A stretch of 64,000 bases of DNA. Source: Nitrospirota bacterium (GTDB lineage Bacteria; UBA2233). The stretch is from positions 1-64,000 of the forward strand of contig WOZJ01000050.1 of NCBI GenBank assembly GCA_011620345.1, written 5' to 3'. Within the stretch, counting starts at the first letter, position 1. Every line of letters begins with the position of its first letter. The notes under the pieces are model-generated. The model did no database searches. It was not told the origin of the DNA and was given only the letters and a program-made list of their open reading frames with translations. A program made the translations under genes and the position numbers. Positions 1 to 64,000 of the stretch are shown one piece after another.

Positions 1-1455
1 TGGGGTGAATGGGTCAATAATCTCCTGTCCCGGATTGAACATGAGCTTCTTAACGCCCCGGTTGTTGAGATATTTGGACAGCTCCAGGTCGATCTTGGCC
101 GGTACGGCGATACCCGCGGCAGTCAAGCCTTGACGGAGCAGCGCTTCCGCCTGTCCGGCGCGGAGAGCGGCATCGCCCAAAACCCGCATGGCCTCGGTGG
201 GGTTATGGAACCCGACGGAGTTTTCCGCCCCGAAGTAGATCACCCGATAAAATGCCTCTTCGTAATGATCCTTGGCCTGGGCGTACAGATCCTTTTTAAT
301 TTCCTTGCCTTCGGCCTGGGCCTTGTGGGCCATCTCAAAGAGTTTGGCCACCGTGGCCGTGGCATACCCGGAACGGATGAAGATGGATACGGCACGGTCC
401 TGAATGGCGAGGACCTGCTCTTTCAGCCATTCCGGGGTTTGGGTGTGGCATTGCTGACACGCCTTCATGTCATTTTTCAACGGGCTCATGACCCGGTGAT
501 CCGTGGCCTTCTGGCTGCCCACCTTTGTGTACGGCATATGGCAGTCGGCGCAGGAAACGCCGGCCTTCCAGTGGACACTGTTGTTGGAGTACATCTCAAA
601 CTCGGGATGGCGGATGAACGCCATCTTGAAGCCGGTGACGCCCTGTCTCCATTCACCGTAGGATGCGTCGCTGCGAATCTTTTTGATGATGTTTTCCACG
701 GGCATCTGCCCCCACGTACTTCCTTCCCAGGGAAAGAAGACATCCGCGGATTTCATGTCAGCGTCCTTGGGGATGGTGTAGGTTACATGGCACTGGGCGC
801 AGACCAGGGAGCGTTTATCCTGATGGGTCAGCTTGGTCTCATCCGCGCCCATGGCTTTCAATGCTTTGCCCAGGGTGAAGCCGCGAGAAAGCTGGAGGGA
901 CATGTCCTTGTTGTCGTGGCAATCTATGCAAGCCACGCCGAGGTCCTGATGCTCCTTGGGAATCTCGGCCAACACCGCATCGTAGAGCTTGGAATAATAA
1001 TCCTTGCCCATTTTCTGCTCGAGTTGAACAGCATACGGTGTCTTGCAGGTCAGACAGACCCCACCGGACTTGAGCCGGGAAGGATCCGCCAGGGATTGAT
1101 CCTTGCGCATGTTGAGATGGCCCCGGGGTTCGTTGTACTCAACACCCATGCCCCAGCCGTTAAAGAGCAGGGCCAGGAATGGGAACTCGGAGAGCTTGTC
1201 ATAGGTCACACCGCCGTCATTGCCTTTTTTATACTTGCTTTTCCCTACGGGCGTCGGCTCGCCAGTTTTTTTCCACATATCGTATTCCACCGGGTAGGCC
1301 TTGCCCCACTTGGCCGGGTCAATCACGCCGTCGGCAATCTGCACGGTTTTCACCGGGGTTGCTTTCTCCGAGGCGCCTCCCGCGCCAAGCGCCAGGGTCA
1401 CCATTAATGCCAGCGCCGCACTTTGCTTCACCCTCTTTTTGTGGTCTTTTTCCAT
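1..1455 (-). CDS. nrfA: Ammonia-forming pentaheme cytochrome c nitrite reductase NrfA, Ca-independent type (3' end runs off the window)
   Basis: Not in the ORF track because it has no stop inside the window. I translated it by hand from ATG 1455: MEKDHKKRVKQSAALALMVTLALG...; CLTCK (CxxCK active-site heme), CIDCH, CAQCHVTY, FIRHPEFE, CADCH, CQQCH. No in-frame stop down to position 1. Confidence 0.95.
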   Translation of the reverse strand, partial: MEKDHKKRVKQSAALALMVTLALGAGGASEKATPVKTVQIADGVIDPAKWGKAYPVEYDMWKKTGEPTPVGKSKYKKGNDGGVTYDKLSEFPFLALLFNGWGMGVEYNEPRGHLNMRKDQSLADPSRLKSGGVCLTCKTPYAVQLEQKMGKDYYSKLYDAVLAEIPKEHQDLGVACIDCHDNKDMSLQLSRGFTLGKALKAMGADETKLTHQDKRSLVCAQCHVTYTIPKDADMKSADVFFPWEGSTWGQMPVENIIKKIRSDASYGEWRQGVTGFKMAFIRHPEFEMYSNNSVHWKAGVSCADCHMPYTKVGSQKATDHRVMSPLKNDMKACQQCHTQTPEWLKEQVLAIQDRAVSIFIRSGYATATVAKLFEMAHKAQAEGKEIKKDLYAQAKDHYEEAFYRVIYFGAENSVGFHNPTEAMRVLGDAALRAGQAEALLRQGLTAAGIAVPAKIDLELSKYLNNRGVKKLMFNPGQEIIDPFTP

Positions 1456-1468
1456 TGGTTATTTTCCC

Positions 1469-1624
1469 AACATTCATCTGACGAGACAGGATTGTGGCGG
1501 ACACCATGTAAGCGTTCCAAGGCACGATCCTTTGCGCATTGGCACCTTGGCGGTGATTCTCGACGCGGTCTCGGTTTATCGCGGGTTGAACCGGATCGAA
1601 TTGCTCGCTCGCCTGTATGAGTGA
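1469..1624 (+). pseudogene. hicA: C-terminal remnant of a HicA-family mRNA interferase toxin
   Basis: NIHLTRQDCGGHHVSVPRHDPLRIGTLAVILDAV...ELLARLYE* matches the HicA pattern (GSH)IRL...VxVPxH.L.xGTL..IL. The N-terminal half and GSH motif are missing and no hicB is adjacent. Confidence 0.7.
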
Positions 1625-1658
1625 GAGCTGCCTGAATAAACTCAGGCGTTGGCACCCG

Positions 1659-3014
1659 TTAAGCTGCCGGTTCCATGGATAGCATCCTAGCTAAGTCTTC
1701 TGTGGCCTCGCCCGTAAGGGTCAGCCCAAAGCGCTCTTTCAAGAACCCCGCAATCTCGGCGTTCAAAAACTGCGGGGGCTTGGGGCCGAGCGTGATGTTA
1801 TGAATGCCCAGGCTAAGGAGTGCAAGCAATATGATGACGGCCTTTTGTTCCATCCAACTCAGGACGATGGAAACGGGCAGGTCGTTTGGCGTTACGCCAA
1901 GGGCCTTGCTAAGGGCCAGGGCGATGTGGATGGCTCCGTTCGAGTCGTTGCACTGGCCCAAGTCGAGGTAGCGGGGGATGGAAGTGCCAGGGACGGTGCC
2001 AAACGCCCCGTCGGCAAACCGGAACTTGCCGCAGCTCGAAGTAAGCACTATGCAGTCTTTGGGAAGGCCAAGCGCCATCTCCCGAAAATACTCGCCTCCG
2101 CTTCCTGGCGCGTCGCAGCCGGCGATAACGAAGAAGCGCCGGATCAAGCCTTTTTTGACGGCATCCAAGATATCCGGCGCGGCGTCTAAGATGCTCAAGT
2201 AATGATGCCCCGTCTCGATCGTCGCGTCCGAATCGAACCCGTGGACATCCGGCAGCTCGAGGGCCGTCTCGATCAGCACGCCAAAATCATCGTCTTCGAT
2301 GTGCCGGATTCCTTCGATACCCGTAATCTTGTACCCAAAAAGCCGGTTCGCATAGCCGGAACGCTTCTTTAGGGGCACGATGCAGTTCGTGTTGACGACG
2401 ATCGCGCCTTGCCAGCGTTCAAACAAATCCGTTTGGTCGAACCAGGCCTTTCCGACATGGCCCTTGAGGTGGGGGTATTGCCTTAGCTTTGGGTATCCGT
2501 GGGCGGGCAGCATCTCGGAGTGCGTGTAGACGTTGATCCCTAAGCCCTTTGTCGCCTCAAGCAGCGCTTTGAGCATCGAAAGGTTGTGGCCCGATACGAG
2601 GATAGCCTTACCTTCTGCCCGGTTCCAGGGGACTCGGACGGGGCTCGGCACGCCGAAGGCACCGGTGTGGGCTTGACAGAGAATGTCCATCGCCTTGAGC
2701 CCGGCCTGGCCTAGCTTCATGAGTTGGGCGATGTGCTGGTCTTGGGTGAAGTTTACGTTGGTGAGCGTGAAATAGAGCGTTTCGGCCAGCGTATCGTCCA
2801 CCTCGGAGGTGTCGGCACCGAGCTCTTTTGCGTGCGCCCTGTAGGCGCTCAAGCCCTTGGCCCCGAACACCATCATGTCCTGGAGCCTCGCAAGCGTAGC
2901 GTCCTTGCCGCAGGTGCCCATCTGTTGGCCCGAAGCGCCGCACCCCGAAGGCGCGCTCATCTCGCACTGGTAGCAGAACATGGCCGCACTTTGGTTTGTT
3001 TCCCTCGTCTGCAT
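1659..3014 (-). CDS. hcp: Hybrid cluster protein (hydroxylamine/NO reductase), short class-3-like form
   Basis: MFCYQCE..C..GTCGK N-terminus, ILVSGH, YTHSEMLPAHGYP, IAGCD, CGKFRF, DLGQCND, SWMEQKA. ATG 3014 follows a GGGAGG RBS. Confidence 0.95.
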   Translation of the reverse strand: MQTRETNQSAAMFCYQCEMSAPSGCGASGQQMGTCGKDATLARLQDMMVFGAKGLSAYRAHAKELGADTSEVDDTLAETLYFTLTNVNFTQDQHIAQLMKLGQAGLKAMDILCQAHTGAFGVPSPVRVPWNRAEGKAILVSGHNLSMLKALLEATKGLGINVYTHSEMLPAHGYPKLRQYPHLKGHVGKAWFDQTDLFERWQGAIVVNTNCIVPLKKRSGYANRLFGYKITGIEGIRHIEDDDFGVLIETALELPDVHGFDSDATIETGHHYLSILDAAPDILDAVKKGLIRRFFVIAGCDAPGSGGEYFREMALGLPKDCIVLTSSCGKFRFADGAFGTVPGTSIPRYLDLGQCNDSNGAIHIALALSKALGVTPNDLPVSIVLSWMEQKAVIILLALLSLGIHNITLGPKPPQFLNAEIAGFLKERFGLTLTGEATEDLARMLSMEPAA

Positions 3015-3100
3015 GATTTGCCTCCCTTTTTGGGGTTGTTTAGGAATCGGATCTTCGATGTCCCTAAACAACATCATGCAGGATTTCGGCCGGACAATCC

Positions 3101-3114
3101 TTGATTCTCGTCAA
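3101..3114. promoter_or_regulatory. FNR/HcpR-type (CRP-FNR family) operator upstream of hcp
   Basis: TTGAT-TCTC-GTCAA, one mismatch to TTGAT-N4-ATCAA, about 87 bp upstream of hcp. A CATGAT -10-like hexamer on the minus strand (3073-3078) is at class II spacing. Confidence 0.65.
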
Positions 3115-3176
3115 GATTTTGATCAACGGCGGCCTCAAGGCCGTTTTCAGGCTAGGAAAAAAGAAGCCAAATAAAA

Positions 3177-3662
3177 TCAGTAGTCTTCGAGATGCGTGAT
3201 TTCGGCGTCCTCCAGCCAGGTCTTGGGACGTTGAATCAGCTCGACCATGTTGTCTAGGATTTTGTAGTGCCTTTGTTCTTCGGCCGCGAGCCTCTCGAAG
3301 AGGGCCGTTTCTTGTTCTGAGGATGCCTTCTTGGCGCAATCCTCGTAGAACTTCCAGCTCTTCTCCTCAAGCTCTCTGGCTTTTTGGTAGGCTTTTTCCT
3401 GAGCCTCTTCTTTGAGAAACTCCTTTGGGGGGTTGGCCTGCATCACTTTAAAGATGCTCTTGATGCCCTCAAGAAGGGATGAATCTTCCATGGAGAAGGT
3501 GTTCGCCTTCATCCGTTGGATGGTCCTGAAATGCTTGAGCTCCTCTTCTGCAAGCGTCGTAAAAATGCTCTTTAAGCCCTTGTCAGGAACACTGTCTGCG
3601 AGTGTGCGGTAAAACCGCTCTCCGTCCTGCTCCATTTGCATGGCAAAATCGTAGATGTCCAC
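3177..3662 (-). CDS. Ferritin/rubrerythrin-like diiron protein
   Basis: Duplicated E..G.FY / EE..H motifs (AMQMEQDGERFY, LAEEELKH, LAAEEQRH). The GTG start follows AAGGAG. Confidence 0.85.
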   Translation of the reverse strand: MDIYDFAMQMEQDGERFYRTLADSVPDKGLKSIFTTLAEEELKHFRTIQRMKANTFSMEDSSLLEGIKSIFKVMQANPPKEFLKEEAQEKAYQKARELEEKSWKFYEDCAKKASSEQETALFERLAAEEQRHYKILDNMVELIQRPKTWLEDAEITHLEDY

Positions 3663-3766
3663 CAAGGCTCTCCTTGTGTTCGTTGGTCCTTGATCCATTG
3701 TGGCAAACTTGGAGAATCAGGGCTAGGGGCATGCACATGGATATCGTCAGCGCAGATGGGGGGACC

Positions 3767-4102
3767 ATGAAACGTACGGGCAACCTGTTTGAGGAGGTTT
3801 CGCAGGCACAAGGGCAGGAAACCTACGAAACCCTCCTTGAGTGCGGCAGCGTCCGAATCGAGCGGATCGTTTCGTTCGGCCATGCCTCTCAAGAAGGCCT
3901 TTGGTACGACCAAGCCGAAGACGAATGGGTTGTGCTTTTAGAGGGTGCTGCGATCTTGGAAGACGCCGAAGGGGCAAGGTTGCTCTTAAAGCCCGGAGAC
4001 ACAGTGTGGCTTCCGGCAGGCTTAAAGCATCGGGTGGCATGGACCCCAAAACACAACCGAACGCTGTGGCTGGCTGTTTTCAGCCAGCACGACTCTCGTT
4101 GA
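3767..4102 (+). CDS. Cupin domain protein
   Basis: VRIERIVSFGHAS..WYDQ.EDEWVVLLEG.A, LKPGD, HRVAWT, WLAV. Confidence 0.85.
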   Translation: MKRTGNLFEEVSQAQGQETYETLLECGSVRIERIVSFGHASQEGLWYDQAEDEWVVLLEGAAILEDAEGARLLLKPGDTVWLPAGLKHRVAWTPKHNRTLWLAVFSQHDSR

Positions 4103-4236
4103 AGCAAGAAAGGCGCTTATCGGCTGCCTCTCCGAGCATCGCTTAGTGATTTCTTATGAGCCATGGGCGTTGATCGCTTCTTGCGCTTAGGGCTTGAGGC
4201 CGCCCTGATCGTGCGTTTCGTCAGGATGGCCGGTTC

Positions 4237-6150
4237 TTATTTAACGGGGGGAGCAGGTGGTGTATGTCTATCTTTCACTATAAACACCGGAATGCTCACC
4301 TTATGCCGGACCTTGTCTACCGTGGTTCCGAACAGGATATCTTTCAGTATGGTATGACCGTGGGCACCCATCACGAGTAGGTCGGCGCCGAATTCGTTCA
4401 CGATCTTGGGGATGACGTGTTTCGGGTTCCCGAAGCCCAGAAACGTGCTGGCTTCAAACCCCTTTTCCTCCACAAAAGACTGGTAGCGTTCCAGCAGGTT
4501 TTTGTCCTGAAGGGTTTCGTAATCGCCGGTTTCCTGGCCGAGAATGATCGCTCCCGCCGACTCTACCACGTGGATGATCAGAATTTTTGCTTTGGCATGG
4601 CACAGCGATAATGCATGGCGGATTGCCTGGCCGTCAACCTCGCTGAAGTCGACGGCGATGGCAATGCGCGAATAGGTGGCTGGAGAGAAGATGTCGCTCA
4701 GCGCCGGGGCCTTATGCGGCGAGTGGGTGGCTTTCATAAAAAGCCGTTGCGCGAACGGCCGGAAGGTGATGAACAACAACAAAACGCAGGTTCCTACAGC
4801 TAAAGGAACAACGGCGAACCTTATGGCCCATGGATGAACGCCCTCAAGGAGCCAACCGTTGATTTCATCGATCACCAGCTTGGCGTTCAATACTACGATA
4901 GCTCCAGCAGCGAGCCATGAAAACATTTTGGTTACCGGGCCGATAACAAATTTTCCCATACGCTGCCGATCGCTTACGAAATGAATAAGCGGGATGACGG
5001 CAAACCCGAGCTGGAGGCTGAGCACTACCTGGCTTAAGATAAGCAACTGTTCTGCGGACTGTTCTCCGAACAATACGATGGTAATCACCGCGGGTATGAT
5101 CGCCAGCAAACGCGTGATGATACGGCGAATCCATGGTTGAATACGCAGGTTCAGGTATCCTTCCATCACGACCTGGCCGGCCAACGTTCCTGTTAAGGTG
5201 GAGCTTTGCCCGGCAGCCAGCAACGCCACGGCAAAAAGCATCGGAGCCCACTGGGTCCCCAATAGGGGCTCTAGGAACTGGTGCGCGTCTTTGATTCCTA
5301 CCACTCCGTACATTCCGTGCTTGTAGAAAGTCGCCGCGGCAAGCACAAGCAGAGATACATTCACGAAGAAAGCCAGGTTGAGGGCCACCATAGAGTCGAT
5401 CATGTTAAACCTGATGGCTTCCCTGATTTTTGGTTCACTTTTTTCGAACTTCCGGGTTTGCACGAGCGATGAATGCAGGTATAAGTTGTGGGGCATCACG
5501 GTAGCCCCGATGATTCCTATGGCAATGTACAACTCGGTACCGTTTGGAATAGACGGCAGAAATCCTCGCATGAGTTCCCCAACGTCGGGTTTGGCCAAAA
5601 ACATTTCAAGGAGAAACGCCACCCCAACGATACCCACAAGCGAAAAGATAAAGGCTTCCATTCTCCGCATTCCATGGTTGATGAGGAACAGGAGCAGGAA
5701 AGTATCAAGCAGGGTGAGGGCAACGCCCCATAGCATGGGAATGCCGAACAGTAGCTGTAGTCCTATGGCCATTCCGAGCACTTCGGCCAGATCGCACGCG
5801 GCAATGGCGATTTCAGCCAGGATATACAACACAACGACCACAAAAGACGAATACGCTTCCTTCGACGCCTGTGCAAGGTCGCGGCCGTGCACGATGCCTA
5901 ATCGAGCGCTTAGGCTTTGCAGCAACATGGCCATCAAACTAGACAACAAAAGCACCCAGATTAGCTTGTATCCAAACTGGCTTCCCCCGGCAATGTCGGT
6001 GGCCCAGTTTCCGGGATCCATATACCCCACGCTTATGAGGTAAGCCGGCCCTAAAAAGGTCCGTAATTTTCCGAAGAACCCCTTGAGCACCGTCGTATCG
6101 ATGCTCTCGTATACTTCTTCTAGCGATTTTCCGACTTTACTCTTGTTCAC
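4237..6150 (-). CDS. mntH: NRAMP Mn2+/Fe2+ transporter with C-terminal universal stress protein (USP) domain
   Basis: YMDPGNW and GATVMPHNLYLHS NRAMP signatures. C-terminal IAVDFS...ADLLVMGAHGH...LFGTT USP domain. Confidence 0.93.
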   Translation of the reverse strand: MNKSKVGKSLEEVYESIDTTVLKGFFGKLRTFLGPAYLISVGYMDPGNWATDIAGGSQFGYKLIWVLLLSSLMAMLLQSLSARLGIVHGRDLAQASKEAYSSFVVVVLYILAEIAIAACDLAEVLGMAIGLQLLFGIPMLWGVALTLLDTFLLLFLINHGMRRMEAFIFSLVGIVGVAFLLEMFLAKPDVGELMRGFLPSIPNGTELYIAIGIIGATVMPHNLYLHSSLVQTRKFEKSEPKIREAIRFNMIDSMVALNLAFFVNVSLLVLAAATFYKHGMYGVVGIKDAHQFLEPLLGTQWAPMLFAVALLAAGQSSTLTGTLAGQVVMEGYLNLRIQPWIRRIITRLLAIIPAVITIVLFGEQSAEQLLILSQVVLSLQLGFAVIPLIHFVSDRQRMGKFVIGPVTKMFSWLAAGAIVVLNAKLVIDEINGWLLEGVHPWAIRFAVVPLAVGTCVLLLFITFRPFAQRLFMKATHSPHKAPALSDIFSPATYSRIAIAVDFSEVDGQAIRHALSLCHAKAKILIIHVVESAGAIILGQETGDYETLQDKNLLERYQSFVEEKGFEASTFLGFGNPKHVIPKIVNEFGADLLVMGAHGHTILKDILFGTTVDKVRHKVSIPVFIVKDRHTPPAPPVK

Positions 6151-6152
6151 AT

Positions 6153-6249
6153 GTTTTTACCGTGATTGACATTGGCGTTAAGCTGGCCGTCCCGCGCAAT
6201 GCGGCTTTCCTTGTTGCCATAGCAACACGATCTTTACGTTTTTACCGTG
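6153..6249. promoter_or_regulatory. Candidate operator region upstream of mntH
   Basis: Near-perfect palindrome TGTTGC-CATA-GCAACA (6212-6227) flanked by the exact 12-bp direct repeat GTTTTTACCGTG (6153-6164 and 6238-6249). Confidence 0.45.
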
Positions 6250-6438
6250 GTCTTCCATAGCCCTCTTTCGGAGAGGCATGGATATGGCATTCCCCCGGAA
6301 TCGGGCTGGATACGCCTTCGTGGAAGCTGGGGTTACAAATACACCATAAAGCTCGCTCGTACCCAGGAGCCGACCGACATCCGGCTAGAAGGCGAGGGCG
6401 TAAGGGCTGGACAGGAACAATCCAGAAAGCAAAAAACC

Positions 6439-7155
6439 CTAACGGCTAAGGACGAAAGGCTTGCCCGGCTCCGGGGTCAGCACCTCGATCCAAGAAAGGT
6501 CTTGAAGGAGACCCTTGAGCCTCTCCGGCCTGCCTGCCAGGAGCGGGAACGTCCCGTGGTGCATGGGAACCACCTTTGGGCAGCCAAGCAACCGAGCGGC
6601 CAGGTTCGCTTCCCTCGGGCCCATCGTGTAGAAGTCTCCGATGGGGATAAAGGCGGCATCGGGCCTGTAGAGCTCCGCAATAAGGCGCATGTCGGAAAAC
6701 ACGTTCGTGTCGCCCGCGTGGTAGACCCTGTAGCCGTTCTCGAACGTTAAGACATATCCTGCGGCCTCGCCCCCGTAGAGAATCCTGCCTTCGTCTAGGA
6801 TGCCGCACGAATGATCGGCATGGACCATAGTCACTTCGATGCCGCCGATCTTCTGGGTTCCGCCCTTGTTCATCCCCGAGGTATTCAAGACGCCCTTGGA
6901 TTCGAGCCAATGGCAGGTCTCAAAGACCCCGATGATCTTCTCTGGCTTGTAGTTTTTGGCAAGCTCGATCGAATCGCCGATGTGGTCAAAATGCCCGTGC
7001 GTAACGAGAAGGATGTCGAGCTTCTTGAAGCGCTGCGCCTCTTTTGGGCAGGCAGGGTTGCCCATTACCCACGGATCGATCAAGACGTCCTTCCCCGAAG
7101 GGGTCTTGAAGAGAAACGTCGAATGGCCAAGCCAGGTGACCTCAAGCTCTGCCAT
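6439..7155 (-). CDS. Metallo-beta-lactamase-fold metal-dependent hydrolase (UPF0173)
   Basis: WLGHS, IDPW, THGHFDH, YHAGDT, PIGD..TMGP, PMHHGTF. Confidence 0.9.
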   Translation of the reverse strand: MAELEVTWLGHSTFLFKTPSGKDVLIDPWVMGNPACPKEAQRFKKLDILLVTHGHFDHIGDSIELAKNYKPEKIIGVFETCHWLESKGVLNTSGMNKGGTQKIGGIEVTMVHADHSCGILDEGRILYGGEAAGYVLTFENGYRVYHAGDTNVFSDMRLIAELYRPDAAFIPIGDFYTMGPREANLAARLLGCPKVVPMHHGTFPLLAGRPERLKGLLQDLSWIEVLTPEPGKPFVLSR

Positions 7156-7179
7156 GCTCTTTCCTCCTACTTGCTTTGC

Positions 7180-7998
7180 TTAAGCTTTAGGTGATGCCCC
7201 TTCCTTTGCCGATGCGATCCCCGCAAGAAGCGCACCGTGGAGAGGGCCGTTGGTTGCAAGGATCGAATCAGACCGTAGGGCAAAGGGCGCTCCTTCCATC
7301 GTTGTCACTTTTCCAAGGGCCTCTTCGACGATCAAGCGGCCCGCGGCCATGTCCCAGGGCTTAAGGCGCATCTCCCACATGCCGTCGAACCTGCCGCATG
7401 CCACGTAGCATAAGTTCAAGGCGGCCGACCCATCCCTCCGGAGCGCTTGAGAACGGAACAGAAAAGCCTTAAAATAATTAAGGTTGTTTTCGGGATGGTG
7501 CCGTATATCGTACGGGAACCCGGTAACCAGCAGCGCTTTCTCGAGCGCGTCTACGGAAGAAGCGCGAATACGGCGGCCGTTCAAAAAGCTCCCCCAGCCG
7601 CTCGCTGCGGAAAACATTTCATCCCGGACTGGGTCGACAACGACCCCTAGGAGGGGCCGGTCTTCGTGGTACAGGGCCAGCGAAACGCAAAAAAAGGGAT
7701 AGTCGTGGGTATAGTTTGTCGTCCCATCCAGCGGGTCTACATACCACACAAAGGCCTGGTCTTGCCTTACGTCTCCCCCGCCCTCTTCGGCAACGATACC
7801 GTGTTGCGGGAATTCTTCGCGGATTCTTTGGGTAATGTAGCGTTCCGAGGCCATGTCGACCTCGGTTACAAGGTTCGTCGCTTCTCCTTTGGTTCGCACG
7901 CCGAACCCTCCGCCCCTGGACGCTGCAAGGATTTTCCCGGCACCATGGGCAATCTCCTGGGCGGTCCAAAGCATTTCGAGGATGTCTTTCTCTGGCAT
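7180..7998 (-). CDS. suhB: Inositol monophosphatase family protein
   Basis: AEE, WYVDPLDGTTNY, GSAAL.LC.VA.G..DG.WE..LKPWD.AAG. Confidence 0.9.
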   Translation of the reverse strand: MPEKDILEMLWTAQEIAHGAGKILAASRGGGFGVRTKGEATNLVTEVDMASERYITQRIREEFPQHGIVAEEGGGDVRQDQAFVWYVDPLDGTTNYTHDYPFFCVSLALYHEDRPLLGVVVDPVRDEMFSAASGWGSFLNGRRIRASSVDALEKALLVTGFPYDIRHHPENNLNYFKAFLFRSQALRRDGSAALNLCYVACGRFDGMWEMRLKPWDMAAGRLIVEEALGKVTTMEGAPFALRSDSILATNGPLHGALLAGIASAKEGASPKA

Positions 7999-8054
7999 GC
8001 TTGCCCTCCTTCGTTCCTTTCGATTGTAACAAACCCCTGAAGCACCCGCAAAGC

Positions 8055-8783
8055 ATGGATCAAACCTTCCCTGTCCAAGTCTTTATCGACTTCGACGGCA
8101 CGATTACCACCTCAGACTCTGTTAGCATACTGATCGAGCGGTTCGCCGAAGAAGGCTGGCAAGAGGATGAAGGCCTTTGGGACCTAGGCCGGATTTCATC
8201 CAAAGAATACTACGCACGGCAGTTCAAAAGGCTCAAGATTTCTAAAGCCGAGTTAGAGGCATTCCTTCAGGGCGTCCCGATCGACCAGTGGTTTGGCCCG
8301 TTCGTTGCCTTCGCCAAACGATACGGCCTCCCTTTGGCCATCGTAAGCGACGGGTTCACGCCCTTCATAGAGGCGATCCTTGCCCATCATGAGATCGGAG
8401 GGCTGCCGATCTTCGCAAACGGGCTTTCCATCCGAGAGAACCCCAAGACCGGCCTTCTTACGCTCTTGCCCAAGCCTAATCTAATGAAGCTCCAAGCATG
8501 CAAGGTTCAGGCCGCGCTTTGCAAGTGCGACATCGTAGAGCCGCTTGTCGCCAGGGCCCAGACAAGCGTATACATCGGGAACGGCAGGTCGGATTTTTGC
8601 GTATCCCAGCACGTAAACGGGCTTATTCTGTTCGCCAAAGACGAGCTTGCAAGCAATCTCGAGGCCAAAGGCGCTCGCTTTTTCCCCTTTCAATCGTTCA
8701 GGGATATTATGGAAGTTCTATCCGGCCTCATGCTGCAGGCTGCGGGTGGTAATATTTATCAGACTATTGAGGGGAGAGCATGA
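8055..8783 (+). CDS. MtnX-like HAD-IB phosphatase
   Basis: FIDFDGTIT, IVSDG, CK, YIGNGRSDFC, FAKD.L. Confidence 0.85.
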   Translation: MDQTFPVQVFIDFDGTITTSDSVSILIERFAEEGWQEDEGLWDLGRISSKEYYARQFKRLKISKAELEAFLQGVPIDQWFGPFVAFAKRYGLPLAIVSDGFTPFIEAILAHHEIGGLPIFANGLSIRENPKTGLLTLLPKPNLMKLQACKVQAALCKCDIVEPLVARAQTSVYIGNGRSDFCVSQHVNGLILFAKDELASNLEAKGARFFPFQSFRDIMEVLSGLMLQAAGGNIYQTIEGRA

Positions 8784-10159
8784 AAGAAGCCCAAGAAGAT
8801 GACCTGTTCGCGCTTGAAGCGAGGTATTGTTCGTACGGGGATACGGTGCATTACACCAAAAACCCTAAGCTATTTACCGCGTGCGAAGGGAGCTACGTGT
8901 TTGACGCCTCCATCACCCCCTTCTTGGACCTCAACATGCAAAACGCGGCCGCTAGCTTGGGCTACAAGCACCCAAGGCTCATTGCCACGCTTAAAAACCA
9001 GCTGGATGTGCTCCCACAGTTGGCAAGCCAGTTCTTGCACAAAGAAAAGATCCTTTTGGCCAAGGGGCTCTGCGAGCAGGCCGAGCGGGCCTTCGGCAGG
9101 TTTGGCCGGGTGCATTTCAACGTAGGCGGGGCCCAGGCGATCGAAGATGCCTTGAAGCTCATCCGGCGGAACACCGAAAACCCCCTCATGTTCGCCTTCA
9201 TGGGCGGCTACCACGGCAGAACGCTCGGGGCGACCGCCATTACCTCGAGCTACCGCTACCGGGAAGGGTTGGGTCCGTTTCCCTACAGGGCGCTCTTTAT
9301 CCCTTACCCCTACTGCTTCCGGTGCTACTACGAAAAAAAGGCGGAAGACTGCGGGCTTTACTGCGTCCGGATGTTCGAAAAGCTCTTCGAGTCCGAGTAC
9401 TACGGCGCCTACAACCCAAAGACGGGGCGGTCCGAGTTTGCCGCCTTCTTTGGCGAGCCGCTCCAGGGGACGGGGGGCTACATCGTCCCTCCCAAAGACT
9501 ACTTCCCCGAGCTCGCCCGCATCCTGAAGACACACGGGGTTTTGTTCGTAGACGACGAGGTCCAAATGGGGTTTATGCGGACAGGCCGGCTTTTCGCCAT
9601 GGAGCACTTCGGCGCGAGCCCGGACATCGTGACGTTTTCCAAGGCACTCACCGGAGGCTTGAACCCTCTGTCCGGCCTATGGGCGGATGAAGCGCTCATC
9701 GGCCCAGAGCGTTTTGGCCCGGGCTCGACGCACTCTACGTTTTCTTCCAATACGCTAGGGACGGTGCTCGGCCTTGAGGTTCTCAAGATTTTCGAGGAAA
9801 ACCCAGCCTTTGGAGACCAGGTGCTCAAAAAGGGACGCAAGTTTTTGGATGGGCTCAAAACGATCACGCGCCCTTACAAGATGGTCGGCAATGTCGACGG
9901 GCTCGGGCTTGCCTTAAGGCTCGAGATTTGCCAAGAGGACGGCTTTACGCCAAACTATCCAATGACCCAGCGGCTCTTCGACGAGGGGCTAGAGGCGAAG
10001 CTTGAGGCAAACGGCAAGCGCTACGGGCTCGTACTGGCCGTGGGCGGCTACTTCAAGAACGTCATCACGTTGATTCCTTCCTTGCTCATCGAGGACTCGG
10101 AGATTGATTTGGCGCTTACCCTGTTCGAGCAGCTCTTTAAGGCCTGCGAGATGCGCTAG
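8780..10159 (+). CDS. Class III PLP-dependent aminotransferase
   Basis: GGYHGRT, EPLQGTGG, DDEVQMG..RTG, FSKAL (PLP lysine). ATGA overlap with the upstream gene. Confidence 0.9.
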   Translation: MKEAQEDDLFALEARYCSYGDTVHYTKNPKLFTACEGSYVFDASITPFLDLNMQNAAASLGYKHPRLIATLKNQLDVLPQLASQFLHKEKILLAKGLCEQAERAFGRFGRVHFNVGGAQAIEDALKLIRRNTENPLMFAFMGGYHGRTLGATAITSSYRYREGLGPFPYRALFIPYPYCFRCYYEKKAEDCGLYCVRMFEKLFESEYYGAYNPKTGRSEFAAFFGEPLQGTGGYIVPPKDYFPELARILKTHGVLFVDDEVQMGFMRTGRLFAMEHFGASPDIVTFSKALTGGLNPLSGLWADEALIGPERFGPGSTHSTFSSNTLGTVLGLEVLKIFEENPAFGDQVLKKGRKFLDGLKTITRPYKMVGNVDGLGLALRLEICQEDGFTPNYPMTQRLFDEGLEAKLEANGKRYGLVLAVGGYFKNVITLIPSLLIEDSEIDLALTLFEQLFKACEMR

Positions 10160-10160
10160 G

Positions 10161-11003
10161 ATGCAGACCACTCAAGGAATCACATACAAGTCGGGCAAGG
10201 GAAAGGGAGTGTTTCTTGGGGTTCACGGCATGGCAGGCTCGCCCAAAGAGTTAGAATTCTTGGCCAAGAGGCTTCGCGATGCGGGCATTGGCTGCGACGT
10301 TCCGACCCTTCCTGGACACGGAACCACCATGGACGACCTCAAGCGTCTTCGCTGGCAGGAATGGGTCGATTTCCTCGAGGAGCGCCTGCTTGCGCTAGGA
10401 AAGGATCACGAGCCGGTGTTTGTCGGAGGGCTTTGCTCTGGCGCGCTCCTAGCGCTCGCCCTGACGCTTCGCCAGCCTAATCGCATCCGAGGGCTCGTTT
10501 TGTATTCCACCGCGCTTTTTTACGACGGATGGAACCTCCCCAAATGGGGGAGGCTTTTTTTGTACGCCGCATTCTTCACGCCCATCGGATGGCACAGGGG
10601 CTTCCATACAGACAGGCCTCCTTACGGGGTGAAAGACAAGCGCCTTCAGGGGGTTATCGCCTCGATGTATGCGCGTATGGATTCCAAAAGTCAGGCGACG
10701 ACGCTTGGTTACACCGAGATTCCAGCCGCTACTTTCCATGAGATGCATAAGCTAAGAAACCACGTCAAGCGGCACTTGGGCGAGATTCACACCCCGACGC
10801 TTCTTTTACACTCTCTCGAGGACGACCTAACGAGCGCCAAGAGCTCGAAGTTTGTCCTCGAGCGCCTTGGTTCTTCCCAAAAAAGGCTCATCTTGCTCGA
10901 AGACTGCTACCACCTGATCACCGTCGACAAAAAAAAGCGTGAAGTTGCCGATCAAACTGTCTCGTTCTTGGAAGAGCTCATCCAAAGCAAGGTAATCTGC
11001 TAA
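10161..11003 (+). CDS. Alpha/beta hydrolase (carboxylesterase-like) with a GxCxG nucleophile elbow
   Basis: HGMAGSP, LPGHG, GLCSG, EDD, CYH. Confidence 0.85.
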   Translation: MQTTQGITYKSGKGKGVFLGVHGMAGSPKELEFLAKRLRDAGIGCDVPTLPGHGTTMDDLKRLRWQEWVDFLEERLLALGKDHEPVFVGGLCSGALLALALTLRQPNRIRGLVLYSTALFYDGWNLPKWGRLFLYAAFFTPIGWHRGFHTDRPPYGVKDKRLQGVIASMYARMDSKSQATTLGYTEIPAATFHEMHKLRNHVKRHLGEIHTPTLLLHSLEDDLTSAKSSKFVLERLGSSQKRLILLEDCYHLITVDKKKREVADQTVSFLEELIQSKVIC

Positions 11004-11017
11004 CCAAAAGGCCGCCC

Positions 11018-12016
11018 ATGGGACCCCTCAATCCGGGCAAGCTGCCCCACGGCCTGCTTGAAAAACTCATCGGTCTAAGGGGCGCAGAAGACCCACGGGT
11101 TTTCATAGGCCCGAAGCTGGGCGAGGACTGTGCCGTAATCGATTTGGGCGATGCCTTCTTGGTCCTTAAAGCCGACCCGGTCACGTTCGTTACGGGCAGG
11201 GCGGGGGCCTACGCCGTCCACGTCAACGCCAACGACGTGGCCAGCATGGGGGCAAGGCCGCGCTGGTTCGAAGCGGTTCTCCTATGCCCAGCGGGAACAG
11301 GCAAAAAAGAAGTGCAGGGGCTGTTTGCCCAGATTGACGAGACTGCAAGGGCCTTGGACATCGCCGTCGTCGGCGGCCATACCGAAATCACGCCGGCAGT
11401 CGCGCACCCCGTTGTCGTCGGTAGCATGCAAGGGCTCGTGGCCAAAAATAGGCTCGTGACCTCTTCGGGGGTTCGCCCGGGGGACTTCATCGTCATGACC
11501 AAGGTTGCCGGGCTTGAGGGAACGGCCGTTCTCTTGCAAGAAAAGCCCCAGGAGGCCGCCCGCGCCCTGGGCCAGGAAGGATTGGCGGAGGCAAGGCGCC
11601 TTGTAGGGACGCTTGGAATCTCGGTCGTTCAGGAAGCGCTCATGGCTGCAGAGCACGGCGTTCACGCCATGCACGACGTGACCGAGGGCGGGGTCGCAAC
11701 CGCGCTGTTCGAGCTTGCGTATGCCTCTAGCGTGCATATTCTCGTGAACCCGGAGGCTATCCCCGTGCTCGATGCGACCAGGCAACTGTGCGCGCATTTT
11801 GGAATCGAACCGATGGGGCTTCTGGGCTCGGGCGGGCTCTTGATCGCCCTGTCCAAACAAGACTTGCCCAAGGTTCAAGAGGCCTTCAGGGTACGGGGGT
11901 TCCTTGCCAAGCTGATTGGGGAGGCGAGCGAAGGCGAGGGGGTGTATGCGCTTCGGGGCAACAAGAAGGTCTCCTTACCCATCTACGAGCAAGACGAGCT
12001 CACGAAGGTGCTCTAG
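11018..12016 (+). CDS. AIR synthase-related (HypE/ThiL-like) protein
   Basis: GEDCAV, DP, VNANDVA..GA.P, GGHTE, MHDVTEGG. Confidence 0.85.
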   Translation: MGPLNPGKLPHGLLEKLIGLRGAEDPRVFIGPKLGEDCAVIDLGDAFLVLKADPVTFVTGRAGAYAVHVNANDVASMGARPRWFEAVLLCPAGTGKKEVQGLFAQIDETARALDIAVVGGHTEITPAVAHPVVVGSMQGLVAKNRLVTSSGVRPGDFIVMTKVAGLEGTAVLLQEKPQEAARALGQEGLAEARRLVGTLGISVVQEALMAAEHGVHAMHDVTEGGVATALFELAYASSVHILVNPEAIPVLDATRQLCAHFGIEPMGLLGSGGLLIALSKQDLPKVQEAFRVRGFLAKLIGEASEGEGVYALRGNKKVSLPIYEQDELTKVL

Positions 12017-12489
12017 AGCGCACGGATTTTTTCAACAAGGGACGAGGTGGAAAGCCCAGGGACTAAAGGTAGGCGAACCACCTTGCCTCCGTAGCCTTCT
12101 ACAAAATTTTCCCCCACGATTGCGCCCTCGCCCCAGTCTGCCCCCTTGATCAGGACATCGGGCCGAACGGTTTGAATCAGGCGGAACGGGGTAGGTTCCG
12201 AGAAAAGGACGACGAAATCCACGCACTCCAGGTGGGCGAGCAGCATAGCCCTTTGGTCGGCTTGAAGGATGGGTCTTTTAGGGCCTTTTAGCAGGCGGAC
12301 GCTCTCGTCGTCGTTTAGGCCCACAACGAGCCTATCGCCCAGCGCCCTAGCGTCTACAAGCAGGCGAACGTGCCCAGGGTGCAGCAAATCGAAGCAGCCG
12401 TTCGTGAACACAACCCGAAGATTTTCTTGCCTCAGCTTCTCTAGGGAGGCCAAAAGGGCCTCGAGCGCCATGACCTTCTCAAACCCCAT
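12013..12489 (-). CDS. rfaE2: D-glycero-beta-D-manno-heptose 1-phosphate adenylyltransferase (RfaE domain II)
   Basis: VFTNGCFDLLHPGH, GLNDD.SV..LKG..RP, PDVLIKG.DW, STS. Confidence 0.92.
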   Translation of the reverse strand: MGFEKVMALEALLASLEKLRQENLRVVFTNGCFDLLHPGHVRLLVDARALGDRLVVGLNDDESVRLLKGPKRPILQADQRAMLLAHLECVDFVVLFSEPTPFRLIQTVRPDVLIKGADWGEGAIVGENFVEGYGGKVVRLPLVPGLSTSSLVEKIRAL

Positions 12490-13273
12490 GGCTTCTTACC
12501 TCAACAACCGTGTATGGCACGCTTTGAAGGCGAACCTTGCGCCTCGCTTGGTAGACATGATCGGTATTGATTTCGGCATGGATAAAGTCATCCCGCTTGG
12601 AGGCTTTCGCGATCTCCTGTCCGAACGGGTCTAAGATGTGCGACCCGCCTAAGAACTTGTAGTCGCCGTACTCCCCCAAGTGCTTCGCGGCCACTACGAA
12701 CACCTGGTTTTCAATTGCCCGCGCCTTTAAAACAGCCTCTAGCACGCCCTCGGCCGAACTATCGCACAATGCCTCGACGATTAGCATTTTCGCGTAGTGC
12801 CTGCAGACATCCTCGATGACGTTAGGCTTGAGCGCATCGGACTCGGAGACGATGGCGAGCTTTGTCAAGGGCGTATCGATTACGGCCAGCTCCTTGCCCT
12901 GCATTAAGAACACGTCCTCTTTGAGGGTGGGGTTAAAATGCACTTTGGACGGCGCGTAGCACGTTTCCCCCGTTTTGTCGATCAGCCAGTATCCTTGCAT
13001 GTAGCCATCAACCGTCTTCTTCCAAAGGGAGTGGACAATCATAGCGCCGTTTTCTCTGGCAAACCGGGCGAGGGACGCATGGAACTCCAAGGCCTTCGGG
13101 GCAAGCAGGTTCAAGCTATCAAAGGCGAACCCTGTAGCCCACAAAGGCGGCAAGACGATCAAGTCTACCCCCAAGGCCGCAAGAACCTTCATCTTGGCCA
13201 GCACCCGGCCAAGGTTGTCCTTCTCCTTGCCCGCAACGGCCTTCATCTGGACGATGCCTACACGAAACACCAT
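12479..13273 (-). CDS. Nitrilase-fold (carbon-nitrogen hydrolase) protein lacking the catalytic Glu and Cys
   Basis: Fold motifs are present (GIVQM, DLIVLP, ARAIENQ.FVV, G.S.I.DP.G). PE has become PP and the ICYD motif reads VSESD. Confidence 0.75.
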   Translation of the reverse strand: MVFRVGIVQMKAVAGKEKDNLGRVLAKMKVLAALGVDLIVLPPLWATGFAFDSLNLLAPKALEFHASLARFARENGAMIVHSLWKKTVDGYMQGYWLIDKTGETCYAPSKVHFNPTLKEDVFLMQGKELAVIDTPLTKLAIVSESDALKPNVIEDVCRHYAKMLIVEALCDSSAEGVLEAVLKARAIENQVFVVAAKHLGEYGDYKFLGGSHILDPFGQEIAKASKRDDFIHAEINTDHVYQARRKVRLQSVPYTVVEVRSHGV

Positions 13274-13276
13274 GGG

Positions 13277-14083
13277 CTAGGACAAATGGCGGATCCCAGG
13301 ATCTCTATAGCCCCGGGGATCAATGTGAATGAAGCGGTACCCTAAGCCGTTTAGACGCTCCCGGACAGAGCGCCGCAGGCCTTCCTCCCGAAAGCGCCCG
13401 ATCTCATTCTCGCCAACCTCGAGCTTTGCCAGATTTCCAAAGTCTCGCACTCGGTACTGCACGAACCCCAGCGCTGCCAACACATCCTCGGCCTTTTCTA
13501 CGCGCTTGATGGTCTCGAGCGTGAGGCGTTTGCCCTTTGGGATCCGGGAAGCGAGGCAGGCAAAGCTCCCCTTGTTCCAGGTAGGCAGGCCAAGCTCCTT
13601 GCTTTTTTGGCGGATGTCTTGCTTGGTAAACCCGGCCTTAAGAAGCGGGTGTCCAACGTCGAACTGGGCCGCCGCCTCCATGCCGGGCCTTGTATCTTTG
13701 AGGTCGTCTACGTTCGTCCCGTCCACTACAGCGCTTAGCCCGAGCTTGTCCTTCTTTTTGGCGAGAAGTGAAAAAAGCGACCCCTTACAGTAAAAGCATC
13801 GCCTGGGACCGTTGTTGCGGTAGGCTGGGTTTTCCCACTCGGACGTGGAAACAAGCTCGTGCCGGATGCCTATGGCGCTTGCGAGCGCCTTTGCTTCTTC
13901 CAGCTCGCGTACGGCCAACGTCGGGGAAACGCCCGTAACGGCAACGGCGCGGTCGCCCAAGGAAAGAAACGCCGCGTTGGCGAGGAAAGTGGAATCAACG
14001 CCTCCGGAATAGGCGACAACAACCCCTCCCATGCTCGAGAGCTGCTCGAGCAATGCTTGCCATTTCTGTTCCACGGTATGCAC
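13277..14083 (-). CDS. larE: ATP-dependent sulfur transferase LarE
   Basis: PP-loop AYSGGVDST, RCFYCK, DGTN.DD...RPG, ACLASRIP. GTG start after GGGGAG. Confidence 0.9.
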   Translation of the reverse strand: MHTVEQKWQALLEQLSSMGGVVVAYSGGVDSTFLANAAFLSLGDRAVAVTGVSPTLAVRELEEAKALASAIGIRHELVSTSEWENPAYRNNGPRRCFYCKGSLFSLLAKKKDKLGLSAVVDGTNVDDLKDTRPGMEAAAQFDVGHPLLKAGFTKQDIRQKSKELGLPTWNKGSFACLASRIPKGKRLTLETIKRVEKAEDVLAALGFVQYRVRDFGNLAKLEVGENEIGRFREEGLRRSVRERLNGLGYRFIHIDPRGYRDPGIRHLS

Positions 14084-14230
14084 GGGTCTCTCCCCTCTCA
14101 AGGCTTTTATCCGGTGAAAAACTGCGCTAGAATATTGACATGCCAAATGGCGAGTCAGGGCACTCGACAAGGTGGCATCAATGCTTTTAGAATATCATGG
14201 CCTTGAAGAAAGGCTAAAAGCCTTCATCAC

Positions 14231-14306
14231 TCCCCGGTAGCTCAGTCGGTAGAGCGAGTGGCTGTTAACCACTTGGTCGGCGGTTCGAATCCGTCCCGGG
14301 GAGCCA
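14231..14306 (+). tRNA. tRNA-Asn (GTT)
   Basis: TCCCCGG acceptor stem pairing with CCGGGGA-G-CCA, D-arm AGCTCAGTCGGTAGAGC, anticodon loop CTGTTAA, T-loop GGTTCGAATCC. Confidence 0.98.
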
Positions 14307-14699
14307 AAAAATCATCCGCCGATTTCCCCATTCAACTCACACGTTGCACGACGGGCATATCGCCTATTCAAGAGGCGACGGCCAGGTTTTACCTTGTAGT
14401 CGTTGCCGTAGGGCTGGCTCAGAAGTCAGGGTCGCAGGCTCGAATACTCTTTTGTGGAGCAGCAGTTGACAGAGGCAATGAGGATTGATAATCTCAAAAG
14501 GAGTGTTATAATACTATATTATAAAGTAATTTAACGAGACTGTTGACCAAAATAATGTCCGTTACAATTTTAATCCCACAACATCGACGATTCTTGAAGA
14601 AGTCTGAGGCTTTGCGCATGTTTTCATAACAAGATTAAGCTTTATGAACAAACCGAGTTCAATACTCCCGCCTAGGCTCTTTAACCAAGAGGTAAAGCC

Positions 14700-15806
14700 A
14701 TGATCCCCGTAGAGAATCTCGATCAAAGAAGGTACCGCTTAGCGTACCAGGGGGATGCCAAGCAAGGGAATTCGCGTGCCCTGCCTCCTGGTGCCCTGGA
14801 AAAGCTCGAGAAGACGCTTGTCGGCAAAAGCGCCGCTATGAGGGAATTAAAGGCAAACATCCTTAAGCTTTGCCGCCACGATACGACAGTCCTAATTCAA
14901 GGAGAGAGCGGAACGGGCAAGGAGCTTGTCGCTAACATGCTCCATGCGCTGTCCCCCAGGTTTCAAAAGAAGTTTGTCGCGATCAACTGTGCGGCCATGC
15001 CCGAGCAGCTCCTTGAAGCCTTGCTGTTTGGCTACGAGAGAGGGTCGTTTACGGGCGCTGACCGCCAGACAAAAGGCTACCTGGACAATGCCAGCGGGGG
15101 GACGTTGTTCCTCGATGAAATCTCCGAGACCTCCGCCTCGCTTCAGGCAAAGCTCTTGAGAGTGTTGCAGGAGAGGGCCTTCTACAGGTTAGGCGGGCAC
15201 GAGTTAATTCCTGCGGACGTCAGAATCCTTTCTGCCACCAACATGGACCTCCGGGCGTTGGTCGACAAGGGGGAGTTTCGTTGCGATCTCTTCTACCGGC
15301 TCAATGTCGTCAAGGTTGCAACCCCACCCTTGAGGGTACGAAAAGAGGATATTCCCGAGTTGGCCTTGCACTTCTTGCAGGATGTTAGGGAGAACTTGAA
15401 CGGCGAGATTCCGGCGGTAGGTTTCTCGGATTCTGCCATGGCAATGCTGATGAACTACGTTTGGCCGGGCAATGCCAGGGAGCTTCGCAACGCCATCGAG
15501 CACGCCGCGATCTTCGCTCAGTCTGCCCTGATCGAGCCAGGGGATTTCCCCAGGCTGAATGAGGACGACAGGGCCACAATGAAAACACGAGGTTTTTCTT
15601 CAGAAAGGTCGGGTGTCTCTGTTGAGGGCTTAACCGCGGTCGATTTGCGCGAAGCACGCAGACGATTCGAGGAAGACTATTTCCTGGAGCTTTACCGCAA
15701 GACCGGTCACGACCTGAAGGAGGTTGCTAGGCGGGCCGGCGTGGACTTGGCGACCGTCTACCGGAAGTTTGGCTACCTGAGAAAAGCGGATCCCGCTAAC
15801 GAATAA
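14700..15806 (+). CDS. Sigma54-dependent enhancer-binding protein (AAA+ and HTH) lacking an N-terminal sensor domain
   Basis: GESGTGKE, INCAA, GSFTGA, LFLDEI, DLFYRL, WPGN.REL, C-terminal HTH (VARRAGVDLATVYRK). Only about 37 aa precede the AAA+ domain. Confidence 0.93.
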   Translation: MIPVENLDQRRYRLAYQGDAKQGNSRALPPGALEKLEKTLVGKSAAMRELKANILKLCRHDTTVLIQGESGTGKELVANMLHALSPRFQKKFVAINCAAMPEQLLEALLFGYERGSFTGADRQTKGYLDNASGGTLFLDEISETSASLQAKLLRVLQERAFYRLGGHELIPADVRILSATNMDLRALVDKGEFRCDLFYRLNVVKVATPPLRVRKEDIPELALHFLQDVRENLNGEIPAVGFSDSAMAMLMNYVWPGNARELRNAIEHAAIFAQSALIEPGDFPRLNEDDRATMKTRGFSSERSGVSVEGLTAVDLREARRRFEEDYFLELYRKTGHDLKEVARRAGVDLATVYRKFGYLRKADPANE

Positions 15807-15825
15807 CCGGGAGAGGCAAGTCCTT

Positions 15826-17442
15826 ATGGACTCCAGGTATCAGTGCACAGGGATACGTCCCGAGAGGTCGTTGCAGCGCCATAATGGGAGCATGCGTATC
15901 CTATTAGGAGCCATTGAGCTCCATGCCAAGAACAACCCAAACAAGGTGATGCTGGCCACAGAAGGGACCCGTGTAACATACAAAGAATGTTTTGAAAAAA
16001 TAGGCAGGCTTTCTGCCGCGCTCGAAGGTATTGGTCTTAAGATGGGTGAGAGGCTTGCCTTGGTCCTTCAGAACCAACGCGAGTTTATCGAAAGCTATCT
16101 CGCCTGCATGTTTATGGGCGTGATTCCCGTAGTTATCGGCGAAAGGACATTGGGCGAGGATATTGCAGGCATCCTTGCCAGCACGAAGCCAAAAGCCCTT
16201 ATTGTCGGCCGGTCGCGGTGCTCCTTTGTCAAAGACGCGTGCAGACGGGCGGGCCTGAAAGAAGGTGCGTATTGCGGCGTTGTAACCGGCGATCAGCAAG
16301 TAGACGGCTTCGTGGCCTACGAAAGGCTCTTATCCCGTTATGCCCCCTGCAAGGATCCCCTTACGCAGGGGGGTGCCGTTCCTCTCTTCTATACGGCCGG
16401 CACGACGGGGACACCAAAGGGGGTTTACAGGACGAGCTGGAACGAGGGACTGGTTTCATTTATTCTGTCTTCACTCGTTGAGTTTGGTTTTCATTCCCAG
16501 GAGCGCCATTTGGTACTCTGTCCGCTCTACCACAGCGCGCCGTTCTTCTTTTCCATGCTTACTCTGGCGATCGGCGGGACGCTCACGCTCTTGCCCCGCT
16601 TCGAGCCTGCTTTATTCCTAGAGCTCCTTAGAAAAGAGCGCATTACCAGCGCCTACGTACACCCGAACATGCTTACCGGGCTTCTTTCCCTCCCTGAAAA
16701 GCTAAAGCGCGCCTACAAAGACCTTCCCGACCTTCGTATTATCATCTGTGCTGGCGCCCCGCTCTTCCCGGAGACCAAAGAAGGCGTCATCAACTGGCTG
16801 GGCGATAAGCTCTCAGAGTTCTACGGCTCGACGGAGGCCGGGATCAACCTCTACATGCCCCCAGGCGAGATGCGCCGACACATCACGGCCTGCGGCAGGC
16901 CCTTCCCCGGCAACGAGCTCAAGATTATAGACGAGAACGGCAACGAGTGTCCCCCCGGCGTGCCAGGCAGCCTGTTCATCAGGAACCCATGGATGGCTGA
17001 TGCCTACTACAAGGACGAAGAGTCCACAAGGAAGGCCTTCAAGGATGGGTTCGCCCAGTTTGGAGACTTGATGGTCAAGGACCAAGAAGGCTACTACGCG
17101 TTCATCGAGCACGAATCCAATGTCGTTTCTTTGTCCAAGGGAGACGTGTATCCGTACGAAATCGAGCGGGCTCTTCGCCTTCATCCGGGAGTCCTGGATG
17201 CGGCCGTTTTTGGGGTTCCGGGTTTAAAGCAAACGCAGCGGGTGGTGGCCTTCGTTGTCCTAAAGCCTGGCGTAGCGGTGAGCGAAGGGGATCTGTTGGC
17301 TTTCCTGGGTGAGCGGCTTGAGGGCTTTAAAGTCCCGCAAGAGGTCGTCTTTGTGCAAGAGGTCCCAAGAAACCCTGAAGGGAAGGCTCTCAAAAACAAA
17401 ATGCGGCAGTCATGGCTTGAGATGTGTACTGGACTTACATAG
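15826..17442 (+). CDS. Acyl-CoA ligase paralog A (AMP-binding) with degenerate A8 hinge
   Basis: YTAGTTGTPKG, PLYHSAP, YGSTE, GD, PRNPEGK. The hinge reads IEHESNVVSLSKGDVYP instead of VDRKSDMVISGGVNVYP. The start could be 15892. Confidence 0.85.
   Translation: MDSRYQCTGIRPERSLQRHNGSMRILLGAIELHAKNNPNKVMLATEGTRVTYKECFEKIGRLSAALEGIGLKMGERLALVLQNQREFIESYLACMFMGVIPVVIGERTLGEDIAGILASTKPKALIVGRSRCSFVKDACRRAGLKEGAYCGVVTGDQQVDGFVAYERLLSRYAPCKDPLTQGGAVPLFYTAGTTGTPKGVYRTSWNEGLVSFILSSLVEFGFHSQERHLVLCPLYHSAPFFFSMLTLAIGGTLTLLPRFEPALFLELLRKERITSAYVHPNMLTGLLSLPEKLKRAYKDLPDLRIIICAGAPLFPETKEGVINWLGDKLSEFYGSTEAGINLYMPPGEMRRHITACGRPFPGNELKIIDENGNECPPGVPGSLFIRNPWMADAYYKDEESTRKAFKDGFAQFGDLMVKDQEGYYAFIEHESNVVSLSKGDVYPYEIERALRLHPGVLDAAVFGVPGLKQTQRVVAFVVLKPGVAVSEGDLLAFLGERLEGFKVPQEVVFVQEVPRNPEGKALKNKMRQSWLEMCTGLT
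16713..16967 (+). repeat. 255-bp exact inverted repeat, copy 1 (inside ligase A)
   Basis: CTACAAAGACCTTCCCGAC...CCCGGCGTGCCAGG is the exact reverse complement of 19431-19685. The flanks are diverged. Confidence 0.95.
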
Positions 17443-17482
17443 CCTGCTTTGTGCCGCCCAAGCGCAAACCCGTTAGCCTTGA

Positions 17483-17926
17483 GTGGGAATGGCTTGGGCT
17501 AGGAGCATGAATGCCCTCGGAATATGGCGAATGCTGCCTGTAGCGTTCGTTTATGCTGGCCTGGTCGCCCTAGCGGAGCTGACCTTTGGAAACCCGGCCT
17601 TTCCAGCGGCCCTGTGGAGCTTTACGGGGCTTCCCGCTTATTCGTGGAGTGTCCCGGTTCACGCGGCCGGGTTTGTGGTCCTTTTCCTAGCAAACAGGCT
17701 TTTCTTCCGTAAGCCTTTGTATGTGCCCGCTTTGGCAAGCCTTGGCTTCTTTTTTGTTGCCGAGCTGGCCAACCTCGGCGTTTTCCGATATTTTGAGTAT
17801 ACCCAACTCGCACCCTTCGGCCCTTACGCGGCATTCCTTGCCGTTATTCTTCTCTATGCTTTTCTTTGCGCGTTTTGCAGCTTCCTGTTAAGGAAAGTCA
17901 TGGTTGCCATCCCGGTCCGGCGGTAA
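17483..17926 (+). CDS. Hypothetical integral membrane protein (about 4 TM helices)
   Basis: Four hydrophobic segments. It follows ligase A on the same strand. Confidence 0.6.
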   Translation: MGMAWARSMNALGIWRMLPVAFVYAGLVALAELTFGNPAFPAALWSFTGLPAYSWSVPVHAAGFVVLFLANRLFFRKPLYVPALASLGFFFVAELANLGVFRYFEYTQLAPFGPYAAFLAVILLYAFLCAFCSFLLRKVMVAIPVRR

Positions 17927-18008
17927 TGCCATAACCTTTCAGTCCCCATAGGGAGGGACAAGAATGTCCCGCCTATCGGTTGGCATAAGGCTAGCGCTAG
18001 CCCGGGTT

Positions 18009-18968
18009 TTAACGCTTTGCCGAGGCCGTGGCTTGTTGGACGGCTCCGAGGATCTCCTCGCATTGCGGCTTATAGAAGGCCTCGTAGTCAAAGAGATAGT
18101 AGGGGTTTTTCCAGTCAAGAACCTTCCTGCAGTAGACCTGCGCCTTTTGGTTGTCGTGCTCGAGCTTGTAGTACAGCCTTGCGAGCTCACAGTAGGGCAG
18201 TGGGTCATTCGGAATTCTCCTGTGTGCCTCCAAAAGCAGCTCTTCGGCCTTTTGCTTGTCTCCGCCCAGGACTCCAGGGAAGTGCCAAAGCAGGCTTGCC
18301 CTTATGACCGTGACGAGGTAGGCATAATCGTAGCCTTCTTCAGCAGGGGGCTTGACTCTCTTGAAATGCGTTAGCACAAAGTCGATGTCTTTCTCGATCA
18401 CCCTCAGGCGTGGAAGGATTTTGCCGACCGAGAAGACGTTCCGTAGCATGCTTTTCCCCCCATAATTGGCATCCAAGATCCGCGCGAGGGACGCCGCCCG
18501 GCCAAAGTGGCAGGTAACGCTGTTAGGGTCTTTTTTGAGCCCCCTTTCGGCGCACTCTGCGGCCGTTGTGTAGCTTTTGACAGCCTTAGCCTTATCGTGC
18601 TCCCGAACGAAGGCGAACTCTCCCTCTTTGAAGTAGGTAAACCCTATGAGGTAATCGATGTCGGCATCGTTTGGGTCGAGCTTCTGTGCTTCAAGAAAAA
18701 GAGTTCTTGCCTTTTTAAGGGCCGATCGGTCCTTGTGCATTTCCATGGAGGCTATCCAGCCCCTATGTTTGAGCCCCTCGGCCGAAGAGGCGTTGGCGTA
18801 CGGCTGGAAGGCCATCAGGCACATCAAAGCCGTGAAGCCGTAGCAAAGGCACAAGCGGATCACGCAACCCCTCGTTATCTTATGTTGCCCATTCTTTTTG
18901 ACACCCAAACGGCTTTCATTCTTGGCTAAAGAATGTTGGCTGTGCTTGAAACTTTCAGTACTGGTCAT
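18009..18968 (-). CDS. Exported TPR-repeat protein, last gene of the TPAT operon
   Basis: ATGA overlap with the ligase B stop and an AAGGAG RBS. Signal-like segment ending AFQPYANA. TPR helices (LDPNDA..DY.IG..Y; PGVLGGDKQKAEELL). Confidence 0.75.
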   Translation of the reverse strand: MTSTESFKHSQHSLAKNESRLGVKKNGQHKITRGCVIRLCLCYGFTALMCLMAFQPYANASSAEGLKHRGWIASMEMHKDRSALKKARTLFLEAQKLDPNDADIDYLIGFTYFKEGEFAFVREHDKAKAVKSYTTAAECAERGLKKDPNSVTCHFGRAASLARILDANYGGKSMLRNVFSVGKILPRLRVIEKDIDFVLTHFKRVKPPAEEGYDYAYLVTVIRASLLWHFPGVLGGDKQKAEELLLEAHRRIPNDPLPYCELARLYYKLEHDNQKAQVYCRKVLDWKNPYYLFDYEAFYKPQCEEILGAVQQATASAKR

Positions 18969-20503
18969 GCGTGCTCCTTGATCCATGCCTCCTTGAGTTG
19001 CGTTTTGAGCGTTTTACCCTGCGGGTTGCGCGGAATTTCATTGACGACCGCGACCTCTTTGGGAACCTTGTAATCGGCAAGCCGTTCTTTCAAAAAGCCC
19101 ACCAATTCTTCCTTGGTAAGAGTCTGCCCAGCTTGCGGGACTACGACGGCGGCCACTCGCTCCCCCCAGTAAGCATCCGGCACACCGATTACGGCCGCAT
19201 CGTAGACCTTTGGGTGAAGCATTATCACCTGCTCGATTTCGACGGGGTACACGTTGACGCCGCCCGAAATCACCATGTCAGACTTGCGGTCCACGATGGT
19301 GTAGTAGCCTTCCTCGTCTTTGATGGCCACGTCGCCCACCGAGATGAATCCATCGCGGAACACCTTCTTTGTTCCTTCCTCGTCCTTGTAGTAGGCATCG
19401 ATCATCCAGGGGTTCTTCATAAAAAGCTCTCCTGGCACGCCGGGGGGACACTCGTTGCCGTTCTCGTCTATAATCTTGAGCTCGTTGCCGGGGAAGGGCC
19501 TGCCGCAGGCCGTGATGTGTCGGCGCATCTCGCCTGGGGGCATGTAGAGGTTGATCCCGGCCTCCGTCGAGCCGTAGAACTCTGAGAGCTTATCGCCCAG
19601 CCAGTTGATGACGCCTTCTTTGGTCTCCGGGAAGAGCGGGGCGCCAGCACAGATGATAATACGAAGGTCGGGAAGGTCTTTGTAGTCCTGCTTGATGCCC
19701 TCAGGAAGGGCCAGCAGGCCGTTCAGCACCGTGGGGACGACGAACGTGCTCGTGGTGCGCTGTTCTTTTAAGAGCTTTAGCATCCCTTCGGGTTCGAAGT
19801 GGCGCATCAAAACAAGCGTTCCGCCTACGGCGAGCGTGAGCGTGGCAAACAAAAAAGGCGCGCTGTGGTACAAGGGGCATACGGCCAAATGGCGCTCGTC
19901 GGAGGTATAGCCATACTCTGAGATGGCGTTCATCACCAAAAAAACGTTGCCTTCAGACATTTTCTCCCTGAAGGCGCCCTTTGGCCTGCCTGTCGTGCCC
20001 GAGGTGTAGATCATCGGGGCCGAGCCCTCTTCGGCCAGCGTGTCCAAAGACGGCGGGTTGGAGGCGATGAAATCCTCGTAGGCGACAAAGTCCTTGGAAC
20101 GCTCCTTGCCCGTTACGATCATCCCGCCATCCAAGAAGTGGTAGGCCTTCCCCTGGACTTCCTCGACGCGCTCCATAAGCGTCCTGTCGACGACGACCGC
20201 CTTGGGCGCGGCGTTCGTAAGGATGTGGACGAGCTCATCGCCCCTTAGCTTGTAGCCCACGAACACGGGCGTTACCCCCATGAGCATGCAGGCCAAGTAC
20301 GTCTCGACGTACTCCGGCTGGTTGTACATCATGAGCGCAAGCCTGTCGCCTTGCTTGAGCCCGAGCCCATTGAAGCCGTTGATAAGGCTCCCGATGCGGT
20401 CAAACCCTTCCTTATAGGTGATACTCCTGCCATCCCCTACGAGCATTTCTTTTGTAGGGCTGGTTTTTGCGTACATGAGGAGCATGTCTGTCAAGCCTGG
20501 CAT
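18965..20503 (-). CDS. Long-chain/aryl acyl-CoA ligase paralog B (canonical motifs)
   Basis: YTSGTTGRPKG, PLYHSAP, YGSTE, GD, VDRKSDMVISGGVNVYP.EIE, PRNPQGK. Confidence 0.92.
   Translation of the reverse strand: MPGLTDMLLMYAKTSPTKEMLVGDGRSITYKEGFDRIGSLINGFNGLGLKQGDRLALMMYNQPEYVETYLACMLMGVTPVFVGYKLRGDELVHILTNAAPKAVVVDRTLMERVEEVQGKAYHFLDGGMIVTGKERSKDFVAYEDFIASNPPSLDTLAEEGSAPMIYTSGTTGRPKGAFREKMSEGNVFLVMNAISEYGYTSDERHLAVCPLYHSAPFLFATLTLAVGGTLVLMRHFEPEGMLKLLKEQRTTSTFVVPTVLNGLLALPEGIKQDYKDLPDLRIIICAGAPLFPETKEGVINWLGDKLSEFYGSTEAGINLYMPPGEMRRHITACGRPFPGNELKIIDENGNECPPGVPGELFMKNPWMIDAYYKDEEGTKKVFRDGFISVGDVAIKDEEGYYTIVDRKSDMVISGGVNVYPVEIEQVIMLHPKVYDAAVIGVPDAYWGERVAAVVVPQAGQTLTKEELVGFLKERLADYKVPKEVAVVNEIPRNPQGKTLKTQLKEAWIKEHA
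19431..19685 (-). repeat. 255-bp exact inverted repeat, copy 2 (inside ligase B)
   Basis: Reverse complement of 16713-16967. It also produces the identical 60-aa shadow ORFs at 16748 (+) and 19468 (-). Confidence 0.95.
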
Positions 20504-20542
20504 TGCTAGAAACCTCCCAATTCTTCTTACGAGTCGTTCGAA

Positions 20543-21418
20543 TTAGAAAAACTTATTTTTATTATTCTTGAGCCAAAGCGCCTTTCTCTTCGAAATATCG
20601 TTGGCCAACTGCATTTCTGGCATCACATTGGCAGGGGTTTTGAGGACGAAATCGATGGTCTTGTCGAAGAGCGCTTCATCGTACACCCCTGTAGCGTAAT
20701 ACCGTGCATAGAAAACATGGGCCAGCAAAAATTTGTTTTCTGTTTTTTTGAAGGCAACAGCGAACTCATTCTTAGCCTTTTCTGTGCCACCGCCGAGCAT
20801 GGGACCCGCAATGATGGCGTAGGCCCCCTGAAAAAGGTGGGGGGCATAATTAAAGTAGGTTTCATCGAGAACAATAAGGCGATCAAACGTGTGCGTGGCG
20901 TCCCCGATACCGATCAGGATGTTGGGGTCATCCATTTCGAGCATGACCCTAAGACCTGCATTCAACCCGTACCAGAAGGCCGCAGGGACATCGCCCTTTT
21001 TGAGGTACTGGGCCAAATCGATCATGTGCTTGCCCGTTTCAAGCCCTTTACGGATTTCTCGATTGCGTACCTTAAGCGCCCTAAGGCCGTAATCCCTGCC
21101 GATTTCGTAGATCTCCGCCGCAAAATTCGGGTCTTCCCACTCGAGAATAAGACCCCAGGCCGCATAGGCCTCTGAAGCAATCGCAAGCAGCTTGTCGTTG
21201 TTTGGTGAAAACTCGACGAGTGCCGAGATGAGCAGGGCGTTGCCTGGAAGGCCCTCTTTAGCCACTGATGCGCTTTGAAAGCCCATCAGATTATCCACGG
21301 TGTGCTTGAGCACGGGTTGAAGAGTGTCTACCCCTTTTCGTTCGACAAAAGAGCAGCTCGAAAGAAGCGCGGCAACGGAAACTGCCCAAACGACGCCAAC
21401 AAAACGATGTCTACTCAT
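20543..21418 (-). CDS. TRAP transporter T component (TatT) lipoprotein
   Basis: Lipobox LLSSC. Motifs PMLGGG.EKAK..F, LLAHVFYARYYA, L.N.I.K.KA. Located in the TRAP operon. Confidence 0.85.
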   Translation of the reverse strand: MSRHRFVGVVWAVSVAALLSSCSFVERKGVDTLQPVLKHTVDNLMGFQSASVAKEGLPGNALLISALVEFSPNNDKLLAIASEAYAAWGLILEWEDPNFAAEIYEIGRDYGLRALKVRNREIRKGLETGKHMIDLAQYLKKGDVPAAFWYGLNAGLRVMLEMDDPNILIGIGDATHTFDRLIVLDETYFNYAPHLFQGAYAIIAGPMLGGGTEKAKNEFAVAFKKTENKFLLAHVFYARYYATGVYDEALFDKTIDFVLKTPANVMPEMQLANDISKRKALWLKNNKNKFF

Positions 21419-21447
21419 GTGGCTGTATCCCTTTAGTTCTAAATAGA

Positions 21448-22764
21448 TCAGACTCCAGACCAAGACGATCCTAAGGGAATCAACTCCTTATTCATTCCTA
21501 GGGCCGTCGGGAGCCAAAGGGTAAGGTCCGGCCAATAGGCGATGAGGATAAGCCCAAGGGCTTGGACCAAAAGCCGTGGAACAACGGCTCTAAACAAAAC
21601 CTCAAGCGGCTCCCTGAAGCGGAACGCTCCGATAAAGAGGTTAAAGCCAATCGGGGGTGTCGAATAGCCCAATTCCAGGTTCCAAAGAAAGATGATGCAG
21701 AAATGGACCGGGTCTATCCCGTAGCCTGTCGCTACGGGGAGAAGGAGCGGGACCATTACGAGGATGGCGCTGAAAACGTCCATCAGGCAACCCGTAATCA
21801 AAAGGATAAGATTCAAAAAGAGCAAAAAGACAAGCCTGCTCTTGATAACCCTGAGTAAGAATTCGAGGAAATGCTGGGGGATCTGCTGGTCGATCAGGAA
21901 GTTCGAGAAGGTGAGCGCGGAGACAAGAATGGCGAAGATCGCCCCGACAAGGACTAGGCTTTCCGTCCCCGCCTCAGTGACCTTAGAGATCGTAACCTCC
22001 CTTCGGATAAGAACCTGAGTGATAAAGATGTAGAGGAGACTTATGATGGCCACCTCGGGAACGCTCATCCAGCCGGCGAAAATTGCGACGATGATGAAGA
22101 ATGGGAGCGGGGCCTCCAAGGCCACGGCCTTCAGCGAAGCGATGGCGGGTTTCCATTGAAAGGGGGAAGAGGGAATTCCAGCACGGTAAGCATGGATGAT
22201 GCAGTAGACGATGTATATCGCCGTGAACACAATCCCCGGCAAAAGGCCCGCAACGTAGAGTTCGTCTGTCGCCTGGTAGGAGATGAAGCCGATCACGATG
22301 ATGGGCAGGCTTGGTGGAAAGAGCATGCCTTGCCCGCCGCAAACCGTGCAGGTCCCCAGGGCGAAGTTTTTATCGTAACCCGACTTCATGAGGGCGCTGT
22401 AATAAATTCCCCCGAGCGCCATGACGGCCAGGGCCGAACCCCCAGTGAGGGCGCTGAAGACGGTGTAAGCGATGACAGTGGCAATCGCCAACCCACCTGG
22501 CAGCCAACCAAGCCAGTGATTGGACAAATCGGCCAGCCTCTGGGAAGCCTTTGAGTAACTCAGGATATAACCCATGAATGTGAAGATCGGAAGGGCCAAG
22601 AGGCCAGGGGCCTCCATCACGATCTTGACCTGAGTGATCATCGCCTGGAGAGGGACATGGGCGACCTCGGCGAAATAAAGCGCAGCCAAAAGCCCAAGTA
22701 CGGCCAAAAGGGGAGTCCCGATTAAGGCCGAAAGCAAGATGCCCGAAGCGAGAGCAGTAACCAT
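21448..22764 (-). CDS. dctM: TRAP transporter large permease DctM
   Basis: LALPIF, GWLPGGLA, PPSLP, IDPVHF, ELGY.TPP.G.NLF. Confidence 0.92.
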   Translation of the reverse strand: MVTALASGILLSALIGTPLLAVLGLLAALYFAEVAHVPLQAMITQVKIVMEAPGLLALPIFTFMGYILSYSKASQRLADLSNHWLGWLPGGLAIATVIAYTVFSALTGGSALAVMALGGIYYSALMKSGYDKNFALGTCTVCGGQGMLFPPSLPIIVIGFISYQATDELYVAGLLPGIVFTAIYIVYCIIHAYRAGIPSSPFQWKPAIASLKAVALEAPLPFFIIVAIFAGWMSVPEVAIISLLYIFITQVLIRREVTISKVTEAGTESLVLVGAIFAILVSALTFSNFLIDQQIPQHFLEFLLRVIKSRLVFLLFLNLILLITGCLMDVFSAILVMVPLLLPVATGYGIDPVHFCIIFLWNLELGYSTPPIGFNLFIGAFRFREPLEVLFRAVVPRLLVQALGLILIAYWPDLTLWLPTALGMNKELIPLGSSWSGV

Positions 22765-22774
22765 GCTAAGCCTC

Positions 22775-23320
22775 CTAGGCCTTTAAAAGGGCGGTTAGGG
22801 CCATACGTAAGGCACTCGAGGCGTAAAAATAAAAGACTACGAGGTAAAAGGGCCAGGTGGGATAGTCGTAGTACGTCGATCGGTCTCCCGTGCGGATCAA
22901 CGTTTGCAGGTACTCAAACGTGGCATAGGTAAAGATGGCGAAGACCAAACACGCCATGAGGTAGGCCACGATCCTGACCGCCTTCTTCAAGGTAGGGTTT
23001 TTGATGTACCGGACGATGTCAATCCTGAAGTGCTCAAGTCTTGTCGTGGCAAGGCAGGCCCCGAGAAAACCCGACCAGAGCATACTGTACTTCACCATGT
23101 CCCCCATCCAAATGTAGCCGACAGAGAAGAATGCCCGTAAAAACCACTGGAGAAAGGCGCCGGTGCAAAGGAGGATGAGAAAAAACAACATCAGCGCTCT
23201 TTCGATGAATAAAAACCTCTCATTGGCTTTCTGGAGCCATCCCTTCCAACCGCCCAGCTTGGCATAGCGAGGTCTGCTGAAGTTGAGGTTTTCTTGATTG
23301 GATAGAGCTTCCTGCACCAT
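22775..23320 (-). CDS. dctQ: TRAP transporter small permease DctQ
   Basis: Four TM helices, LW.GFLGA.LA....HFRID motif, located between dctP and dctM. Confidence 0.85.
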   Translation of the reverse strand: MVQEALSNQENLNFSRPRYAKLGGWKGWLQKANERFLFIERALMLFFLILLCTGAFLQWFLRAFFSVGYIWMGDMVKYSMLWSGFLGACLATTRLEHFRIDIVRYIKNPTLKKAVRIVAYLMACLVFAIFTYATFEYLQTLIRTGDRSTYYDYPTWPFYLVVFYFYASSALRMALTALLKA

Positions 23321-23331
23321 GATTGTTTCCT

Positions 23332-24777
23332 CTATTTTTTTTGGAAACCCTTGTACCTTGGGCTCCTTAGGTAGCCCACAATCTCTTGAAGCCTTTGGTT
23401 AAGCGCTTCCTTAGTGCCGTAGAGTTTTTTGATGTCGTTTTTATAAGGAAGAACGTACTTCTCCATTTCTCCTTCAGCCCTGTAGTTCCCGAGCCATGCG
23501 ATAAAAGTGTCTGTCTTTCCTGTCTTGATGATCTCTTCCGAGGCCCCGATGAGGTCGTAAAGCCGCCATTTTTCGATGACATGATCGCTTTCCAGCTTGC
23601 CGAGTTCCTCCTTGGAGCCGGTCTTGATGTAGGTCTCGAGGGCGTCGGCTACCTTTTTTTGCCTTTCCGGAAAGTTCGCGTACGAAGGATCGGCCTCAAA
23701 GATGGCCTTTTCTATGGAGGTATCGTAACCTGCGAGGGCAGCCGATATTTTTTCGTAGGCATCGCGCTTTTCCTTGTCATTGCCCAAATAGGCTACCCTG
23801 TAGGCTAGGCAGGGCTCTTTCCACGCCTTGAGCTCTTCGGGGCTAAGCGAGATCACCTTGGAGCCGTATTTGAGCATCGCCTTGGTAAAGGCCACGGCCC
23901 CGTCGCGCATGGTACCGTTTATGTTCCAGTGAATGAATGGGGTTATAGCAAGGAATGCGATGCGGAAGCCGTTAGGCAGCCTTTCGAACGCCTGCCTGGT
24001 GATCATGGGCGCCGTCATTGACGTCCTTATGGGTGGCTGGACAATGTAAGGGAGAGCCGTGTAAATCTGCATGCCGATGACGAACATGGAGGGTAAGATC
24101 ACGGCATTCGAAAGCCCTGCCTTGAACGAGGGGAACATCTCGGGGGGCTGAATAGGAACCTGTGGAATCCCATGGGCCCTAAAGAACGTATCGTCAGGCC
24201 CGCCCGTGTAGTTGCAAGCTTTGACGTTGTTTTTCAGGGCTTCAGGCGTCCGCCATGAACCTGCCAAATAAAGATCATGGATTCCTTCTGTCAGCTCCAA
24301 GAAGTTTACAAACCCCTTGTCCCAAAGGACATCGTTGAAGTCCTTCATTGCCGTCATGGCCCTGTCAAACTGGCCATAGTCGTTGATCAGGTAGGCCATG
24401 TAGACGACTTCGAGCTTTCTTGAGATCGAGGGTTGGGCGTTGACGGTGGGTGTCACGACATCCAATTGGCCCATCTGGGCCTTCTGGAGCATCTGGTTGT
24501 CATCGCCCATGACACCCCCGTAGTAGGGGATGAACCCTATGTCGTACCCCAAGTTTTTCCCTATGGGTTTGAAGAAATCCTTTTCAACGGATTCCAGGGC
24601 ATTCGTCACGTTTGTCCCTTTAGGCCCCAGAGTCCCAAACTTGAGCCTAATCTTGGGAAGCTCCTGGGAAAAAGCCATACCCTCAAGCCCAACAAGCATT
24701 GAACAAGCCCAACAACTGGCGCAGACAAACGACTTAAGGCCATTTCGCCGAAACCATGCCCTTTTTTGAGAACTCAT
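23332..24777 (-). CDS. dctP: TRAP substrate-binding protein DctP (TatP-like) with a C-terminal extension
   Basis: Signal peptide, LKFGTLGPKGT, YYGGVMGDD.QM..K...GQLD. At 481 aa it is longer than a typical DctP. Confidence 0.85.
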   Translation of the reverse strand: MSSQKRAWFRRNGLKSFVCASCWACSMLVGLEGMAFSQELPKIRLKFGTLGPKGTNVTNALESVEKDFFKPIGKNLGYDIGFIPYYGGVMGDDNQMLQKAQMGQLDVVTPTVNAQPSISRKLEVVYMAYLINDYGQFDRAMTAMKDFNDVLWDKGFVNFLELTEGIHDLYLAGSWRTPEALKNNVKACNYTGGPDDTFFRAHGIPQVPIQPPEMFPSFKAGLSNAVILPSMFVIGMQIYTALPYIVQPPIRTSMTAPMITRQAFERLPNGFRIAFLAITPFIHWNINGTMRDGAVAFTKAMLKYGSKVISLSPEELKAWKEPCLAYRVAYLGNDKEKRDAYEKISAALAGYDTSIEKAIFEADPSYANFPERQKKVADALETYIKTGSKEELGKLESDHVIEKWRLYDLIGASEEIIKTGKTDTFIAWLGNYRAEGEMEKYVLPYKNDIKKLYGTKEALNQRLQEIVGYLRSPRYKGFQKK

Positions 24778-24837
24778 GCCATCTCCCTTTCGCCGCGTTA
24801 ATTAGATTTCACTCGACCCTACCGCCTATAAATACGT

Positions 24838-24853
24838 AGCAAAAACATTGCCA
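24838..24853 (-). promoter_or_regulatory. Sigma54 (-24/-12) promoter for the TPAT-ligase operon
   Basis: Minus strand TGGCAA-TGTTT-TTGCT (GG-N10-GC), about 60 bp upstream of the dctP start. Confidence 0.8.
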
Positions 24854-24924
24854 AGAGAATGCTTCCATAAAACCGCACTTCTTAAGGTAATAACCAAGAT
24901 GGGGACCGGTGACATTTTTGCAGG

Positions 24925-24940
24925 TTTGCAAATTTGCAAA
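24925..24940. promoter_or_regulatory. Candidate enhancer (UAS) palindrome shared by both sigma54 promoters
   Basis: Perfect palindrome TTTGCAAATTTGCAAA within a run of TGCA units, centred about 80 bp from each -24/-12 element. Confidence 0.6.
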
Positions 24941-25015
24941 TGCGTGCCTGCATCGACTCCTTATGATTTTTAGAAGAAAGGCAGGATTTATCGTTATTTT
25001 CGTCCTAAATTAAGA

Positions 25016-25031
25016 TGGCACGGTGATTGCT
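25016..25031 (+). promoter_or_regulatory. Sigma54 (-24/-12) promoter for the flavoprotein operon
   Basis: TGGCAC-GGTGA-TTGCT, a perfect match to the consensus. Confidence 0.88.
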
Positions 25032-25085
25032 ATCCATATATAGCAGGAATGGTTTGACATGATGATCCAATACCGAGGGACTAAA

Positions 25086-26801
25086 ATGGCAAAGCTTCAC
25101 TATGACATCGTGATCGTAGGCGGTGGGCCGAACGGGCTTGCCGCGGCGGCCTACCTGGCCAAGTGCGGGCTTAGTGTTTGTATCCTTGAAGAAAGGCTAG
25201 AGGCCGGAGGGGGAGCAGAAAACACCGAACCAATCCCCGGCTGCCGGATCGATCCTCATGCCACCTACCTCTACGGAGCATACGCGCCCGGGTTCGATCA
25301 GCTCGAGCTGGACAAGTTCGGTTTTCGGATGAGCCATGCCAGGAATTTCGGTGGGGTCGTCAACTACGATGGCACGGGGACTGCGGCCGGTCTGTACAAC
25401 ATAGAGTATACGCTAGAACAAATAAAAAAGCGCTCGCCGAAAACGGCGGAAACGTTCCGCTACCTTTACGACAACCTCTTTACCCCAAAGAACCTGGGGA
25501 ATTTCTTGCGCTCAATCTACTGGACGCCGCCCCCGCCTGTGGGGATGCCCATGGACAAGAGCGATTACCCATGGTCGCAAGTGCTCAAAAAGCTCTTGCC
25601 CGGTCTCTACGACGATGTCTGGAACGATTTCAGCGGGTTCGAGCTTATGGATGCCTTATGGGATTGGGAGCCCCTTACCGCTGCCCTTGGTCTGGCAAGC
25701 TGGTACAACGGGCCCCATCCGATGTGGAAAGGGGTCGGCATTCAGGCATTTGCCTGCAATCTTTTAATGCTGGGCAGCAATGGGGTCCCAAGGGGCGGCA
25801 TGCATTCCTACATGCACGCCCTGATAAGGTGCGCCATGTTCCACGGGGCCAAGCTTATCACGAACTGCAAGGTCGAGGAGATCCTCGTCGAAGACGGCGA
25901 GGCCAAAGGGGTCAGGCTCGCAGAAACCTCCCCCCTGGGAAACAGAACTATTTGGGCGGACAAGGCCGTCATCGCGAACACCCATATCAAGCAAACCTTC
26001 CTCGATCTAGTCCCCAAAAGGCACCTTGACCAGGATTTCGTCCAAAAAATCAAAGACATCAACCTCAACGGCGGCAGCCTCTACGTCATGCACCTCGTTT
26101 GCAAGGAGCTGCCCAAGTACGTAGGGGAACAAGGTGAGATTATGAAAGGCAAGAACTACCCGATTGCCTTGGTTGGACCCTGCGACAGCCGAGAGTATCT
26201 CATCAACCAAACGATCGACGTGTACTCGCACCGTACCCACCCTCTAAGGAAAGAGAGCATGACGTTCGTCATCGGTCAACACGACATCATTGACCCGAGT
26301 AGGGCGGGGGGCGATCTGTTTGTCGTTTCTCCGATTTACCTGCAGATGCCGCCTCCGGAATACCACAGAGACGGACCAAACGCTGTCAATAAGGCAAAAG
26401 ACGAGATCAACCACGCGATTCTCGGCGCAATCAGAGAAATGGCCCCGAACATGACGGAGGACAATATTGTTCATATGTTCGTGAACACGCCGGAGGATTC
26501 CTCGTTCAGAAACCTCGGGTTTGTCGGGGGAAACTGGTACGGAACGCGTCATGATCGAGACCAGTGGTGGGAAAAAAGGCCGCTACCCGAGCTTTCCAGG
26601 TATCGGACGCCGGTTGACAAGCTCTATCTTTGCAACCAAAGCTCCTACCCCGGCGGGCTGTGCTTGATGGCCGTACCCTACAACTTGATGCACGTCTTGA
26701 TCGAGGACGGGATCGCAAAACCGGGAGAATGGTGGTACCCATCGCCTTGGTACATTCCGGAATCTGAGGCGAGGTATTCTCGTTCTAAGGTTCCTGCATA
26801 A
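25086..26801 (+). CDS. COG1233 FAD oxidoreductase (phytoene desaturase superfamily), alpha-type subunit 1
   Basis: IVGGGPNGL.AA.YLAK.G..V..LE.R.E.GGG, HAT motif, YRTPVDKLYLC..SYPGG. GAGGGA RBS before ATG 25086. Confidence 0.9.
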   Translation: MAKLHYDIVIVGGGPNGLAAAAYLAKCGLSVCILEERLEAGGGAENTEPIPGCRIDPHATYLYGAYAPGFDQLELDKFGFRMSHARNFGGVVNYDGTGTAAGLYNIEYTLEQIKKRSPKTAETFRYLYDNLFTPKNLGNFLRSIYWTPPPPVGMPMDKSDYPWSQVLKKLLPGLYDDVWNDFSGFELMDALWDWEPLTAALGLASWYNGPHPMWKGVGIQAFACNLLMLGSNGVPRGGMHSYMHALIRCAMFHGAKLITNCKVEEILVEDGEAKGVRLAETSPLGNRTIWADKAVIANTHIKQTFLDLVPKRHLDQDFVQKIKDINLNGGSLYVMHLVCKELPKYVGEQGEIMKGKNYPIALVGPCDSREYLINQTIDVYSHRTHPLRKESMTFVIGQHDIIDPSRAGGDLFVVSPIYLQMPPPEYHRDGPNAVNKAKDEINHAILGAIREMAPNMTEDNIVHMFVNTPEDSSFRNLGFVGGNWYGTRHDRDQWWEKRPLPELSRYRTPVDKLYLCNQSSYPGGLCLMAVPYNLMHVLIEDGIAKPGEWWYPSPWYIPESEARYSRSKVPA

Positions 26802-26838
26802 GACTTAAGACCAGTTTAAAGATAGGGAGGTCACGATA

Positions 26839-28512
26839 ATGGCGCAAGTTTTCTCGGAATATGCAGAGTGCTCCGTAAAAAGGCCTGACGATTATCCGCT
26901 TAAGGAGCTCGACAACGTCATTCAGGCGGATGCCGTCGTCATCGGCGGCGGCCCGAACGGACTGATTACGGCGGCCTATTTGGCCAAGGCCGGGGCTAAG
27001 GTTGTCTTGTGCGAGAAACGCTACGAGGTAGGCGGTGGTCTGGCCACGGAAGAGGTCATGTTTCCCTGTTTTTTCGCCAACACGCACGCTACCTACCACA
27101 TGATGGTGGACTACATGCCGCCCATCAGGGATTTTCAGATGGAAGAGCTTGGCCTTCGCTGGATTCGGCCAAACGCGCAGGCGGGGCTTGTGCTCAAGGA
27201 TGGGAGAGGCCTTCTGCTCTCCCACATGCTCGAAGACAGCTGCGACTCGATCCTGAAGTTCTCGAGGGACGACGCCGCCGCGTTTGGGAGGGTTCTCCCC
27301 GAGTTTCATCGGATGGTCGAAGAATTCCTGGCGCCTGCGACCTACTGGCCGCCTGTTCCCCCTGTTGACCTTGCCCAGGCGATGCAGGTTACGGAAGTTG
27401 GCAAGGAACTCGCAGAAATCTCCGAGATGAGCCCGCTCGAGGTGGTGGATCGCTACTTCGACGACAAGCACCTCAAGGCTTTGGTGACCTATATCACCTG
27501 TATGTGGGGGTTGAACCCCAACGAAGGGGGTATGGGTTTTATGGTACCCCTTCTTTTGGACCGAGGGCTGAGTAAGCGCCTCTGTTACGGGGGCTCGCAC
27601 AAGTTCTCCGGAACACTGAGCAAGCAGGTTTACATGAATGGGGGGCTCATCTTAGAGAATGCCGAGGTCACCAAAATTATCATCGAGAACGGCAGGGCTG
27701 TGGGCGTGCAAATGTACGACGGCAGGGAGGTGCGGGCCAAGGTGGTCGCTTCCAGCCTTGATCCCCAGACGAACTTTTTGAAACTGGTGGGCAAGGAGCA
27801 CTTGGACAAGGCGATGATAAGCAACGTGGAGGGGTGGAAGTGGGATAAGTGGAGCCTCTTCACCGTTCATTTGGCGCTTAACGAGCCCCCCAAGTACAGA
27901 ACGGACGACGCCATGATCAACGAGGCCTTCTTGAACGTCCTTGGGGCGGAGACCCAAGACGATGTGCTCGATTATTTTGATTCCGTCCTAGCCGGAAACC
28001 CCACGAACCTCGTGGGCCATGTGAGCTGTGAGACGCTCTACGACCCCACTTACGTGCGCGTGCCCGGCAACAAGCACACGGCCTTCTTCCAGACCCCCGC
28101 CCCCTACGACATCCAGGGCGGCTGGGAAAAGCGCCAAAAAGAGCTCACCAAACAAGCGCTAGAGGTCTGGAGAACCTACGCCCCGAACATAAGCGAGGAA
28201 AACATTATTATGGTGTCCTCCGAGACTCCCTTGGATATCGAGGCACGGATTGCCAACATGGTCCGCGGGTCCTTCAAGCACGGCGATTACAACCCCATAC
28301 AGATGGGGTACTTCAGGCCGAACGACATCTGCTCTGCCTCCAGGACCCCGATCGAGGGAATGTACCTCTGCGGCGCTTCCATGTACCCTGGTGGGCTGAT
28401 TATCGGAGGCCCCGGCTACATCGCGGCCAATACGATCGCTGAAGACATGGGGCTAAAGAAGTGGTGGAAAATTCCAGACAATATTAAAAAATACATCGAG
28501 ACGTACCTTTAA
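26839..28512 (+). CDS. COG1233 FAD oxidoreductase, beta-type subunit 1
   Basis: VIGGGPNGL, GGGLATEE, NTHATYHM, MVRGSFKHG..P.QMGYFRPN, RTPIEG.YLCGAS.YPGG. Confidence 0.9.
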   Translation: MAQVFSEYAECSVKRPDDYPLKELDNVIQADAVVIGGGPNGLITAAYLAKAGAKVVLCEKRYEVGGGLATEEVMFPCFFANTHATYHMMVDYMPPIRDFQMEELGLRWIRPNAQAGLVLKDGRGLLLSHMLEDSCDSILKFSRDDAAAFGRVLPEFHRMVEEFLAPATYWPPVPPVDLAQAMQVTEVGKELAEISEMSPLEVVDRYFDDKHLKALVTYITCMWGLNPNEGGMGFMVPLLLDRGLSKRLCYGGSHKFSGTLSKQVYMNGGLILENAEVTKIIIENGRAVGVQMYDGREVRAKVVASSLDPQTNFLKLVGKEHLDKAMISNVEGWKWDKWSLFTVHLALNEPPKYRTDDAMINEAFLNVLGAETQDDVLDYFDSVLAGNPTNLVGHVSCETLYDPTYVRVPGNKHTAFFQTPAPYDIQGGWEKRQKELTKQALEVWRTYAPNISEENIIMVSSETPLDIEARIANMVRGSFKHGDYNPIQMGYFRPNDICSASRTPIEGMYLCGASMYPGGLIIGGPGYIAANTIAEDMGLKKWWKIPDNIKKYIETYL

Positions 28513-28513
28513 G

Positions 28514-28613
28514 NNNNNNNNNNNNNNNNNNNNNNNNNNNNNNNNNNNNNNNNNNNNNNNNNNNNNNNNNNNNNNNNNNNNNNNNNNNNNNNNNNNNNNN
28601 NNNNNNNNNNNNN
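28514..28613. other. Scaffold gap (100 N)
   Basis: Run of N; the true size is unknown. Confidence 1.
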
Positions 28614-28632
28614 AATAAGGAGGTTAAATAGA

Positions 28633-29016
28633 ATGAAACTTTGGTCTAAAGGTTTAGGTCGAACCGAGCTCGAAATGGACTTCCGCTGCTACGAGGTCGT
28701 CGGCGAGAAGCGCTCGAATGGCAACGGCAGCTCGGGCGAGGGGATCGTTGGCGTGTACGGGACGATCACGACGCCCGTCAACTGGGACTTCCGCGTGGAG
28801 TTTGGACCTGAGGACGTTCCCGGCCTTATCCGAATCGCGCTCACCCCGCCGTTCTTGAAGATGATCTTTAGGAATTTCTTGCTCTACTTCTCGTTCCTTA
28901 AAAACCGGGACCAGTTCCGTCAAGGAAAAAGGGACGAGGTTCTCGCCAAGGTCAAGAAGACGCACGCGACGATGGTCATGGGGGTAAGGAATCGGAGAAG
29001 CGCTGTAGAAGCTTGA
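28633..29016 (+). CDS. Small hypothetical protein embedded in the flavoprotein operon
   Basis: Strong AAGGAGG RBS. MKLWSKGLGRTELEMDF...GTITTPVNWDF. Co-directional with the COG1233 genes. Confidence 0.8.
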   Translation: MKLWSKGLGRTELEMDFRCYEVVGEKRSNGNGSSGEGIVGVYGTITTPVNWDFRVEFGPEDVPGLIRIALTPPFLKMIFRNFLLYFSFLKNRDQFRQGKRDEVLAKVKKTHATMVMGVRNRRSAVEA

Positions 29017-29082
29017 GAACGGCCAGCCGGAAAACGGCTATCGAGAACGTATCTTTGGATTGAAGAAGCAAAGGAGAGTGGA

Positions 29083-30822
29083 ATGCCGGATTATGACGTG
29101 ATCGTGGTCGGGGGAGGGGGGGTCAACGGGCTAACGTGCGCCTCCTACCTAGGAAAGGCCGGACTAAAAGTACTTGCACTCGAAAGACGAGGACAGTGCG
29201 GGACGCACTGCGATACGCTGGAGCCTGGGATACCCGGCTTTTTGCACAACCTGCATGCAACGTGGATTGTGGCCGGAAATTCCTCGGCTATGGCGGATTT
29301 AGAGCTCGAGAAGCACGGGCTTGAGCTGCGAACGACGAACTACGCCTACGCCAAGACTTTCTTGGACAAAAAAAACGCCCTTCTTGGGTACTTTACGGAC
29401 GATACCATAGCGAACTGGGCAAAGCTATCCAAAAAGGATGCCGAGACATTCGAAAAAATGGTGAACGCCGTTTTTAAAGATATTCCGAGCGCTATCGAAG
29501 CGTTCCATGAGATGTCGGAAAGACCCCCTTCGTATGCATCCACCAAGAAGGCGAGCGACGCCCTTTTATCGAACGCACTCGGTTCTGTGGGTGTTCATTT
29601 GGGTTTTTCCGAAATTTGGCAGATGAACGGGTTTGAGCTGCTGAACCTGCTTTTCGAATCCGAACATGTTAAAACGATGCTCGCCTCCCTTGCCTGGATC
29701 GCCGGCTTCCCGCCCATTCATAGGGCTGTGGGTTCTTTTGCTGGAGCTGTCTCTGCCCTTTTTGGAGGCCCTTTGGTTGCGATCACGCAAGTCAAGGGGG
29801 GTTCGCATGGGTTGGCTCATGCTCTCGTAAAGTCTTGCGTGGCCAATGGGGTGGAGATCCGCACGTGCTGCCCGGTTAAAAAAATCCTTGTCGAAGACGG
29901 CAAAGCGGTAGGCGTGGAGCTCGAAGACTACGCCCTGTTCCCCTCCGAGAAAATCACGGCCAAGGCCGTCGTTAGCAATTGTACGGCCGTTCCCACGTTT
30001 ATTCACATGATCGGAGAAAATCATCTGCCTGAAGAAATCGCGGAGAGGATCAAGACGTTCGTTTATGACGAACAAGTCCTGTTTGGGGCCCATTACGCCA
30101 TTAAAGAACCTCCCGTATGGACATCGGCCGACTTTGATCCTGGCGTTCAGAGGGCATTTATGGGGTACATGGGCGGTGAAACGATGGAAGAGATGGAGGG
30201 TTATGCGGCAAGCCTCGTGAGTGGGCGTATTCACGATAAGGTGATTGCCAACTGGTTTGTTCCCACGCTTGCCGACCCCACGCAGGCGCCGGACGGCTGT
30301 CATACGATGTTCGTGTGGTTTGACGTCCCGCCATGCCCGGGATCATGGAAGAACAGAAGGCTGGAAGGGAACCTGGAAGTCTGGCACAAGATCAAGTATG
30401 AGATGATGGACGAAATTACGGAAGGTATCGAGCAGTTTGCGCCGGGATTCAAGAAGTCCATCATTGAGAGGTTCCCCTATACTTGCGCGGACGTCTTCAG
30501 GAACAACCCCTCGGCTATCAAGGGTTGTTGGGACGGAGGAAGCGCCATCCCCGATCAATTCTTTGCCAACCGGCCCGTTCCTGGGGTCATCAAGCCTTTA
30601 TCGGGATCTCGGACGTTCATTGACAACCTTTATCTTTCGAATTCAATCCACCTTCATGGAAACTCATCGCTTAGTTCTGGGTATATATGCGCTAGCGAAG
30701 TTGCAGAGGATTTCGGTGTTCGAAACAAAGACTGGTGGAAATCAAGGGCAGGCGAGTGGTATGTGGAGAACCTCTACAGGATCCCGAAGGACTTGGGCGT
30801 AAAAGACCAGTGGAAAGGCTAA
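29083..30822 (+). CDS. COG1233 FAD oxidoreductase, alpha-type subunit 2
   Basis: VVGGGGVNGL, NLHATW, GGSHGLAHAL, ILVEDGKAVGV, RTFIDNLYL. Confidence 0.9.
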   Translation: MPDYDVIVVGGGGVNGLTCASYLGKAGLKVLALERRGQCGTHCDTLEPGIPGFLHNLHATWIVAGNSSAMADLELEKHGLELRTTNYAYAKTFLDKKNALLGYFTDDTIANWAKLSKKDAETFEKMVNAVFKDIPSAIEAFHEMSERPPSYASTKKASDALLSNALGSVGVHLGFSEIWQMNGFELLNLLFESEHVKTMLASLAWIAGFPPIHRAVGSFAGAVSALFGGPLVAITQVKGGSHGLAHALVKSCVANGVEIRTCCPVKKILVEDGKAVGVELEDYALFPSEKITAKAVVSNCTAVPTFIHMIGENHLPEEIAERIKTFVYDEQVLFGAHYAIKEPPVWTSADFDPGVQRAFMGYMGGETMEEMEGYAASLVSGRIHDKVIANWFVPTLADPTQAPDGCHTMFVWFDVPPCPGSWKNRRLEGNLEVWHKIKYEMMDEITEGIEQFAPGFKKSIIERFPYTCADVFRNNPSAIKGCWDGGSAIPDQFFANRPVPGVIKPLSGSRTFIDNLYLSNSIHLHGNSSLSSGYICASEVAEDFGVRNKDWWKSRAGEWYVENLYRIPKDLGVKDQWKG

Positions 30823-30832
30823 GGGGGAAAGA

Positions 30833-32446
30833 ATGAGCGTTTGGCTGCAAGAAGGAAAAGTATACGACGCAATCGTCATAGGAGCTGGGATTAACGGTTT
30901 GACATGCGCGGCGTACCTGGCGAAGGCGGGGCTCAAGGTCGTCGTGCTGGAGTCTAGGCATGAAGCCGGGGGCGCGCTCGTCACGGAGGAGTTCTCGGGC
31001 TTTAAGTTCAACCTTCATGCGACTTACCACATGATGGCCGAATACATGCCCCTCTACCACGACTTTAACCTAAAGTCCTATGGGTTGAGATATGTGTTCC
31101 CGGAAGTCCAAACGGCCTTCCTTTACAAGAAAGAGAAGCCCCTTGTGTTCTACAGGGATCCAAAGAAAACGATAGAGTGTTTTAAGGCCGTCCTAGGGGA
31201 GGGCGAAGCCAAGAAATTCGAGCGGATGTACGAAGAATTCAAGCAGATGACGGAAAAGGTGCTAATCCCCCTTACATACGTTCCTCCCGTTCCTCCCGTC
31301 GACATGGTCCAGCTATTACAAGACTCCAAGGACCCGATGGTGAGGAAATTCAACGAGATTTCCGAAATGCGGCCGATCGACATCTTGGAGGAATACGGGC
31401 TTAGTTCTAGGGCCAAGGCGGCCGTCTTGAGCCTCATGACTTTATGGGGGGTTTCCCCCTTCGAGGCGCTGGGCTATCTTTTGCCCTTGTACGTCGTCAG
31501 GATGACGGATGCAGGGCTCTGTCTGGGCGGATCGCACAGGCTTTCATCGGCGCTTTGCAAGGCGCTGATCAAAGAGGGTGGGGAGATCTACGAGAAGGCC
31601 GAGGTGGTGAAAGTCTCAATGAGCGGGGGTCGGGTGGATGGCGTTCACCTCGAGGACGGAACCTTGGTAAAGGGTAATTGCATTATTTCAACGCTCGACC
31701 CAAAACAAAGCTTTCTCGATTTCTTCGAGGGGGGGCAAATCGATAATGTTCTCCAGGAAAACGCCAAGAATTGGAAGTGGGAAGAGCGGACGTTCTTCAC
31801 CGTCCATCTTGGCCTCAAGCAGGCCCCCGAATACACGTCAGCCCAAAAGAACCCCGACGTGAACCGGGCGCTTAGCTGCATCCTTGGAATAGAGGAGATC
31901 GATGAGTTGCTCGAAAACATCGAACGCATCGAGGGGGGCGCGCTGCCCGAAAAGATCGAGGCACGGGCTACTTGCACGACAGTGTTCGATCGCCTTCAGG
32001 GGCCGATCGGGTACCATACAGGCAGGTTTGAGACTACTGTACCCTTCGATATGGACTGGGAAAGTTTGAAGGACGGCTTCGCCGACAAGTGCCTTGAAAC
32101 CTGGAGGGCCTACGCCCCCAACATCGTCGACCCAGTGCATACCTATGCCTACCCCCCGACCTACATCGAAAAGAAGTTCAAGACGATGGTCCGGGGCTCT
32201 TTCAAGCATGGTTCCTACGAGCCCCTCCAGATGGGCTATTTCAGGCCAAACGATCTATGCTCCCAGGTAAGGACCCCGATCGATGGGTACTTCGTTTGCG
32301 GTTCTAGCGTGTACCCTGGCGGAATGATCCTTGCCGGCCCCGGTTATATAGGAGCTAACGTCGTTTGTGAAGAGCTTGGGGTGAAAAAGGCATGGGAAGA
32401 GCCAGCCATAATCAAAGAAGCCAGGAAGTCGGGGATTATCGAATAA
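30833..32446 (+). CDS. COG1233 FAD oxidoreductase, beta-type subunit 2
   Basis: VIGAGINGL, NLHATYHM, MVRGSFKHG..PLQMGYFRPN, RTPIDGYFVCGSSVYPGG. Confidence 0.9.
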   Translation: MSVWLQEGKVYDAIVIGAGINGLTCAAYLAKAGLKVVVLESRHEAGGALVTEEFSGFKFNLHATYHMMAEYMPLYHDFNLKSYGLRYVFPEVQTAFLYKKEKPLVFYRDPKKTIECFKAVLGEGEAKKFERMYEEFKQMTEKVLIPLTYVPPVPPVDMVQLLQDSKDPMVRKFNEISEMRPIDILEEYGLSSRAKAAVLSLMTLWGVSPFEALGYLLPLYVVRMTDAGLCLGGSHRLSSALCKALIKEGGEIYEKAEVVKVSMSGGRVDGVHLEDGTLVKGNCIISTLDPKQSFLDFFEGGQIDNVLQENAKNWKWEERTFFTVHLGLKQAPEYTSAQKNPDVNRALSCILGIEEIDELLENIERIEGGALPEKIEARATCTTVFDRLQGPIGYHTGRFETTVPFDMDWESLKDGFADKCLETWRAYAPNIVDPVHTYAYPPTYIEKKFKTMVRGSFKHGSYEPLQMGYFRPNDLCSQVRTPIDGYFVCGSSVYPGGMILAGPGYIGANVVCEELGVKKAWEEPAIIKEARKSGIIE

Positions 32447-32472
32447 CACGCTTAAAGGAGGGGTGATAGGGT

Positions 32473-33996
32473 ATGTTCTTACCCTCGGGTGTTTATGGGC
32501 TTTTTGTGGATGGGCAGTACATTGAGTCGGTTTCCGGCGAAACGTTCGATGTTATCGACCCCTCGATGGGTTTTGCCGTGGCCCAGGTGGCCAAGGGCGG
32601 TGCTGAGGACATCGATCGCGCCGTGAAGGCGGCGAGGAGCTCTTTCGAGTCGGGCGTTTGGAGCCGTGTCTCCCCCAAGGAACGGGCGAGCGTTTTGGAT
32701 AACATCGCCAAGAAGATCATGGAGTATGCCGAACAGATGGCCCTTTTGGAGGTTCAGAGCTCCGGGGCCACGATCCGGAGGGTGATGAGTTCTGACATCA
32801 TGCTGGTCGTAGACCTCTTCTTGCAGATGGCGAACTTTACGAGAGATTTCCCCCATAAGGAGCCCCTTGCGGCCATCCCTTTGCCTGGGCCGTCCCACAA
32901 CTTCGTCATCCGTGAACCGGTTGGGGTCTGCGGGGCGATCTCGCCATGGAACTTCCCGTTGATCTTGGGTTGCTGGAAGATTGCGCCCGGCCTTGCCATG
33001 GGCAATTCGATGGTCGTCAAGCCGGCCAGTTATACTCCCCTTTCCACTCTCTTAATGGGGCAGATCTGCAAAGAGGCTGGCCTACCGGATGGCGTTCTTA
33101 ACATCGTCCCGGGTCCAGGCTCGACGGCCGGTGAGACCCTGGCAAGCCATCCTGACGTTGATAAAATCGCGTTCACGGGCTCGACGGTCGTGGGCAGGAG
33201 GATCATGCAACTTGCCGCTGGCACGATCAAAAAGGTCACGCTGGAGCTCGGCGGAAAGTCCCCTAATATCATCCTGGAGGATGCCGATTTAGACATCGCC
33301 GTTCCGGGGTCTTGCTTTGCGTTCCTTCTGCACAACGGCCAGGTATGCGAGTCGGGTACGAGGCTGCTCGTCCCCCAAAAGCTCCACGACGAAGTCGTCG
33401 AACGGATGTGCCACGTGATAGGGAGGCTCAAGGTCGGCAATCCGTTGGACCTCGAAACCGACCTTGGTCCGGTCATCTCCGCCCAGCAGCTCGAAACCGT
33501 CCTTTCCTACATCGAGGCGGGCAAGCAAGACGGGGCTAAGCTCATGGTCGGCGGCAAGCGTATAAGGCCAGAAGGGTTTGAAGAGGGCTACTACGTGGAG
33601 CCCACTGTGTTCACGAACGTCAACAACGACATGAGGATCGCCAAGGAGGAGATCTTTGGGCCGGTCTTAAGCGTCATCCCTTACAAAGATTTGGACGACG
33701 CCTTGCGTATTGCCAACGACACGATCTACGGGCTTGCGGGCGGGGTATGGACGAAAGACCCCAAGAAGGGCCTCGAGGTGGCCAGGGCGATCAAGGCGGG
33801 GACGGTATGGATCAACGACTGGCACCTTTTGAGGAACGATGCGCCGTTTGGGGGCTACAAGCAAAGCGGCATCGGCAGAGAGCTCGGCCACTTTGGGCTT
33901 GAGGAGTACACCCAGGTCAAGCATATTCACCAATCGATGGTCCAGGACCGCCAAAGGCGCTTCTGGTACGACCGCATCGTAACGCTCAAAGAGTAG
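32473..33996 (+). CDS. NAD(P)-dependent aldehyde dehydrogenase
   Basis: PWNFP, FTGST, LELGGKSP, GQVC, EEIFGPV, GGYKQSGIGRE. Confidence 0.95.
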   Translation: MFLPSGVYGLFVDGQYIESVSGETFDVIDPSMGFAVAQVAKGGAEDIDRAVKAARSSFESGVWSRVSPKERASVLDNIAKKIMEYAEQMALLEVQSSGATIRRVMSSDIMLVVDLFLQMANFTRDFPHKEPLAAIPLPGPSHNFVIREPVGVCGAISPWNFPLILGCWKIAPGLAMGNSMVVKPASYTPLSTLLMGQICKEAGLPDGVLNIVPGPGSTAGETLASHPDVDKIAFTGSTVVGRRIMQLAAGTIKKVTLELGGKSPNIILEDADLDIAVPGSCFAFLLHNGQVCESGTRLLVPQKLHDEVVERMCHVIGRLKVGNPLDLETDLGPVISAQQLETVLSYIEAGKQDGAKLMVGGKRIRPEGFEEGYYVEPTVFTNVNNDMRIAKEEIFGPVLSVIPYKDLDDALRIANDTIYGLAGGVWTKDPKKGLEVARAIKAGTVWINDWHLLRNDAPFGGYKQSGIGRELGHFGLEEYTQVKHIHQSMVQDRQRRFWYDRIVTLKE

Positions 33997-34006
33997 GGGG
34001 TGTTCC

Positions 34007-35203
34007 ATGCCAACGACGATGTCCCAGTATTTCCTCAAAACGGCCATCTACCAAGGTTCGGGAACTATTGCCATGATTCCAGATATGCTCTCGAGCCTAG
34101 GGGCTAAAAGGGCCGTGCTGTACACGGACGAGGGGATTGTAGCCTCCGGGGTTCTGGATAAGGTAAAGACAATGTTCGAGCTTCCGGGGAAAGGCCTTGC
34201 CTGCGATCTTGCGGGGGTTTTTGATAAGGTCCCGCAAGATGCCGAAATGGCCTCCGTAAACGAAGGGGCGCGGTTTTTCCGTGAGCGCGCCGCCGATGCG
34301 CTCGTTGCGCTCGGTGGCGGGAGCGTCCTCGATTTTGCAAAGGGCGTCAAATACCTCCTCTATAAAGGGGAGGACGATATTAGGGCGCTCATGCCGGGCA
34401 ATATGGCGATCGTGACCTGGCCAAAGGCCGAGCCCATTCCCATCCCGCACGTCGCCATAAACACGACGGCCGGTACGGGGGCCGAGATCTCCCCGATCGC
34501 CGTGATCTACAACGCCGCAGATAAGGTCAAAGGGGTCTTGCTCCATCCGTTTCTCAACTCAGACGTGACCATCCTTGACCCCGATTTGACGACCGGGATG
34601 CCAAAGGAGTTTACAGCAGGAAGCGGTTTCGATGCACTCACCCATGCCATCGAAGGAATAGCAAGCCCTGGAGCCTTTGGAATTTCTGATGCCAACGGCT
34701 TTGAAGCCATCAAGACGATCAACAGAAGGCTCCCCGTGGTCCTCGAAGAACCGGGAAACGTCTCGGCGCGCAACGATATGCTGGGCGCCTCGGCGATGGC
34801 GATCATCTCGTTCTTTTACTCGGGCATGAGCCAGATTCCCGTACACAATTTTGCCCATGCCTTCGGGGGCAAGTACAGGGTTCCGCACGGGTATGCCAAT
34901 GGGGTGTTTTTAACGCATGTCATGGAGGCTATGCCCGAGCTTTACTTGCCGAAGGTCAAGGATTTGGCTAAGGCATTCGACCTCGAAGACCTAAAAAAAG
35001 AACCTGATGGCCTATTGAGTGATGTGATTTCAAGGATTCGGCAGCTTCAGAAGCTTGCCGGTATCCCCGAGGATTTGAAGAGTTACAACATACCAAAAAC
35101 CGCGCTGGATGACATGACCAAGGCCGTCATGATGGACCCCTCAGGGATCCTGTTCCCGATTCCGGAAGAGACCATAAGAAAAGTGATTCAGAGGGTCATC
35201 TAA
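34007..35203 (+). CDS. Iron-containing alcohol dehydrogenase
   Basis: GGGS.LD.AK, TTAGTGAE, DALTHAIE, HNFAH, HG.AN. Confidence 0.93.
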   Translation: MPTTMSQYFLKTAIYQGSGTIAMIPDMLSSLGAKRAVLYTDEGIVASGVLDKVKTMFELPGKGLACDLAGVFDKVPQDAEMASVNEGARFFRERAADALVALGGGSVLDFAKGVKYLLYKGEDDIRALMPGNMAIVTWPKAEPIPIPHVAINTTAGTGAEISPIAVIYNAADKVKGVLLHPFLNSDVTILDPDLTTGMPKEFTAGSGFDALTHAIEGIASPGAFGISDANGFEAIKTINRRLPVVLEEPGNVSARNDMLGASAMAIISFFYSGMSQIPVHNFAHAFGGKYRVPHGYANGVFLTHVMEAMPELYLPKVKDLAKAFDLEDLKKEPDGLLSDVISRIRQLQKLAGIPEDLKSYNIPKTALDDMTKAVMMDPSGILFPIPEETIRKVIQRVI

Positions 35204-35221
35204 CAAAACAAAGGAGAAGCT

Positions 35222-35614
35222 ATGAGAGTTTTAAGCGACGAGTGGGTTAAAGCGGCAATCGAATCCCTCAAAAACGATGCAGATTACCAAAAGAAGGCAA
35301 AGGGGTTCGATTCCACACTACAGTTCATTGTGACTGATGTTCCCGGAGAGGCATCAGAAAAAGTATTCGGAGCGAAGGCGCCACAGATTGATGAAGTTTG
35401 GATCGGACAAAGGCGTGAAGGGTGCGATTATACAATAAATGTTACCTACCCGATTCTTAAAGATCTCCTTGCAGGGAATCTCTCTGCCACAATGGCTCTG
35501 ATGCAGAAAAAAATCAAGATTGAGGGCAACATGTCGAAGGTCATGAAGTACGTCGGGGCCGTCAACCGCATGATCGATCTCATGAAAACCGTCCCGAGCG
35601 AGTGGCCGGCCTAA
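35222..35614 (+). CDS. SCP2 sterol/lipid-binding domain protein
   Basis: SDEW..A, L.G.L....ALMQKKIKIEGNM motif, 130 aa. Confidence 0.88.
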   Translation: MRVLSDEWVKAAIESLKNDADYQKKAKGFDSTLQFIVTDVPGEASEKVFGAKAPQIDEVWIGQRREGCDYTINVTYPILKDLLAGNLSATMALMQKKIKIEGNMSKVMKYVGAVNRMIDLMKTVPSEWPA

Positions 35615-35627
35615 AGAAGGAATTCTT

Positions 35628-35648
35628 GGCCCCCTTATCAAGGGGGCC
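35628..35648 (+). terminator. GC-rich hairpin after the SCP2 gene, probable terminator
   Basis: GGCCCCCTT-ATC-AAGGGGGCC followed by a short T run. Confidence 0.6.
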
Positions 35649-35711
35649 TTGACGTTGGGTTGATCCGGGCTGCGATGTCTTTTTGGTTTCAATAGACATT
35701 CTAGGATACCA

Positions 35712-35811
35712 NNNNNNNNNNNNNNNNNNNNNNNNNNNNNNNNNNNNNNNNNNNNNNNNNNNNNNNNNNNNNNNNNNNNNNNNNNNNNNNNNNNNNNNNN
35801 NNNNNNNNNNN
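35712..35811. other. Scaffold gap (100 N)
   Basis: Run of N. Confidence 1.
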
Positions 35812-35813
35812 AA

Positions 35814-36746
35814 GAGGGACCGGTCAGGGTCGAGGTGCAAAAGGATGGATCCGTGGTTTTCGAAGCCAAAGAGAATGGTGCTATCAATCCGGGCGTGGAG
35901 ATCCAAATTGACGGCAAGGCTTATGGGCGGACCGGTGAGGACGGCAAGCTCCATGCGAAAGGCTTGCTCTTCGGTCCCCATGCTTGGAGTGTCGAATCTG
36001 GTGACGAGGAACCCTTGAGCGGGGCATTCGAGGTCCCTAAGATTTCCAAGGCCTCGATCGTGAGGCATTGGTTCGAGGACAAGGAAACCAAGAAGGAACT
36101 CGATGCCTTTTCGATCCGTCAAGGCGTTTCTTTGTGGATTGCCATCAAGAATACGGGCACGGTGCCCATAAAGGAATGGGAGGTCTGGAACACGTGCCCA
36201 GGGCTAACGACTTGTGCCGACTTAAAGATAACTCGCCCCTCGTTGCCTGGATGGCTCACAAAGCCGGTTATTTCTATCATTTTTAAGGACCTTCGTCTTG
36301 GAAGAAGGTTCAAGATCGAAAACGGAAAGCTCAAGGTTGCCAACGTGTTCGCAAACCGAACGAGCAAACCTGGGAAAGTGCTTCTTCGAGGAAATCTGCC
36401 TCATGAAGGCCTCAAGCCAGGGGATACGCTTGATTTTGCTGAAGATTGGTCATACGCGAAATGGATGAGAGAATACCTGGAAAATCTGGGGATTGACAAG
36501 AAAATCAAGGGAGGGCTTGTCGAGCATAAAAATTACGAAATTACCGACCCAAAAAAGGGTATCATCGAGGGCAGCATCGAGGAGTACAAAATTGCTGGGG
36601 TCACGAAGCACGACGTGGGCTTCAGGGCAACGCTAAGAGGGCTTGAAGAGTGCTGTACCTTGCGGCTGTTTATCGAGGGGAAAGAAAGCGATCAGCGCTC
36701 GATCCAGGCCTGCTACCGGGTAGGGAAGAGCCTCGTCAGGGACTAA
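35814..36746 (+). CDS. Hypothetical protein, 5' end probably lost in the gap
   Basis: The frame is open from the gap edge (EGPVRVEVQKDG...) for over 300 codons. Beta-rich, with V.IDG...G.T...G.L and IKNTG..PI segments. Confidence 0.65.
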   Translation, partial: EGPVRVEVQKDGSVVFEAKENGAINPGVEIQIDGKAYGRTGEDGKLHAKGLLFGPHAWSVESGDEEPLSGAFEVPKISKASIVRHWFEDKETKKELDAFSIRQGVSLWIAIKNTGTVPIKEWEVWNTCPGLTTCADLKITRPSLPGWLTKPVISIIFKDLRLGRRFKIENGKLKVANVFANRTSKPGKVLLRGNLPHEGLKPGDTLDFAEDWSYAKWMREYLENLGIDKKIKGGLVEHKNYEITDPKKGIIEGSIEEYKIAGVTKHDVGFRATLRGLEECCTLRLFIEGKESDQRSIQACYRVGKSLVRD

Positions 36747-36780
36747 AGCCTGGGCCAAATGAGACCTTTGAGGCGTTCGC

Positions 36781-37110
36781 ATGAACAAGGAAGGCCGCCT
36801 TGCGCTTGCCAGCCTTGGCTTCGGTGCGGTGCTCGCAATCCTTGCGTTGTATGGGCTTTGCAGCTTCAAGGCGGCGGGGTTGGAGGCAACAAAGGCCAAG
36901 ATCTTGCTGAGCGAAACGCTTGGAAGCCCTTTTATGGCGCTTGCGGTAGACTGCACCGCGCCGGGGAAGCTCGTTGAGGGTCTTGCCGAATGCCTCGGAG
37001 ACATCCCCGGGGGGTATTGCTACCACACGAGCTGTGACGTGGTCCAGGCTCCTTGCCTTGCCATCGACCAGCCCTTTAAGGTTGCCATTCTGCCGGTGTC
37101 TCGCCTGTGA
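36781..37110 (+). CDS. Small membrane-anchored Cys-rich protein
   Basis: N-terminal TM helix, then DC....CLGDIPGGYCYHTSCD. GTGA overlap with the permease gene. Confidence 0.65.
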   Translation: MNKEGRLALASLGFGAVLAILALYGLCSFKAAGLEATKAKILLSETLGSPFMALAVDCTAPGKLVEGLAECLGDIPGGYCYHTSCDVVQAPCLAIDQPFKVAILPVSRL

Positions 37111-38294
37111 GCCTTGCAAAGCATGCCGGCCTTTTTGGCCTTGCCGCTTCCAACCTGGTGCGCTACTCTCACAAAACAATCGCGCTGTTTCTTCCCCTTT
37201 GCCTAGCAATGACCCTAGCTTCGGCCATGACGTTCGTTAAGGACGGGCTCAAAAAGGATGCGCTCCTTTCCACGACGAACCTCCCCGACATCACGCTCCA
37301 GCGGCTTTTAGGCGGGAGGCTCGAGAGGCTCAAGGAAGAAAGCCTGTCCAAGGTCAGCACATTGCCTGGCATTGCAAGGCTGATCCCCAGAGTCTGGGGT
37401 TATTTTCCCTTGGAGATTGGCGGTAAGCCGTTTGTGTACACGCTCGTCGGCGTCCATCCTGGGCTTCAAGATCCTAAGATGATGGGCCTTTGTGTCGCCT
37501 ATGGCAGGTTTTTGAAGCCGGGAGATGACAACGAGGCCGTGATCGGGTCCGCGCTCGCCCGCTCGCTCGGGGTGCACGTTGGCGAGAGCATCGTCCTTAA
37601 GGATGCGCTCGGCAATGCCTACGCCTTTAGGGTGGTCGGGCTGTTCGCCACGAGCGTCCAGATATATGCGAGCGACATGCTCGTCACGACCATAGGCGCC
37701 GCCCGGGATTTCCTTGGCTACGGCAACGGCGAGGCGAGCGATGCGCTTGTCTACCTCGAGAATGGAGTCTCGCATGACCTCGCGGCCAAAGCGATCGCTT
37801 CGCTTGATCCTGGGTTCCGGGTTCTTACCCGGGATACGCTTACGGATGCCACCAAGCAGGCCTACTCCTCGAGGGCCGGAGTCTTTTCGCTCGTTTGGCT
37901 CGTTTTGTTGCTGACGGCCGCGCTTGTAGCCTGGGCACAGCTCTCGAGCATCTCGCTCGAGCAACGAAAGGAGGTCGGCATTCTCCGCTCGGTAGGCTGG
38001 GGCATCGGCGACATCATCGAACTCAAGCTCTTCGAAAGCCTGATTGTCGGGGTCATGGCGACGCTCTCGGGCCTCTTTTTGGGAGCGGGATACCTTCTTT
38101 TGGGCGCTCCGCTCATCAAGGGCTACTTCATCGGCTGGTCTTCGGTGTTCCCGGAGTTTCCGCTGCCTGCCTACGCCGCGCCCGAAAGCGTGGCGCTTTT
38201 GTTCTTTACGGGGGTGTTTCCATTGGTCTTTGCGAGCGTTGTGCCCTCCTGGGTCGCATCATCGGTGGAGGTAGATCAGTGCCTGAGAGGCTGA
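37107..38294 (+). CDS. FtsX/MacB/LolE-like ABC permease
   Basis: TM, periplasmic domain, then 3 TM helices; E.RKEVGILRSVGW. Confidence 0.88.
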   Translation: MSLAKHAGLFGLAASNLVRYSHKTIALFLPLCLAMTLASAMTFVKDGLKKDALLSTTNLPDITLQRLLGGRLERLKEESLSKVSTLPGIARLIPRVWGYFPLEIGGKPFVYTLVGVHPGLQDPKMMGLCVAYGRFLKPGDDNEAVIGSALARSLGVHVGESIVLKDALGNAYAFRVVGLFATSVQIYASDMLVTTIGAARDFLGYGNGEASDALVYLENGVSHDLAAKAIASLDPGFRVLTRDTLTDATKQAYSSRAGVFSLVWLVLLLTAALVAWAQLSSISLEQRKEVGILRSVGWGIGDIIELKLFESLIVGVMATLSGLFLGAGYLLLGAPLIKGYFIGWSSVFPEFPLPAYAAPESVALLFFTGVFPLVFASVVPSWVASSVEVDQCLRG

Positions 38295-38301
38295 GAAGTT
38301 T

Positions 38302-39000
38302 ATGAACGCAAAGCCCGCCCTTATCCTCGAAGGGGCATCCAAGACCTACAGCATAGCCAAAAAAGAGGTCAACGCCCTCATGAATGTTACGCTCGAAGTC
38401 CCCCCGGGGAGATGCTGCATGCTGGTCGGGCCATCCGGGAGCGGGAAGACAACTCTTCTGAACCTTGCCGCCCTCCTCACAAGACCAAGCGCAGGAAGGG
38501 TTGTTTTGTTCGGGAAGGATACAAACTCGCTCGGGGAGTACGGCCTGGATCGGCTGCGCAGGCAATTCATCGGGGTCGTCTTCCAGGCGTTCAACCTCTT
38601 GGGCGGGTTAAACGTGCTAGATAACGTCACGCTGCCGCTCGTCCCGCGCGGTATGGGGCCAAAAAAGCGCAAAGAAGCAGGAATGGCCACGCTCGAGAGG
38701 CTTGGGCTTGGGGGGTTTGCCGCACTAAGGGCCGAACAGCTCTCTGGAGGAGAGCAACAAAGGGTTGCGATCGCAAGGGCGCTTGTGGGTGATCCAAGCC
38801 TGATGATCGCCGATGAGCCGACCTCGAACCTGGACGAGGAGAACGTGTTGGCGATCCTCGAGATCCTGGCCAAGCTCAAGGAAGAAGGCAAAACGCTCCT
38901 TCTTAGCTCGCACGATGCGAGGGTCTTGGAGGGCGGGCTTGCCGATACCGTGGTACGGCTCAAAAACGGCGCTTTGCAAAGCTTAGCGGCGAAAGGATGA
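38302..39000 (+). CDS. LolD-like ABC transporter ATP-binding protein
   Basis: GPSGSGKT, FQ.FNL, LSGGEQQRVAIARAL, ADEPT.NLD, SHD. Confidence 0.95.
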   Translation: MNAKPALILEGASKTYSIAKKEVNALMNVTLEVPPGRCCMLVGPSGSGKTTLLNLAALLTRPSAGRVVLFGKDTNSLGEYGLDRLRRQFIGVVFQAFNLLGGLNVLDNVTLPLVPRGMGPKKRKEAGMATLERLGLGGFAALRAEQLSGGEQQRVAIARALVGDPSLMIADEPTSNLDEENVLAILEILAKLKEEGKTLLLSSHDARVLEGGLADTVVRLKNGALQSLAAKG

Positions 39001-39004
39001 AGTC

Positions 39005-39982
39005 TTGATCTTAAACGAGTTCACCCTAGGCTATGGGCTGATGTCTGGGCTGTCGCTTGCCGGCGGGCTAGGGTCTGGGCTTTTAGGCCTTTCCCTTTCC
39101 CTAAAGAATCATCGCGACGCTAGGAGCTCGAGACTGGTATACCTCGTCACGACGCTCGTGTTTCTTGGGTTGTGGATGCGGCTGGCCATGGTGCCCCTGT
39201 GGTTCTGGACGCTTTCCAGCCTCGTGCCATCCATCCCGGGCGCGATGTGTCTTTACGGCGTCCACCGGGCGAACGAGCCTATCTCATGGGTCGCCACGGG
39301 TCTCAAGCCCCTTTTCCCGCTCCTGTATGGGTTTTGGATTGCCCTGCACGCCATCGATATTCGCCAGGACAACCAGCCCCTTTTAAGGCTGAAGCTCGCA
39401 ATGCTCGTTCCATTGGGGGCCCTTTTGGTTGTCGAGTCTTTGGCGGACCTTGGGTTCCTCTGGCCGCTCGAGCCGATCCGTGTTACCTGCTGTACTTCGG
39501 CCTACACCGAGGTGCTCGAAGGAGGGTTTGGGTTCGTTTATGCATCCAACCACATCTGGGGGGCCTTGGCGTACGCCTTGCTGTCGGCTGGGATCGTGGC
39601 GGCAACTCTCAGGGCACTGGCAAGAAGGGCCTTCCCCCTTTCCTGGGGCTTTGTGCTTGCGATTCTTTTTGGTTCGGTCTTTTGTCTTTTTGCGCTTGTG
39701 TTTACGCTGCAGACCGAGCTTTCATTACGCATGGTGACGCCTAAGCATGCCTGCCTCTTTTGCCTTTTGAGGAAGTTCCCGGACGTGGCAATTGCCTCTC
39801 TCCTTGCGTTCTTGGGGGTCTTTTTTAACGTGCTGTCCGCCTTCGTGGGCGGGCTTGCTGGAAGAGGCAACGTGGATAAGGCCCTCGCAGGGGGTAGGGC
39901 TAGAGCCTACGCTCGAATTGGCGTGGGTCTGCTGATTCTTGGGACGCTAGGAATTCTTGCCCGATTCCTATTTTCTTCATAA
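39005..39982 (+). CDS. Polytopic membrane protein with PGAMC, TCC and HxCxxC motifs
   Basis: About 8 TM helices; IPGAMCLYG, VTCCTS, KHACLFC. Confidence 0.8.
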   Translation: MILNEFTLGYGLMSGLSLAGGLGSGLLGLSLSLKNHRDARSSRLVYLVTTLVFLGLWMRLAMVPLWFWTLSSLVPSIPGAMCLYGVHRANEPISWVATGLKPLFPLLYGFWIALHAIDIRQDNQPLLRLKLAMLVPLGALLVVESLADLGFLWPLEPIRVTCCTSAYTEVLEGGFGFVYASNHIWGALAYALLSAGIVAATLRALARRAFPLSWGFVLAILFGSVFCLFALVFTLQTELSLRMVTPKHACLFCLLRKFPDVAIASLLAFLGVFFNVLSAFVGGLAGRGNVDKALAGGRARAYARIGVGLLILGTLGILARFLFSS

Positions 39983-40009
39983 GCCGCTTCAGGCCTTGGG
40001 GGGGAAGCA

Positions 40010-40915
40010 TTGAAAATTGGCAAAAAAAATACCCTCTACGCCCTCCTTGCTTTATCCATGCTTACCGCGCCCCTCGTCTTTTTTTGGGCTGGCCGAAAGG
40101 GTTCCATAGAGAGCCTTCGTATCGAAGAGACTGGGGCCTTCGAAGTACCCCTGGGAGGAGGTGCTCCAAGGTACATTAAGGATGTTTCTCTAAGCTTACG
40201 CCCAAAATCTCCGGGCGCGCGTATCAGCATGCTGCTTACAGATACCGTAGCCTTGAAGGATAGGCTCCTAAGCGAGACAGGCTGGAGGATACCGGCCGTA
40301 CTGGCCGACGGCAGTCCTTTTTTCATTCCCGTCTCCGTACAAAGGCAGGCCGAGAGCAAAACGCTCAAGTTTTGGCTGAAAGACCTGCCTTTGCCGGTAG
40401 CCGCTGGAGAGGATAAAGCACCCACCCTTGTTTTTAGCTACGAAACGGCCCCTTCCATGGAAGGGCTAAAAAACTTCGTTAGGGCACGCTATGGGTATGC
40501 ACCAAGAACCCTCCCGCTTGGCCGGCCGGCGGTTGTAAGCCTTACGCTCGAGGTAGAAAAAGTCCATGGTCTCGAGGATGCCGGCATTGCCTTCTTTTTC
40601 CGGCGCGACCTTGCGGATGCGGACATCGAGGTATGCTCCGCCCCGGATACGCTCCTTGACCTTTCAACGAATGGGGCCTACCTCTTTATGGGGAAGGTTG
40701 ACGATGCTTCTTTGGTGACCCTAAAACTCCGCATTACGGCCCGCAGCCAAAAGCTTGTGCGTCTTGAGCGCGCCGTAATCGTCGGCGGCTACCTCAAAGA
40801 TTCCCCCTACCCAGGCGTGAAGGTTGAGGGGGCCAAACCCACCGAGCAGGTTACAAGCAGTACCGTCTCCTACCTAGGGGATATGGTCTTTCACGTTGAA
40901 AGCGCAACCCGTTAG
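40010..40915 (+). CDS. Hypothetical membrane-anchored exported protein
   Basis: 301-aa ORF with an N-terminal TM helix, co-directional with the ABC module. Confidence 0.6.
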   Translation: MKIGKKNTLYALLALSMLTAPLVFFWAGRKGSIESLRIEETGAFEVPLGGGAPRYIKDVSLSLRPKSPGARISMLLTDTVALKDRLLSETGWRIPAVLADGSPFFIPVSVQRQAESKTLKFWLKDLPLPVAAGEDKAPTLVFSYETAPSMEGLKNFVRARYGYAPRTLPLGRPAVVSLTLEVEKVHGLEDAGIAFFFRRDLADADIEVCSAPDTLLDLSTNGAYLFMGKVDDASLVTLKLRITARSQKLVRLERAVIVGGYLKDSPYPGVKVEGAKPTEQVTSSTVSYLGDMVFHVESATR

Positions 40916-40966
40916 ATTTTAAGATAGGGCCATGGCTGGACTTTGGTGTGCTTGAATGCTCCTGTC

Positions 40967-41281
40967 CTAGTCGTGACTCTTTTTTAATTCTTGAATTTCC
41001 TCCTCGACCTCGGTAGCCCCTTCTGCATAGAATTTCTCTTCATCTGGGGCAAGCTCTCTTAAGAGTCGAAGAAACTCCCCGGCATGAATTCGCTCCTCAT
41101 CGGCTACATCCTTAAGAACTTCAACGGCTAATTCGTTGTCAGTTGACTCGGCTAGCTGCATGTAGAGCTGAATGGCCTCGTATTCTGCCGAAATCATGAA
41201 GCGTACTGCCCGAACCAGTTCTTCATGGGTCAGCTTACGATCGTTGGCAAGTCCTGAAAATGGATTTCCGAAATCTGGCAT
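40967..41281 (-). CDS. Small ferritin-like protein (encapsulated ferritin/rubrerythrin half-domain family)
   Basis: ELVRAVR...AEYEAIQLY.Q, DVADEERIHAGEF. Confidence 0.88.
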   Translation of the reverse strand: MPDFGNPFSGLANDRKLTHEELVRAVRFMISAEYEAIQLYMQLAESTDNELAVEVLKDVADEERIHAGEFLRLLRELAPDEEKFYAEGATEVEEEIQELKKSHD

Positions 41282-41433
41282 AGCAATTCCCCCTTAATAT
41301 TAAAAAGCTATCCTTAATTTAAGCCATTCTCCTGATCGAACAAAACGCGACGATGTCCTGCGCCCCGGCTACCAATGGAAAGGGGCCAAAGGGCATCTTA
41401 TATGGGGCAAGGTAAGGTTTCCCCCCTAAGGGA

Positions 41434-42474
41434 TTACGAAACCACGAGGGCCTTCTTAAGGGCCGGGTTCGCTGAAAGCGCCCCATCTAGGCCTTTGGTG
41501 GCAATCTCAAAGACGTACGGAAAGGTGCGTACGGTAAGCGCAGGGGTGGAGGTCATTGGGGTAAGGGCGGGCATGTTGGGGACGGCGTAGTGGAGAACGC
41601 CCAGCCGTTCGACAACGGGCTCGTCGTGCGTCGTCGGCGCCTCCAGCGACTCGACCGAGCCTCCTTGATCAATGGCCACGTCCACAACGACGCCGCCCTT
41701 GGACATTCTACGGACCATATCGGTCGTTATGACCTTGGGTGCCCTTTCACCATGCAAGAGGACGGCCCCGATCAATAGAGCGGTGCCGTCCATGGCTCGA
41801 CCAAGGTGGTCGGGGTTGGACACCAGCAGCTCCAGCCGCCCGCCAAACCGTTCCTCTAGCGCTTCGAGCCTGCTTGGGTTGGTATCGAGTACGATCACCC
41901 TAGCGCCTAGACCGACCGCCGATGCTGCGGCGCTGGTACCGACTATTCCAGCGCCCACGATGACGACCTTGCTTTTGGGCGTCCCTGGAACGCCGGACAA
42001 CAAAAGCCCCATTCCGCCGAAGGTCTTGAGCAGGTAGTGCGCTCCGATTTGTGCGGCTAGCCTTCCTGCGATCGCGCTCATCGGGGCGAGCAGGGGCAAC
42101 GATCCGTCCGCAAGCTCCACGCCTTCGTAGGCGAGCGCTCGAACCCCGGCATTGGCAAGAGCCATTTTCAAAGGCTCGTTGGCCGCCAGGTGGAGGAAAG
42201 AGAACAATATCAGCCCCCGACGAAAATTCTCGTACTCCTCGGGCAACGGCTCTTTGACCTTTAAGATCAACTCTGCCTCGGCCCATACTTGTGCGGCATC
42301 TGCAAGGGCGGCCCCGGAGAGCGCGTAGGCCTCATCCGCAAAGCCGCTTTCTGCCCCCGCGCCCCTTTCGACAAGCACAACGTGCCCTGCTTTGCAAAGA
42401 TAGGCCACCCCTTCGGGGGTCATGGCGACGCGTGTTTCACAGTTTTTGATTTCCTTGGGAATTCCTACGATCAA
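41434..42474 (-). CDS. ald: Alanine dehydrogenase
   Basis: GIPKEIK..E.RVA.TP, KVKEP, LLAPMS.IAGR, DVAIDQGG, YAVPNMP. Confidence 0.95.
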   Translation of the reverse strand: MIVGIPKEIKNCETRVAMTPEGVAYLCKAGHVVLVERGAGAESGFADEAYALSGAALADAAQVWAEAELILKVKEPLPEEYENFRRGLILFSFLHLAANEPLKMALANAGVRALAYEGVELADGSLPLLAPMSAIAGRLAAQIGAHYLLKTFGGMGLLLSGVPGTPKSKVVIVGAGIVGTSAAASAVGLGARVIVLDTNPSRLEALEERFGGRLELLVSNPDHLGRAMDGTALLIGAVLLHGERAPKVITTDMVRRMSKGGVVVDVAIDQGGSVESLEAPTTHDEPVVERLGVLHYAVPNMPALTPMTSTPALTVRTFPYVFEIATKGLDGALSANPALKKALVVS

Positions 42475-42483
42475 GCGTGTCTC

Positions 42484-43320
42484 CTAGCGTTTCGAGCCTT
42501 GCTCCTTGAAGGCGCGTCTTGGGGTTGGAAGGTATTCTACAGAATGGTACCTGCGGATGGGTTGAGGAAAAAGACTCATGAGTCGATAGATTTTAACGGG
42601 CATGTTTGTGGATACGTGCAATCCCAGACTTTTGGCTTCTTTGACCGTAATGGGGTAGTCATGCGTCCATTTTCCTTTGGATAGAAGATCTGCCAACTCT
42701 TCTATTTTATCTTTTTCATAACGGCCATCAAGGAGTTCTTCGAGACTTTCTCGAACTTGAGCGATCGCCTTAGCCCCTACGTCTGCCAGGATGAGAGTTT
42801 CGTCGTCTAGATCCTGAACCGGTTTTCGCTCGACGGCCTTAAGGATGGATGCCGCGGGAAATTGGCCGATCTGGGGGTCTACAGGACCCAAAACAGCCTC
42901 CTCGCACATGACGATTTCATCGGCCGCCAGAGCGATGAGGGTGCCCCCTGACATGGCGTAATGGGGGATGAATACGGTGACCTTGCCAAGGTGCTGCTTG
43001 AGTGCCCGGGCAATTTGCAAAGAGGCGAGAACAAGTCCCCCTGGGGTGTGCAAGACGATGTCCAAGGGGACGCTCGAATCTGTTAAGTGAATCGCTCGAA
43101 TGACCTCTTCGGAATCGTTGATGTCGATGAACCTCAAGACGGGGAACCCGAGCAGGTTCATGCTCTCTTGCCTATGAACCAAGAGGATGACCCGGGATTT
43201 GCGGCGGGCCTCGATCTTGGCGATCAGGCGACGTCTAGCCCCATCCAGCATCCTTTGTCGCAACATGGGTTCGATAGCCGCAAAAATGAAAAAAACCCAG
43301 AAAAGATCGGAAAAGGTCAT
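42484..43320 (-). CDS. SDH family Clp-fold serine proteinase (DUF114)
   Basis: IHRQE-like LVHRQE, LHTPGG, YAMSGGT.IALAA, LGPVDPQ, WTHDYP. Confidence 0.9.
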   Translation of the reverse strand: MTFSDLFWVFFIFAAIEPMLRQRMLDGARRRLIAKIEARRKSRVILLVHRQESMNLLGFPVLRFIDINDSEEVIRAIHLTDSSVPLDIVLHTPGGLVLASLQIARALKQHLGKVTVFIPHYAMSGGTLIALAADEIVMCEEAVLGPVDPQIGQFPAASILKAVERKPVQDLDDETLILADVGAKAIAQVRESLEELLDGRYEKDKIEELADLLSKGKWTHDYPITVKEAKSLGLHVSTNMPVKIYRLMSLFPQPIRRYHSVEYLPTPRRAFKEQGSKR

Positions 43321-43323
43321 CGT

Positions 43324-43635
43324 TCAATCCTTATGCCATGGAAGTCTGGCTTCGGAGTTTGACCAGAACGCGGCCAAGAAAACGGCGACCAAAAACCCCC
43401 CTATCCAGAAGGCCGCGACCTCGGAACGTTCCCACGCTGGCCCTTTGGAGATGCGAAGTATTGCTTCGCCCACGATAAAATTGGCAAACCCCCACAGGAC
43501 GTTTAAAACGGCGGAGCTGTCACGCTTGAACGGAGTCATATGCCGGTGTCCACAGATTCCCTGGATAAAATGAGGAACGCCGTTTACAAGAAGAACTCCA
43601 GCCAAAAAACAACCTAAAACGCCATGAAGGGCCAT
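43324..43635 (-). CDS. Small membrane protein
   Basis: NGVPHF..G..G....TPF...SS...NV.WG..N, about 3 TM helices. Confidence 0.75.
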   Translation of the reverse strand: MALHGVLGCFLAGVLLVNGVPHFIQGICGHRHMTPFKRDSSAVLNVLWGFANFIVGEAILRISKGPAWERSEVAAFWIGGFLVAVFLAAFWSNSEARLPWHKD

Positions 43636-43753
43636 GGTCTTCTCCCCTTGGGTTTGTATACGGTTGTACCCTTCATTGTAAGGGCTGGCCGGCCGCCTGT
43701 AAAGGTAGGCTTTCGAGAAGGCGGCTTTAGGCGTTAGTTCTTTAGCACGTCAT

Positions 43754-43802
43754 TTGACAGACAAAGCGAGAGCAGCCATAATGAATCAAAATTCAAATTC
43801 AA
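43754..43802 (+). promoter_or_regulatory. Sigma70 promoter with downstream ATTCAA-like tandem repeats (possible operator)
   Basis: TTGACA-N17-CATAAT (43754-43782) followed by AATCAAA-ATTCAA-ATTCAA. Confidence 0.65.
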
Positions 43803-43808
43803 AAGGAA

Positions 43809-44993
43809 ATGGTGGGGATGAAGAGCAACCCATGTATTGCGGCAGCGAGCGAGATGAGGCCAGGGAGGTATCCCGCCGAGGATGGTTTTTCTCTCTATCA
43901 GAAGGTCTTGAAGGAATTTCTCCGAGAATGGCCCATTAAGCCCTCCGATGTAGGAGGGCTGTTTGCCGCTCCGGCGGGCATGGCCTCCGGAAACGGGGCG
44001 GAGGTGTTCATCCATGAACGCCTCGTAGACGACCTCGGCATCCATCCAGCCGTTGCCGAAACGATCAACGTGGGCGGGGCAACCTACTCGGTCATGATCC
44101 AGCGTGCAGCGCTCGCCATCGAAAAAGGGCTTGCGGATGGAATCTTGTGCATAGGCGCCGGGAAGTTTCCGAAAGTCAGCGCGGGCGGGGCCGAGGAGAT
44201 GGCCAAGATGGTCAGCCACCCCGAGTTCGAGTTCCCATACGGGGCGGCCATCTATGCCCTCTACGCCTTGGTGGCGACGGCCCACATGGAAGCGTTCGGG
44301 ACCACTCCAGAGCAATTGGCCCGCGTAGCCGTTTCGGAGCGCAAGTGGGCACTCCATCACCCCAAGGCGCTCATGCGCGACAAGGGCGGCTTGTCGATCG
44401 AGGACGTGCTGGCCTCACGTATGATCGCAACCCCTTTTCACCTGCTCGATTGCTCCGTGCCCTGTGAAGGCGGCGGGGCAGTGCTTGTTTGTTCAGAGGC
44501 AATGGCAAAGAAAATCAACCCGAACCCCGCCTACATCCTGGGGTTTGGAGAAAAGCACGATTATGGGTTCATTTCCCAATCCAGAAGCTTTACGAGCCTT
44601 TTGGGTGCAAGGGATACTGGCAAGGCAGCATTCGAAATGGCCGGGCTTACACCGAAGGATATCGATTTTGTCGAGCTCTACGATGCCTTTTCAATCAACC
44701 CCATCGTGCTGCTGGAAGACTTGGGGTTTGTTCCAAAGGGCAAAGGGGGGCCTTTTATCATGGAGGGCCACACGGACCCGGGCGGTGATTTGCCGTCGAA
44801 CACCTACGGAGGGCTTTTGTCGTTCGGGCATACGGGCGATGCTTCGGGCATCTCGATGATCATCGAGGGGGCCCTCCAGATCATGGGGAAGGCGCCCGGC
44901 ATACAGCTTGAAAAGGCAGAGGCGGGTCTTGTTCACACTTACGGAGGAATGATGGCCGAGCACGCAACGCTCATTCTAGGGAGACATGCATGA
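43809..44993 (+). CDS. Thiolase-superfamily protein without catalytic Cys (Ltp2-like aldolase candidate)
   Basis: GGAT at the nucleophile position, ELYDAF, NTYGGLLSFGH, no C-terminal catalytic Cys. Confidence 0.85.
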   Translation: MVGMKSNPCIAAASEMRPGRYPAEDGFSLYQKVLKEFLREWPIKPSDVGGLFAAPAGMASGNGAEVFIHERLVDDLGIHPAVAETINVGGATYSVMIQRAALAIEKGLADGILCIGAGKFPKVSAGGAEEMAKMVSHPEFEFPYGAAIYALYALVATAHMEAFGTTPEQLARVAVSERKWALHHPKALMRDKGGLSIEDVLASRMIATPFHLLDCSVPCEGGGAVLVCSEAMAKKINPNPAYILGFGEKHDYGFISQSRSFTSLLGARDTGKAAFEMAGLTPKDIDFVELYDAFSINPIVLLEDLGFVPKGKGGPFIMEGHTDPGGDLPSNTYGGLLSFGHTGDASGISMIIEGALQIMGKAPGIQLEKAEAGLVHTYGGMMAEHATLILGRHA

Positions 44994-45394
44994 ACCAAAA
45001 ACCACTACCTGAGGTTAAAGCTTTTAGCTCTCCCTACTGGTCGGCGGCCAGGGAGGAAAGGCTCGTCATTCAACACTGCAAGGCCTGCGGGGCTTATAAC
45101 TTCTACCCGAGGCCCTTCTGCCCCAAATGCTTCGGGCTTGAGTTCGATTGGCTAGAGGCCTCCGGCGAGGGCGAGGTGCTCACCTACAGCGTCGTTTACC
45201 AGGCGCCTTACCCTTCCTACGCACCGGATGCGCCCTACATCTTGGCCGTTATCAAGCTCAAAGAAGGCCCCCAGATGATGGCGAACGTCTTAAATTGCCC
45301 AAAAGAGGCGATCAAGGTCGGGCTAAAAGTGCATGTTTGCTTTGAAGAACGCCAGGGGGCCTTCAAAGTGCCCCAGTTCACACCCATTGGATAA
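44990..45394 (+). CDS. DUF35 Zn-ribbon/OB-fold protein
   Basis: QHCKACG...YPR..CP.C, G.V.TYS, L.EGP.M.AN. Confidence 0.92.
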   Translation: MNQKPLPEVKAFSSPYWSAAREERLVIQHCKACGAYNFYPRPFCPKCFGLEFDWLEASGEGEVLTYSVVYQAPYPSYAPDAPYILAVIKLKEGPQMMANVLNCPKEAIKVGLKVHVCFEERQGAFKVPQFTPIG

Positions 45395-45405
45395 GGGGAA
45401 AGTCC

Positions 45406-45939
45406 ATGCAAGAAGCACCCACAAAAAGCCCAACGGGCTTTGATCTTAAGTTCGGCACCTACGAGCAAGCCAAGGCCATGATCGGCACCAAATCGGAGGT
45501 GCTTTTTTCCGATGTAGATGTCAACGTCCCGATGATCAAGTACTATGCGGCGCACTTGGAGGATGCCAACCCGAGCTACTGGGACGAGGACTTCGCAACA
45601 CAAGCCTGGGGGAGCGTCGTCTCCCCCCCGGGGATGCTCATGTCCTGGCTGATGCCTCTGCCCTGGAAACCCTCAGGCCGGGGTGTCGCGCCTTTATTGG
45701 CCACGCAGGTTCCGCTGCCAGGCGATACGCTCATTAACGTGTCGACCGAAACGGAGTTCATTAGGCCCATCCGAGCGGGCGAGCGCCTGAACGTGACCGA
45801 TGAGGTCGCGGACGTTACGCCCGAGAAGCAAACCCGCCTCGGAAAGGGGCACTTTATTACGACGGTGGCCACGTTTCGGAACGAAAAGGGCGCGGTCGTG
45901 GCCAAGAACACGAACGTGATGTTCCGGTTCAGCCTATAA
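45406..45939 (+). CDS. MaoC-like dehydratase, non-catalytic half
   Basis: D.NP.YWD...A, PPGM, EF.RP...GE, K.T.LG.G.F. Confidence 0.85.
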   Translation: MQEAPTKSPTGFDLKFGTYEQAKAMIGTKSEVLFSDVDVNVPMIKYYAAHLEDANPSYWDEDFATQAWGSVVSPPGMLMSWLMPLPWKPSGRGVAPLLATQVPLPGDTLINVSTETEFIRPIRAGERLNVTDEVADVTPEKQTRLGKGHFITTVATFRNEKGAVVAKNTNVMFRFSL

Positions 45940-45957
45940 GGTTAGGAGAGGACAAGG

Positions 45958-46401
45958 ATGTATACAAAGCGCTATGCGCAGCGTTATTTTGAAGACGTCC
46001 AGGAAAATGAAGCCCTGCCCGAGGTGCATCTGGAGGTCACATTCAAGCGGGTTATTCAGGATGCCGCGGCGACGCTCGATTACTTCCCCGGCCATCATGA
46101 CCCGGAGTATGCCCAGACCCAGGGACAAAAGACGGTCTACCTGAATACAATGTGTTTGCAAGGCTTCATCGACAGGGTGGTAACCGACTGGGCGGGGCCT
46201 TACACCTTCATTCTAAAGCGTAAGATGACCATGGCACGCTCGGTCTACGCGGGCGATACGATGTACGGAAAGGGAAGGGTTATCAAGAAATACGCCCATG
46301 ATGGCCGGCATCTTGTTGACATTGGAATCGAAGTGGGCAACGAAGAGGGAGTCTGCTGTCCAGCGAGTGTAACGGTTGTGCTTCCGAGCAAGAACGGCTA
46401 A
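45958..46401 (+). CDS. MaoC-like (R)-hydratase, catalytic half
   Basis: FEDV, DYFPGHHD (D-x4-H), YAGD. Confidence 0.85.
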   Translation: MYTKRYAQRYFEDVQENEALPEVHLEVTFKRVIQDAAATLDYFPGHHDPEYAQTQGQKTVYLNTMCLQGFIDRVVTDWAGPYTFILKRKMTMARSVYAGDTMYGKGRVIKKYAHDGRHLVDIGIEVGNEEGVCCPASVTVVLPSKNG

Positions 46402-46426
46402 CGCAAAAAATAAGGAGGAAAGGTCC

Positions 46427-47590
46427 ATGCCGATCGAGTTAAAAGAGGTCGAGCAGGCGATCGGAGGGATTACGAGGCGGTTTGACCGTGCCTACTGGCT
46501 TAAATGCTACAAAGAAAGGCGCTTTACCGACGAGCTCTGGCAGGCGATGGCAGACGCCGGGCTTTTGGGGGCAGGCATTCCGGAAGAGTACGGCGGGGTC
46601 GGAGGTGGGCTTACCGAAACGGTGGCCGTGATGGATGGGCTTTCTAAGGCCGGCCTTCCTCCTTTGTACCTCGTGATTACGGGGCTGTCGCGCGCCGCCA
46701 TCTTAAAGCACGGTACGGAAGAACAAAAGCAGCGCTACATCCCGCCCACGGTGACGGGCGAAGAGAAATTTTGCTTTGCGATTACCGAGCCCAACGCCGG
46801 GACAAACTCTTTCAAGATTCAAACGCTCGCCAAAGAAACGGGCAAGGGTACCTACAAAATCACTGGCCAAAAGATCTTCATCTCGGGCGCGGACGTGGCC
46901 GAGTGGATGCTTTTGGTGGCCCGGACGACGCCCTACAGCCAGGTCAACGACCGCAAAGAGGGGCTGGCGCTCTTCATCGTGGACGCCAAGGCGCCGGGGA
47001 TCGAGCTTAGCCCTTTGAACGTTATGATGGTCTGCCCAGAAAGGCAGTTCATCGTGAACTTCGACGAGGTCGAGGTGCCGGCAGAGAACCTCGTGGGCGA
47101 AAAAGACAAGGGTGTGCGGGTTCTCTTCGATGCCTTAAACCCTGAAAGGCTCTTGATCGCCGCGATGAGCTTAGGGATCGGGGATTTTGCGCTACAAAAA
47201 GCCGTGGAGTACGCAAACACCCGCGCACCCTTCGATGAGCCCATCGGTTCCTACCAGGCGCTCCAGCACCCGATGGCCTACGCCAAGGCGCACCTGGAGG
47301 CGTCACGGCTTATGCTCTACAAGGCGGCCCAAGTGTACGACGCGGGGTCTGTGGCCGGTGCCGAGTCGAACATGGCCAAGTTACTATGCACCGAGGCGGC
47401 TACCGAGGCCTGCGAGATCGCGCTCCAGACGCACGGAGGCTACGGGTTTGATTTAGACTACGACGTCATTTCTCTCTGGAGCATCGCCCGGATCATGGAG
47501 GTAGCCCCGATCAACAACCAGATGGTGCTGAACTTTTTGGGCGAACGCGTCCTTGGGCTGCCCAAATCCTACGGAAGGTTTCGTGGCTAA
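46427..47590 (+). CDS. Acyl-CoA dehydrogenase
   Basis: PEEYGG.G, FAITEPNAGT, GQK.FIS, LNPER, PIGSYQA.QH, THGG.G. AAGGAGG RBS. Confidence 0.93.
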   Translation: MPIELKEVEQAIGGITRRFDRAYWLKCYKERRFTDELWQAMADAGLLGAGIPEEYGGVGGGLTETVAVMDGLSKAGLPPLYLVITGLSRAAILKHGTEEQKQRYIPPTVTGEEKFCFAITEPNAGTNSFKIQTLAKETGKGTYKITGQKIFISGADVAEWMLLVARTTPYSQVNDRKEGLALFIVDAKAPGIELSPLNVMMVCPERQFIVNFDEVEVPAENLVGEKDKGVRVLFDALNPERLLIAAMSLGIGDFALQKAVEYANTRAPFDEPIGSYQALQHPMAYAKAHLEASRLMLYKAAQVYDAGSVAGAESNMAKLLCTEAATEACEIALQTHGGYGFDLDYDVISLWSIARIMEVAPINNQMVLNFLGERVLGLPKSYGRFRG

Positions 47591-47729
47591 CCAGGCAGGG
47601 GATCTTCCTGCCGGTGTATCGCTGGAATTCGTGGCGATCTTAAAAGAACCCCTGTATTTTGTATACTATGCTGGGTATGCTATGGCCTAGGGCCTGCATG
47701 GTGCCACGAAAAGAGCGCTAGGAGCGGTT

Positions 47730-48719
47730 ATGGATAAGCTTGTAGACGCCCAAGGTTATCTTCGCTACGGCTTGTACGACGAGCCGGTCGAGAACGTCAA
47801 TTTTCAAGACTACCCCCTAGAGACCCCGATGGGGTTCAAGGTCCCCAAGGGGCTGAAGGGCTTCATGGCCAACCAGTTCCATTTTTTTGGGGTTTTAGGG
47901 CAAGACATCATGGTGGGGATGGCCGTAGTAGACCTGAAATACCTGACCAACGGGTTTCTTTACGTGTACGACCGAAAAACGCGCAAGCTGGCCGAAGCAC
48001 GCAAGATCTCTTTGCCTTCTTCCAAGGTGTTTATCAAAACAACGCCCGCCACGCCCGAGAGCGTTTTTTCCTCGCGCCGCCTAAAAATAGAAATCCTCCA
48101 TGACAAGGTGAAGGCCAGCGCCTGGGATGTTCGCGTGGACGTAACCCTGCGGCCAAGCGCCTCACCTTTAAGGCTGTGCAGCAGAGCCGGGTATCGCGGC
48201 TGGGTCTATACAGAAAAGACCGTGCCGATTGATTTGTCGGGCCAAGTTTGTTATGGAGGCCGAACCGTTGAGGTCGGCTCTCCAGCCTATAGGGGCCTCA
48301 TGGACTGGACGGCCGGCTACATGCGACGTCATACCTTCTGGAACTGGGCGGCTGCCGCCTCCACCCTGCCGGATGGCCGGTCGTTTGGGCTGAATCTTTC
48401 TTGCGGGGTCAACGAGACCAGCTTTACCGAGAACGCTTTTTGGGTCGATGGCGTTCGTACCAAAGTCGATACGGTGAACTTTGTCTTCCAAAGCCGCAAC
48501 CTATACGAGCCTTGGCACGTTGCCTCCTACGATCAGAATGTAGACCTCGCCTTCTACCCGGAGGCCCACCGGGAAGAATCTGTCAATGCACTGCTCGTGA
48601 AGTCTAAATTCAAACAGTTCATGGGAACCTTTGTTGGCCGGCTAAGAGCCGATTCTGGGGAAACAATCAAAATTGAAGCCTGCCCTGGATGGGCCGAGGA
48701 CCACTATGCCAAGTGGTGA
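47730..48719 (+). CDS. DUF2804-family protein
   Basis: WVYTEK, DWT.GY.RR.T.WNWA, GLNL..G.NE...EN.FW.DG, G..EDHYAKW. Confidence 0.85.
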   Translation: MDKLVDAQGYLRYGLYDEPVENVNFQDYPLETPMGFKVPKGLKGFMANQFHFFGVLGQDIMVGMAVVDLKYLTNGFLYVYDRKTRKLAEARKISLPSSKVFIKTTPATPESVFSSRRLKIEILHDKVKASAWDVRVDVTLRPSASPLRLCSRAGYRGWVYTEKTVPIDLSGQVCYGGRTVEVGSPAYRGLMDWTAGYMRRHTFWNWAAAASTLPDGRSFGLNLSCGVNETSFTENAFWVDGVRTKVDTVNFVFQSRNLYEPWHVASYDQNVDLAFYPEAHREESVNALLVKSKFKQFMGTFVGRLRADSGETIKIEACPGWAEDHYAKW

Positions 48720-48962
48720 TTTACCCTAGTCGGCCAAAATGCTAGCCGTCGTATGGTGTAAGAATCGCCCATCTTTGATGCTATTTGGCTACGCCGTCTT
48801 CGTTTGGTTTAACGGCTGACGAAAGCAAGGCTCCTTATGCCCTTCTATCGGCCATCACTTTGGTATCGAGTACATTTTGGGCATTTGCCGGCCCTGTAAA
48901 CACAATGGTGTCAAGCCTGGAGAATCTAGAGAATAAGGAAAGGACGCAAAAAGGATGCTTCG

Positions 48963-49622
48963 ATGCAGGAATACTTAAAGCCCACGTATTTCATCGACAG
49001 CGAACATGCTTCTGTTGTCGCTTACGCCAAACGGGTCACGGAGGGTGCGGGCGGCCCTGTCCAGGCGGCGGTTCGGTTGTTTTATGCCGTGAGGGACGGG
49101 ATTCGTTACGACCCCTACAGCATGGCCATTTCTAAAGAGGAATTTCGTGCAAGCCGCGTGCTCGAAAGGGCCAAGGCCTTCTGCGTTCCGAAGGCCATTT
49201 TGTTGGCCGCGCTTGCCAGGGCTGCGGGGGTTCCGGCCGCGCTCGGGTTTGCCGATGTCCGCAACCACCTTACGAGCAAACGCCTAACGGAAACCATGGG
49301 GACGGACGTGTTTGCCTTTCATGGCTACACGCTGCTCTATTTAGATGGGCGCTGGCTCAAGGCCACGGCTACGTTCAACAAAGAGCTCTGCGAGAAAGCC
49401 GGCATCCTTCCGCTCGAGTTCGACGGCCGTAACGATGCGCTCTTTCAGCCTTTGGACAAAGAGGGCAGGCGTCATATGGAATACCTTAAAGACAGGGGTA
49501 TGTACGCGGATTTTCCTTACGAGGCATGGCTTCAGGCCATGCTCGAGGCCTACCCTTTCATGGCAACCGCGTTAGCCCAAGCGCCCCAGGGCGACTTCGA
49601 GGCCGAAGTGGGCAAAGAATAA
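48963..49622 (+). CDS. Transglutaminase-like protein
   Basis: RDGIRYDPY, FCVPKA.LL.AL.RA.G.PA, FHGY, W.KAT..FN. Confidence 0.9.
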   Translation: MQEYLKPTYFIDSEHASVVAYAKRVTEGAGGPVQAAVRLFYAVRDGIRYDPYSMAISKEEFRASRVLERAKAFCVPKAILLAALARAAGVPAALGFADVRNHLTSKRLTETMGTDVFAFHGYTLLYLDGRWLKATATFNKELCEKAGILPLEFDGRNDALFQPLDKEGRRHMEYLKDRGMYADFPYEAWLQAMLEAYPFMATALAQAPQGDFEAEVGKE

Positions 49623-49798
49623 AGCAATGCTTTGTGGCCGTTGACGTTTTGGCAGGGTTAAATTCCCAAAGACATGCCCTGCAAAAGAAGATAGGCGGGG
49701 TTTTCCAACCCCGCCGGAAGGAGAGCGGGGCGTGTTTGTCCCGCCTATCGGGGGGAGTGGGCTTGACGGTATTGGCCGGCGCTCGAGAATGCTGGCGA

Positions 49799-51388
49799 TT
49801 AGACGCCCTTGAGGGCGTTTGATTTGAGAATGCGCTCAACCTGCGATGCGAGGGGTTTTTCGCTCCAAATCCTAAGAAGTGGGGCCTCGATCCCCACAGG
49901 GAGAGGGGCAAAGGAGGCAAGCTGGCTCTCTAGGATTTCCGTACGCCCGTCGGCAACCTGCTCGCCCGAGAGTTGCCTTTTTTGGAGACGACAGACAAGG
50001 GTTGCCTTGGAGGCCTCGCAGGCGATAAACACCGTCCTGGCTTGAATCCCTGCTCGCTTTAGCTCGGCTAGAGGGAGCGTTCGCTCTTGGGGCCCTGGAA
50101 ACCCGCCTTCTATAATAATGCTTCTTCCAGCCTTGATGTGGCCAAGGGCCCTATGAACGAGCTCTTCGTAGGTTCTTTGGGAAAAATCCGTCGAATAAAT
50201 GCCCTCGCCGAAAGGCACGTAGTGGCGCTGTTCGCCGATGCCGGCAAGCTCTTTCCGAACCTTGTCCGTGGAGAGCGTCGGGATGTCGAGCGCTTCGGAA
50301 AGGGCCATGGCGAGCGTCGTCTTGCCGGACCCCATCGGCCCCAAAACGACCAAAAGCAGCGGCTCAGAGATACCCAAGGATCTTCTGTAGGCTAGACGAA
50401 AATAGCCGCGAACCCTCTGAAAGGCCTTGGAACCTGGTTTGGCCGAGTCTTTTTCGAGCGAAAACCCTTCTACCTTGCCCCGGACGTAGGCCCTGTAGGC
50501 TTCGTAAAACGGCAGAAGCTCTAAAAGATCTTTGTCGTTTGTCTCTTGAGTGAACGCCCGTTTAAATGCCTTGGCCCAGTTGGGGAACCCCTGAAAAGTG
50601 AGGTCCATCGTAAGGAAGGCCACGTCCGAAGCTACGTCGTGGAAGCGAAACCGTTCGTTGAACTCGATCTGGTCTATGATCAAGACTTCTCCAGAGGGGG
50701 GGAAGTACACGTGGTCTGCGTGCAAGTCCCCGTGGCAGTCACGGATAAAGCCTTCCTGAACGCGCCTTTGCAGCAATTCCCGGTGCTCTACAAGGAAGCT
50801 GTTGGTGAAGGCCTCGATTGCCCGGTACTCACGCTCACTCAAGGTAAACCCGATGTAGGGCAGGGTTTGCTCGAAGTTTTCGTCCGTGTTGCGCTTGATC
50901 TGGGCGGGTTCGCCGAACACCGAGCGCGCCTCGTCCAAAGGGCCGTTTGCATAAAACGCTTGGAGTTTTTTTGCGAGCGCAACGATGTGATGCTCCTCAA
51001 GCCGTCCATCCCCAAGCATGGCCTTCAAGCTCCAGGCATCGTCTAGTCTCTTCATCTTAAGGGCGTATTCTACGGCCCTCTCGAAATCTTCCGGGTGCTC
51101 GGAGAGGCGAAAAGACCCGTTTTTGTCTTTTAAGATGGCTACGGCCCCTTCGTAGACGCCGGCTGCAAGCCTTCGGTTGAGCTCGATCTCTTGCTGGATA
51201 AAGTACCTGCGTTTTTCAAGCGAGGTGAAATCTAAAAAGCCAAAATTTACGGACTTTTTTACCTTGTAAACGTGTTCTCCGGCCACAAAGACGTCGCTGA
51301 TGTGCGTCTGGACGTGCCGAACCTCTGCCCCTTCAGACAGGCCAAAGCTTGTGGGGTCGAGCAAGAAGGCTTTGAGGGCCTCGTCCAT
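49799..51388 (-). CDS. Bifunctional aminoglycoside-phosphotransferase-like / AAA kinase (COG2187 + COG0645)
   Basis: THIS, YK.KK.V..GFLDF, ELNRR, CHGDLH, IEFN; C-terminal GPMGSGKTT P-loop. Confidence 0.9.
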   Translation of the reverse strand: MDEALKAFLLDPTSFGLSEGAEVRHVQTHISDVFVAGEHVYKVKKSVNFGFLDFTSLEKRRYFIQQEIELNRRLAAGVYEGAVAILKDKNGSFRLSEHPEDFERAVEYALKMKRLDDAWSLKAMLGDGRLEEHHIVALAKKLQAFYANGPLDEARSVFGEPAQIKRNTDENFEQTLPYIGFTLSEREYRAIEAFTNSFLVEHRELLQRRVQEGFIRDCHGDLHADHVYFPPSGEVLIIDQIEFNERFRFHDVASDVAFLTMDLTFQGFPNWAKAFKRAFTQETNDKDLLELLPFYEAYRAYVRGKVEGFSLEKDSAKPGSKAFQRVRGYFRLAYRRSLGISEPLLLVVLGPMGSGKTTLAMALSEALDIPTLSTDKVRKELAGIGEQRHYVPFGEGIYSTDFSQRTYEELVHRALGHIKAGRSIIIEGGFPGPQERTLPLAELKRAGIQARTVFIACEASKATLVCRLQKRQLSGEQVADGRTEILESQLASFAPLPVGIEAPLLRIWSEKPLASQVERILKSNALKGV

Positions 51389-51395
51389 GGCGTGC

Positions 51396-52559
51396 TTAAG
51401 CCCGCATTCCGAAGTATTCCTTTAGCTTCTCGACTTGGTCTGTTCGTTCCCAGCTGAACTCTGGCTCTGTCCGGCCAAAATGGCCGTAGGTCGCGGTTTG
51501 CCTGTAGATCGGCCGTAGGAGGTCGAGATTCTCGATGATCATCTTGGGGCGGAAGTCGAAAAGCTCCTCTACGGCGCGTATAAGCCGCTCTTTTTCTACC
51601 TGCGCCGTGCCGAACGCGTGGACCATGACCGACACGGGCCTGGCTACCCCGATCGCGTAGGCCACCTGCACTTCGATGCGCTTGGCAAGCCCTGCGGCAA
51701 CCAGGTTCTTGGCAACGTAGCGGGCCATGTAGCAAGCGCTCCGATCGACCTTGCTGGGGTCCTTGCCGGAAAAGCAGCCGCCTCCGTGGTGGCCCATCCC
51801 CCCGTAGGTGTCGACAATAATCTTCCTGCCCGTAAGCCCCGAATCTCCCTCGGGCCCGCCAACAACGAACCGGCCCGTAGGGTTTATGAAGAGCTTCATA
51901 CCGGGAAGTTTGAGCTCTTTTGGGATGATGGGGGTTACGACTTCTTCGATGATGCCTTCGGTTACCATCCGAAGGTCGGCCTCTTCGGTATGCTGCGAGG
52001 AAACAACGACAGCCTGAATGCCGACAGGCTCGTCGTTTTCGTAAAGGACGGTTACTTGAGTCTTTCCGTCCGGGCGCAAGAAGGGCAGTTTTCCGCTCTT
52101 TCGTGCAAAAGAGAGTCTTTTGGCGAGCAGTTGGGCAAAGCTGATCGGCATGGGCATGAGCGTATCGGTTTCGTCGCAGGCGTAGCCGAACATCAGCCCT
52201 TGATCTCCAGCACCCTGCTCATGGCCGTCGTACTCGTCCACGCCTAGGGCGATGTCGGGCGATTGCCTCCCGATATCGACAAGAAAGCTCACTTTGTTCG
52301 CCCTGAAGGAATCGCCCTGCAGGTCATAACCGACCTCCCGGATGACTTCCCTCGCAACCTTAACCACGTCTACGTAGGCATCCGAGCTGACTTCTCCGGC
52401 AAGAATGGCCGTTTTGCCGGTCAAGAGGGTTTCCAGAGCGACCCTTGCCTTTTTGTCGCTCGCCAAATAGGCATCCAAAATGGCGTCCGAGATTTGATCT
52501 GCCAGTTTGTCTGGGTGACCCTCTGTGACGGACTCCGACGTAAACAAGTAACTTGACAT
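51396..52559 (-). CDS. metK: S-adenosylmethionine synthetase
   Basis: [34 protein letters not shown]. Confidence 0.98.
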
Positions 52560-52701
52560 TGCCTGCGCTATCCCCCTGTTTGGTCTTATTGCTTGTTTGG
52601 ACAAAACAACCTCCTTGAGCCCTAAGGTTGACGCTCTATTTTATTTCAAAGTAAGATAAAAGAAAAGGATTCAAGAAACTTGCAGCGGAGGAATCAGAAA
52701 C

Positions 52702-53022
52702 GTGGAGGTTCAAGAGGTTATTTTTTCCCATTCCGGCATTCAGTTTAACGCCAAGGTAGGGGATACGCTATCTCTTAGGGGTCATTTAGGCGATGCAGGG
52801 GAAATCCTCGAGGTGGGAAGTGTTCTCGCCGTAAAGATGGAAGGCGGGATCAAGTTTGGAGCGCCGTACATCAAAGGCGCTAAGGTAGGCCTTGGGGTTC
52901 TAGGGCACACCAAAGGGCCGAAGGTGCGGGTCTTCAAAATGATACGAAGGAAGCGTCGCCGCATGACTCTCGGATACAGGGACCTTCGGACCCTAGTTAA
53001 AGTTCAAGCGATCAGCGCATAA
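52702..53022 (+). CDS. rplU: 50S ribosomal protein L21 (divergent)
   Basis: G.Q....GD, G.PY..GA.V, K..VFK..RRK, GYRD. Lies directly upstream of rpmA. Confidence 0.85.
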   Translation: MEVQEVIFSHSGIQFNAKVGDTLSLRGHLGDAGEILEVGSVLAVKMEGGIKFGAPYIKGAKVGLGVLGHTKGPKVRVFKMIRRKRRRMTLGYRDLRTLVKVQAISA

Positions 53023-53045
53023 GTAGACTTTAGGAGGAGAAGGCT

Positions 53046-53306
53046 ATGGCACACAAAAAGGGGCAGGGCTCGTCTAGGAACGGCCGAGACTCTGCAGGCA
53101 AGCGGCTTGGCGTAAAGATGTTCGAGGGGGAGGCGGCAAAAGCGGGCAATATTATCGTCCGTCAGCTCGGTACCAAGTTTCATCCGGGGTTGAACGTGGG
53201 CATGGGAAGGGACTATACCCTGTTTGCCAAAAAAGATGGCAGGGTAGTCTTCAAGCAGAGCGGGTCCCGTCAGACAGTTCACGTGGTTCAAGAATTGCAG
53301 GCTTGA
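53046..53306 (+). CDS. rpmA: 50S ribosomal protein L27
   Basis: [24 protein letters not shown]. Confidence 0.99.
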
Positions 53307-53402
53307 GCGTTTTTCTGAATGTCAGGCCAGGTTGTTTGGTTTATTTTATAGAAGAACGTACAAACTTTTGCAGGCAGTTTCGCGCGATACGGAACAGAAC
53401 GA

Positions 53403-54353
53403 ATGGTTGCGTATAAAGATTACTACGCGATTTTAGGCGTCCCAAAAAGCGCGACGCCCGATGAGATCAAGAAGGCTTACCGAAAGCTTGCCAAACAGTG
53501 GCATCCCGACAAGCATGCCGGCGACAAGAAAAATGAGGCCGAAGCGAGGTTTAAGGAAATTTCCGAGGCCAACGCCGTCCTTTCGGACCCAGAAAAGCGC
53601 AAGCAGTACGATATGCTTGGCGGCCAGTTTCGAGAAGGTCAGGAGTTTACGGCCCCCCCGGGCTACCAAGGGTTCCGCGTTCATGTGGGCGACTTGGGCG
53701 ATTTGGAGGGCTTAGGCGATTTCAGCGATTTCTTCAGGACCCTTTTTGGGGGGGATGCCTTTGGGGCTGGGTCCTCCAAAAGGGCGAGCCCTTTTGGACA
53801 TGCAAGGCAGCGGGCCTCACGGGAATGGCCTGGACCCGAGCGTACACCCAAGGAAGAAGAGATTTCTTTGAGCCTCGAAGAGGCGCACGAAGGATGCACG
53901 AAGACGCTCGAGCTCTCAATTCAGGCCCCTCAAGGCCTTGGAATGGCCTCGAAGGGGCGGCGGGTAACCATCCGAATCCCTAAGGGCGTGAGGGATGGGG
54001 AGCGTATCCGTGTATCTCTGCCCGAAGGCGATATATATTTTAAAGTAAGGCTCCAAGAGCATCCTCGTTTTCGTCTCGAGGGCGACAACCTCATCGCTAA
54101 GGTGCCGCTATTCCCATGGGAAGCGGCGCTGGGTGCAGAAAAAGAGGTTCCTACGCTTTCCGGAGGCGTTCGAATTAAAATTCCGCCCAAAACAAACTCC
54201 GGGACGAAGCTACGGGTGCGGGGCAAGGGGTTCGCGAAAAAAAGCGGGCCGCCTGGCGATTTGATCGTCGAGGCTGCCGTCGTGTTTCCGGAACGTATGC
54301 CAGACAAGGCGCTTGAACTCTTCAGGGAGCTGGCCTTGGTATGTCAGGGGTAG
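53403..54353 (+). CDS. cbpA: Class II DnaJ / CbpA-like chaperone
   Basis: J domain with HPD, G/F region, no Zn finger, WEAALG, DnaJ C-terminal domain. Confidence 0.85.
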
Positions 54354-54357
54354 GGGA

Positions 54358-55350
54358 ATGCGGTTCGTCGACGAGGTTCACAAAGTCGTCGCCCAAGGTG
54401 GAGCCGGGGGAAACGGTTGTGCCAGCTTTCGAAGGACACGATCTAGTCCCAGGGGTGGGCCGGACGGCGGCGACGGCGGCGACGGCGGCGATGTCGTGCT
54501 TGAAGGCTCGAGTCGTATGGAAACCCTCGAAGACTTCTTGTATGCCCCGCTTTGGAGGGCGGAGCACGGCGAGCACGGGCAGGGGAACGGCCGAAAAGGA
54601 AGGCGAGGCCACGATTTGACGGTTGCCCTTCCGTTGGGTACGGTCGTGAAAGACCACGAGACGAAAGCCGTCCTCTTTGAGATCCTCGAGGATGGACAGA
54701 AGTTTGCCCTTGCCAAAGGCGGTAAAGGCGGGTACGGAAACGCAAGGTTCGTGACCTCGACCAACCAGGCGCCAAGGTGGGCAACCCCGGGGCAAAAAGG
54801 GCAAACACAGGCTTGCTCGCTAGAATTAAAGCTTCTGTCGGACCTTGGGTTTGTAGGCCTGCCTAGCGTGGGCAAATCCTCGCTTCTTCGTTCCCTGACC
54901 CGTGCAATGCCAAAGGTTGCGGCCTATCCCTTTACGACGACAGCACCCGTGCTTGGCGTGCTGGCGGGTGAGGGGATGAAGCGTTGCACCATCGCCGACA
55001 TGCCTGGGTTGATCGAGGGGGCCCATCAAGGGCGGGGTCTAGGAATTCGGTTTTTACGGCACATCGAGCGAAGCAAGGCCCTTGTGATTGTCCTAGACGC
55101 GGCGCTTTCCGATCCGACCCCAAAAAGGGCCTTTGAAATCGTTAGAGATGAGCTCTTCAGTTACAACCCTGCCTTAATGGCTCGCGTGCAGGCCATCCTT
55201 CTGAATAAGATTGATCTCCTAGCAGACGGGAGCCTTAATGAACATAACGAGGAGTTTTTCCGAGCCTTAGGGTTTGAGGTAATCTCCGTCTCTGCACGTT
55301 ACGGGACAAACATCGAATCCCTGATTCATTATTTACTACGGACAACATAA
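54358..55350 (+). CDS. obgE: GTPase Obg
   Basis: Gly-rich Obg fold, GLPSVGKS, YPFTT, DMPG, NKID. Confidence 0.97.
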   Translation: MRFVDEVHKVVAQGGAGGNGCASFRRTRSSPRGGPDGGDGGDGGDVVLEGSSRMETLEDFLYAPLWRAEHGEHGQGNGRKGRRGHDLTVALPLGTVVKDHETKAVLFEILEDGQKFALAKGGKGGYGNARFVTSTNQAPRWATPGQKGQTQACSLELKLLSDLGFVGLPSVGKSSLLRSLTRAMPKVAAYPFTTTAPVLGVLAGEGMKRCTIADMPGLIEGAHQGRGLGIRFLRHIERSKALVIVLDAALSDPTPKRAFEIVRDELFSYNPALMARVQAILLNKIDLLADGSLNEHNEEFFRALGFEVISVSARYGTNIESLIHYLLRTT

Positions 55351-55353
55351 GAC

Positions 55354-56490
55354 ATGGATCTACGCAATCAGCAGCTCAAAAGGATCGTCATAAAAATCGG
55401 CAGCCACGTACTTTCCCAGGGTCAAACCCTAAACCCAAAACGTGTTCAAGCGCTCACGAGGGATATCGTCAACCTCAAGAAGGCCCTAGGGGCTGAGGTT
55501 GTGCTGGTTAGCTCTGGCGCCGTCATGACCGGGAGGATGCTTGTCCAAACGAACGGAAAGCCTGTTTCGGTGGGCATCAAGCAGGCGTTGGCGGCCGTTG
55601 GGCAGGCCAAGCTCATGGAGATCTATTCGTGGGCATTCGCCGAGCACGGCATGAACGTCGCTCAGGTTCTTTTGACCCATGACGACTTAGAGTGCCGCGA
55701 GCGGTACTTGAACGCGAAGCGGACGTTCGTAACGCTCCTTAAGCTAGGGATGATTCCCATCGTCAACGAGAACGATACGGTGAGCACCGAAGAAATTCGC
55801 TTTGGCGATAACGACAGGCTGTCTGCGGAAGTTGCGGGGCTCGTAGGGGCCGATACGCTCGTTTTGCTGAGCGATGTGGAAGGGCTCTTTACGGATGACC
55901 CAAAGACAAACCCGTCGGCGAAGCTTATTTCCACGGTCGAGGCGGTAGGCGAATCGTTGCTTGGCTCGTTTAGCGAGTCGAAGTCGCAGCATGGAACCGG
56001 GGGGATCCGCTCCAAAATTCTGGCTGCCAAAATTGCGACGGAGCTAGGCCTCGGTGTTTGGATTCTTCCCGGCCACAAAGAGGACGTGCTTTGCCAGGCG
56101 CTCGTCGAGAGCAAGAGGATGGGGACGTTCTTTTTGCCCGCCAAAAACCCGCTCAACACGAAAAGGCACTGGATTTACCATACGCTCAAGGTCAAAGGCG
56201 AAATCGTCATCGATGCGGGCTGCGAAAAAGCGATCTTGCTCAAGGGCAAGAGTCTTCTTGCTCAAGGGATTGTCGATGTTCGAGGGGATTTTTCCAGGCA
56301 GAGCACGGTCTGGATTCGCAATGCAGAAGGCCAGTTCCTCGGCAAAGGGCTCTGCGGCCCCTCTTCTCAAGAGTTACGGGATGTTCTTGGCCTTAAGCCT
56401 GAAAAGGATAAGGATGTTGAAGCTCAAAAAAACGAGAGGGGGATCGAGGTGGTCCACAGGGACAACCTGATCTTGACGGCCCCCGCGTAA
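55354..56490 (+). CDS. proB: Glutamate 5-kinase
   Basis: VIKIGS, VSSGAV, NENDT, FGDND, GTGG..SK, PUA domain. Confidence 0.97.
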   Translation: MDLRNQQLKRIVIKIGSHVLSQGQTLNPKRVQALTRDIVNLKKALGAEVVLVSSGAVMTGRMLVQTNGKPVSVGIKQALAAVGQAKLMEIYSWAFAEHGMNVAQVLLTHDDLECRERYLNAKRTFVTLLKLGMIPIVNENDTVSTEEIRFGDNDRLSAEVAGLVGADTLVLLSDVEGLFTDDPKTNPSAKLISTVEAVGESLLGSFSESKSQHGTGGIRSKILAAKIATELGLGVWILPGHKEDVLCQALVESKRMGTFFLPAKNPLNTKRHWIYHTLKVKGEIVIDAGCEKAILLKGKSLLAQGIVDVRGDFSRQSTVWIRNAEGQFLGKGLCGPSSQELRDVLGLKPEKDKDVEAQKNERGIEVVHRDNLILTAPA

Positions 56491-56519
56491 AACTCTTATC
56501 CCGCCAGAAAGGTTAGCGT

Positions 56520-57773
56520 ATGGATCAGACACCCCCGGCTTGGCTTGTTTCGCTTAAAAAAGCCCAAAGGCAGCTTGCATTGTCCAATCGCGCCAAGAAG
56601 GACCAGGCGATCCTCGAGGCGGCAAGGATGCTTCAGGAGAACGCAGGGATCCTGCTCGAAGCCAACGCGTCCGATACGGCTCGGGCCGAGTCGCAGGGCA
56701 TGAAAAAATCTATGGTCGACAGACTCTTGCTTACGCCGGAGCGGATCAAGGCCATGGCGGACGGGCTGCGGGAGGTTGCCGCGCTCGATGACCCGGTAGG
56801 AAGCATCGCGCATATCCAGGTTCGCCCCAACGGCTTACAGGTTGGCAAGATGCGGATTCCATTGGGGGTCGTTTTAATCATCTACGAATCCAGACCTAAC
56901 GTGACGATCGATGCCGCCGGGCTGTGCATGAAATCGGGAAACGGCTGCATTCTAAAGGGGGGTCGTGAGGCGTTCGAGACGAACCATGCCTTGATCGGGA
57001 TTTTTAAGGATTCCCTAGAAGCCGCCGGGCTTCCACAAGATGCCGTTCATCTCTTGCCGATGGCGTCACGATCCGAGCTGCCCCAGCTTCTTTCCCTTGC
57101 CGGTTGGATAGACCTTGCGATCCCGCGGGGAGGAGAAGACCTGATTCGTTTCGTGACGGAGCATGCGAGGGTCCCCGTCGTTCAGCACTTCAAGGGCGTT
57201 TGCCATGCCTTCCTCGAAGCCTCGGCGGACCTTGAGATGGCCAAAGCGGTCGTCATCAACGCAAAGACGAGCCGGCCTTCCGTGTGCAACGCGTTGGAGA
57301 CCCTGCTAGTGGATGACAAGCTTTCGCAAGCGTTCCTCGAGGAGCTTTTCACGGCGCTGCTAAAGGCTGGGATCGAGGTTAGGGCCTGCCCCGAGCTCTA
57401 CGGACAGTTCGGACGCCTAGGGCTTGCAAAAGCCTCCGATGAGGACTTTGGCCGGGAATTTCTGGAGATGACCCTGGCCGCAAAGCGCGTCCAAGGTCTT
57501 AAGGGGGCGATTGAGCACATCGAGCGCTTTGGCTCGCTTCATACCGAAACGATCGTCACAAACGACCTTCAATGCGCAGAGACGTTCCTTCGGCATGTGG
57601 AGGCTTCTTGCGTTATGGTCAACGCCTCGACGAGGTTTAACGACGGGTTCGAGCTGGGGCTTGGCGCGGAGATTGGGATCTCCACATCGAAGCTCCACGC
57701 CTTCGGCCCGATGGGCCTTCGTGAGCTGACCACGGAGAAATTCGTCGTCGTCGGAAACGGGCAGGTTCGCTAG
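56520..57773 (+). CDS. proA: Gamma-glutamyl phosphate reductase
   Basis: IYESRPNV, PRGG..LI, CNALET, NASTRF.DG, GAEIGIST. Confidence 0.97.
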   Translation: MDQTPPAWLVSLKKAQRQLALSNRAKKDQAILEAARMLQENAGILLEANASDTARAESQGMKKSMVDRLLLTPERIKAMADGLREVAALDDPVGSIAHIQVRPNGLQVGKMRIPLGVVLIIYESRPNVTIDAAGLCMKSGNGCILKGGREAFETNHALIGIFKDSLEAAGLPQDAVHLLPMASRSELPQLLSLAGWIDLAIPRGGEDLIRFVTEHARVPVVQHFKGVCHAFLEASADLEMAKAVVINAKTSRPSVCNALETLLVDDKLSQAFLEELFTALLKAGIEVRACPELYGQFGRLGLAKASDEDFGREFLEMTLAAKRVQGLKGAIEHIERFGSLHTETIVTNDLQCAETFLRHVEASCVMVNASTRFNDGFELGLGAEIGISTSKLHAFGPMGLRELTTEKFVVVGNGQVR

Positions 57774-57774
57774 G

Positions 57775-58497
57775 TTGCAAAGAGCCGTTCCGTTGGGTAT
57801 TTTCGGAGGGACGTTCGATCCGGTACACATCGGGCACCTAAGGGGTGCAGAGGAAGTGGCGGAGCTTTTGGGGATCGAGCGCGTCTTGTTCGTACCGACG
57901 GGTTTTGCCAGGCATAAAGAGCTTGCAAGCCTTGCCTCTCCGGAAGATAGGCTCACGATGCTCGAGCTGGCCGTTGCTTCCAACCCAAGGTTCGGTGTGT
58001 TGCGCTACGAAATAGAGCACCCGGAGCACGCCTCGTACACCTACTACACGCTCAAGCATCTTCATGAAACCGTCCTTTCGAGCGGGCAAAAGCCTTTTTT
58101 GATCCTCGGGGAGGACGCGTTCGCGGGGTTTCCAAAATGGCACCGGTTTCAAGAGGTGCTCGAAATGTGCCATATCGCCGTGATGGCAAGGCCCCCGATC
58201 GGCCTTCCTTCTATTCCTGCTGCCCTTAAAGGGTTAGAGAGCCAGGCCGTTTCCTCGGAAGTCTTGCATGTTCGCCTCCAGAGCGGCAACGGCCTCTACG
58301 AGTGCCGTGTCACGCCGCTTGACATATCTTCGAGTCGGGTTCGGGAGAGGTGTTTGACCGGACGGTCTGTTCGTTACCTCGTCCCGGAGGAGGCCTTTCG
58401 CTTTATCCAAGAAAGAGGGCTTTATCGAAAACCCCTAAACCCACAGAGAAACCCAACCCAAAAGGAGGCTGAATGGGATTTCAAGCGAACTCCCTAG
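57775..58497 (+). CDS. nadD: Nicotinate-nucleotide adenylyltransferase
   Basis: GGTFDPVHIGH, SYT, G.D, DISSS. Confidence 0.95.
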   Translation: MQRAVPLGIFGGTFDPVHIGHLRGAEEVAELLGIERVLFVPTGFARHKELASLASPEDRLTMLELAVASNPRFGVLRYEIEHPEHASYTYYTLKHLHETVLSSGQKPFLILGEDAFAGFPKWHRFQEVLEMCHIAVMARPPIGLPSIPAALKGLESQAVSSEVLHVRLQSGNGLYECRVTPLDISSSRVRERCLTGRSVRYLVPEEAFRFIQERGLYRKPLNPQRNPTQKEAEWDFKRTP

Positions 58498-58850
58498 CAC
58501 AACAACTCTTGGAGATCGCGCTAGATAAAAAAGCGGAGAACCCGGCCGTATACAGGGTATCTCCGGTAGTGGACTATGCGGATACCTTGATTGTTTTGAC
58601 AATCCACAACCCAAACCATGCCAAGGCCGTAACCGAGGCGATGGCTCAGGGTGCAAAGCCGGCATTCGGGCCGCCTCTTTCGATCGAAGGCCAGGACACG
58701 AACTGGGCCATCCTGGACTTTGGCGATGTGATCGTCCACCTTTTTGAGAAGGAGACCAGGGAGTACTACGATCTTGACGGCCTTTGGATGGATATGCGCT
58801 CCGAGCAAACAAACGCGTTTCCCGTTTCTTCGCGTGGCTTCCTGGGATAG
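58473..58850 (+). CDS. rsfS: Ribosome silencing factor
   Basis: DKKA.N, IEG....W.ILDFGDVIVHLF....REYYDL..LW. Confidence 0.93.
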   Translation: MGFQANSLAQQLLEIALDKKAENPAVYRVSPVVDYADTLIVLTIHNPNHAKAVTEAMAQGAKPAFGPPLSIEGQDTNWAILDFGDVIVHLFEKETREYYDLDGLWMDMRSEQTNAFPVSSRGFLG

Positions 58851-59634
58851 CCCTTTTCGGTGGGCTAAGGAGGGGTTTCTAGCGTTAGGAGGCGCCCTGA
58901 TCGAGCCAGAGTGCCCGTTGTGTGATACCCCCGTCTTCTTCCATCCAGGGTCATTGCTTTGCCCCGCATGCGAAAAGGATCTCTTGGCTCTTCGATTGTC
59001 CGGGCCTGTCTGCTCTTGCTGCGCCCTCCCCATTAAGGACGGTGAAACTGACCCCTGCGTTGAATGTAGGCTCGATCCGTTGGCGCTCCAAAGGACGAGC
59101 GCTTTTTTCAGCTACGAAGGGGCGGTGCGTTCCTTGCTCGTACTTTGGAAGAAGAGGGCGAACCCGTGCCTTCGGCGGTATCTTCTTCGAATATGGGCCT
59201 CAAGCTTGCAAGAAGGACTTCCGCCGTTCCCCCCAGGGGCCGTCGTGGTGGGGGTTGAGCCTCATCCAAATCGTCTCCTGGCCAGAGGGTTCGATCCTGT
59301 CCTGCCGTTTGTGCGTTCTTTGTCCAAGTCTTTTTGTATTCCAACCCTCCGCGCCCTCGTTCGAACGCACGATGCTCCCCATCAAGCCGCCCTTCCTGCC
59401 AGGGAACGCGAAAAGAACGTCAAAGGAAGCTTTCTGCTGAGGTCCGGGATGGATAGGGAGATTCAAGGCCGTCCGGTTGTGCTTGTAGATGACGTGATGA
59501 CGACGGGGGCCACGCTAAACGAGGCCGCAAAGGCCCTAAGGAAGGCCAAGCCCGGTTATATTCTAGGGGTTGTTTTTGCAAGGACGCTTAAGGGTAGGCA
59601 AGGCTTCCCCTTAATCTCGAAACCAAGGGGGTGA
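58834..59634 (+). CDS. comF: ComF-family phosphoribosyltransferase (start uncertain)
   Basis: Double Zn-ribbon CxxC motifs, RGF, Q...R..NV, LVDDVMTTGAT. Confidence 0.88.
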   Translation: MASWDSPFRWAKEGFLALGGALIEPECPLCDTPVFFHPGSLLCPACEKDLLALRLSGPVCSCCALPIKDGETDPCVECRLDPLALQRTSAFFSYEGAVRSLLVLWKKRANPCLRRYLLRIWASSLQEGLPPFPPGAVVVGVEPHPNRLLARGFDPVLPFVRSLSKSFCIPTLRALVRTHDAPHQAALPAREREKNVKGSFLLRSGMDREIQGRPVVLVDDVMTTGATLNEAAKALRKAKPGYILGVVFARTLKGRQGFPLISKPRG

Positions 59635-60234
59635 CCCCTTTTGGTCGGCGCTCGATCGTGAGACGGACTCTTTTGTGCTCTTATAGATGGCGTCAAATGT
59701 CTCGAGTACGCCTTTCCCCTCAATTGCTGCAGCCTCCACAAATGGGGCCTTCCAGGGGTTTAGCTCTGCTTCGAGCGTATGGATCGGAAGGATATCGGGG
59801 AGGTCCCGCTTGTTGTATTGAATGATGATGGGCAGGGTGTTTGGATCTTGCCCTTGTTCGCTCAGAAACCCGATAAGCTCTTCAAGGGCCGCCTTGTTGG
59901 CCGTTTTGGCTGTAGCCTGTGAGTCGTACACCATGACGATGCCATCTGCCCCCCGGAGGACAACTTTCCTTGCCTCCTTGTAAATCACTTGCCCCGGTAC
60001 TGTGTAGACATGGCAACGGGCCTTAAAGTTTCCCTCGAGCATATCTGCAACGTTCAGAAAATCGAAGAACAGCGTGCGTTCGTTGGCCGTGGGTACAATC
60101 AAAAGCTGCCTGGATTCTTTGTTTGGGAGCATGGCATGGAGCTTCTCGAGGTTGGTTGTCTTGCCCGACAGGGCCGGACCGGAGTAGACGACCTTTAAGA
60201 CGACTTCCCTGTTGGCGTAGTGAATAAAAGGCAT
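59611..60234 (-). CDS. mglA: MglA-like small GTPase
   Basis: K.VY.GP.LSGKTTNL, RTLFFDF, YTVPGQ, QYNKRD, G.GV.ETF. Confidence 0.88.
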   Translation of the reverse strand: MPFIHYANREVVLKVVYSGPALSGKTTNLEKLHAMLPNKESRQLLIVPTANERTLFFDFLNVADMLEGNFKARCHVYTVPGQVIYKEARKVVLRGADGIVMVYDSQATAKTANKAALEELIGFLSEQGQDPNTLPIIIQYNKRDLPDILPIHTLEAELNPWKAPFVEAAAIEGKGVLETFDAIYKSTKESVSRSSADQKGSPPWFRD

Positions 60235-60371
60235 TTCAACGCCCCTCGATCAATGCTGGTTTGTCCTTGAAGGGATCGGGGGTTACAAGCCAGGAAAGCC
60301 TTTCTGGGGAAGAAGAATCGTCTGGTAAGCCTTCGTAGGCCAAGGCGATCAACTGGGTTGTTCCTCGTAAA

Positions 60372-61025
60372 TCATACACCCCCGGGAATATTCACATTGA
60401 AGCGGATGTAGGAGCGTTGCCAAAGCTCCCCGATTTCGGGAACCAGGTTGACGCCTTTGATTTCCGCAAGGCCTGCATGAACTTCAATTCCGCTGACAGA
60501 GCCGTTATCGATGCGTATGCGCCGAAACTCTTTTAGTGGAAGCTTCATATAATAGGCAAGGGCCGTACGGATGACGTCTCCGTGCGAAACGACAGCGAAC
60601 GCTGCGACAGGCCGCTCTTTGGATGCCTCTTCGAGAAAGGCTACGGCGCGTTCCTGGACCCGGATGATCGGCTCGATTCCTTGCCCTGGGTTGAAGGAGG
60701 GGTCTTTTAAGTAGCGGAAGTAATTAGGGTCTTCTTTGAGTTCCGAAAAAAGCCTGCCTTCCCAGACCCCGTAACCCACCTCGCAGAGCGCTTGAGCGGG
60801 GGTAGGATCAAGAAGAAGTTCTTTGGCAATGATTTCTGCGCTCTCCGTGGTCCTAGGATAGGGAGAACAGTACACCCTTTCGATCGGTAACCCCTTGAGC
60901 ACCCGGGCGGCCCACCGCATCTGAGTCTTTCCCGATTCATTGAGGCCCACCCAGGACGTTCCCATGACGCGCTGGGCCTTGTTCCAGTCTGTTTCCCCAT
61001 GTCGAACGAGAACAATGAGCCCCAT
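60372..61025 (-). CDS. Histidine phosphatase (phosphoglycerate mutase family)
   Basis: LVRHGETDWN, SP..R...SA, G.WEG, VSHG. Confidence 0.92.
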   Translation of the reverse strand: MGLIVLVRHGETDWNKAQRVMGTSWVGLNESGKTQMRWAARVLKGLPIERVYCSPYPRTTESAEIIAKELLLDPTPAQALCEVGYGVWEGRLFSELKEDPNYFRYLKDPSFNPGQGIEPIIRVQERAVAFLEEASKERPVAAFAVVSHGDVIRTALAYYMKLPLKEFRRIRIDNGSVSGIEVHAGLAEIKGVNLVPEIGELWQRSYIRFNVNIPGGV

Positions 61026-61763
61026 CTAGTCCTCCGCCAAAAAAACGTCTTGCTTATGAGGGCGGGCTTTTGAGAGGGGGCATTTCTTGTATGCCTCGTA
61101 AGGCTCGTCGCAAAAGCCTTGCCTTGCAGGCCCGCACTTGGGCTGCAGGAAGACTCCTAACAAAGGGGCGGCTTTTTTGACCTCTCTACGCATCCCGAGG
61201 GCCAGCCTTCGAATCTCCCATTGCGCTCGGAAGCAAAGCCTTAAATCGGCGATGTGCAACAATTCGGCGTAGTTCACGCAGACTTGGATGTTGGATACGA
61301 CGGCTTGAGGTAGGATAAACCGCGCATCCTCTGCAGGAATCCCCGCCTGAAGCGCCTTTTGGTACAACTCAAAGGATTCCAGCATGTGGGCTTTGTAGGC
61401 CTCGGAAAGAGGGCCTTGCTGCCAAGTCTTGGGAGTGGCAAACATTTTTTTTGGATCTTCCGAATCGAGCTTAATGTAGCGCTGGGATTGCTGTTCGAAG
61501 CTGATTCCGATACGATGGCGGACAAGCTGGTGGGAGGCTGTCCTAGAGAGTCCTTCGATTCCAAACCAAAACACTATCTGCTCCAAAGGAGACGTATGGC
61601 CCGTTTTGAGCCGCTCCAGAATAAACGCCTGAAGCTTTTCGGGAGAGTTTTCCCCGGCCTCTTCCCAAATTTCTATCGGGGATTTCTTCGAGTAGCAGGT
61701 TCTGTAAGCCACGTACAGCATGCGTAGCGGCTCCGGGGTATAGGAAAGCATGCGAACATGCAA
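61026..61763 (-). CDS. thyX: FAD-dependent thymidylate synthase
   Basis: GHTSPLE, SHQLVRHR...SF.Q.SQRY, AEDARF.LP, AQWEIR. Confidence 0.96.
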   Translation of the reverse strand: MHVRMLSYTPEPLRMLYVAYRTCYSKKSPIEIWEEAGENSPEKLQAFILERLKTGHTSPLEQIVFWFGIEGLSRTASHQLVRHRIGISFEQQSQRYIKLDSEDPKKMFATPKTWQQGPLSEAYKAHMLESFELYQKALQAGIPAEDARFILPQAVVSNIQVCVNYAELLHIADLRLCFRAQWEIRRLALGMRREVKKAAPLLGVFLQPKCGPARQGFCDEPYEAYKKCPLSKARPHKQDVFLAED

Positions 61764-61834
61764 CCTAGTCTTCCTTTGTGGTTTTAGGGTAAGCTTTTGT
61801 ATCTCTGTACTACCGTTTAAGTGTAACCAAGGTT

Positions 61835-62644
61835 GTGGGTTCGAGTCTATCTCTTCTAAGAATGTGTAAATGGCTTAAGCAGCCACGGGTTTTACCTCGG
61901 GTTATTGTTGGCTTGGCCTTAAGCCTTGCCGTTCTTTTGGCCATCGGCGTCGGTACCTTTTTCGGGGTTCGTTCCTTCTACAGGAGTATACCCAGCCAGC
62001 TGATTCAGTACGAAATGGACGTAGAGGCCATGGCCAAGCCTCTGGCCCCGGTATCCGTACGCTCCGAGCTGGGTGATTTTGAGATCCCCATCAAACTTCC
62101 GGAAGTCGTACGCATTGCAGTCCCCGTCCGTAAGGTATTGGACGTTCCTGTAAAAGAAGAGTTTCAGGTGCCCGTGAACATGACGGTTCATGTGCCCATT
62201 GATCAGGAGGTTTTCATCAAAGCGGAGTTTCCCCTTGAGGTTTCCGTACCGCTCGATGGTATCCGCCTCAAGGCGCGCCCTTTCGGCTTGCCGGCCATCC
62301 CGGCGACTCTTCAAGGCTCGCTGCCCCTCAAGCTGACCGTGCCCTTTGCAAGGACGGTTCGCATCAAAACAGACGTCGAGGTTCCAATAAGGCGCGTCTT
62401 CACGGTTCCTTTTAGTAAGACGCTCCAAGTGCCCCTGAATTTTGATCTAACCCTCGACCTCCCGATTCAACGCCTCATTCAGGTCCACTTCGACGGGCCG
62501 CTCAAGCTCAAGGCCAAGATTACCGAGGAGATGCCCGTGCGCGCGCGGTTTCGCGTGGGCCTTACAAAAGACGGCAGGATCGCGGTAGATCAGCCTTCTA
62601 CCGCACCCAAAAAAAGGGGGGCAGAGTCGGCTCTGCCCCCTTGA
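61835..62644 (+). CDS. Hypothetical membrane-anchored protein with periodic V/I-P-V/I repeats
   Basis: N-terminal TM helix, then IPI/VPV/VPI/FPL/VPF units spaced about 8 aa apart. Confidence 0.7.
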   Translation: MGSSLSLLRMCKWLKQPRVLPRVIVGLALSLAVLLAIGVGTFFGVRSFYRSIPSQLIQYEMDVEAMAKPLAPVSVRSELGDFEIPIKLPEVVRIAVPVRKVLDVPVKEEFQVPVNMTVHVPIDQEVFIKAEFPLEVSVPLDGIRLKARPFGLPAIPATLQGSLPLKLTVPFARTVRIKTDVEVPIRRVFTVPFSKTLQVPLNFDLTLDLPIQRLIQVHFDGPLKLKAKITEEMPVRARFRVGLTKDGRIAVDQPSTAPKKRGAESALPP

Positions 62645-62649
62645 TGCCC

Positions 62650-63831
62650 CTAGTCTTTGTGCTCGAAGAGCCCGGCGGCCCCCATTCCGCCGCCTACGCA
62701 CATCGTGACGATCCCGTATTTGAGGTCGTTGTCGCGCATATGGTAGAGAATCTTGGTCGAAAGGATCGCGCCCGTCGCCCCCAAGGGGTGTCCTAGCGCG
62801 ATTGCGCCGCCGTAAGGGTTGAGCTTCCGGCTCTCTAGGAAGCCCTCGAGCCCTAATTTCTTTACACAGTACACGCTCTGGGAGGCGAACGCCTCGTTCA
62901 TCTCGATTGCATCGATCTCTTTGAGCTTTAGATCCACCTTGGCCAAAAGCTTTGGCACGGCCAACGAAGGGCCGATTCCCATTTCATCTGGACCGCAGCC
63001 TACCGTCATATACCCTTTGAAGCGCCCTAGCGGCTTGAGCCCTAAGTCCTTCGCTTTATCCTTGCTCATCAAAACGACGGCCGCCGCCCCGTCGGTCATC
63101 TGGGATGAGTTTCCCGCCGTGACCGTCCCTTCTTTCCAGAAGGCCGGTTTAAGCTTAGAGAGCGCTTCTATCGAGGTGTCCCTGCGCGGTCCTTCGTCCG
63201 TGTCGAACTGAAAGAACTCCTTGCCCCCGGTGGGTTTGTAGCGGTAAGCCTGGACGGGGACGATCTGCTCCTTGAAAACCCCTTTGTCGATCCCTTCGAC
63301 GGCAAGAAGGTTGCTTCTTAGGCCGAGCGCATCCTGCTCTTCGCGGGTTATATTGTAACGCTTGGCCACGATCTCGGCCGTTTCTCCCATGCCAACGTAT
63401 GCGGGGTAGAACTCTTCGGCCATTTCAGGGTGCGGAACAATCCTGTTCCCGCCCATAGGTATAAGGCTCATGCTCTCGATGCCGCCGGCTACGACGATCT
63501 CGGCCATTCCAGACATAATCCGAAAGGCGCCCAAAGCGATCGCCTCCAGCCCGGAAGCGCAGAAGCGGTTGATGGTCATGCACGAGACCGAATTAGGCAG
63601 TTTTGCACGAAACCAGGCCTCTCTAGCCAGGTTCATGCCCTGCTCGGCCTCCGGCATGGCACAGCCTATGATGCAGTCGTCCACGAGCTTCGGGTCTAAG
63701 TCGCCCGCACGCTTCAAGGCTTCGAGAATGACCGCGGCGCCCATATCCTCCGGACGAACATCGGCTAGGGATCCCTTTTTGGCCCGGCCCATCGCCGTCC
63801 GTGCGGCCGAAACGACCATTGTTTTTTCCAT
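62650..63831 (-). CDS. fadA: Acetyl-CoA C-acyltransferase (3-ketoacyl-CoA thiolase)
   Basis: NRFCASG, NEAFA, GHPLGATG, MCVGGG. Confidence 0.95.
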   Translation of the reverse strand: MEKTMVVSAARTAMGRAKKGSLADVRPEDMGAAVILEALKRAGDLDPKLVDDCIIGCAMPEAEQGMNLAREAWFRAKLPNSVSCMTINRFCASGLEAIALGAFRIMSGMAEIVVAGGIESMSLIPMGGNRIVPHPEMAEEFYPAYVGMGETAEIVAKRYNITREEQDALGLRSNLLAVEGIDKGVFKEQIVPVQAYRYKPTGGKEFFQFDTDEGPRRDTSIEALSKLKPAFWKEGTVTAGNSSQMTDGAAAVVLMSKDKAKDLGLKPLGRFKGYMTVGCGPDEMGIGPSLAVPKLLAKVDLKLKEIDAIEMNEAFASQSVYCVKKLGLEGFLESRKLNPYGGAIALGHPLGATGAILSTKILYHMRDNDLKYGIVTMCVGGGMGAAGLFEHKD

Positions 63832-63855
63832 AGATTTCCCCCTTCCTTCGTGTGT

Positions 63856-64000
63856 TTAGTTCCTGAGCGGACGGTTGTACATAAGCATGTGCTGGATACG
63901 GGCAAGCGTGCGATCCTCGCCAAGGAGGCTAAGGAACGCCTCGCGCTCTAGATCCAGCAGGTATTGCTCGGAGACCTTAGTGCCAGGGCGTACCTTGCCG
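63856..64000 (-). CDS. fadN: C-terminus of 3-hydroxyacyl-CoA dehydrogenase/enoyl-CoA hydratase (FadN-type), partial
   Basis: Translated by hand: [34 protein letters not shown]...PLRN*. Lies upstream of fadA. Confidence 0.88.

What the first reader, a model, noticed from the sequence alone, without database searches (positions are those of the whole stretch)
14700..17442. Sensorless sigma54 activator paired with a degenerate acyl-CoA ligase: possible pseudoenzyme sensor
Seen: the activator has only about 37 aa before its AAA+ domain, so no REC, GAF or PAS domain. Ligase A starts 19 bp later. Compared with ligase B it has lost the A8 hinge (VDRKSD..SGG becomes IEHESN..LSK) and has YTAG for YTSG. 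It keeps the A7 Asp, the A10 Lys and a pocket segment identical to the intact ligase. Known: sensorless activators such as PspF and HrpR/S are controlled in trans by partner proteins, and the A8 motif is needed for domain alternation and thioester formation. Inference: ligase A binds the pathway acid or its acyl-adenylate and controls the activator, with gene conversion keeping its specificity matched to the enzyme. I am not aware of this regulatory arrangement having been described.
Basis: inference. Interest (0 to 1): 0.78.

Follow-up and report, generated by a model that had tools for sequence, protein, structure and literature searches.

The report
Sensorless sigma54 activator with pseudo-ligase partner
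A gene switch protein that lacks its usual signal-sensing part sits next to a conserved but crippled copy of the pathway's own acid-activating enzyme, which is probably its sensor, though no binding has been tested.

Summary
A 368-aa sigma54 activator has only a roughly 39-aa tail before its AAA+ domain. Ligase A (538 aa) starts 19 nt downstream. Ligase A lacks the A8 hinge/hairpin residues that are invariant in 113 of 113 relatives. It keeps the adenylation motifs A3, A4, A5, the A7 Asp and the A10 Lys. It shares an exact 255-nt stretch with intact ligase B, and contigs from independent metagenomes show the same duplicated stretch.

Ligase A is not decaying. dN/dS is 0.20 against a same-genus genome. 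The hinge-less form is monophyletic and also occurs in a lineage only about 55% identical. There it lies on contigs of the same length as a sensorless activator and a ligase B.

The two best sigma54 promoter matches in the window face outward from 24778-25058. They point at a TPR-associated TRAP transporter/ligase B operon and an oxidoreductase operon.

Best reading, about 45%: ligase A is a ligand-binding pseudoenzyme that controls the activator in trans. Binding is untested because the complex prediction never ran.

YTAG is the family's majority form. Recent gene conversion is confined to one sublineage.

The parts
14485..14512 (+). sigma70-type promoter-like site (TTGATA, 16 nt, TATAAT, with TG) upstream of the activator operon
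   Evidence: 11 of 12 matches. No sigma54 match of 9/11 or better lies between 14073 and 20095.
14700..15806 (+). sigma54 enhancer-binding protein, 368 aa: short N-terminal tail, AAA+ domain with a GSFTGA loop, lid, linker, C-terminal helix-turn-helix
15826..17442 (+). ligase A, an ANL-superfamily paralogue with degenerate A8 and WGE motifs; the proposed sensor pseudoenzyme
16713..16967 (+). 255-nt tract in ligase A that is exactly identical to ligase B (gene-conversion tract; covers A5 and the loops up to A6)
17101..17163 (+). codons 426-446 of ligase A: degenerate linker/A8 hairpin (FIEHESNVVSLSKGDVYPYEIE)
   Evidence: Arg, Gly, Asn and Asp that are invariant in 112-113 of 113 relatives are absent in 8 of 8 A-type proteins; dN/dS 0.86 over these 21 codons.
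17483..17926 (+). conserved small membrane protein (about four hydrophobic segments), last gene of the activator-ligase A operon
   Evidence: 77% identical in the sister genome. Seven clusters found in all; four of them are on contigs of the same length as contigs that carry A-type or B-type ligases.
18009..18986 (-). TPR protein, last gene of the transporter/ligase B operon
18965..20503 (-). ligase B, an intact acyl-CoA ligase with all ANL motifs
19431..19685 (-). the ligase B copy of the 255-nt tract
20543..24777 (-). TPR-protein-associated TRAP transporter: TAtT 20543-21463, DctM 21448-22764, DctQ 22775-23320, DctP-like binding protein 23332-24777
   Evidence: Family background from PMC5812351 (passages).
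24838..24853 (-). sigma54 promoter match TGGCAATGTTTTTGCT facing the transporter operon
   Evidence: 10 of 11, second best match in the 64-kb window.
24917..24940 (.). inverted repeat TTTGCAGGTTTG/CAAATTTGCAAA between the two promoters; candidate activator binding site
   Evidence: Its function is inferred.
25016..25031 (+). sigma54 promoter match TGGCACGGTGATTGCT, ending 27 nt before the ATG at 25059
   Evidence: 11 of 11, best match in the window.
25059..35203 (+). putative catabolic operon: four CrtI/CrtO-like FAD oxidoreductases, a 127-aa ORF, an aldehyde dehydrogenase and an Fe-alcohol dehydrogenase

Best explanation
The locus is a three-gene regulatory operon driven by a sigma70-type promoter: a sensorless sigma54 activator, ligase A and a small membrane protein. 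It controls two divergent sigma54 promoters at 24838-25031. One promoter drives a TPR-associated TRAP transporter plus the working acyl-CoA ligase B. The other drives an oxidoreductase, aldehyde dehydrogenase and alcohol dehydrogenase operon.

Ligase A is an old duplicate of ligase B. It kept the acid/ATP-binding N-terminal domain and the A10 lysine. It lost the linker arginine, the A8 hairpin glycines and the WGE loop, so it most likely cannot complete CoA thioester formation.

Inferred mechanism: ligase A binds the pathway acid, perhaps as a trapped acyl-AMP. The resulting closure of its C-terminal domain changes its hold on the activator's AAA+ domain. By analogy with PspA/PspF, NifL/NifA and HrpV/HrpS, it most likely acts as an anti-activator that is released by ligand.

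Shown here: the anatomy, the motif losses, purifying selection, conserved co-occurrence and the promoter matches. Inferred: ligand binding, activator binding and the sign of control.
For: 1. Sensorless activator. The Sigma54_activat domain starts at residue 40 and no sensor family is found. Residues 1-25 are disordered in the model. The six other strong activator matches in this genome lie in open frames of 453-569 aa, against 373 aa for this one. rpoN is present.

2. Targeted loss in ligase A. 92 positions are at least 95% invariant in 113-114 non-A relatives. A-type proteins keep 44 of the 57 in the N-terminal domain but only 13 of the 35 in the C-terminal domain (Fisher p 1.7e-4; the sequences are related, so this is indicative only). 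The A8 Arg (113/113), Gly (113/113) and Asn (112/113) and the WGE Trp and Glu (113/113) are absent in 8 of 8 A-type proteins. A3 (one substitution in 1 of the 8), A4 His, A5, the A7 Asp and the A10 Lys are kept in 8 of 8.

3. Not decaying. dN/dS against the sister genome is 0.20 overall, 0.19 for the N-terminal domain before the tract (residues 24-295) and 0.27 for the C-terminal domain. It is 0.86 only in the 21 A8 codons. The AF2 model is confident for both domains (pLDDT 84.7).

4. Ancient and linked. The A-type clade is monophyletic (100/100) and includes a lineage about 55% identical. The activator, A and B lie on one contig in G000. In G001 they also share one contig, where B is cut by the contig end. 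They lie on contigs of identical length in three further assemblies (42199, 30929, 64355). The activator and A do so in a fourth (17715).

5. Co-divergence. In the 30929 lineage B is 85% identical to its G000 counterpart, the activator 67% and A 56%.

6. Expression logic. A sits in the regulator's sigma70-type operon, not behind the sigma54 promoters. Its intact paralogue B sits behind one of them.

7. Shared specificity segment. A and B share an exact 255-nt tract in G000 and a 96-100% identical one in G001. The two genomes' tracts differ from each other (dS 0.63). This indicates repeated conversion within each genome.
Against: - There is no test of binding between ligase A and the activator. 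The complex prediction never ran.
- No RNA data were found.
- Co-occurrence outside G000 and G001 rests on equal contig lengths, not on adjacency that I could see.
- The lost Arg before the hinge normally holds the ribose of ATP/AMP (PMC8905533, passages). A may therefore bind nucleotide poorly.
- A rhodopseudomonad benzoate-CoA ligase also lacks WGE, so that loss alone is not disabling.
- The divergent lineage shows no recent conversion (66% tract identity).
- The membrane protein is an equally conserved candidate partner.
- The sister genome gave no match to the first oxidoreductase at E 1e-50 or better (the genome is 93% complete).
- Only one narrow lineage carries the system, so the comparative sample is small and its members are related.
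Confidence: 0.45

Rival explanations
1. Ligase A is a working adenylating enzyme with a different second step. It could be an acyl-AMP ligase or an amide-bond-synthetase-like enzyme that does not need the A8 hairpin, co-transcribed with the regulator for convenience. The activator would then be controlled in some other way.
For: All adenylation motifs are kept and selection is purifying. The model superposes best on adenylate-forming conformers. The top fold matches include the amide bond synthetase McbA (TMq 0.83).
Against: The Arg that is invariant in 113 of 113 relatives and holds the nucleotide ribose is lost. No carrier protein or amine-handling gene lies nearby. The gene sits in the regulator's operon, not in the sigma54-driven operons. 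The McbA matches lead other ANL enzymes only by a small margin.
Confidence: 0.22
2. The activator is controlled by the small membrane protein (17483-17926), by its own abundance, or by both. Ligase A would then be an accessory or unrelated to control.
For: The membrane protein is conserved in the same operon (77% identity in G001). It also occurs on a contig of the same length as the divergent lineage's contig (64355). Membrane sequestration of activators is known, for example RedR2/BtdS and NifL (PMC10084136, passages).
Against: This does not explain why a hinge-less ligase paralogue of the regulated enzyme is kept under selection in the same operon. No family or function could be assigned to the membrane protein.
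Confidence: 0.15
3. Ligase A is a slowly decaying duplicate, kept open partly by gene conversion from ligase B and without a function of its own.
For: The A8 codons evolve nearly neutrally (dN/dS 0.86). Branches of the A clade are long. Conversion patches 255 nt.
Against: dN/dS is 0.19-0.27 outside the tract. The reading frame is intact in 8 of 8 cluster representatives, including a lineage about 55% identical that lacks recent conversion. 44 of 57 invariant N-terminal-domain positions are kept.
Confidence: 0.06
4. Ligase A is an ordinary acyl-CoA ligase with an unusual A8 motif, an isozyme of ligase B.
For: The Pfam AMP-binding and AMP-binding_C domains are both matched end to end, or nearly so. 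It matches the NCBIfam long-chain ligase subfamily at 318 bits.
Against: It loses residues invariant in 112-113 of 113 relatives exactly where the thioester conformation is built. It scores about 100 bits lower than B on the same model (318 against 422).
Confidence: 0.05

Closest known systems
PspF/PspA, HrpR-HrpS/HrpV and NifA/NifL: sigma54 activators controlled in trans by a partner protein
   Same: The activator either lacks its own sensor (PspF, HrpR/S; recalled) or is governed by a separate anti-activator. The partner gene is linked to the activator gene. Control by protein-protein contact is established for FleQ, NifA, PspF and DhaR (PMC10084136, passages; PMC3105312, search listing only).
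   Different: The candidate partner here is an ANL-superfamily ligase paralogue, not a PspA-type coiled coil, an HrpV or a PAS/kinase-like NifL. Binding is not shown.
Trigger enzymes acting on enhancer-binding proteins: DhaK/DhaL with DhaR, and BtdS with RedR2
   Same: Enzyme subunits of the regulated pathway report substrate status to an AAA+ regulator by direct binding (PMC10084136, passages).
   Different: Those enzymes are catalytically active and bind the regulator's GAF/PAS N-terminal domain. Here the regulator has no such domain, and the candidate is a separate paralogue that appears disabled for its second half-reaction, while the intact enzyme B is kept alongside.
ANL acyl-CoA synthetases (closest solved: feruloyl/fatty-acyl-CoA synthetases 8wev and 8weu, and MatB 4fut)
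   Same: Two-domain fold. Motifs A3, A4, A5, A7 and A10 are present. The model matches adenylate-forming conformers at TMq 0.83-0.86.
   Different: The linker Arg, the A8 hairpin Gly and Asn, and the WGE loop are lost in all 8 A-type proteins.
TPR-protein-associated TRAP transporters (TPAT; TatT/TatP(T) of Treponema pallidum)
   Same: DctP-, DctQ- and DctM-like genes lie with a TAtT-family TPR protein. The family is linked to uptake of hydrophobic molecules and to hydrocarbon degraders (PMC5812351, passages).
   Different: There is a second TPR protein and a 481-aa binding protein. The substrate is unknown.

Membership tests
ANL superfamily (AMP-binding enzymes) | N-terminal AMP-binding domain plus C-terminal AMP-binding_C domain | tested here: met
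   Ligase A: PF00501 E 2.4e-69 (residues 32-395) and PF13193 E 1e-17 (445-520). The AF2 model has two domains, pLDDT 84.7. PDB fold matches reach TMq 0.86.
ANL superfamily (AMP-binding enzymes) | Adenylation motifs: A3 P-loop, A4 His, A5 YGxTE, A7 Asp, A10 Lys | tested here: met
   Kept in 8 of 8 A-type proteins, with one Thr-to-Met change in the P-loop of P0015.
Acyl-CoA synthetase (thioester-forming activity) | Linker/A8 motif: conserved Arg before the hinge and the Gly-containing hairpin that enters the active site in the thioester conformation | tested here: not met
   Arg 113/113, Gly 113/113 and Asn 112/113 in relatives. All are absent in 8 of 8 A-type proteins. Residue roles are from PMC8905533 (passages).
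Acyl-CoA synthetase (thioester-forming activity) | Measured formation of acyl-CoA | not testable with these tools
   Needs an enzyme assay.
Bacterial enhancer-binding protein (sigma54 activator) | AAA+ sigma54-interaction domain with Walker A and B and a GAFTGA-type loop | tested here: met
   PF00158 E 4.7e-66. GESGTGKE, LFLDEI and GSFTGA are read in the translation and are conserved in orthologues.
Bacterial enhancer-binding protein (sigma54 activator) | C-terminal DNA-binding helix-turn-helix | tested here: inconclusive
   No Pfam HTH_8 hit. The model shows a three-helix bundle at 313-363 with pLDDT 78-86, and the segment is conserved in orthologues.
Bacterial enhancer-binding protein (sigma54 activator) | Cognate sigma54 and sigma54 promoters | tested here: met
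   An rpoN DNA-binding domain match is present in the genome. The two best TGGCAC-N5-TTGCW matches of the window lie in 24778-25058, correctly oriented.
Sensorless activators controlled in trans (PspF/HrpRS type) | No N-terminal regulatory domain | tested here: met
   The 39 residues before the AAA+ domain have no family hit. Residues 1-25 have low confidence in the model. The orthologues are 317-368 aa.
Sensorless activators controlled in trans (PspF/HrpRS type) | A partner protein that binds the AAA+ domain and changes its activity | not tested
   The complex prediction could not be run. It needs pull-down, two-hybrid or ATPase assays.
Trigger enzyme or pseudoenzyme regulator | An enzyme-fold protein that binds a transcription factor in a ligand-dependent way | not testable with these tools
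   Only genomic linkage and the selection pattern are available.
TPAT-type TRAP transporter | DctP, DctQ, DctM and a TAtT TPR component encoded together | tested here: met
   PF03480, PF04290, PF06808 and PF16811 on four adjacent genes.

The most novel reading that the evidence does not exclude
A dedicated pseudo-ligase works as the ligand-gated partner of a sensorless sigma54 activator. It binds the pathway acid, possibly trapping it as an acyl-AMP that it cannot pass on to CoA. It then releases or engages the activator, perhaps at the membrane through the co-encoded small membrane protein. In one sublineage, repeated B-to-A gene conversion copies the enzyme's pocket-forming segment into the sensor, so sensor and enzyme cannot drift apart in specificity.
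Probability: 0.3. Interest if true: 0.8.

Novelty: new variant of a known kind. Interest (0 to 1): 0.6.

Why it matters
Control of sigma54 activators by partner proteins is known, and so are trigger enzymes. A dedicated, catalytically crippled paralogue of the pathway's own acyl-CoA ligase serving as the sensor would be a new input module for these activators. It would also be a clear case of an ANL-fold pseudoenzyme.

It would show one route by which a duplicated enzyme becomes a ligand sensor. It would also offer a portable design: a sensor pocket taken from any acyl-CoA ligase.

The within-genome conversion tract is a rare natural example of concerted evolution that may couple the specificity of a sensor to that of an enzyme.

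Three full-text searches found no description of such an arrangement. They cover open-access papers and bioRxiv only.

Tried and rejected
- Complex prediction of activator 1-300 with ligase A 23-538. Each time the queue was full or the machine gave no usable answer, so there is no result of any kind.
- Locus scans for genomic context of the divergent A-type proteins. The metagenome scan with the A-type alignment found no relative. The scan with P0008 gave one 1.7-kb fragment. The genome-collection scan gave only the sister genome and an unrelated hit.
- Whole-library profile search. The list was swamped by giant NRPS proteins. Only P0014 appeared as an A-type representative.
- Phylogenetic footprint of the promoter region in the sister genome. 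The DNA search gave only a 62-nt match beside a paralogous binding-protein gene with no sigma54 motif. The first oxidoreductase was not found at E 1e-50 or better (genome 93% complete). Promoter conservation is therefore untested.
- RNA evidence: no RNA holder was listed.
- Atlas look-up of the membrane protein: only unnamed clusters, scores 0.90-0.91.
- Earlier findings of this scan: nothing by place or by sequence.
- Start codon. I first suspected that ligase A starts at Met23, because the first 23 codons (the N-terminal extension that ligase B lacks) have dN/dS 1.6 and one database model starts there. I rejected this. The ribosome-binding-like site before 15826 is better placed and is conserved, and the divergent A-type proteins also carry an N-terminal extension. 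It stays uncertain.
- Loss of WGE as proof of inactivity. I rejected this because a solved benzoate-CoA ligase lacks it.
Full report
**Anatomy**

The finding lies in a block of genes in this order:
- tRNA-Asn, 14231-14306.
- A 390-nt non-coding stretch with a sigma70-type promoter match at 14485-14512 (11 of 12).
- Three plus-strand genes: a sigma54 activator (14700-15806, 368 aa), ligase A (15826-17442, 538 aa) and a 147-aa hydrophobic protein (17483-17926).
- A minus-strand operon read from 24777 down to 18009: a DctP-like binding protein, DctQ, DctM, a TAtT TPR component, ligase B (18965-20503, 512 aa) and a second TPR protein.
- A divergent plus-strand operon from 25059: four CrtI/CrtO-like FAD oxidoreductases, an aldehyde dehydrogenase and an Fe-alcohol dehydrogenase.

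The Sigma54_activat domain of the activator begins at residue 40, and nothing else is detected before it. In an AF2 model residues 1-25 have pLDDT below 50. The AAA+ core is confident, 287-312 is a disordered linker, and 313-363 forms a three-helix bundle. Walker A, Walker B and a GSFTGA loop are present.

Ligase A starts 19 nt after the activator's stop codon, behind a GGGAGAGG site that is conserved in the sister genome. A and B are 56% identical.

I aligned the 122 proteins P0002-P0123 (the window's ligases A and B plus the 120 relatives listed). I then compared the 8 A-type proteins with the 113-114 others:
- At A8, the Arg (113/113), both Asp (112/113 each), the second Gly (113/113) and the Asn (112/113) are absent in 8 of 8 A-type proteins.
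- The Trp, Gly and Glu of a WGE loop (113/113 each) are also lost: Trp and Glu in 8 of 8, Gly in 6 of 8.
- A3, the A4 His, A5 YGSTE, the A7 Asp and the A10 Lys are kept in 8 of 8. The one exception is a single P-loop change in P0015.
Ala is the majority residue there (87 of 114).

Over all 92 positions that are at least 95% invariant in the relatives, A-type proteins keep 44 of 57 in the N-terminal domain but only 13 of 35 in the C-terminal domain (Fisher p 1.7e-4). The eight sequences are related, so this is indicative only. Positions lost in 8 of 8 cluster at 412-471.

According to passages of PMC8905533:
- The Arg before the hinge holds the ribose hydroxyls of ATP/AMP.
- The hinge residue itself varies.
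- The conserved C-terminal Lys serves adenylation.

So A has lost the thioester-specific hairpin, and also one nucleotide contact. A solved benzoate-CoA ligase lacks WGE while keeping the A8 Arg, Asp and Gly. I therefore give weight to A8 and not to WGE.

**The shared segment**

A and B share an exact 255-nt match (A 16713-16967, B 19431-19685, inverted). Flank identity is 45-65%. At protein level 85 of 86 residues match in the tract, against 46% before it and 50% after it.

Contigs from four independent studies were laid on 14400-18000:
- In X1, X2 and X4, pieces end at 16740-16742 or start at 16713, and the next pieces start at 16938-16984.
- Depth in the tract bins is 2-4 times that of the flanks.
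- Loose ends at 16713 (X4) and 16967 (X2) read into sequence that encodes the ligase B flanks.
- One X7 contig bridges from the A flank into the tract.

The duplication of the tract is therefore real and not a binning or assembly artefact.

In the sister genome the A and B tracts are again 96-100% identical to each other. The two genomes' A tracts differ at dS 0.63. That is concerted evolution by repeated conversion within each genome.

The tract resembles B-type sequences of other lineages (88-95%) far more than divergent A-type sequences. I infer from this that conversion runs from B to A.

The divergent lineage shows no recent conversion: 66% identity in the tract against 41-45% in the flanks. 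Conversion is therefore a habit of one sublineage, not a requirement of the system.

From recall of ANL structures, not from any call: the tract covers A5 and the following loops, which are two of the three segments that usually line the acyl pocket.

**Ligase A is not decaying**

Against the same-genus genome (activator and ligase A adjacent there too), dN/dS values are:

| Region | dN/dS |
|---|---|
| Ligase A, whole | 0.20 |
| Ligase A, N-terminal domain before the tract (residues 24-295) | 0.19 |
| Ligase A, tract | 0.07 |
| Ligase A, C-terminal domain | 0.27 |
| Ligase A, 21 A8 codons | 0.86 |
| Activator | 0.24 |
| Ligase B, available part | 0.10 |

Both domains of A fold confidently (pLDDT 84.7). 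The model superposes on adenylate-forming conformers at TMq 0.83-0.86. AF2 often chooses that state, so I give this little weight.

**Age and linkage**

With the tract removed, A-type proteins form one clade (100/100). It includes two proteins about 55% identical to ligase A, on long branches. B-type proteins form a tight sister clade. Row P0016, a partial protein, was left out.

The activator has 7 close relatives, all 317-368 aa without a sensor family. The next hits fall to 57% identity or less and mostly carry REC, GAF or PAS.

Cluster look-ups place the activator, A and B on contigs of the same length in three assemblies (42199, 30929, 64355), and the activator and A in a fourth (17715). 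I could not fetch those contigs, so adjacency there is inferred.

In the 30929 lineage B is 85% identical to its G000 counterpart, the activator 67% and A 56%. The regulator and A diverge together, much faster than the enzyme.

The membrane protein is 77% identical in the sister genome. It has only 7 clusters in the database, four of them on contig lengths that also carry A-type or B-type ligases. One of these is 64355, from the divergent lineage.

**Targets**

Scoring TGGCAC-N5-TTGCW over both strands of the 64-kb window gave 22 sites with 9 or more of 11 matches. The only two above 9 both lie in the 281-nt gap 24778-25058: 11/11 at 25016-25031 (+) and 10/11 at 24853-24838 (-). Each faces its operon.

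A 24-nt inverted repeat lies between them. The genome has an rpoN match and seven strong activator matches. This one has the only short frame, 373 aa against 453-569 aa for the others.

The transporter is of the TPR-associated TRAP type. A review links that type to hydrophobic substrates and to hydrocarbon degraders (PMC5812351, passages). DNA runs that hold this stretch are labelled oil field, soil, marine sediment, seawater and sludge. I laid only four of them.

**Interpretation**

The combination fits a sensor paralogue better than an isozyme, a decaying copy or an unrelated neighbour:
- a sensorless activator;
- a selected, hinge-less paralogue of the regulated ligase inside the regulator's own sigma70-type operon;
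- faster divergence of the activator and A than of the enzyme B;
- persistence of the pairing across a deep split.

Partner-controlled activators (FleQ, NifA, PspF, DhaR) and trigger enzymes acting on them (DhaK/DhaL, BtdS) are established (PMC10084136, passages). The kind is therefore known. An ANL pseudo-ligase in this role was not found in three full-text searches, which cover open-access papers and bioRxiv only.

The central step remains inference: that A binds the activator and that a ligand changes this binding. The complex prediction that could have tested it never ran. I put the sensor reading at about 0.45. The rivals are a CoA-independent adenylating enzyme (0.22), control by the membrane protein or by abundance (0.15), decay (0.06) and an ordinary ligase (0.05).

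Noticed in passing
window 17483-17926: A 147-aa protein with about four hydrophobic segments and no family. It is conserved after ligase A in the sister genome (77%) and is found in only 7 database clusters, four of them on contig lengths shared with A-type or B-type ligases. It may be a third part of the regulatory module.
   Followed up: partly
window 14231-14306, and L015 1-8300: A tRNA-Asn lies directly upstream of the activator operon here. In the sister genome the upstream flank is instead an RND efflux system and an IS1595-family transposase. The sister genome also has an extra 3.7 kb, with a DUF3368 gene, between the membrane protein and the TPR gene. The block may be mobile or rearranged.
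   Followed up: no
window 14700-15806 against L015 8315-9421: Synonymous divergence of the activator between the two genomes (dS 0.16) is three to four times lower than that of ligase A (0.51) or ligase B (0.73). This could reflect recent exchange of the activator gene or a constraint at the nucleotide level. It is unexplained.
   Followed up: no
window 25059-32446: Four tandem CrtI/CrtO-like FAD oxidoreductases (537-580 aa) lie behind the best sigma54 promoter match, followed by an aldehyde dehydrogenase and an Fe-alcohol dehydrogenase. No equivalog model fits, and the substrate is unknown. It may be an isoprenoid or long-chain compound.
   Followed up: no
window 23332-24777: The DctP-like binding protein is 481 aa long. 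The family match covers only residues 46-321, so it carries a C-terminal extension of about 160 aa with no assignment.
   Followed up: no
window 16713-16967 and 19431-19685: The two exact 255-nt copies are inverted 2.5 kb apart and could mediate inversion of the segment between them. One contig in run X2 joins 17018 to 18000 on opposite strands. This may be a lay artefact of ligase B sequence.
   Followed up: no
whole genome (G000): The genome is small (1.8 Mb, 72 contigs, 96.8% complete). It has only one same-genus relative among the genomes searched; all 39 others are listed as 'same domain'. The sister record's title calls it a Nitrospirae bacterium. At least 11 further ANL ligase matches occur in the genome.
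   Followed up: no

What the first reader, a model, noticed from the sequence alone, without database searches (positions are those of the whole stretch)
16713..19685. Exact 255-bp inverted repeat inside two otherwise diverged acyl-CoA ligases (gene conversion or invertible 2.5-kb segment)
Seen: 16713-16967 equals the reverse complement of 19431-19685, including silent positions, while the flanking codons differ heavily. The two genes converge. The block encodes YKDLPDLRIIICAGAPL...YGSTEAG...PPGVPG, part of the adenylate/acyl-binding core. Inference: recent gene conversion, or recombination that inverts 16968-19430. Inversion would be in frame. It would swap the canonical and degenerate C-termini and also swap which downstream gene (TPR protein or membrane protein) ends each operon, giving a switch with no dedicated recombinase. 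An assembly collapse is also possible.
Basis: partly seen in the sequence, partly recalled or inferred. Interest (0 to 1): 0.75.

Follow-up and report, generated by a model that had tools for sequence, protein, structure and literature searches.

The report
Gene-conversion patch in paired CoA ligases
Two facing, long-diverged copies of an acyl-CoA ligase gene keep one 255-base stretch identical because one copy keeps being copied onto the other; this is a clean new example of a known recombination process, with no sign of a DNA flip switch, though the receiving copy looks like a crippled enzyme that may act as a sensor.

Summary
The 255-bp exact inverted repeat is real. It lies mid-gene in two convergent acyl-CoA ligase paralogs, A (15826-17442, +) and B (18965-20503, -), 58% identical elsewhere. 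A sister species keeps the same block homogenised with its own substitutions: 15 sites group the copies by species and 0 by paralog, against 3 and 77 just downstream. Its copies differ at 15 of 212 sites, so assembly collapse cannot explain the pattern. Public-run contigs break at the repeat edges in three studies. Up to three silent differences could be hidden in this assembly. GC3 points to B as donor. Switching is unsupported: 0 of 12 full-length database homologs are chimeric, the sister species has the same A-start/A-end linkage, and no invertase is linked. Orientation could not be tested with reads. Verdict: recurrent intrachromosomal gene conversion, tufA/tufB-like but confined to one tract. 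The scan has reported the same kind of thing in other genomes. The twist: A has lost the CoA-step motif A8, stays under purifying selection, and sits behind a sensorless sigma54 activator. Conversion might keep a pseudoenzyme sensor matched to its enzyme; this is untested.

The parts
16713..16967 (+). Converted tract, copy in ligase A (codons 297-381); probable recipient
   Evidence: Exact match to 19431-19685. GC3 0.80 against 0.63 in A flanks, p=0.0025
19431..19685 (-). Converted tract, copy in ligase B (codons 274-358); probable donor
   Evidence: GC3 0.80 against 0.76 in B flanks, p=0.48
15826..17442 (+). Ligase A, AMP-binding family paralog with degenerate A8 motif; probably defective in the CoA step; start may be the ATG at 15892
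   Evidence: PF00501+PF13193; A8 columns; dN/dS 0.20, 0.08, 0.23 in N part, block, C part; ANL fold
18965..20503 (-). Ligase B, canonical acyl-CoA ligase with intact A3, A5, A7, A8 and A10-type motifs; substrate unknown
   Evidence: no NCBIfam model reaches its cut-off among those shown
16968..19430 (.). 2.46-kb segment between the arms that a crossover would invert; seen only in the reference orientation
   Evidence: in-silico inversion keeps both frames open
17483..17926 (+). 147-aa hydrophobic protein of no Pfam or NCBIfam family, downstream of A
   Evidence: conserved but shorter (133 aa) in L031; Atlas hits uninformative
18009..18986 (-). TPR protein downstream of B
   Evidence: TPR Pfams; same place and strand in L031, 67% nt
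14700..15806 (+). Sigma54 activator with no N-terminal sensor domain, 19 nt upstream of A's longest ORF
   Evidence: Sigma54_activat starts at aa 40; five homologs of 317-368 aa
14485..14512 (+). Sigma70-type promoter-like site (11 of 12, TG) upstream of activator and A
   Evidence: consensus match only (6 sites found, 6.0 expected in the region)
20543..24777 (-). TRAP/TatT uptake genes (dctP, dctQ, dctM, tatT) upstream of B in the same direction
   Evidence: PF03480, PF04290, PF06808, PF16811
24838..24853 (-). Sigma54 -24/-12-like site (GG-N10-GC, 2 mismatches to consensus) upstream of dctP
   Evidence: weak, one of 4 GG-N10-GC matches in the spacer
25016..25031 (+). Exact sigma54 -24/-12 consensus before the FAD-oxidoreductase genes; the only exact match in the assembly

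Best explanation
The repeat is a gene-conversion tract. A and B arose from an old duplication and diverged to about 46% aa identity, but homologous recombination between the two nearby inverted genes keeps copying one stretch, mostly from B into A. Shown: homogenisation of the same block in two species with species-specific substitutions, block-restricted mixing of A and B types across the lineage, and B-like base composition in A's copy. Inferred: the process is RecA-dependent and self-perpetuating, because this stretch is the only long near-identical substrate; it is eased by the apparent lack of MutS1/MutL/NucS mismatch repair; tracts that reach beyond the block are blocked by divergence or removed by selection on A's distinct N part and C-terminal domain; crossover (inverted) products probably arise rarely and are purged, since they would give the transporter operon a ligase with A's A8-less C-terminal domain.
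For: Four-way DNA alignment of A and B from G000 and L031: in the 212 block sites covered by all four, 15 group by species and 0 by paralog; in 16968-17400, 77 by paralog and 3 by species (Fisher p=7e-15). Sister copies: 92.9% identical in block, pS 0.25 against 0.78 downstream. Proteins: six core A rows against six B rows are 84-100% identical in the block, 45-49% in residues 31-296 and 46-54% in 382-530; N and C trees hold the 8 A rows as one clade (100/99), the block tree does not. Relative to outgroups the block is no more conserved than its C flank (44-51% against 47-57% for B0). P0005 (A) and P0007 (B), both listed with a 42199-nt longest contig, alone share K at position 323 among the 15 rows printed. 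GC3 block 0.80, A flanks 0.63, B flanks 0.76; L031's A block 0.76 against 0.64 and 0.60. Near-identical A proteins P0001 and P0002 have T380 where this A and all six full-length B rows have P, so the right edge varies between strains. Contigs end 30 nt inside the repeat edges: 16742 in X1, X4, X5; 19656 in X1, X4; 16938 in X4, X5; 19460 in X1. RecA present; MutS_I, MutL and NucS not found in 2 of 2 genomes, 97% and 93% complete; the one MutS_V hit in G000 is MutS2. Conversion between inverted tuf paralogs is documented in PMC5485169.
Against: The AU test on the 85-residue protein block did not reject an A clade (p=0.144, identical A0/B0 left free), so the protein tree alone is weak. DNA-level support rests on two genomes only; the metagenome scan returned 80 loci, none above 44% identity, and the family holds only 2 genomes. 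The deeper A-type proteins P0011 and P0012 are not homogenised (67-72% in block). X4's in-block depth (32.7) fits a hidden one-copy bubble (32.3) better than two matching copies (37.7); X5 (56.7) fits two matching copies (58.6, against 42.9); X1 is mixed, 37.3 to 13.2; contig depth is a poor copy measure. High GC3 could also come from GC-biased conversion rather than donor direction.
Confidence: 0.88

Rival explanations
1. A recombinase-free invertible switch: RecA crossover between the arms flips 16968-19430 at a biologically used frequency, swapping C-terminal domains and downstream genes between the two operons.
For: Perfect inverted arms 2.46 kb apart; inversion keeps both frames open (535 and 515 aa). 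In Salmonella almost half of tuf conversions selected at one position came with inversion (Hughes 2000 as cited in PMC5485169, passage seen). The two operons appear to have different promoter types. Three independent assemblies or records break within the block (L031 end, P0013 end, Logan contigs), which a mixed orientation would also cause.
Against: 0 of 12 full-length A/B-type database proteins are chimeric. L031 keeps A-start with A-end and the same gene order across about 15% nt divergence. No serine invertase found in G000; the two tyrosine recombinases lie on other contigs. Repeated conversion with no fixed inversion suggests that crossovers are selected against (inference). Repeats break short-read assemblies whether or not they flip.
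Confidence: 0.06
2. Assembly collapse: two merely similar stretches were merged into one sequence by the assembler.
For: MAG with 55-nt contig overlaps. Three silent sites vary in public runs; X4 depth fits a popped bubble and X1 shows both alleles.
Against: Collapse needs near-identity to begin with, while flanks are 58% identical. In L031 the copies differ at 15 of 212 sites yet share 15 species-specific substitutions. Full-length A and B proteins from several sources show the same mixed block. At most it hides about three silent differences (my odds for that: about 0.35), which leaves conversion intact.
Confidence: 0.03
3. Selected co-tuning of a sensor and its enzyme (an extension of the best explanation, not exclusive): A is a CoA-step-dead ligand or adenylate sensor that controls the sensorless sigma54 activator in trans, and conversion of the active-site floor is kept by selection because it matches the sensor to what B handles.
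For: All 8 A-type rows lack the A8 Arg and Gly-Gly, kept in 6 of 6 full-length B rows and 4 of 4 outgroups; in 4-chlorobenzoate:CoA ligase Arg400Ala cuts kcat/Km 100- to 600-fold and Gly409Leu abolishes only the thioester step (PMC6122825 passages). A keeps P-loop, A5, A7 Asp and A10 Lys and is under purifying selection throughout. The activator lacks a sensor domain, and 3 of its 5 homologs share a listed contig length with A or B homologs. Sigma54 sites lie before the catabolic operons. In-trans control of a sensorless activator has precedent in PspF-PspA (PMC3791423 abstract). Block dN/dS is lowest, 0.08.
Against: No binding or activity evidence. P0012 sits, by shared contig length, with a sensorless activator yet is not converted, so conversion is not needed for the pairing. 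A and B still differ beside the A4 histidine (HSAPFFFS against HSAPFLFA), so the pocket is not wholly shared. A neutral self-perpetuating tract explains the data equally well.
Confidence: 0.15
4. Purifying selection or a very recent duplication alone made the block identical.
For: The block holds conserved catalytic motifs.
Against: 81 of 81 synonymous-capable codons are identical; flanks are near saturation at silent sites (pS 0.62-0.68); substitutions are shared by species, not by paralog.
Confidence: 0.01

Closest known systems
tufA/tufB concerted evolution in Salmonella enterica (PMC5485169; abstract, Introduction and passages read)
   Same: Non-reciprocal copying between paralogs on one chromosome; inverted orientation makes inversion a possible by-product; no dedicated recombinase. 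This genome's own tuf pair is also letter-identical.
   Different: tuf genes are homogenised end to end and are functionally redundant. Here only 255 of about 1540 bases are shared, between paralogs 46% identical of which one has lost a catalytic motif, and the lineage appears to lack MutS1/MutL.
Invertons, including intragenic and partly intergenic ones (Chanin et al., PMC10028968; passages read)
   Same: Inverted repeats overlapping coding sequence around a few kb; inversion would recode proteins.
   Different: Defined there by reads in both orientations and described as enzyme-mediated. Here no second orientation was seen, no invertase is linked, and the arms are homologous coding sequence made by conversion.
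Mosaic paralogs with partial conversion (H. pylori babA/babB, Campylobacter flaA/flaB, C. fetus sap inversion; all recalled, not read; one search found no paper)
   Same: Part of each paralog is homogenised while the rest stays distinct.
   Different: Those are surface antigens under diversifying pressure; this is a cytoplasmic metabolic pair with the shared tract in the catalytic core.
PspF-PspA in-trans control of a sensorless sigma54 activator (PMC3791423; abstract read)
   Same: Activator without N-terminal sensor, next to a candidate partner gene.
   Different: The candidate partner here is an ANL-family ligase paralog; no interaction was shown.

Membership tests
Intrachromosomal gene conversion (concerted evolution of paralogs) | [quoted passage not shown] | tested here: met
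   15 species-grouping against 0 paralog-grouping sites; A0-B0 100%, A1-B1 92.9%, orthologs 88-90%
Intrachromosomal gene conversion (concerted evolution of paralogs) | Flanks keep the paralog phylogeny; sharp tract edges | tested here: met
   77 against 3 sites downstream; N and C trees split A from B; sliding windows
Intrachromosomal gene conversion (concerted evolution of paralogs) | Silent sites homogenised beyond what selection gives | tested here: met
   81 of 81 against 85 of 192
Intrachromosomal gene conversion (concerted evolution of paralogs) | Non-reciprocal, with a donor and a recipient | tested here: inconclusive
   GC3 and the T380/P380 edge point to B as donor; GC-biased conversion not excluded; no parent-offspring data
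Intrachromosomal gene conversion (concerted evolution of paralogs) | RecA dependence | not testable with these tools
   recA present in both genomes; no genetics
Inverton / phase-variable invertible segment | Inverted repeats flank the segment | tested here: met
Inverton / phase-variable invertible segment | Both orientations present in reads of one population | not testable with these tools
   All 24 listed runs are kept as contigs; listed contigs break at or inside the repeat and no strand-changing joint is listed
Inverton / phase-variable invertible segment | Opposite orientation found in other strains or species | tested here: not met
   L031 same linkage; 0 of 12 full-length homologs chimeric; hidden cluster members not seen
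Inverton / phase-variable invertible segment | A site-specific invertase acts on the repeats | tested here: not met
   No PF00239 match in G000; PF00589 matches only on C64 and C40; other recombinase families not searched
ANL-family acyl-CoA ligase (protein A) | AMP-binding and AMP-binding_C domains, ANL fold | tested here: met
ANL-family acyl-CoA ligase (protein A) | Motif A8 with hinge Arg and pantetheine-tunnel Gly | tested here: not met
   Absent in 8 of 8 A rows, present in 6 of 6 B rows; roles from PMC6122825, PMC8388817, PMC11253843 passages
ANL-family acyl-CoA ligase (protein A) | CoA thioester formation | not testable with these tools
   Needs an enzyme assay
In-trans regulator of a sensorless sigma54 activator (PspA-like role) | Binds the activator and changes its activity | not tested

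The most novel reading that the evidence does not exclude
A is a pseudoenzyme sensor that binds ATP and the pathway's acid but cannot make the CoA thioester, and controls the adjacent sensorless sigma54 activator. Recurrent B-to-A conversion of the active-site floor is kept by selection because it updates the sensor as the enzyme evolves: gene conversion as a tuning link between an enzyme and its regulator.
Probability: 0.15. Interest if true: 0.78.

Novelty: new member of a known kind. Interest (0 to 1): 0.35.

Why it matters
As it stands: a well-resolved natural case of partial gene conversion that has persisted at the same 85 codons across several lineages of a barely sampled bacterial group that seems to lack canonical mismatch repair. 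It also warns that exact intragenic inverted repeats are often conversion scars, not switches. If the sensor reading held, it would show conversion coupling the specificity of a regulator to its enzyme, and a new way to control sigma54 activators.

Tried and rejected
Collapse as sole cause: rejected. Selection alone: rejected. More DNA loci: the genome-contig scan gave 1 locus; the metagenome scan gave 80 loci, all 44% or less to B, not analysed further; the family search found only G000 and G001. B's N-terminal part and the oxidoreductase gene were not found in G001, whose contig ends inside B's block, so the sister's left tract edge and B-start linkage are unknown. Orientation from runs: four contig sets laid, none bridges the repeat among the 32 pieces shown of 269; X7 runs through A's left edge but has no cover at 19648-19881, so it tells nothing on B. 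Members of the 90% clusters could not be listed, so chimeras hidden inside clusters are not excluded. AU test on the protein block: not significant. Promoter-like site inside the repeat (16953-16924 and 19445-19474): at chance level, 6 found against 6.0, and the hexamer differs in L031; rejected. Profile search of 1.84 billion representatives: one A-type cluster (P0011); the rest of the best 150 are mostly multi-domain giants, so it is uninformative on activator-ligase fusions. Atlas searches named only the general family for A and nothing firm for the 147-aa protein. Literature: no paper in the held library has all of 'gene conversion', 'CoA ligase', 'paralogous', 'inverted repeat'; one search (activator, acyl-CoA synthetase, pseudoenzyme terms, 3 of 5) listed 2 papers that look unrelated by title and abstract start; searches returned nothing. 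The library lacks most subscription journals. No supplements were read.
Full report
Observation. The block 16713-16967 is the exact reverse complement of 19431-19685, with mismatches right outside both ends. It lies in frame in two convergent AMP-binding-family genes, A (15826-17442, +) and B (18965-20503, -). Inside it 81 of 81 identical degenerate residues share the codon; outside only 85 of 192 do, at 58% nt and 47% aa identity. In the whole 1.8-Mb, 72-contig assembly the only other exact repeat of 60 nt or more is the tuf pair.

Surroundings. A follows a sigma54 activator that has no N-terminal sensor domain and precedes a 147-aa hydrophobic protein. B follows dctP, dctQ, dctM and tatT and precedes a TPR protein. 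A sigma70-like site lies before the activator. The assembly's only exact sigma54 consensus is at 25016, before divergent FAD-oxidoreductase genes, and a weaker site faces dctP (the consensus pattern is recalled). These are consensus matches, not shown promoters.

Sister species. One of 40 other genomes searched is of the same genus, G001; locus L031 covers the same contig stretch. It has the same order and orientation at about 85% nt identity, with an insertion between the two downstream genes, and its contig ends inside B's block. In the 212 block sites covered by all four genes, 15 group the copies by species and none by paralog; in the next 433 sites 77 group by paralog and 3 by species (p=7e-15). 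The sister's two copies differ at 15 of those 212 sites, so a collapsed assembly cannot have produced the pattern. This is the standard signature of concerted evolution, with conversion after the two species split in both lineages.

Wider lineage. Protein searches gave 13 close homologs at E<=1e-100 for A: 7 A-type, 5 full-length B-type and 1 partial B that ends inside the block. Six core A rows are 84-100% identical to six B rows in the block but 45-49% before and 46-54% after it. Trees of the N and C parts hold all 8 A rows together; the block tree mixes them. Against this, the AU test on the short protein block does not reject an A clade (p=0.144), and the deeper A-type P0011 and P0012 are only 67-72% identical to B in the block: conversion has lapsed or never run there.

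Direction. The block's GC3 is 0.80, unlike A's flanks (0.63, p=0.0025) and like B's (0.76, p=0.48); the sister's A block shows the same rise. Two A proteins 97-98% identical to this one carry T380, where this A has the B-type P at the tract's right edge. B to A is the simplest reading; GC-biased conversion is not excluded.

Public runs. Twenty of 24 listed runs hold the stretch or part of it, all as contigs. Four runs from four studies were laid; one may be the window's own source. Contigs end 30 nt inside the repeat edges at 16742 (X1, X4, X5), 19656 (X1, X4), 16938 (X4, X5) and 19460 (X1), as a real two-copy repeat gives in a 31-mer graph (for the offsets). Three silent differences from the window occur in the block in X1, X4 and X5. 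Depth arithmetic fits both copies carrying them in X5, one copy in X4, and a mixture in X1. This would fit a conversion still segregating in the species, but contig depth is a poor measure, and it also means that the window's perfect identity may hide up to three silent differences. Contigs cannot show orientation.

Switch? Inversion would be in frame, and in Salmonella conversion between inverted tuf genes often came with inversion at one selected position (PMC5485169, passage citing Hughes 2000). So rare inverted molecules are expected. But no inverted form was found: 0 of 12 full-length homologs are chimeric, and L031 keeps A-start with A-end. No serine invertase was found in G000 and the two tyrosine recombinases are on other contigs. 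Many conversions with no fixed inversion suggest that crossovers are purged (inference): they would give the transporter operon a ligase with A's defective C-terminal domain. Members hidden in the 90% clusters could not be checked.

Mechanism. RecA is present; MutS_I, MutL and NucS were not found in either genome (97% and 93% complete), and G000's one MutS-like gene is MutS2. Loss of mismatch repair would ease exchange between imperfect copies (PMC5485169 reports that repair shortens tracts and lowers frequency; Introduction and section headings). Once a tract is identical it is the only good substrate and renews itself (inference). In the model of A the block spans the strands and helix from about residue 297 to the strand at 381-386 and carries the motif 7, A5 and motif 8 sequences listed in PMC8388817 (passage), that is, the nucleotide-binding floor of the active site.

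The twist. All 8 A rows have replaced the A8 Arg and Gly-Gly that 6 of 6 B rows and 4 of 4 outgroups keep. In 4-chlorobenzoate:CoA ligase the Gly is needed only for the thioester step and the Arg for efficient catalysis (PMC6122825 passages). A is not decaying: dN/dS is 0.20, 0.08 and 0.23 across its parts. Homologs of the sensorless activator share listed contig lengths with A or B homologs in 3 of 5 cases. A may thus be a ligand sensor for the activator, as PspA controls PspF in trans (PMC3791423 abstract), and conversion may keep its pocket matched to B. The first-stage note e1-7289987 raises the sensor idea too; it is not independent evidence. Nothing here shows binding, P0012 is unconverted, and residues beside the A4 histidine still differ between A and B. 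I put the tuning model at 0.15.

Comparison and verdict. The feature meets the tests for intrachromosomal gene conversion and fails those that could be run for an inverton. The scan has noted similar conversion-made inverted repeats in other genomes (unchecked notes). One search found no paper on such a tract in CoA ligases within the held library. It is a new member of a known kind, well supported, with one speculative but testable extension. Interest 0.35.

Noticed in passing
window 14700-17442: Sigma54 activator without a sensor domain directly upstream of an A8-less ligase paralog under purifying selection; the pairing seems conserved in the lineage. Possible pseudoenzyme sensor.
   Followed up: partly
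G000 and G001 genomes: No MutS_I, MutL or NucS match in either genome; G000's single MutS-like gene is MutS2. The lineage may lack known mismatch repair.
   Followed up: partly
window 24778-25058: Divergent promoter region with the assembly's only exact sigma54 consensus (25016-25031, +), a weaker one on the minus strand before dctP, and repeated TTTGCA words near 24917-24941 that could be activator sites.
   Followed up: partly
window 25059-30822: Three tandem phytoene-dehydrogenase-like FAD oxidoreductase genes and a 127-aa unknown, divergent from the TRAP/TatT-ligase operon; none reaches an NCBIfam cut-off among models shown; a scaffold gap lies at 28514-28613. Substrate unknown.
   Followed up: no
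L031 6078-9103: 480-bp, 97% identical direct repeats flank a 2-kb insert between the membrane gene and the TPR gene in the sister species; it holds a 166-aa ORF that looks PIN-like from recall (not scanned).
   Followed up: no
window 17953-17979: Short palindromic element between the convergent operons; 8 copies within 3 mismatches in G000 and many hits in G001. REP-like; label recalled.
   Followed up: partly
G000:C26 165698-166943 and 181963-183208: Two tuf genes identical over 1246 nt, as direct repeats 16 kb apart.
   Followed up: partly
P0003, A residues about 231-252: This A-type protein is more B-like just upstream of the block (56-61% against 50-55% for other core A rows in residues 185-296), perhaps a second small conversion tract.
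   Followed up: no
window 14232-14307: tRNA-like gene (anticodon region GTT, read by eye, not scanned) just upstream of the activator's promoter.
   Followed up: no
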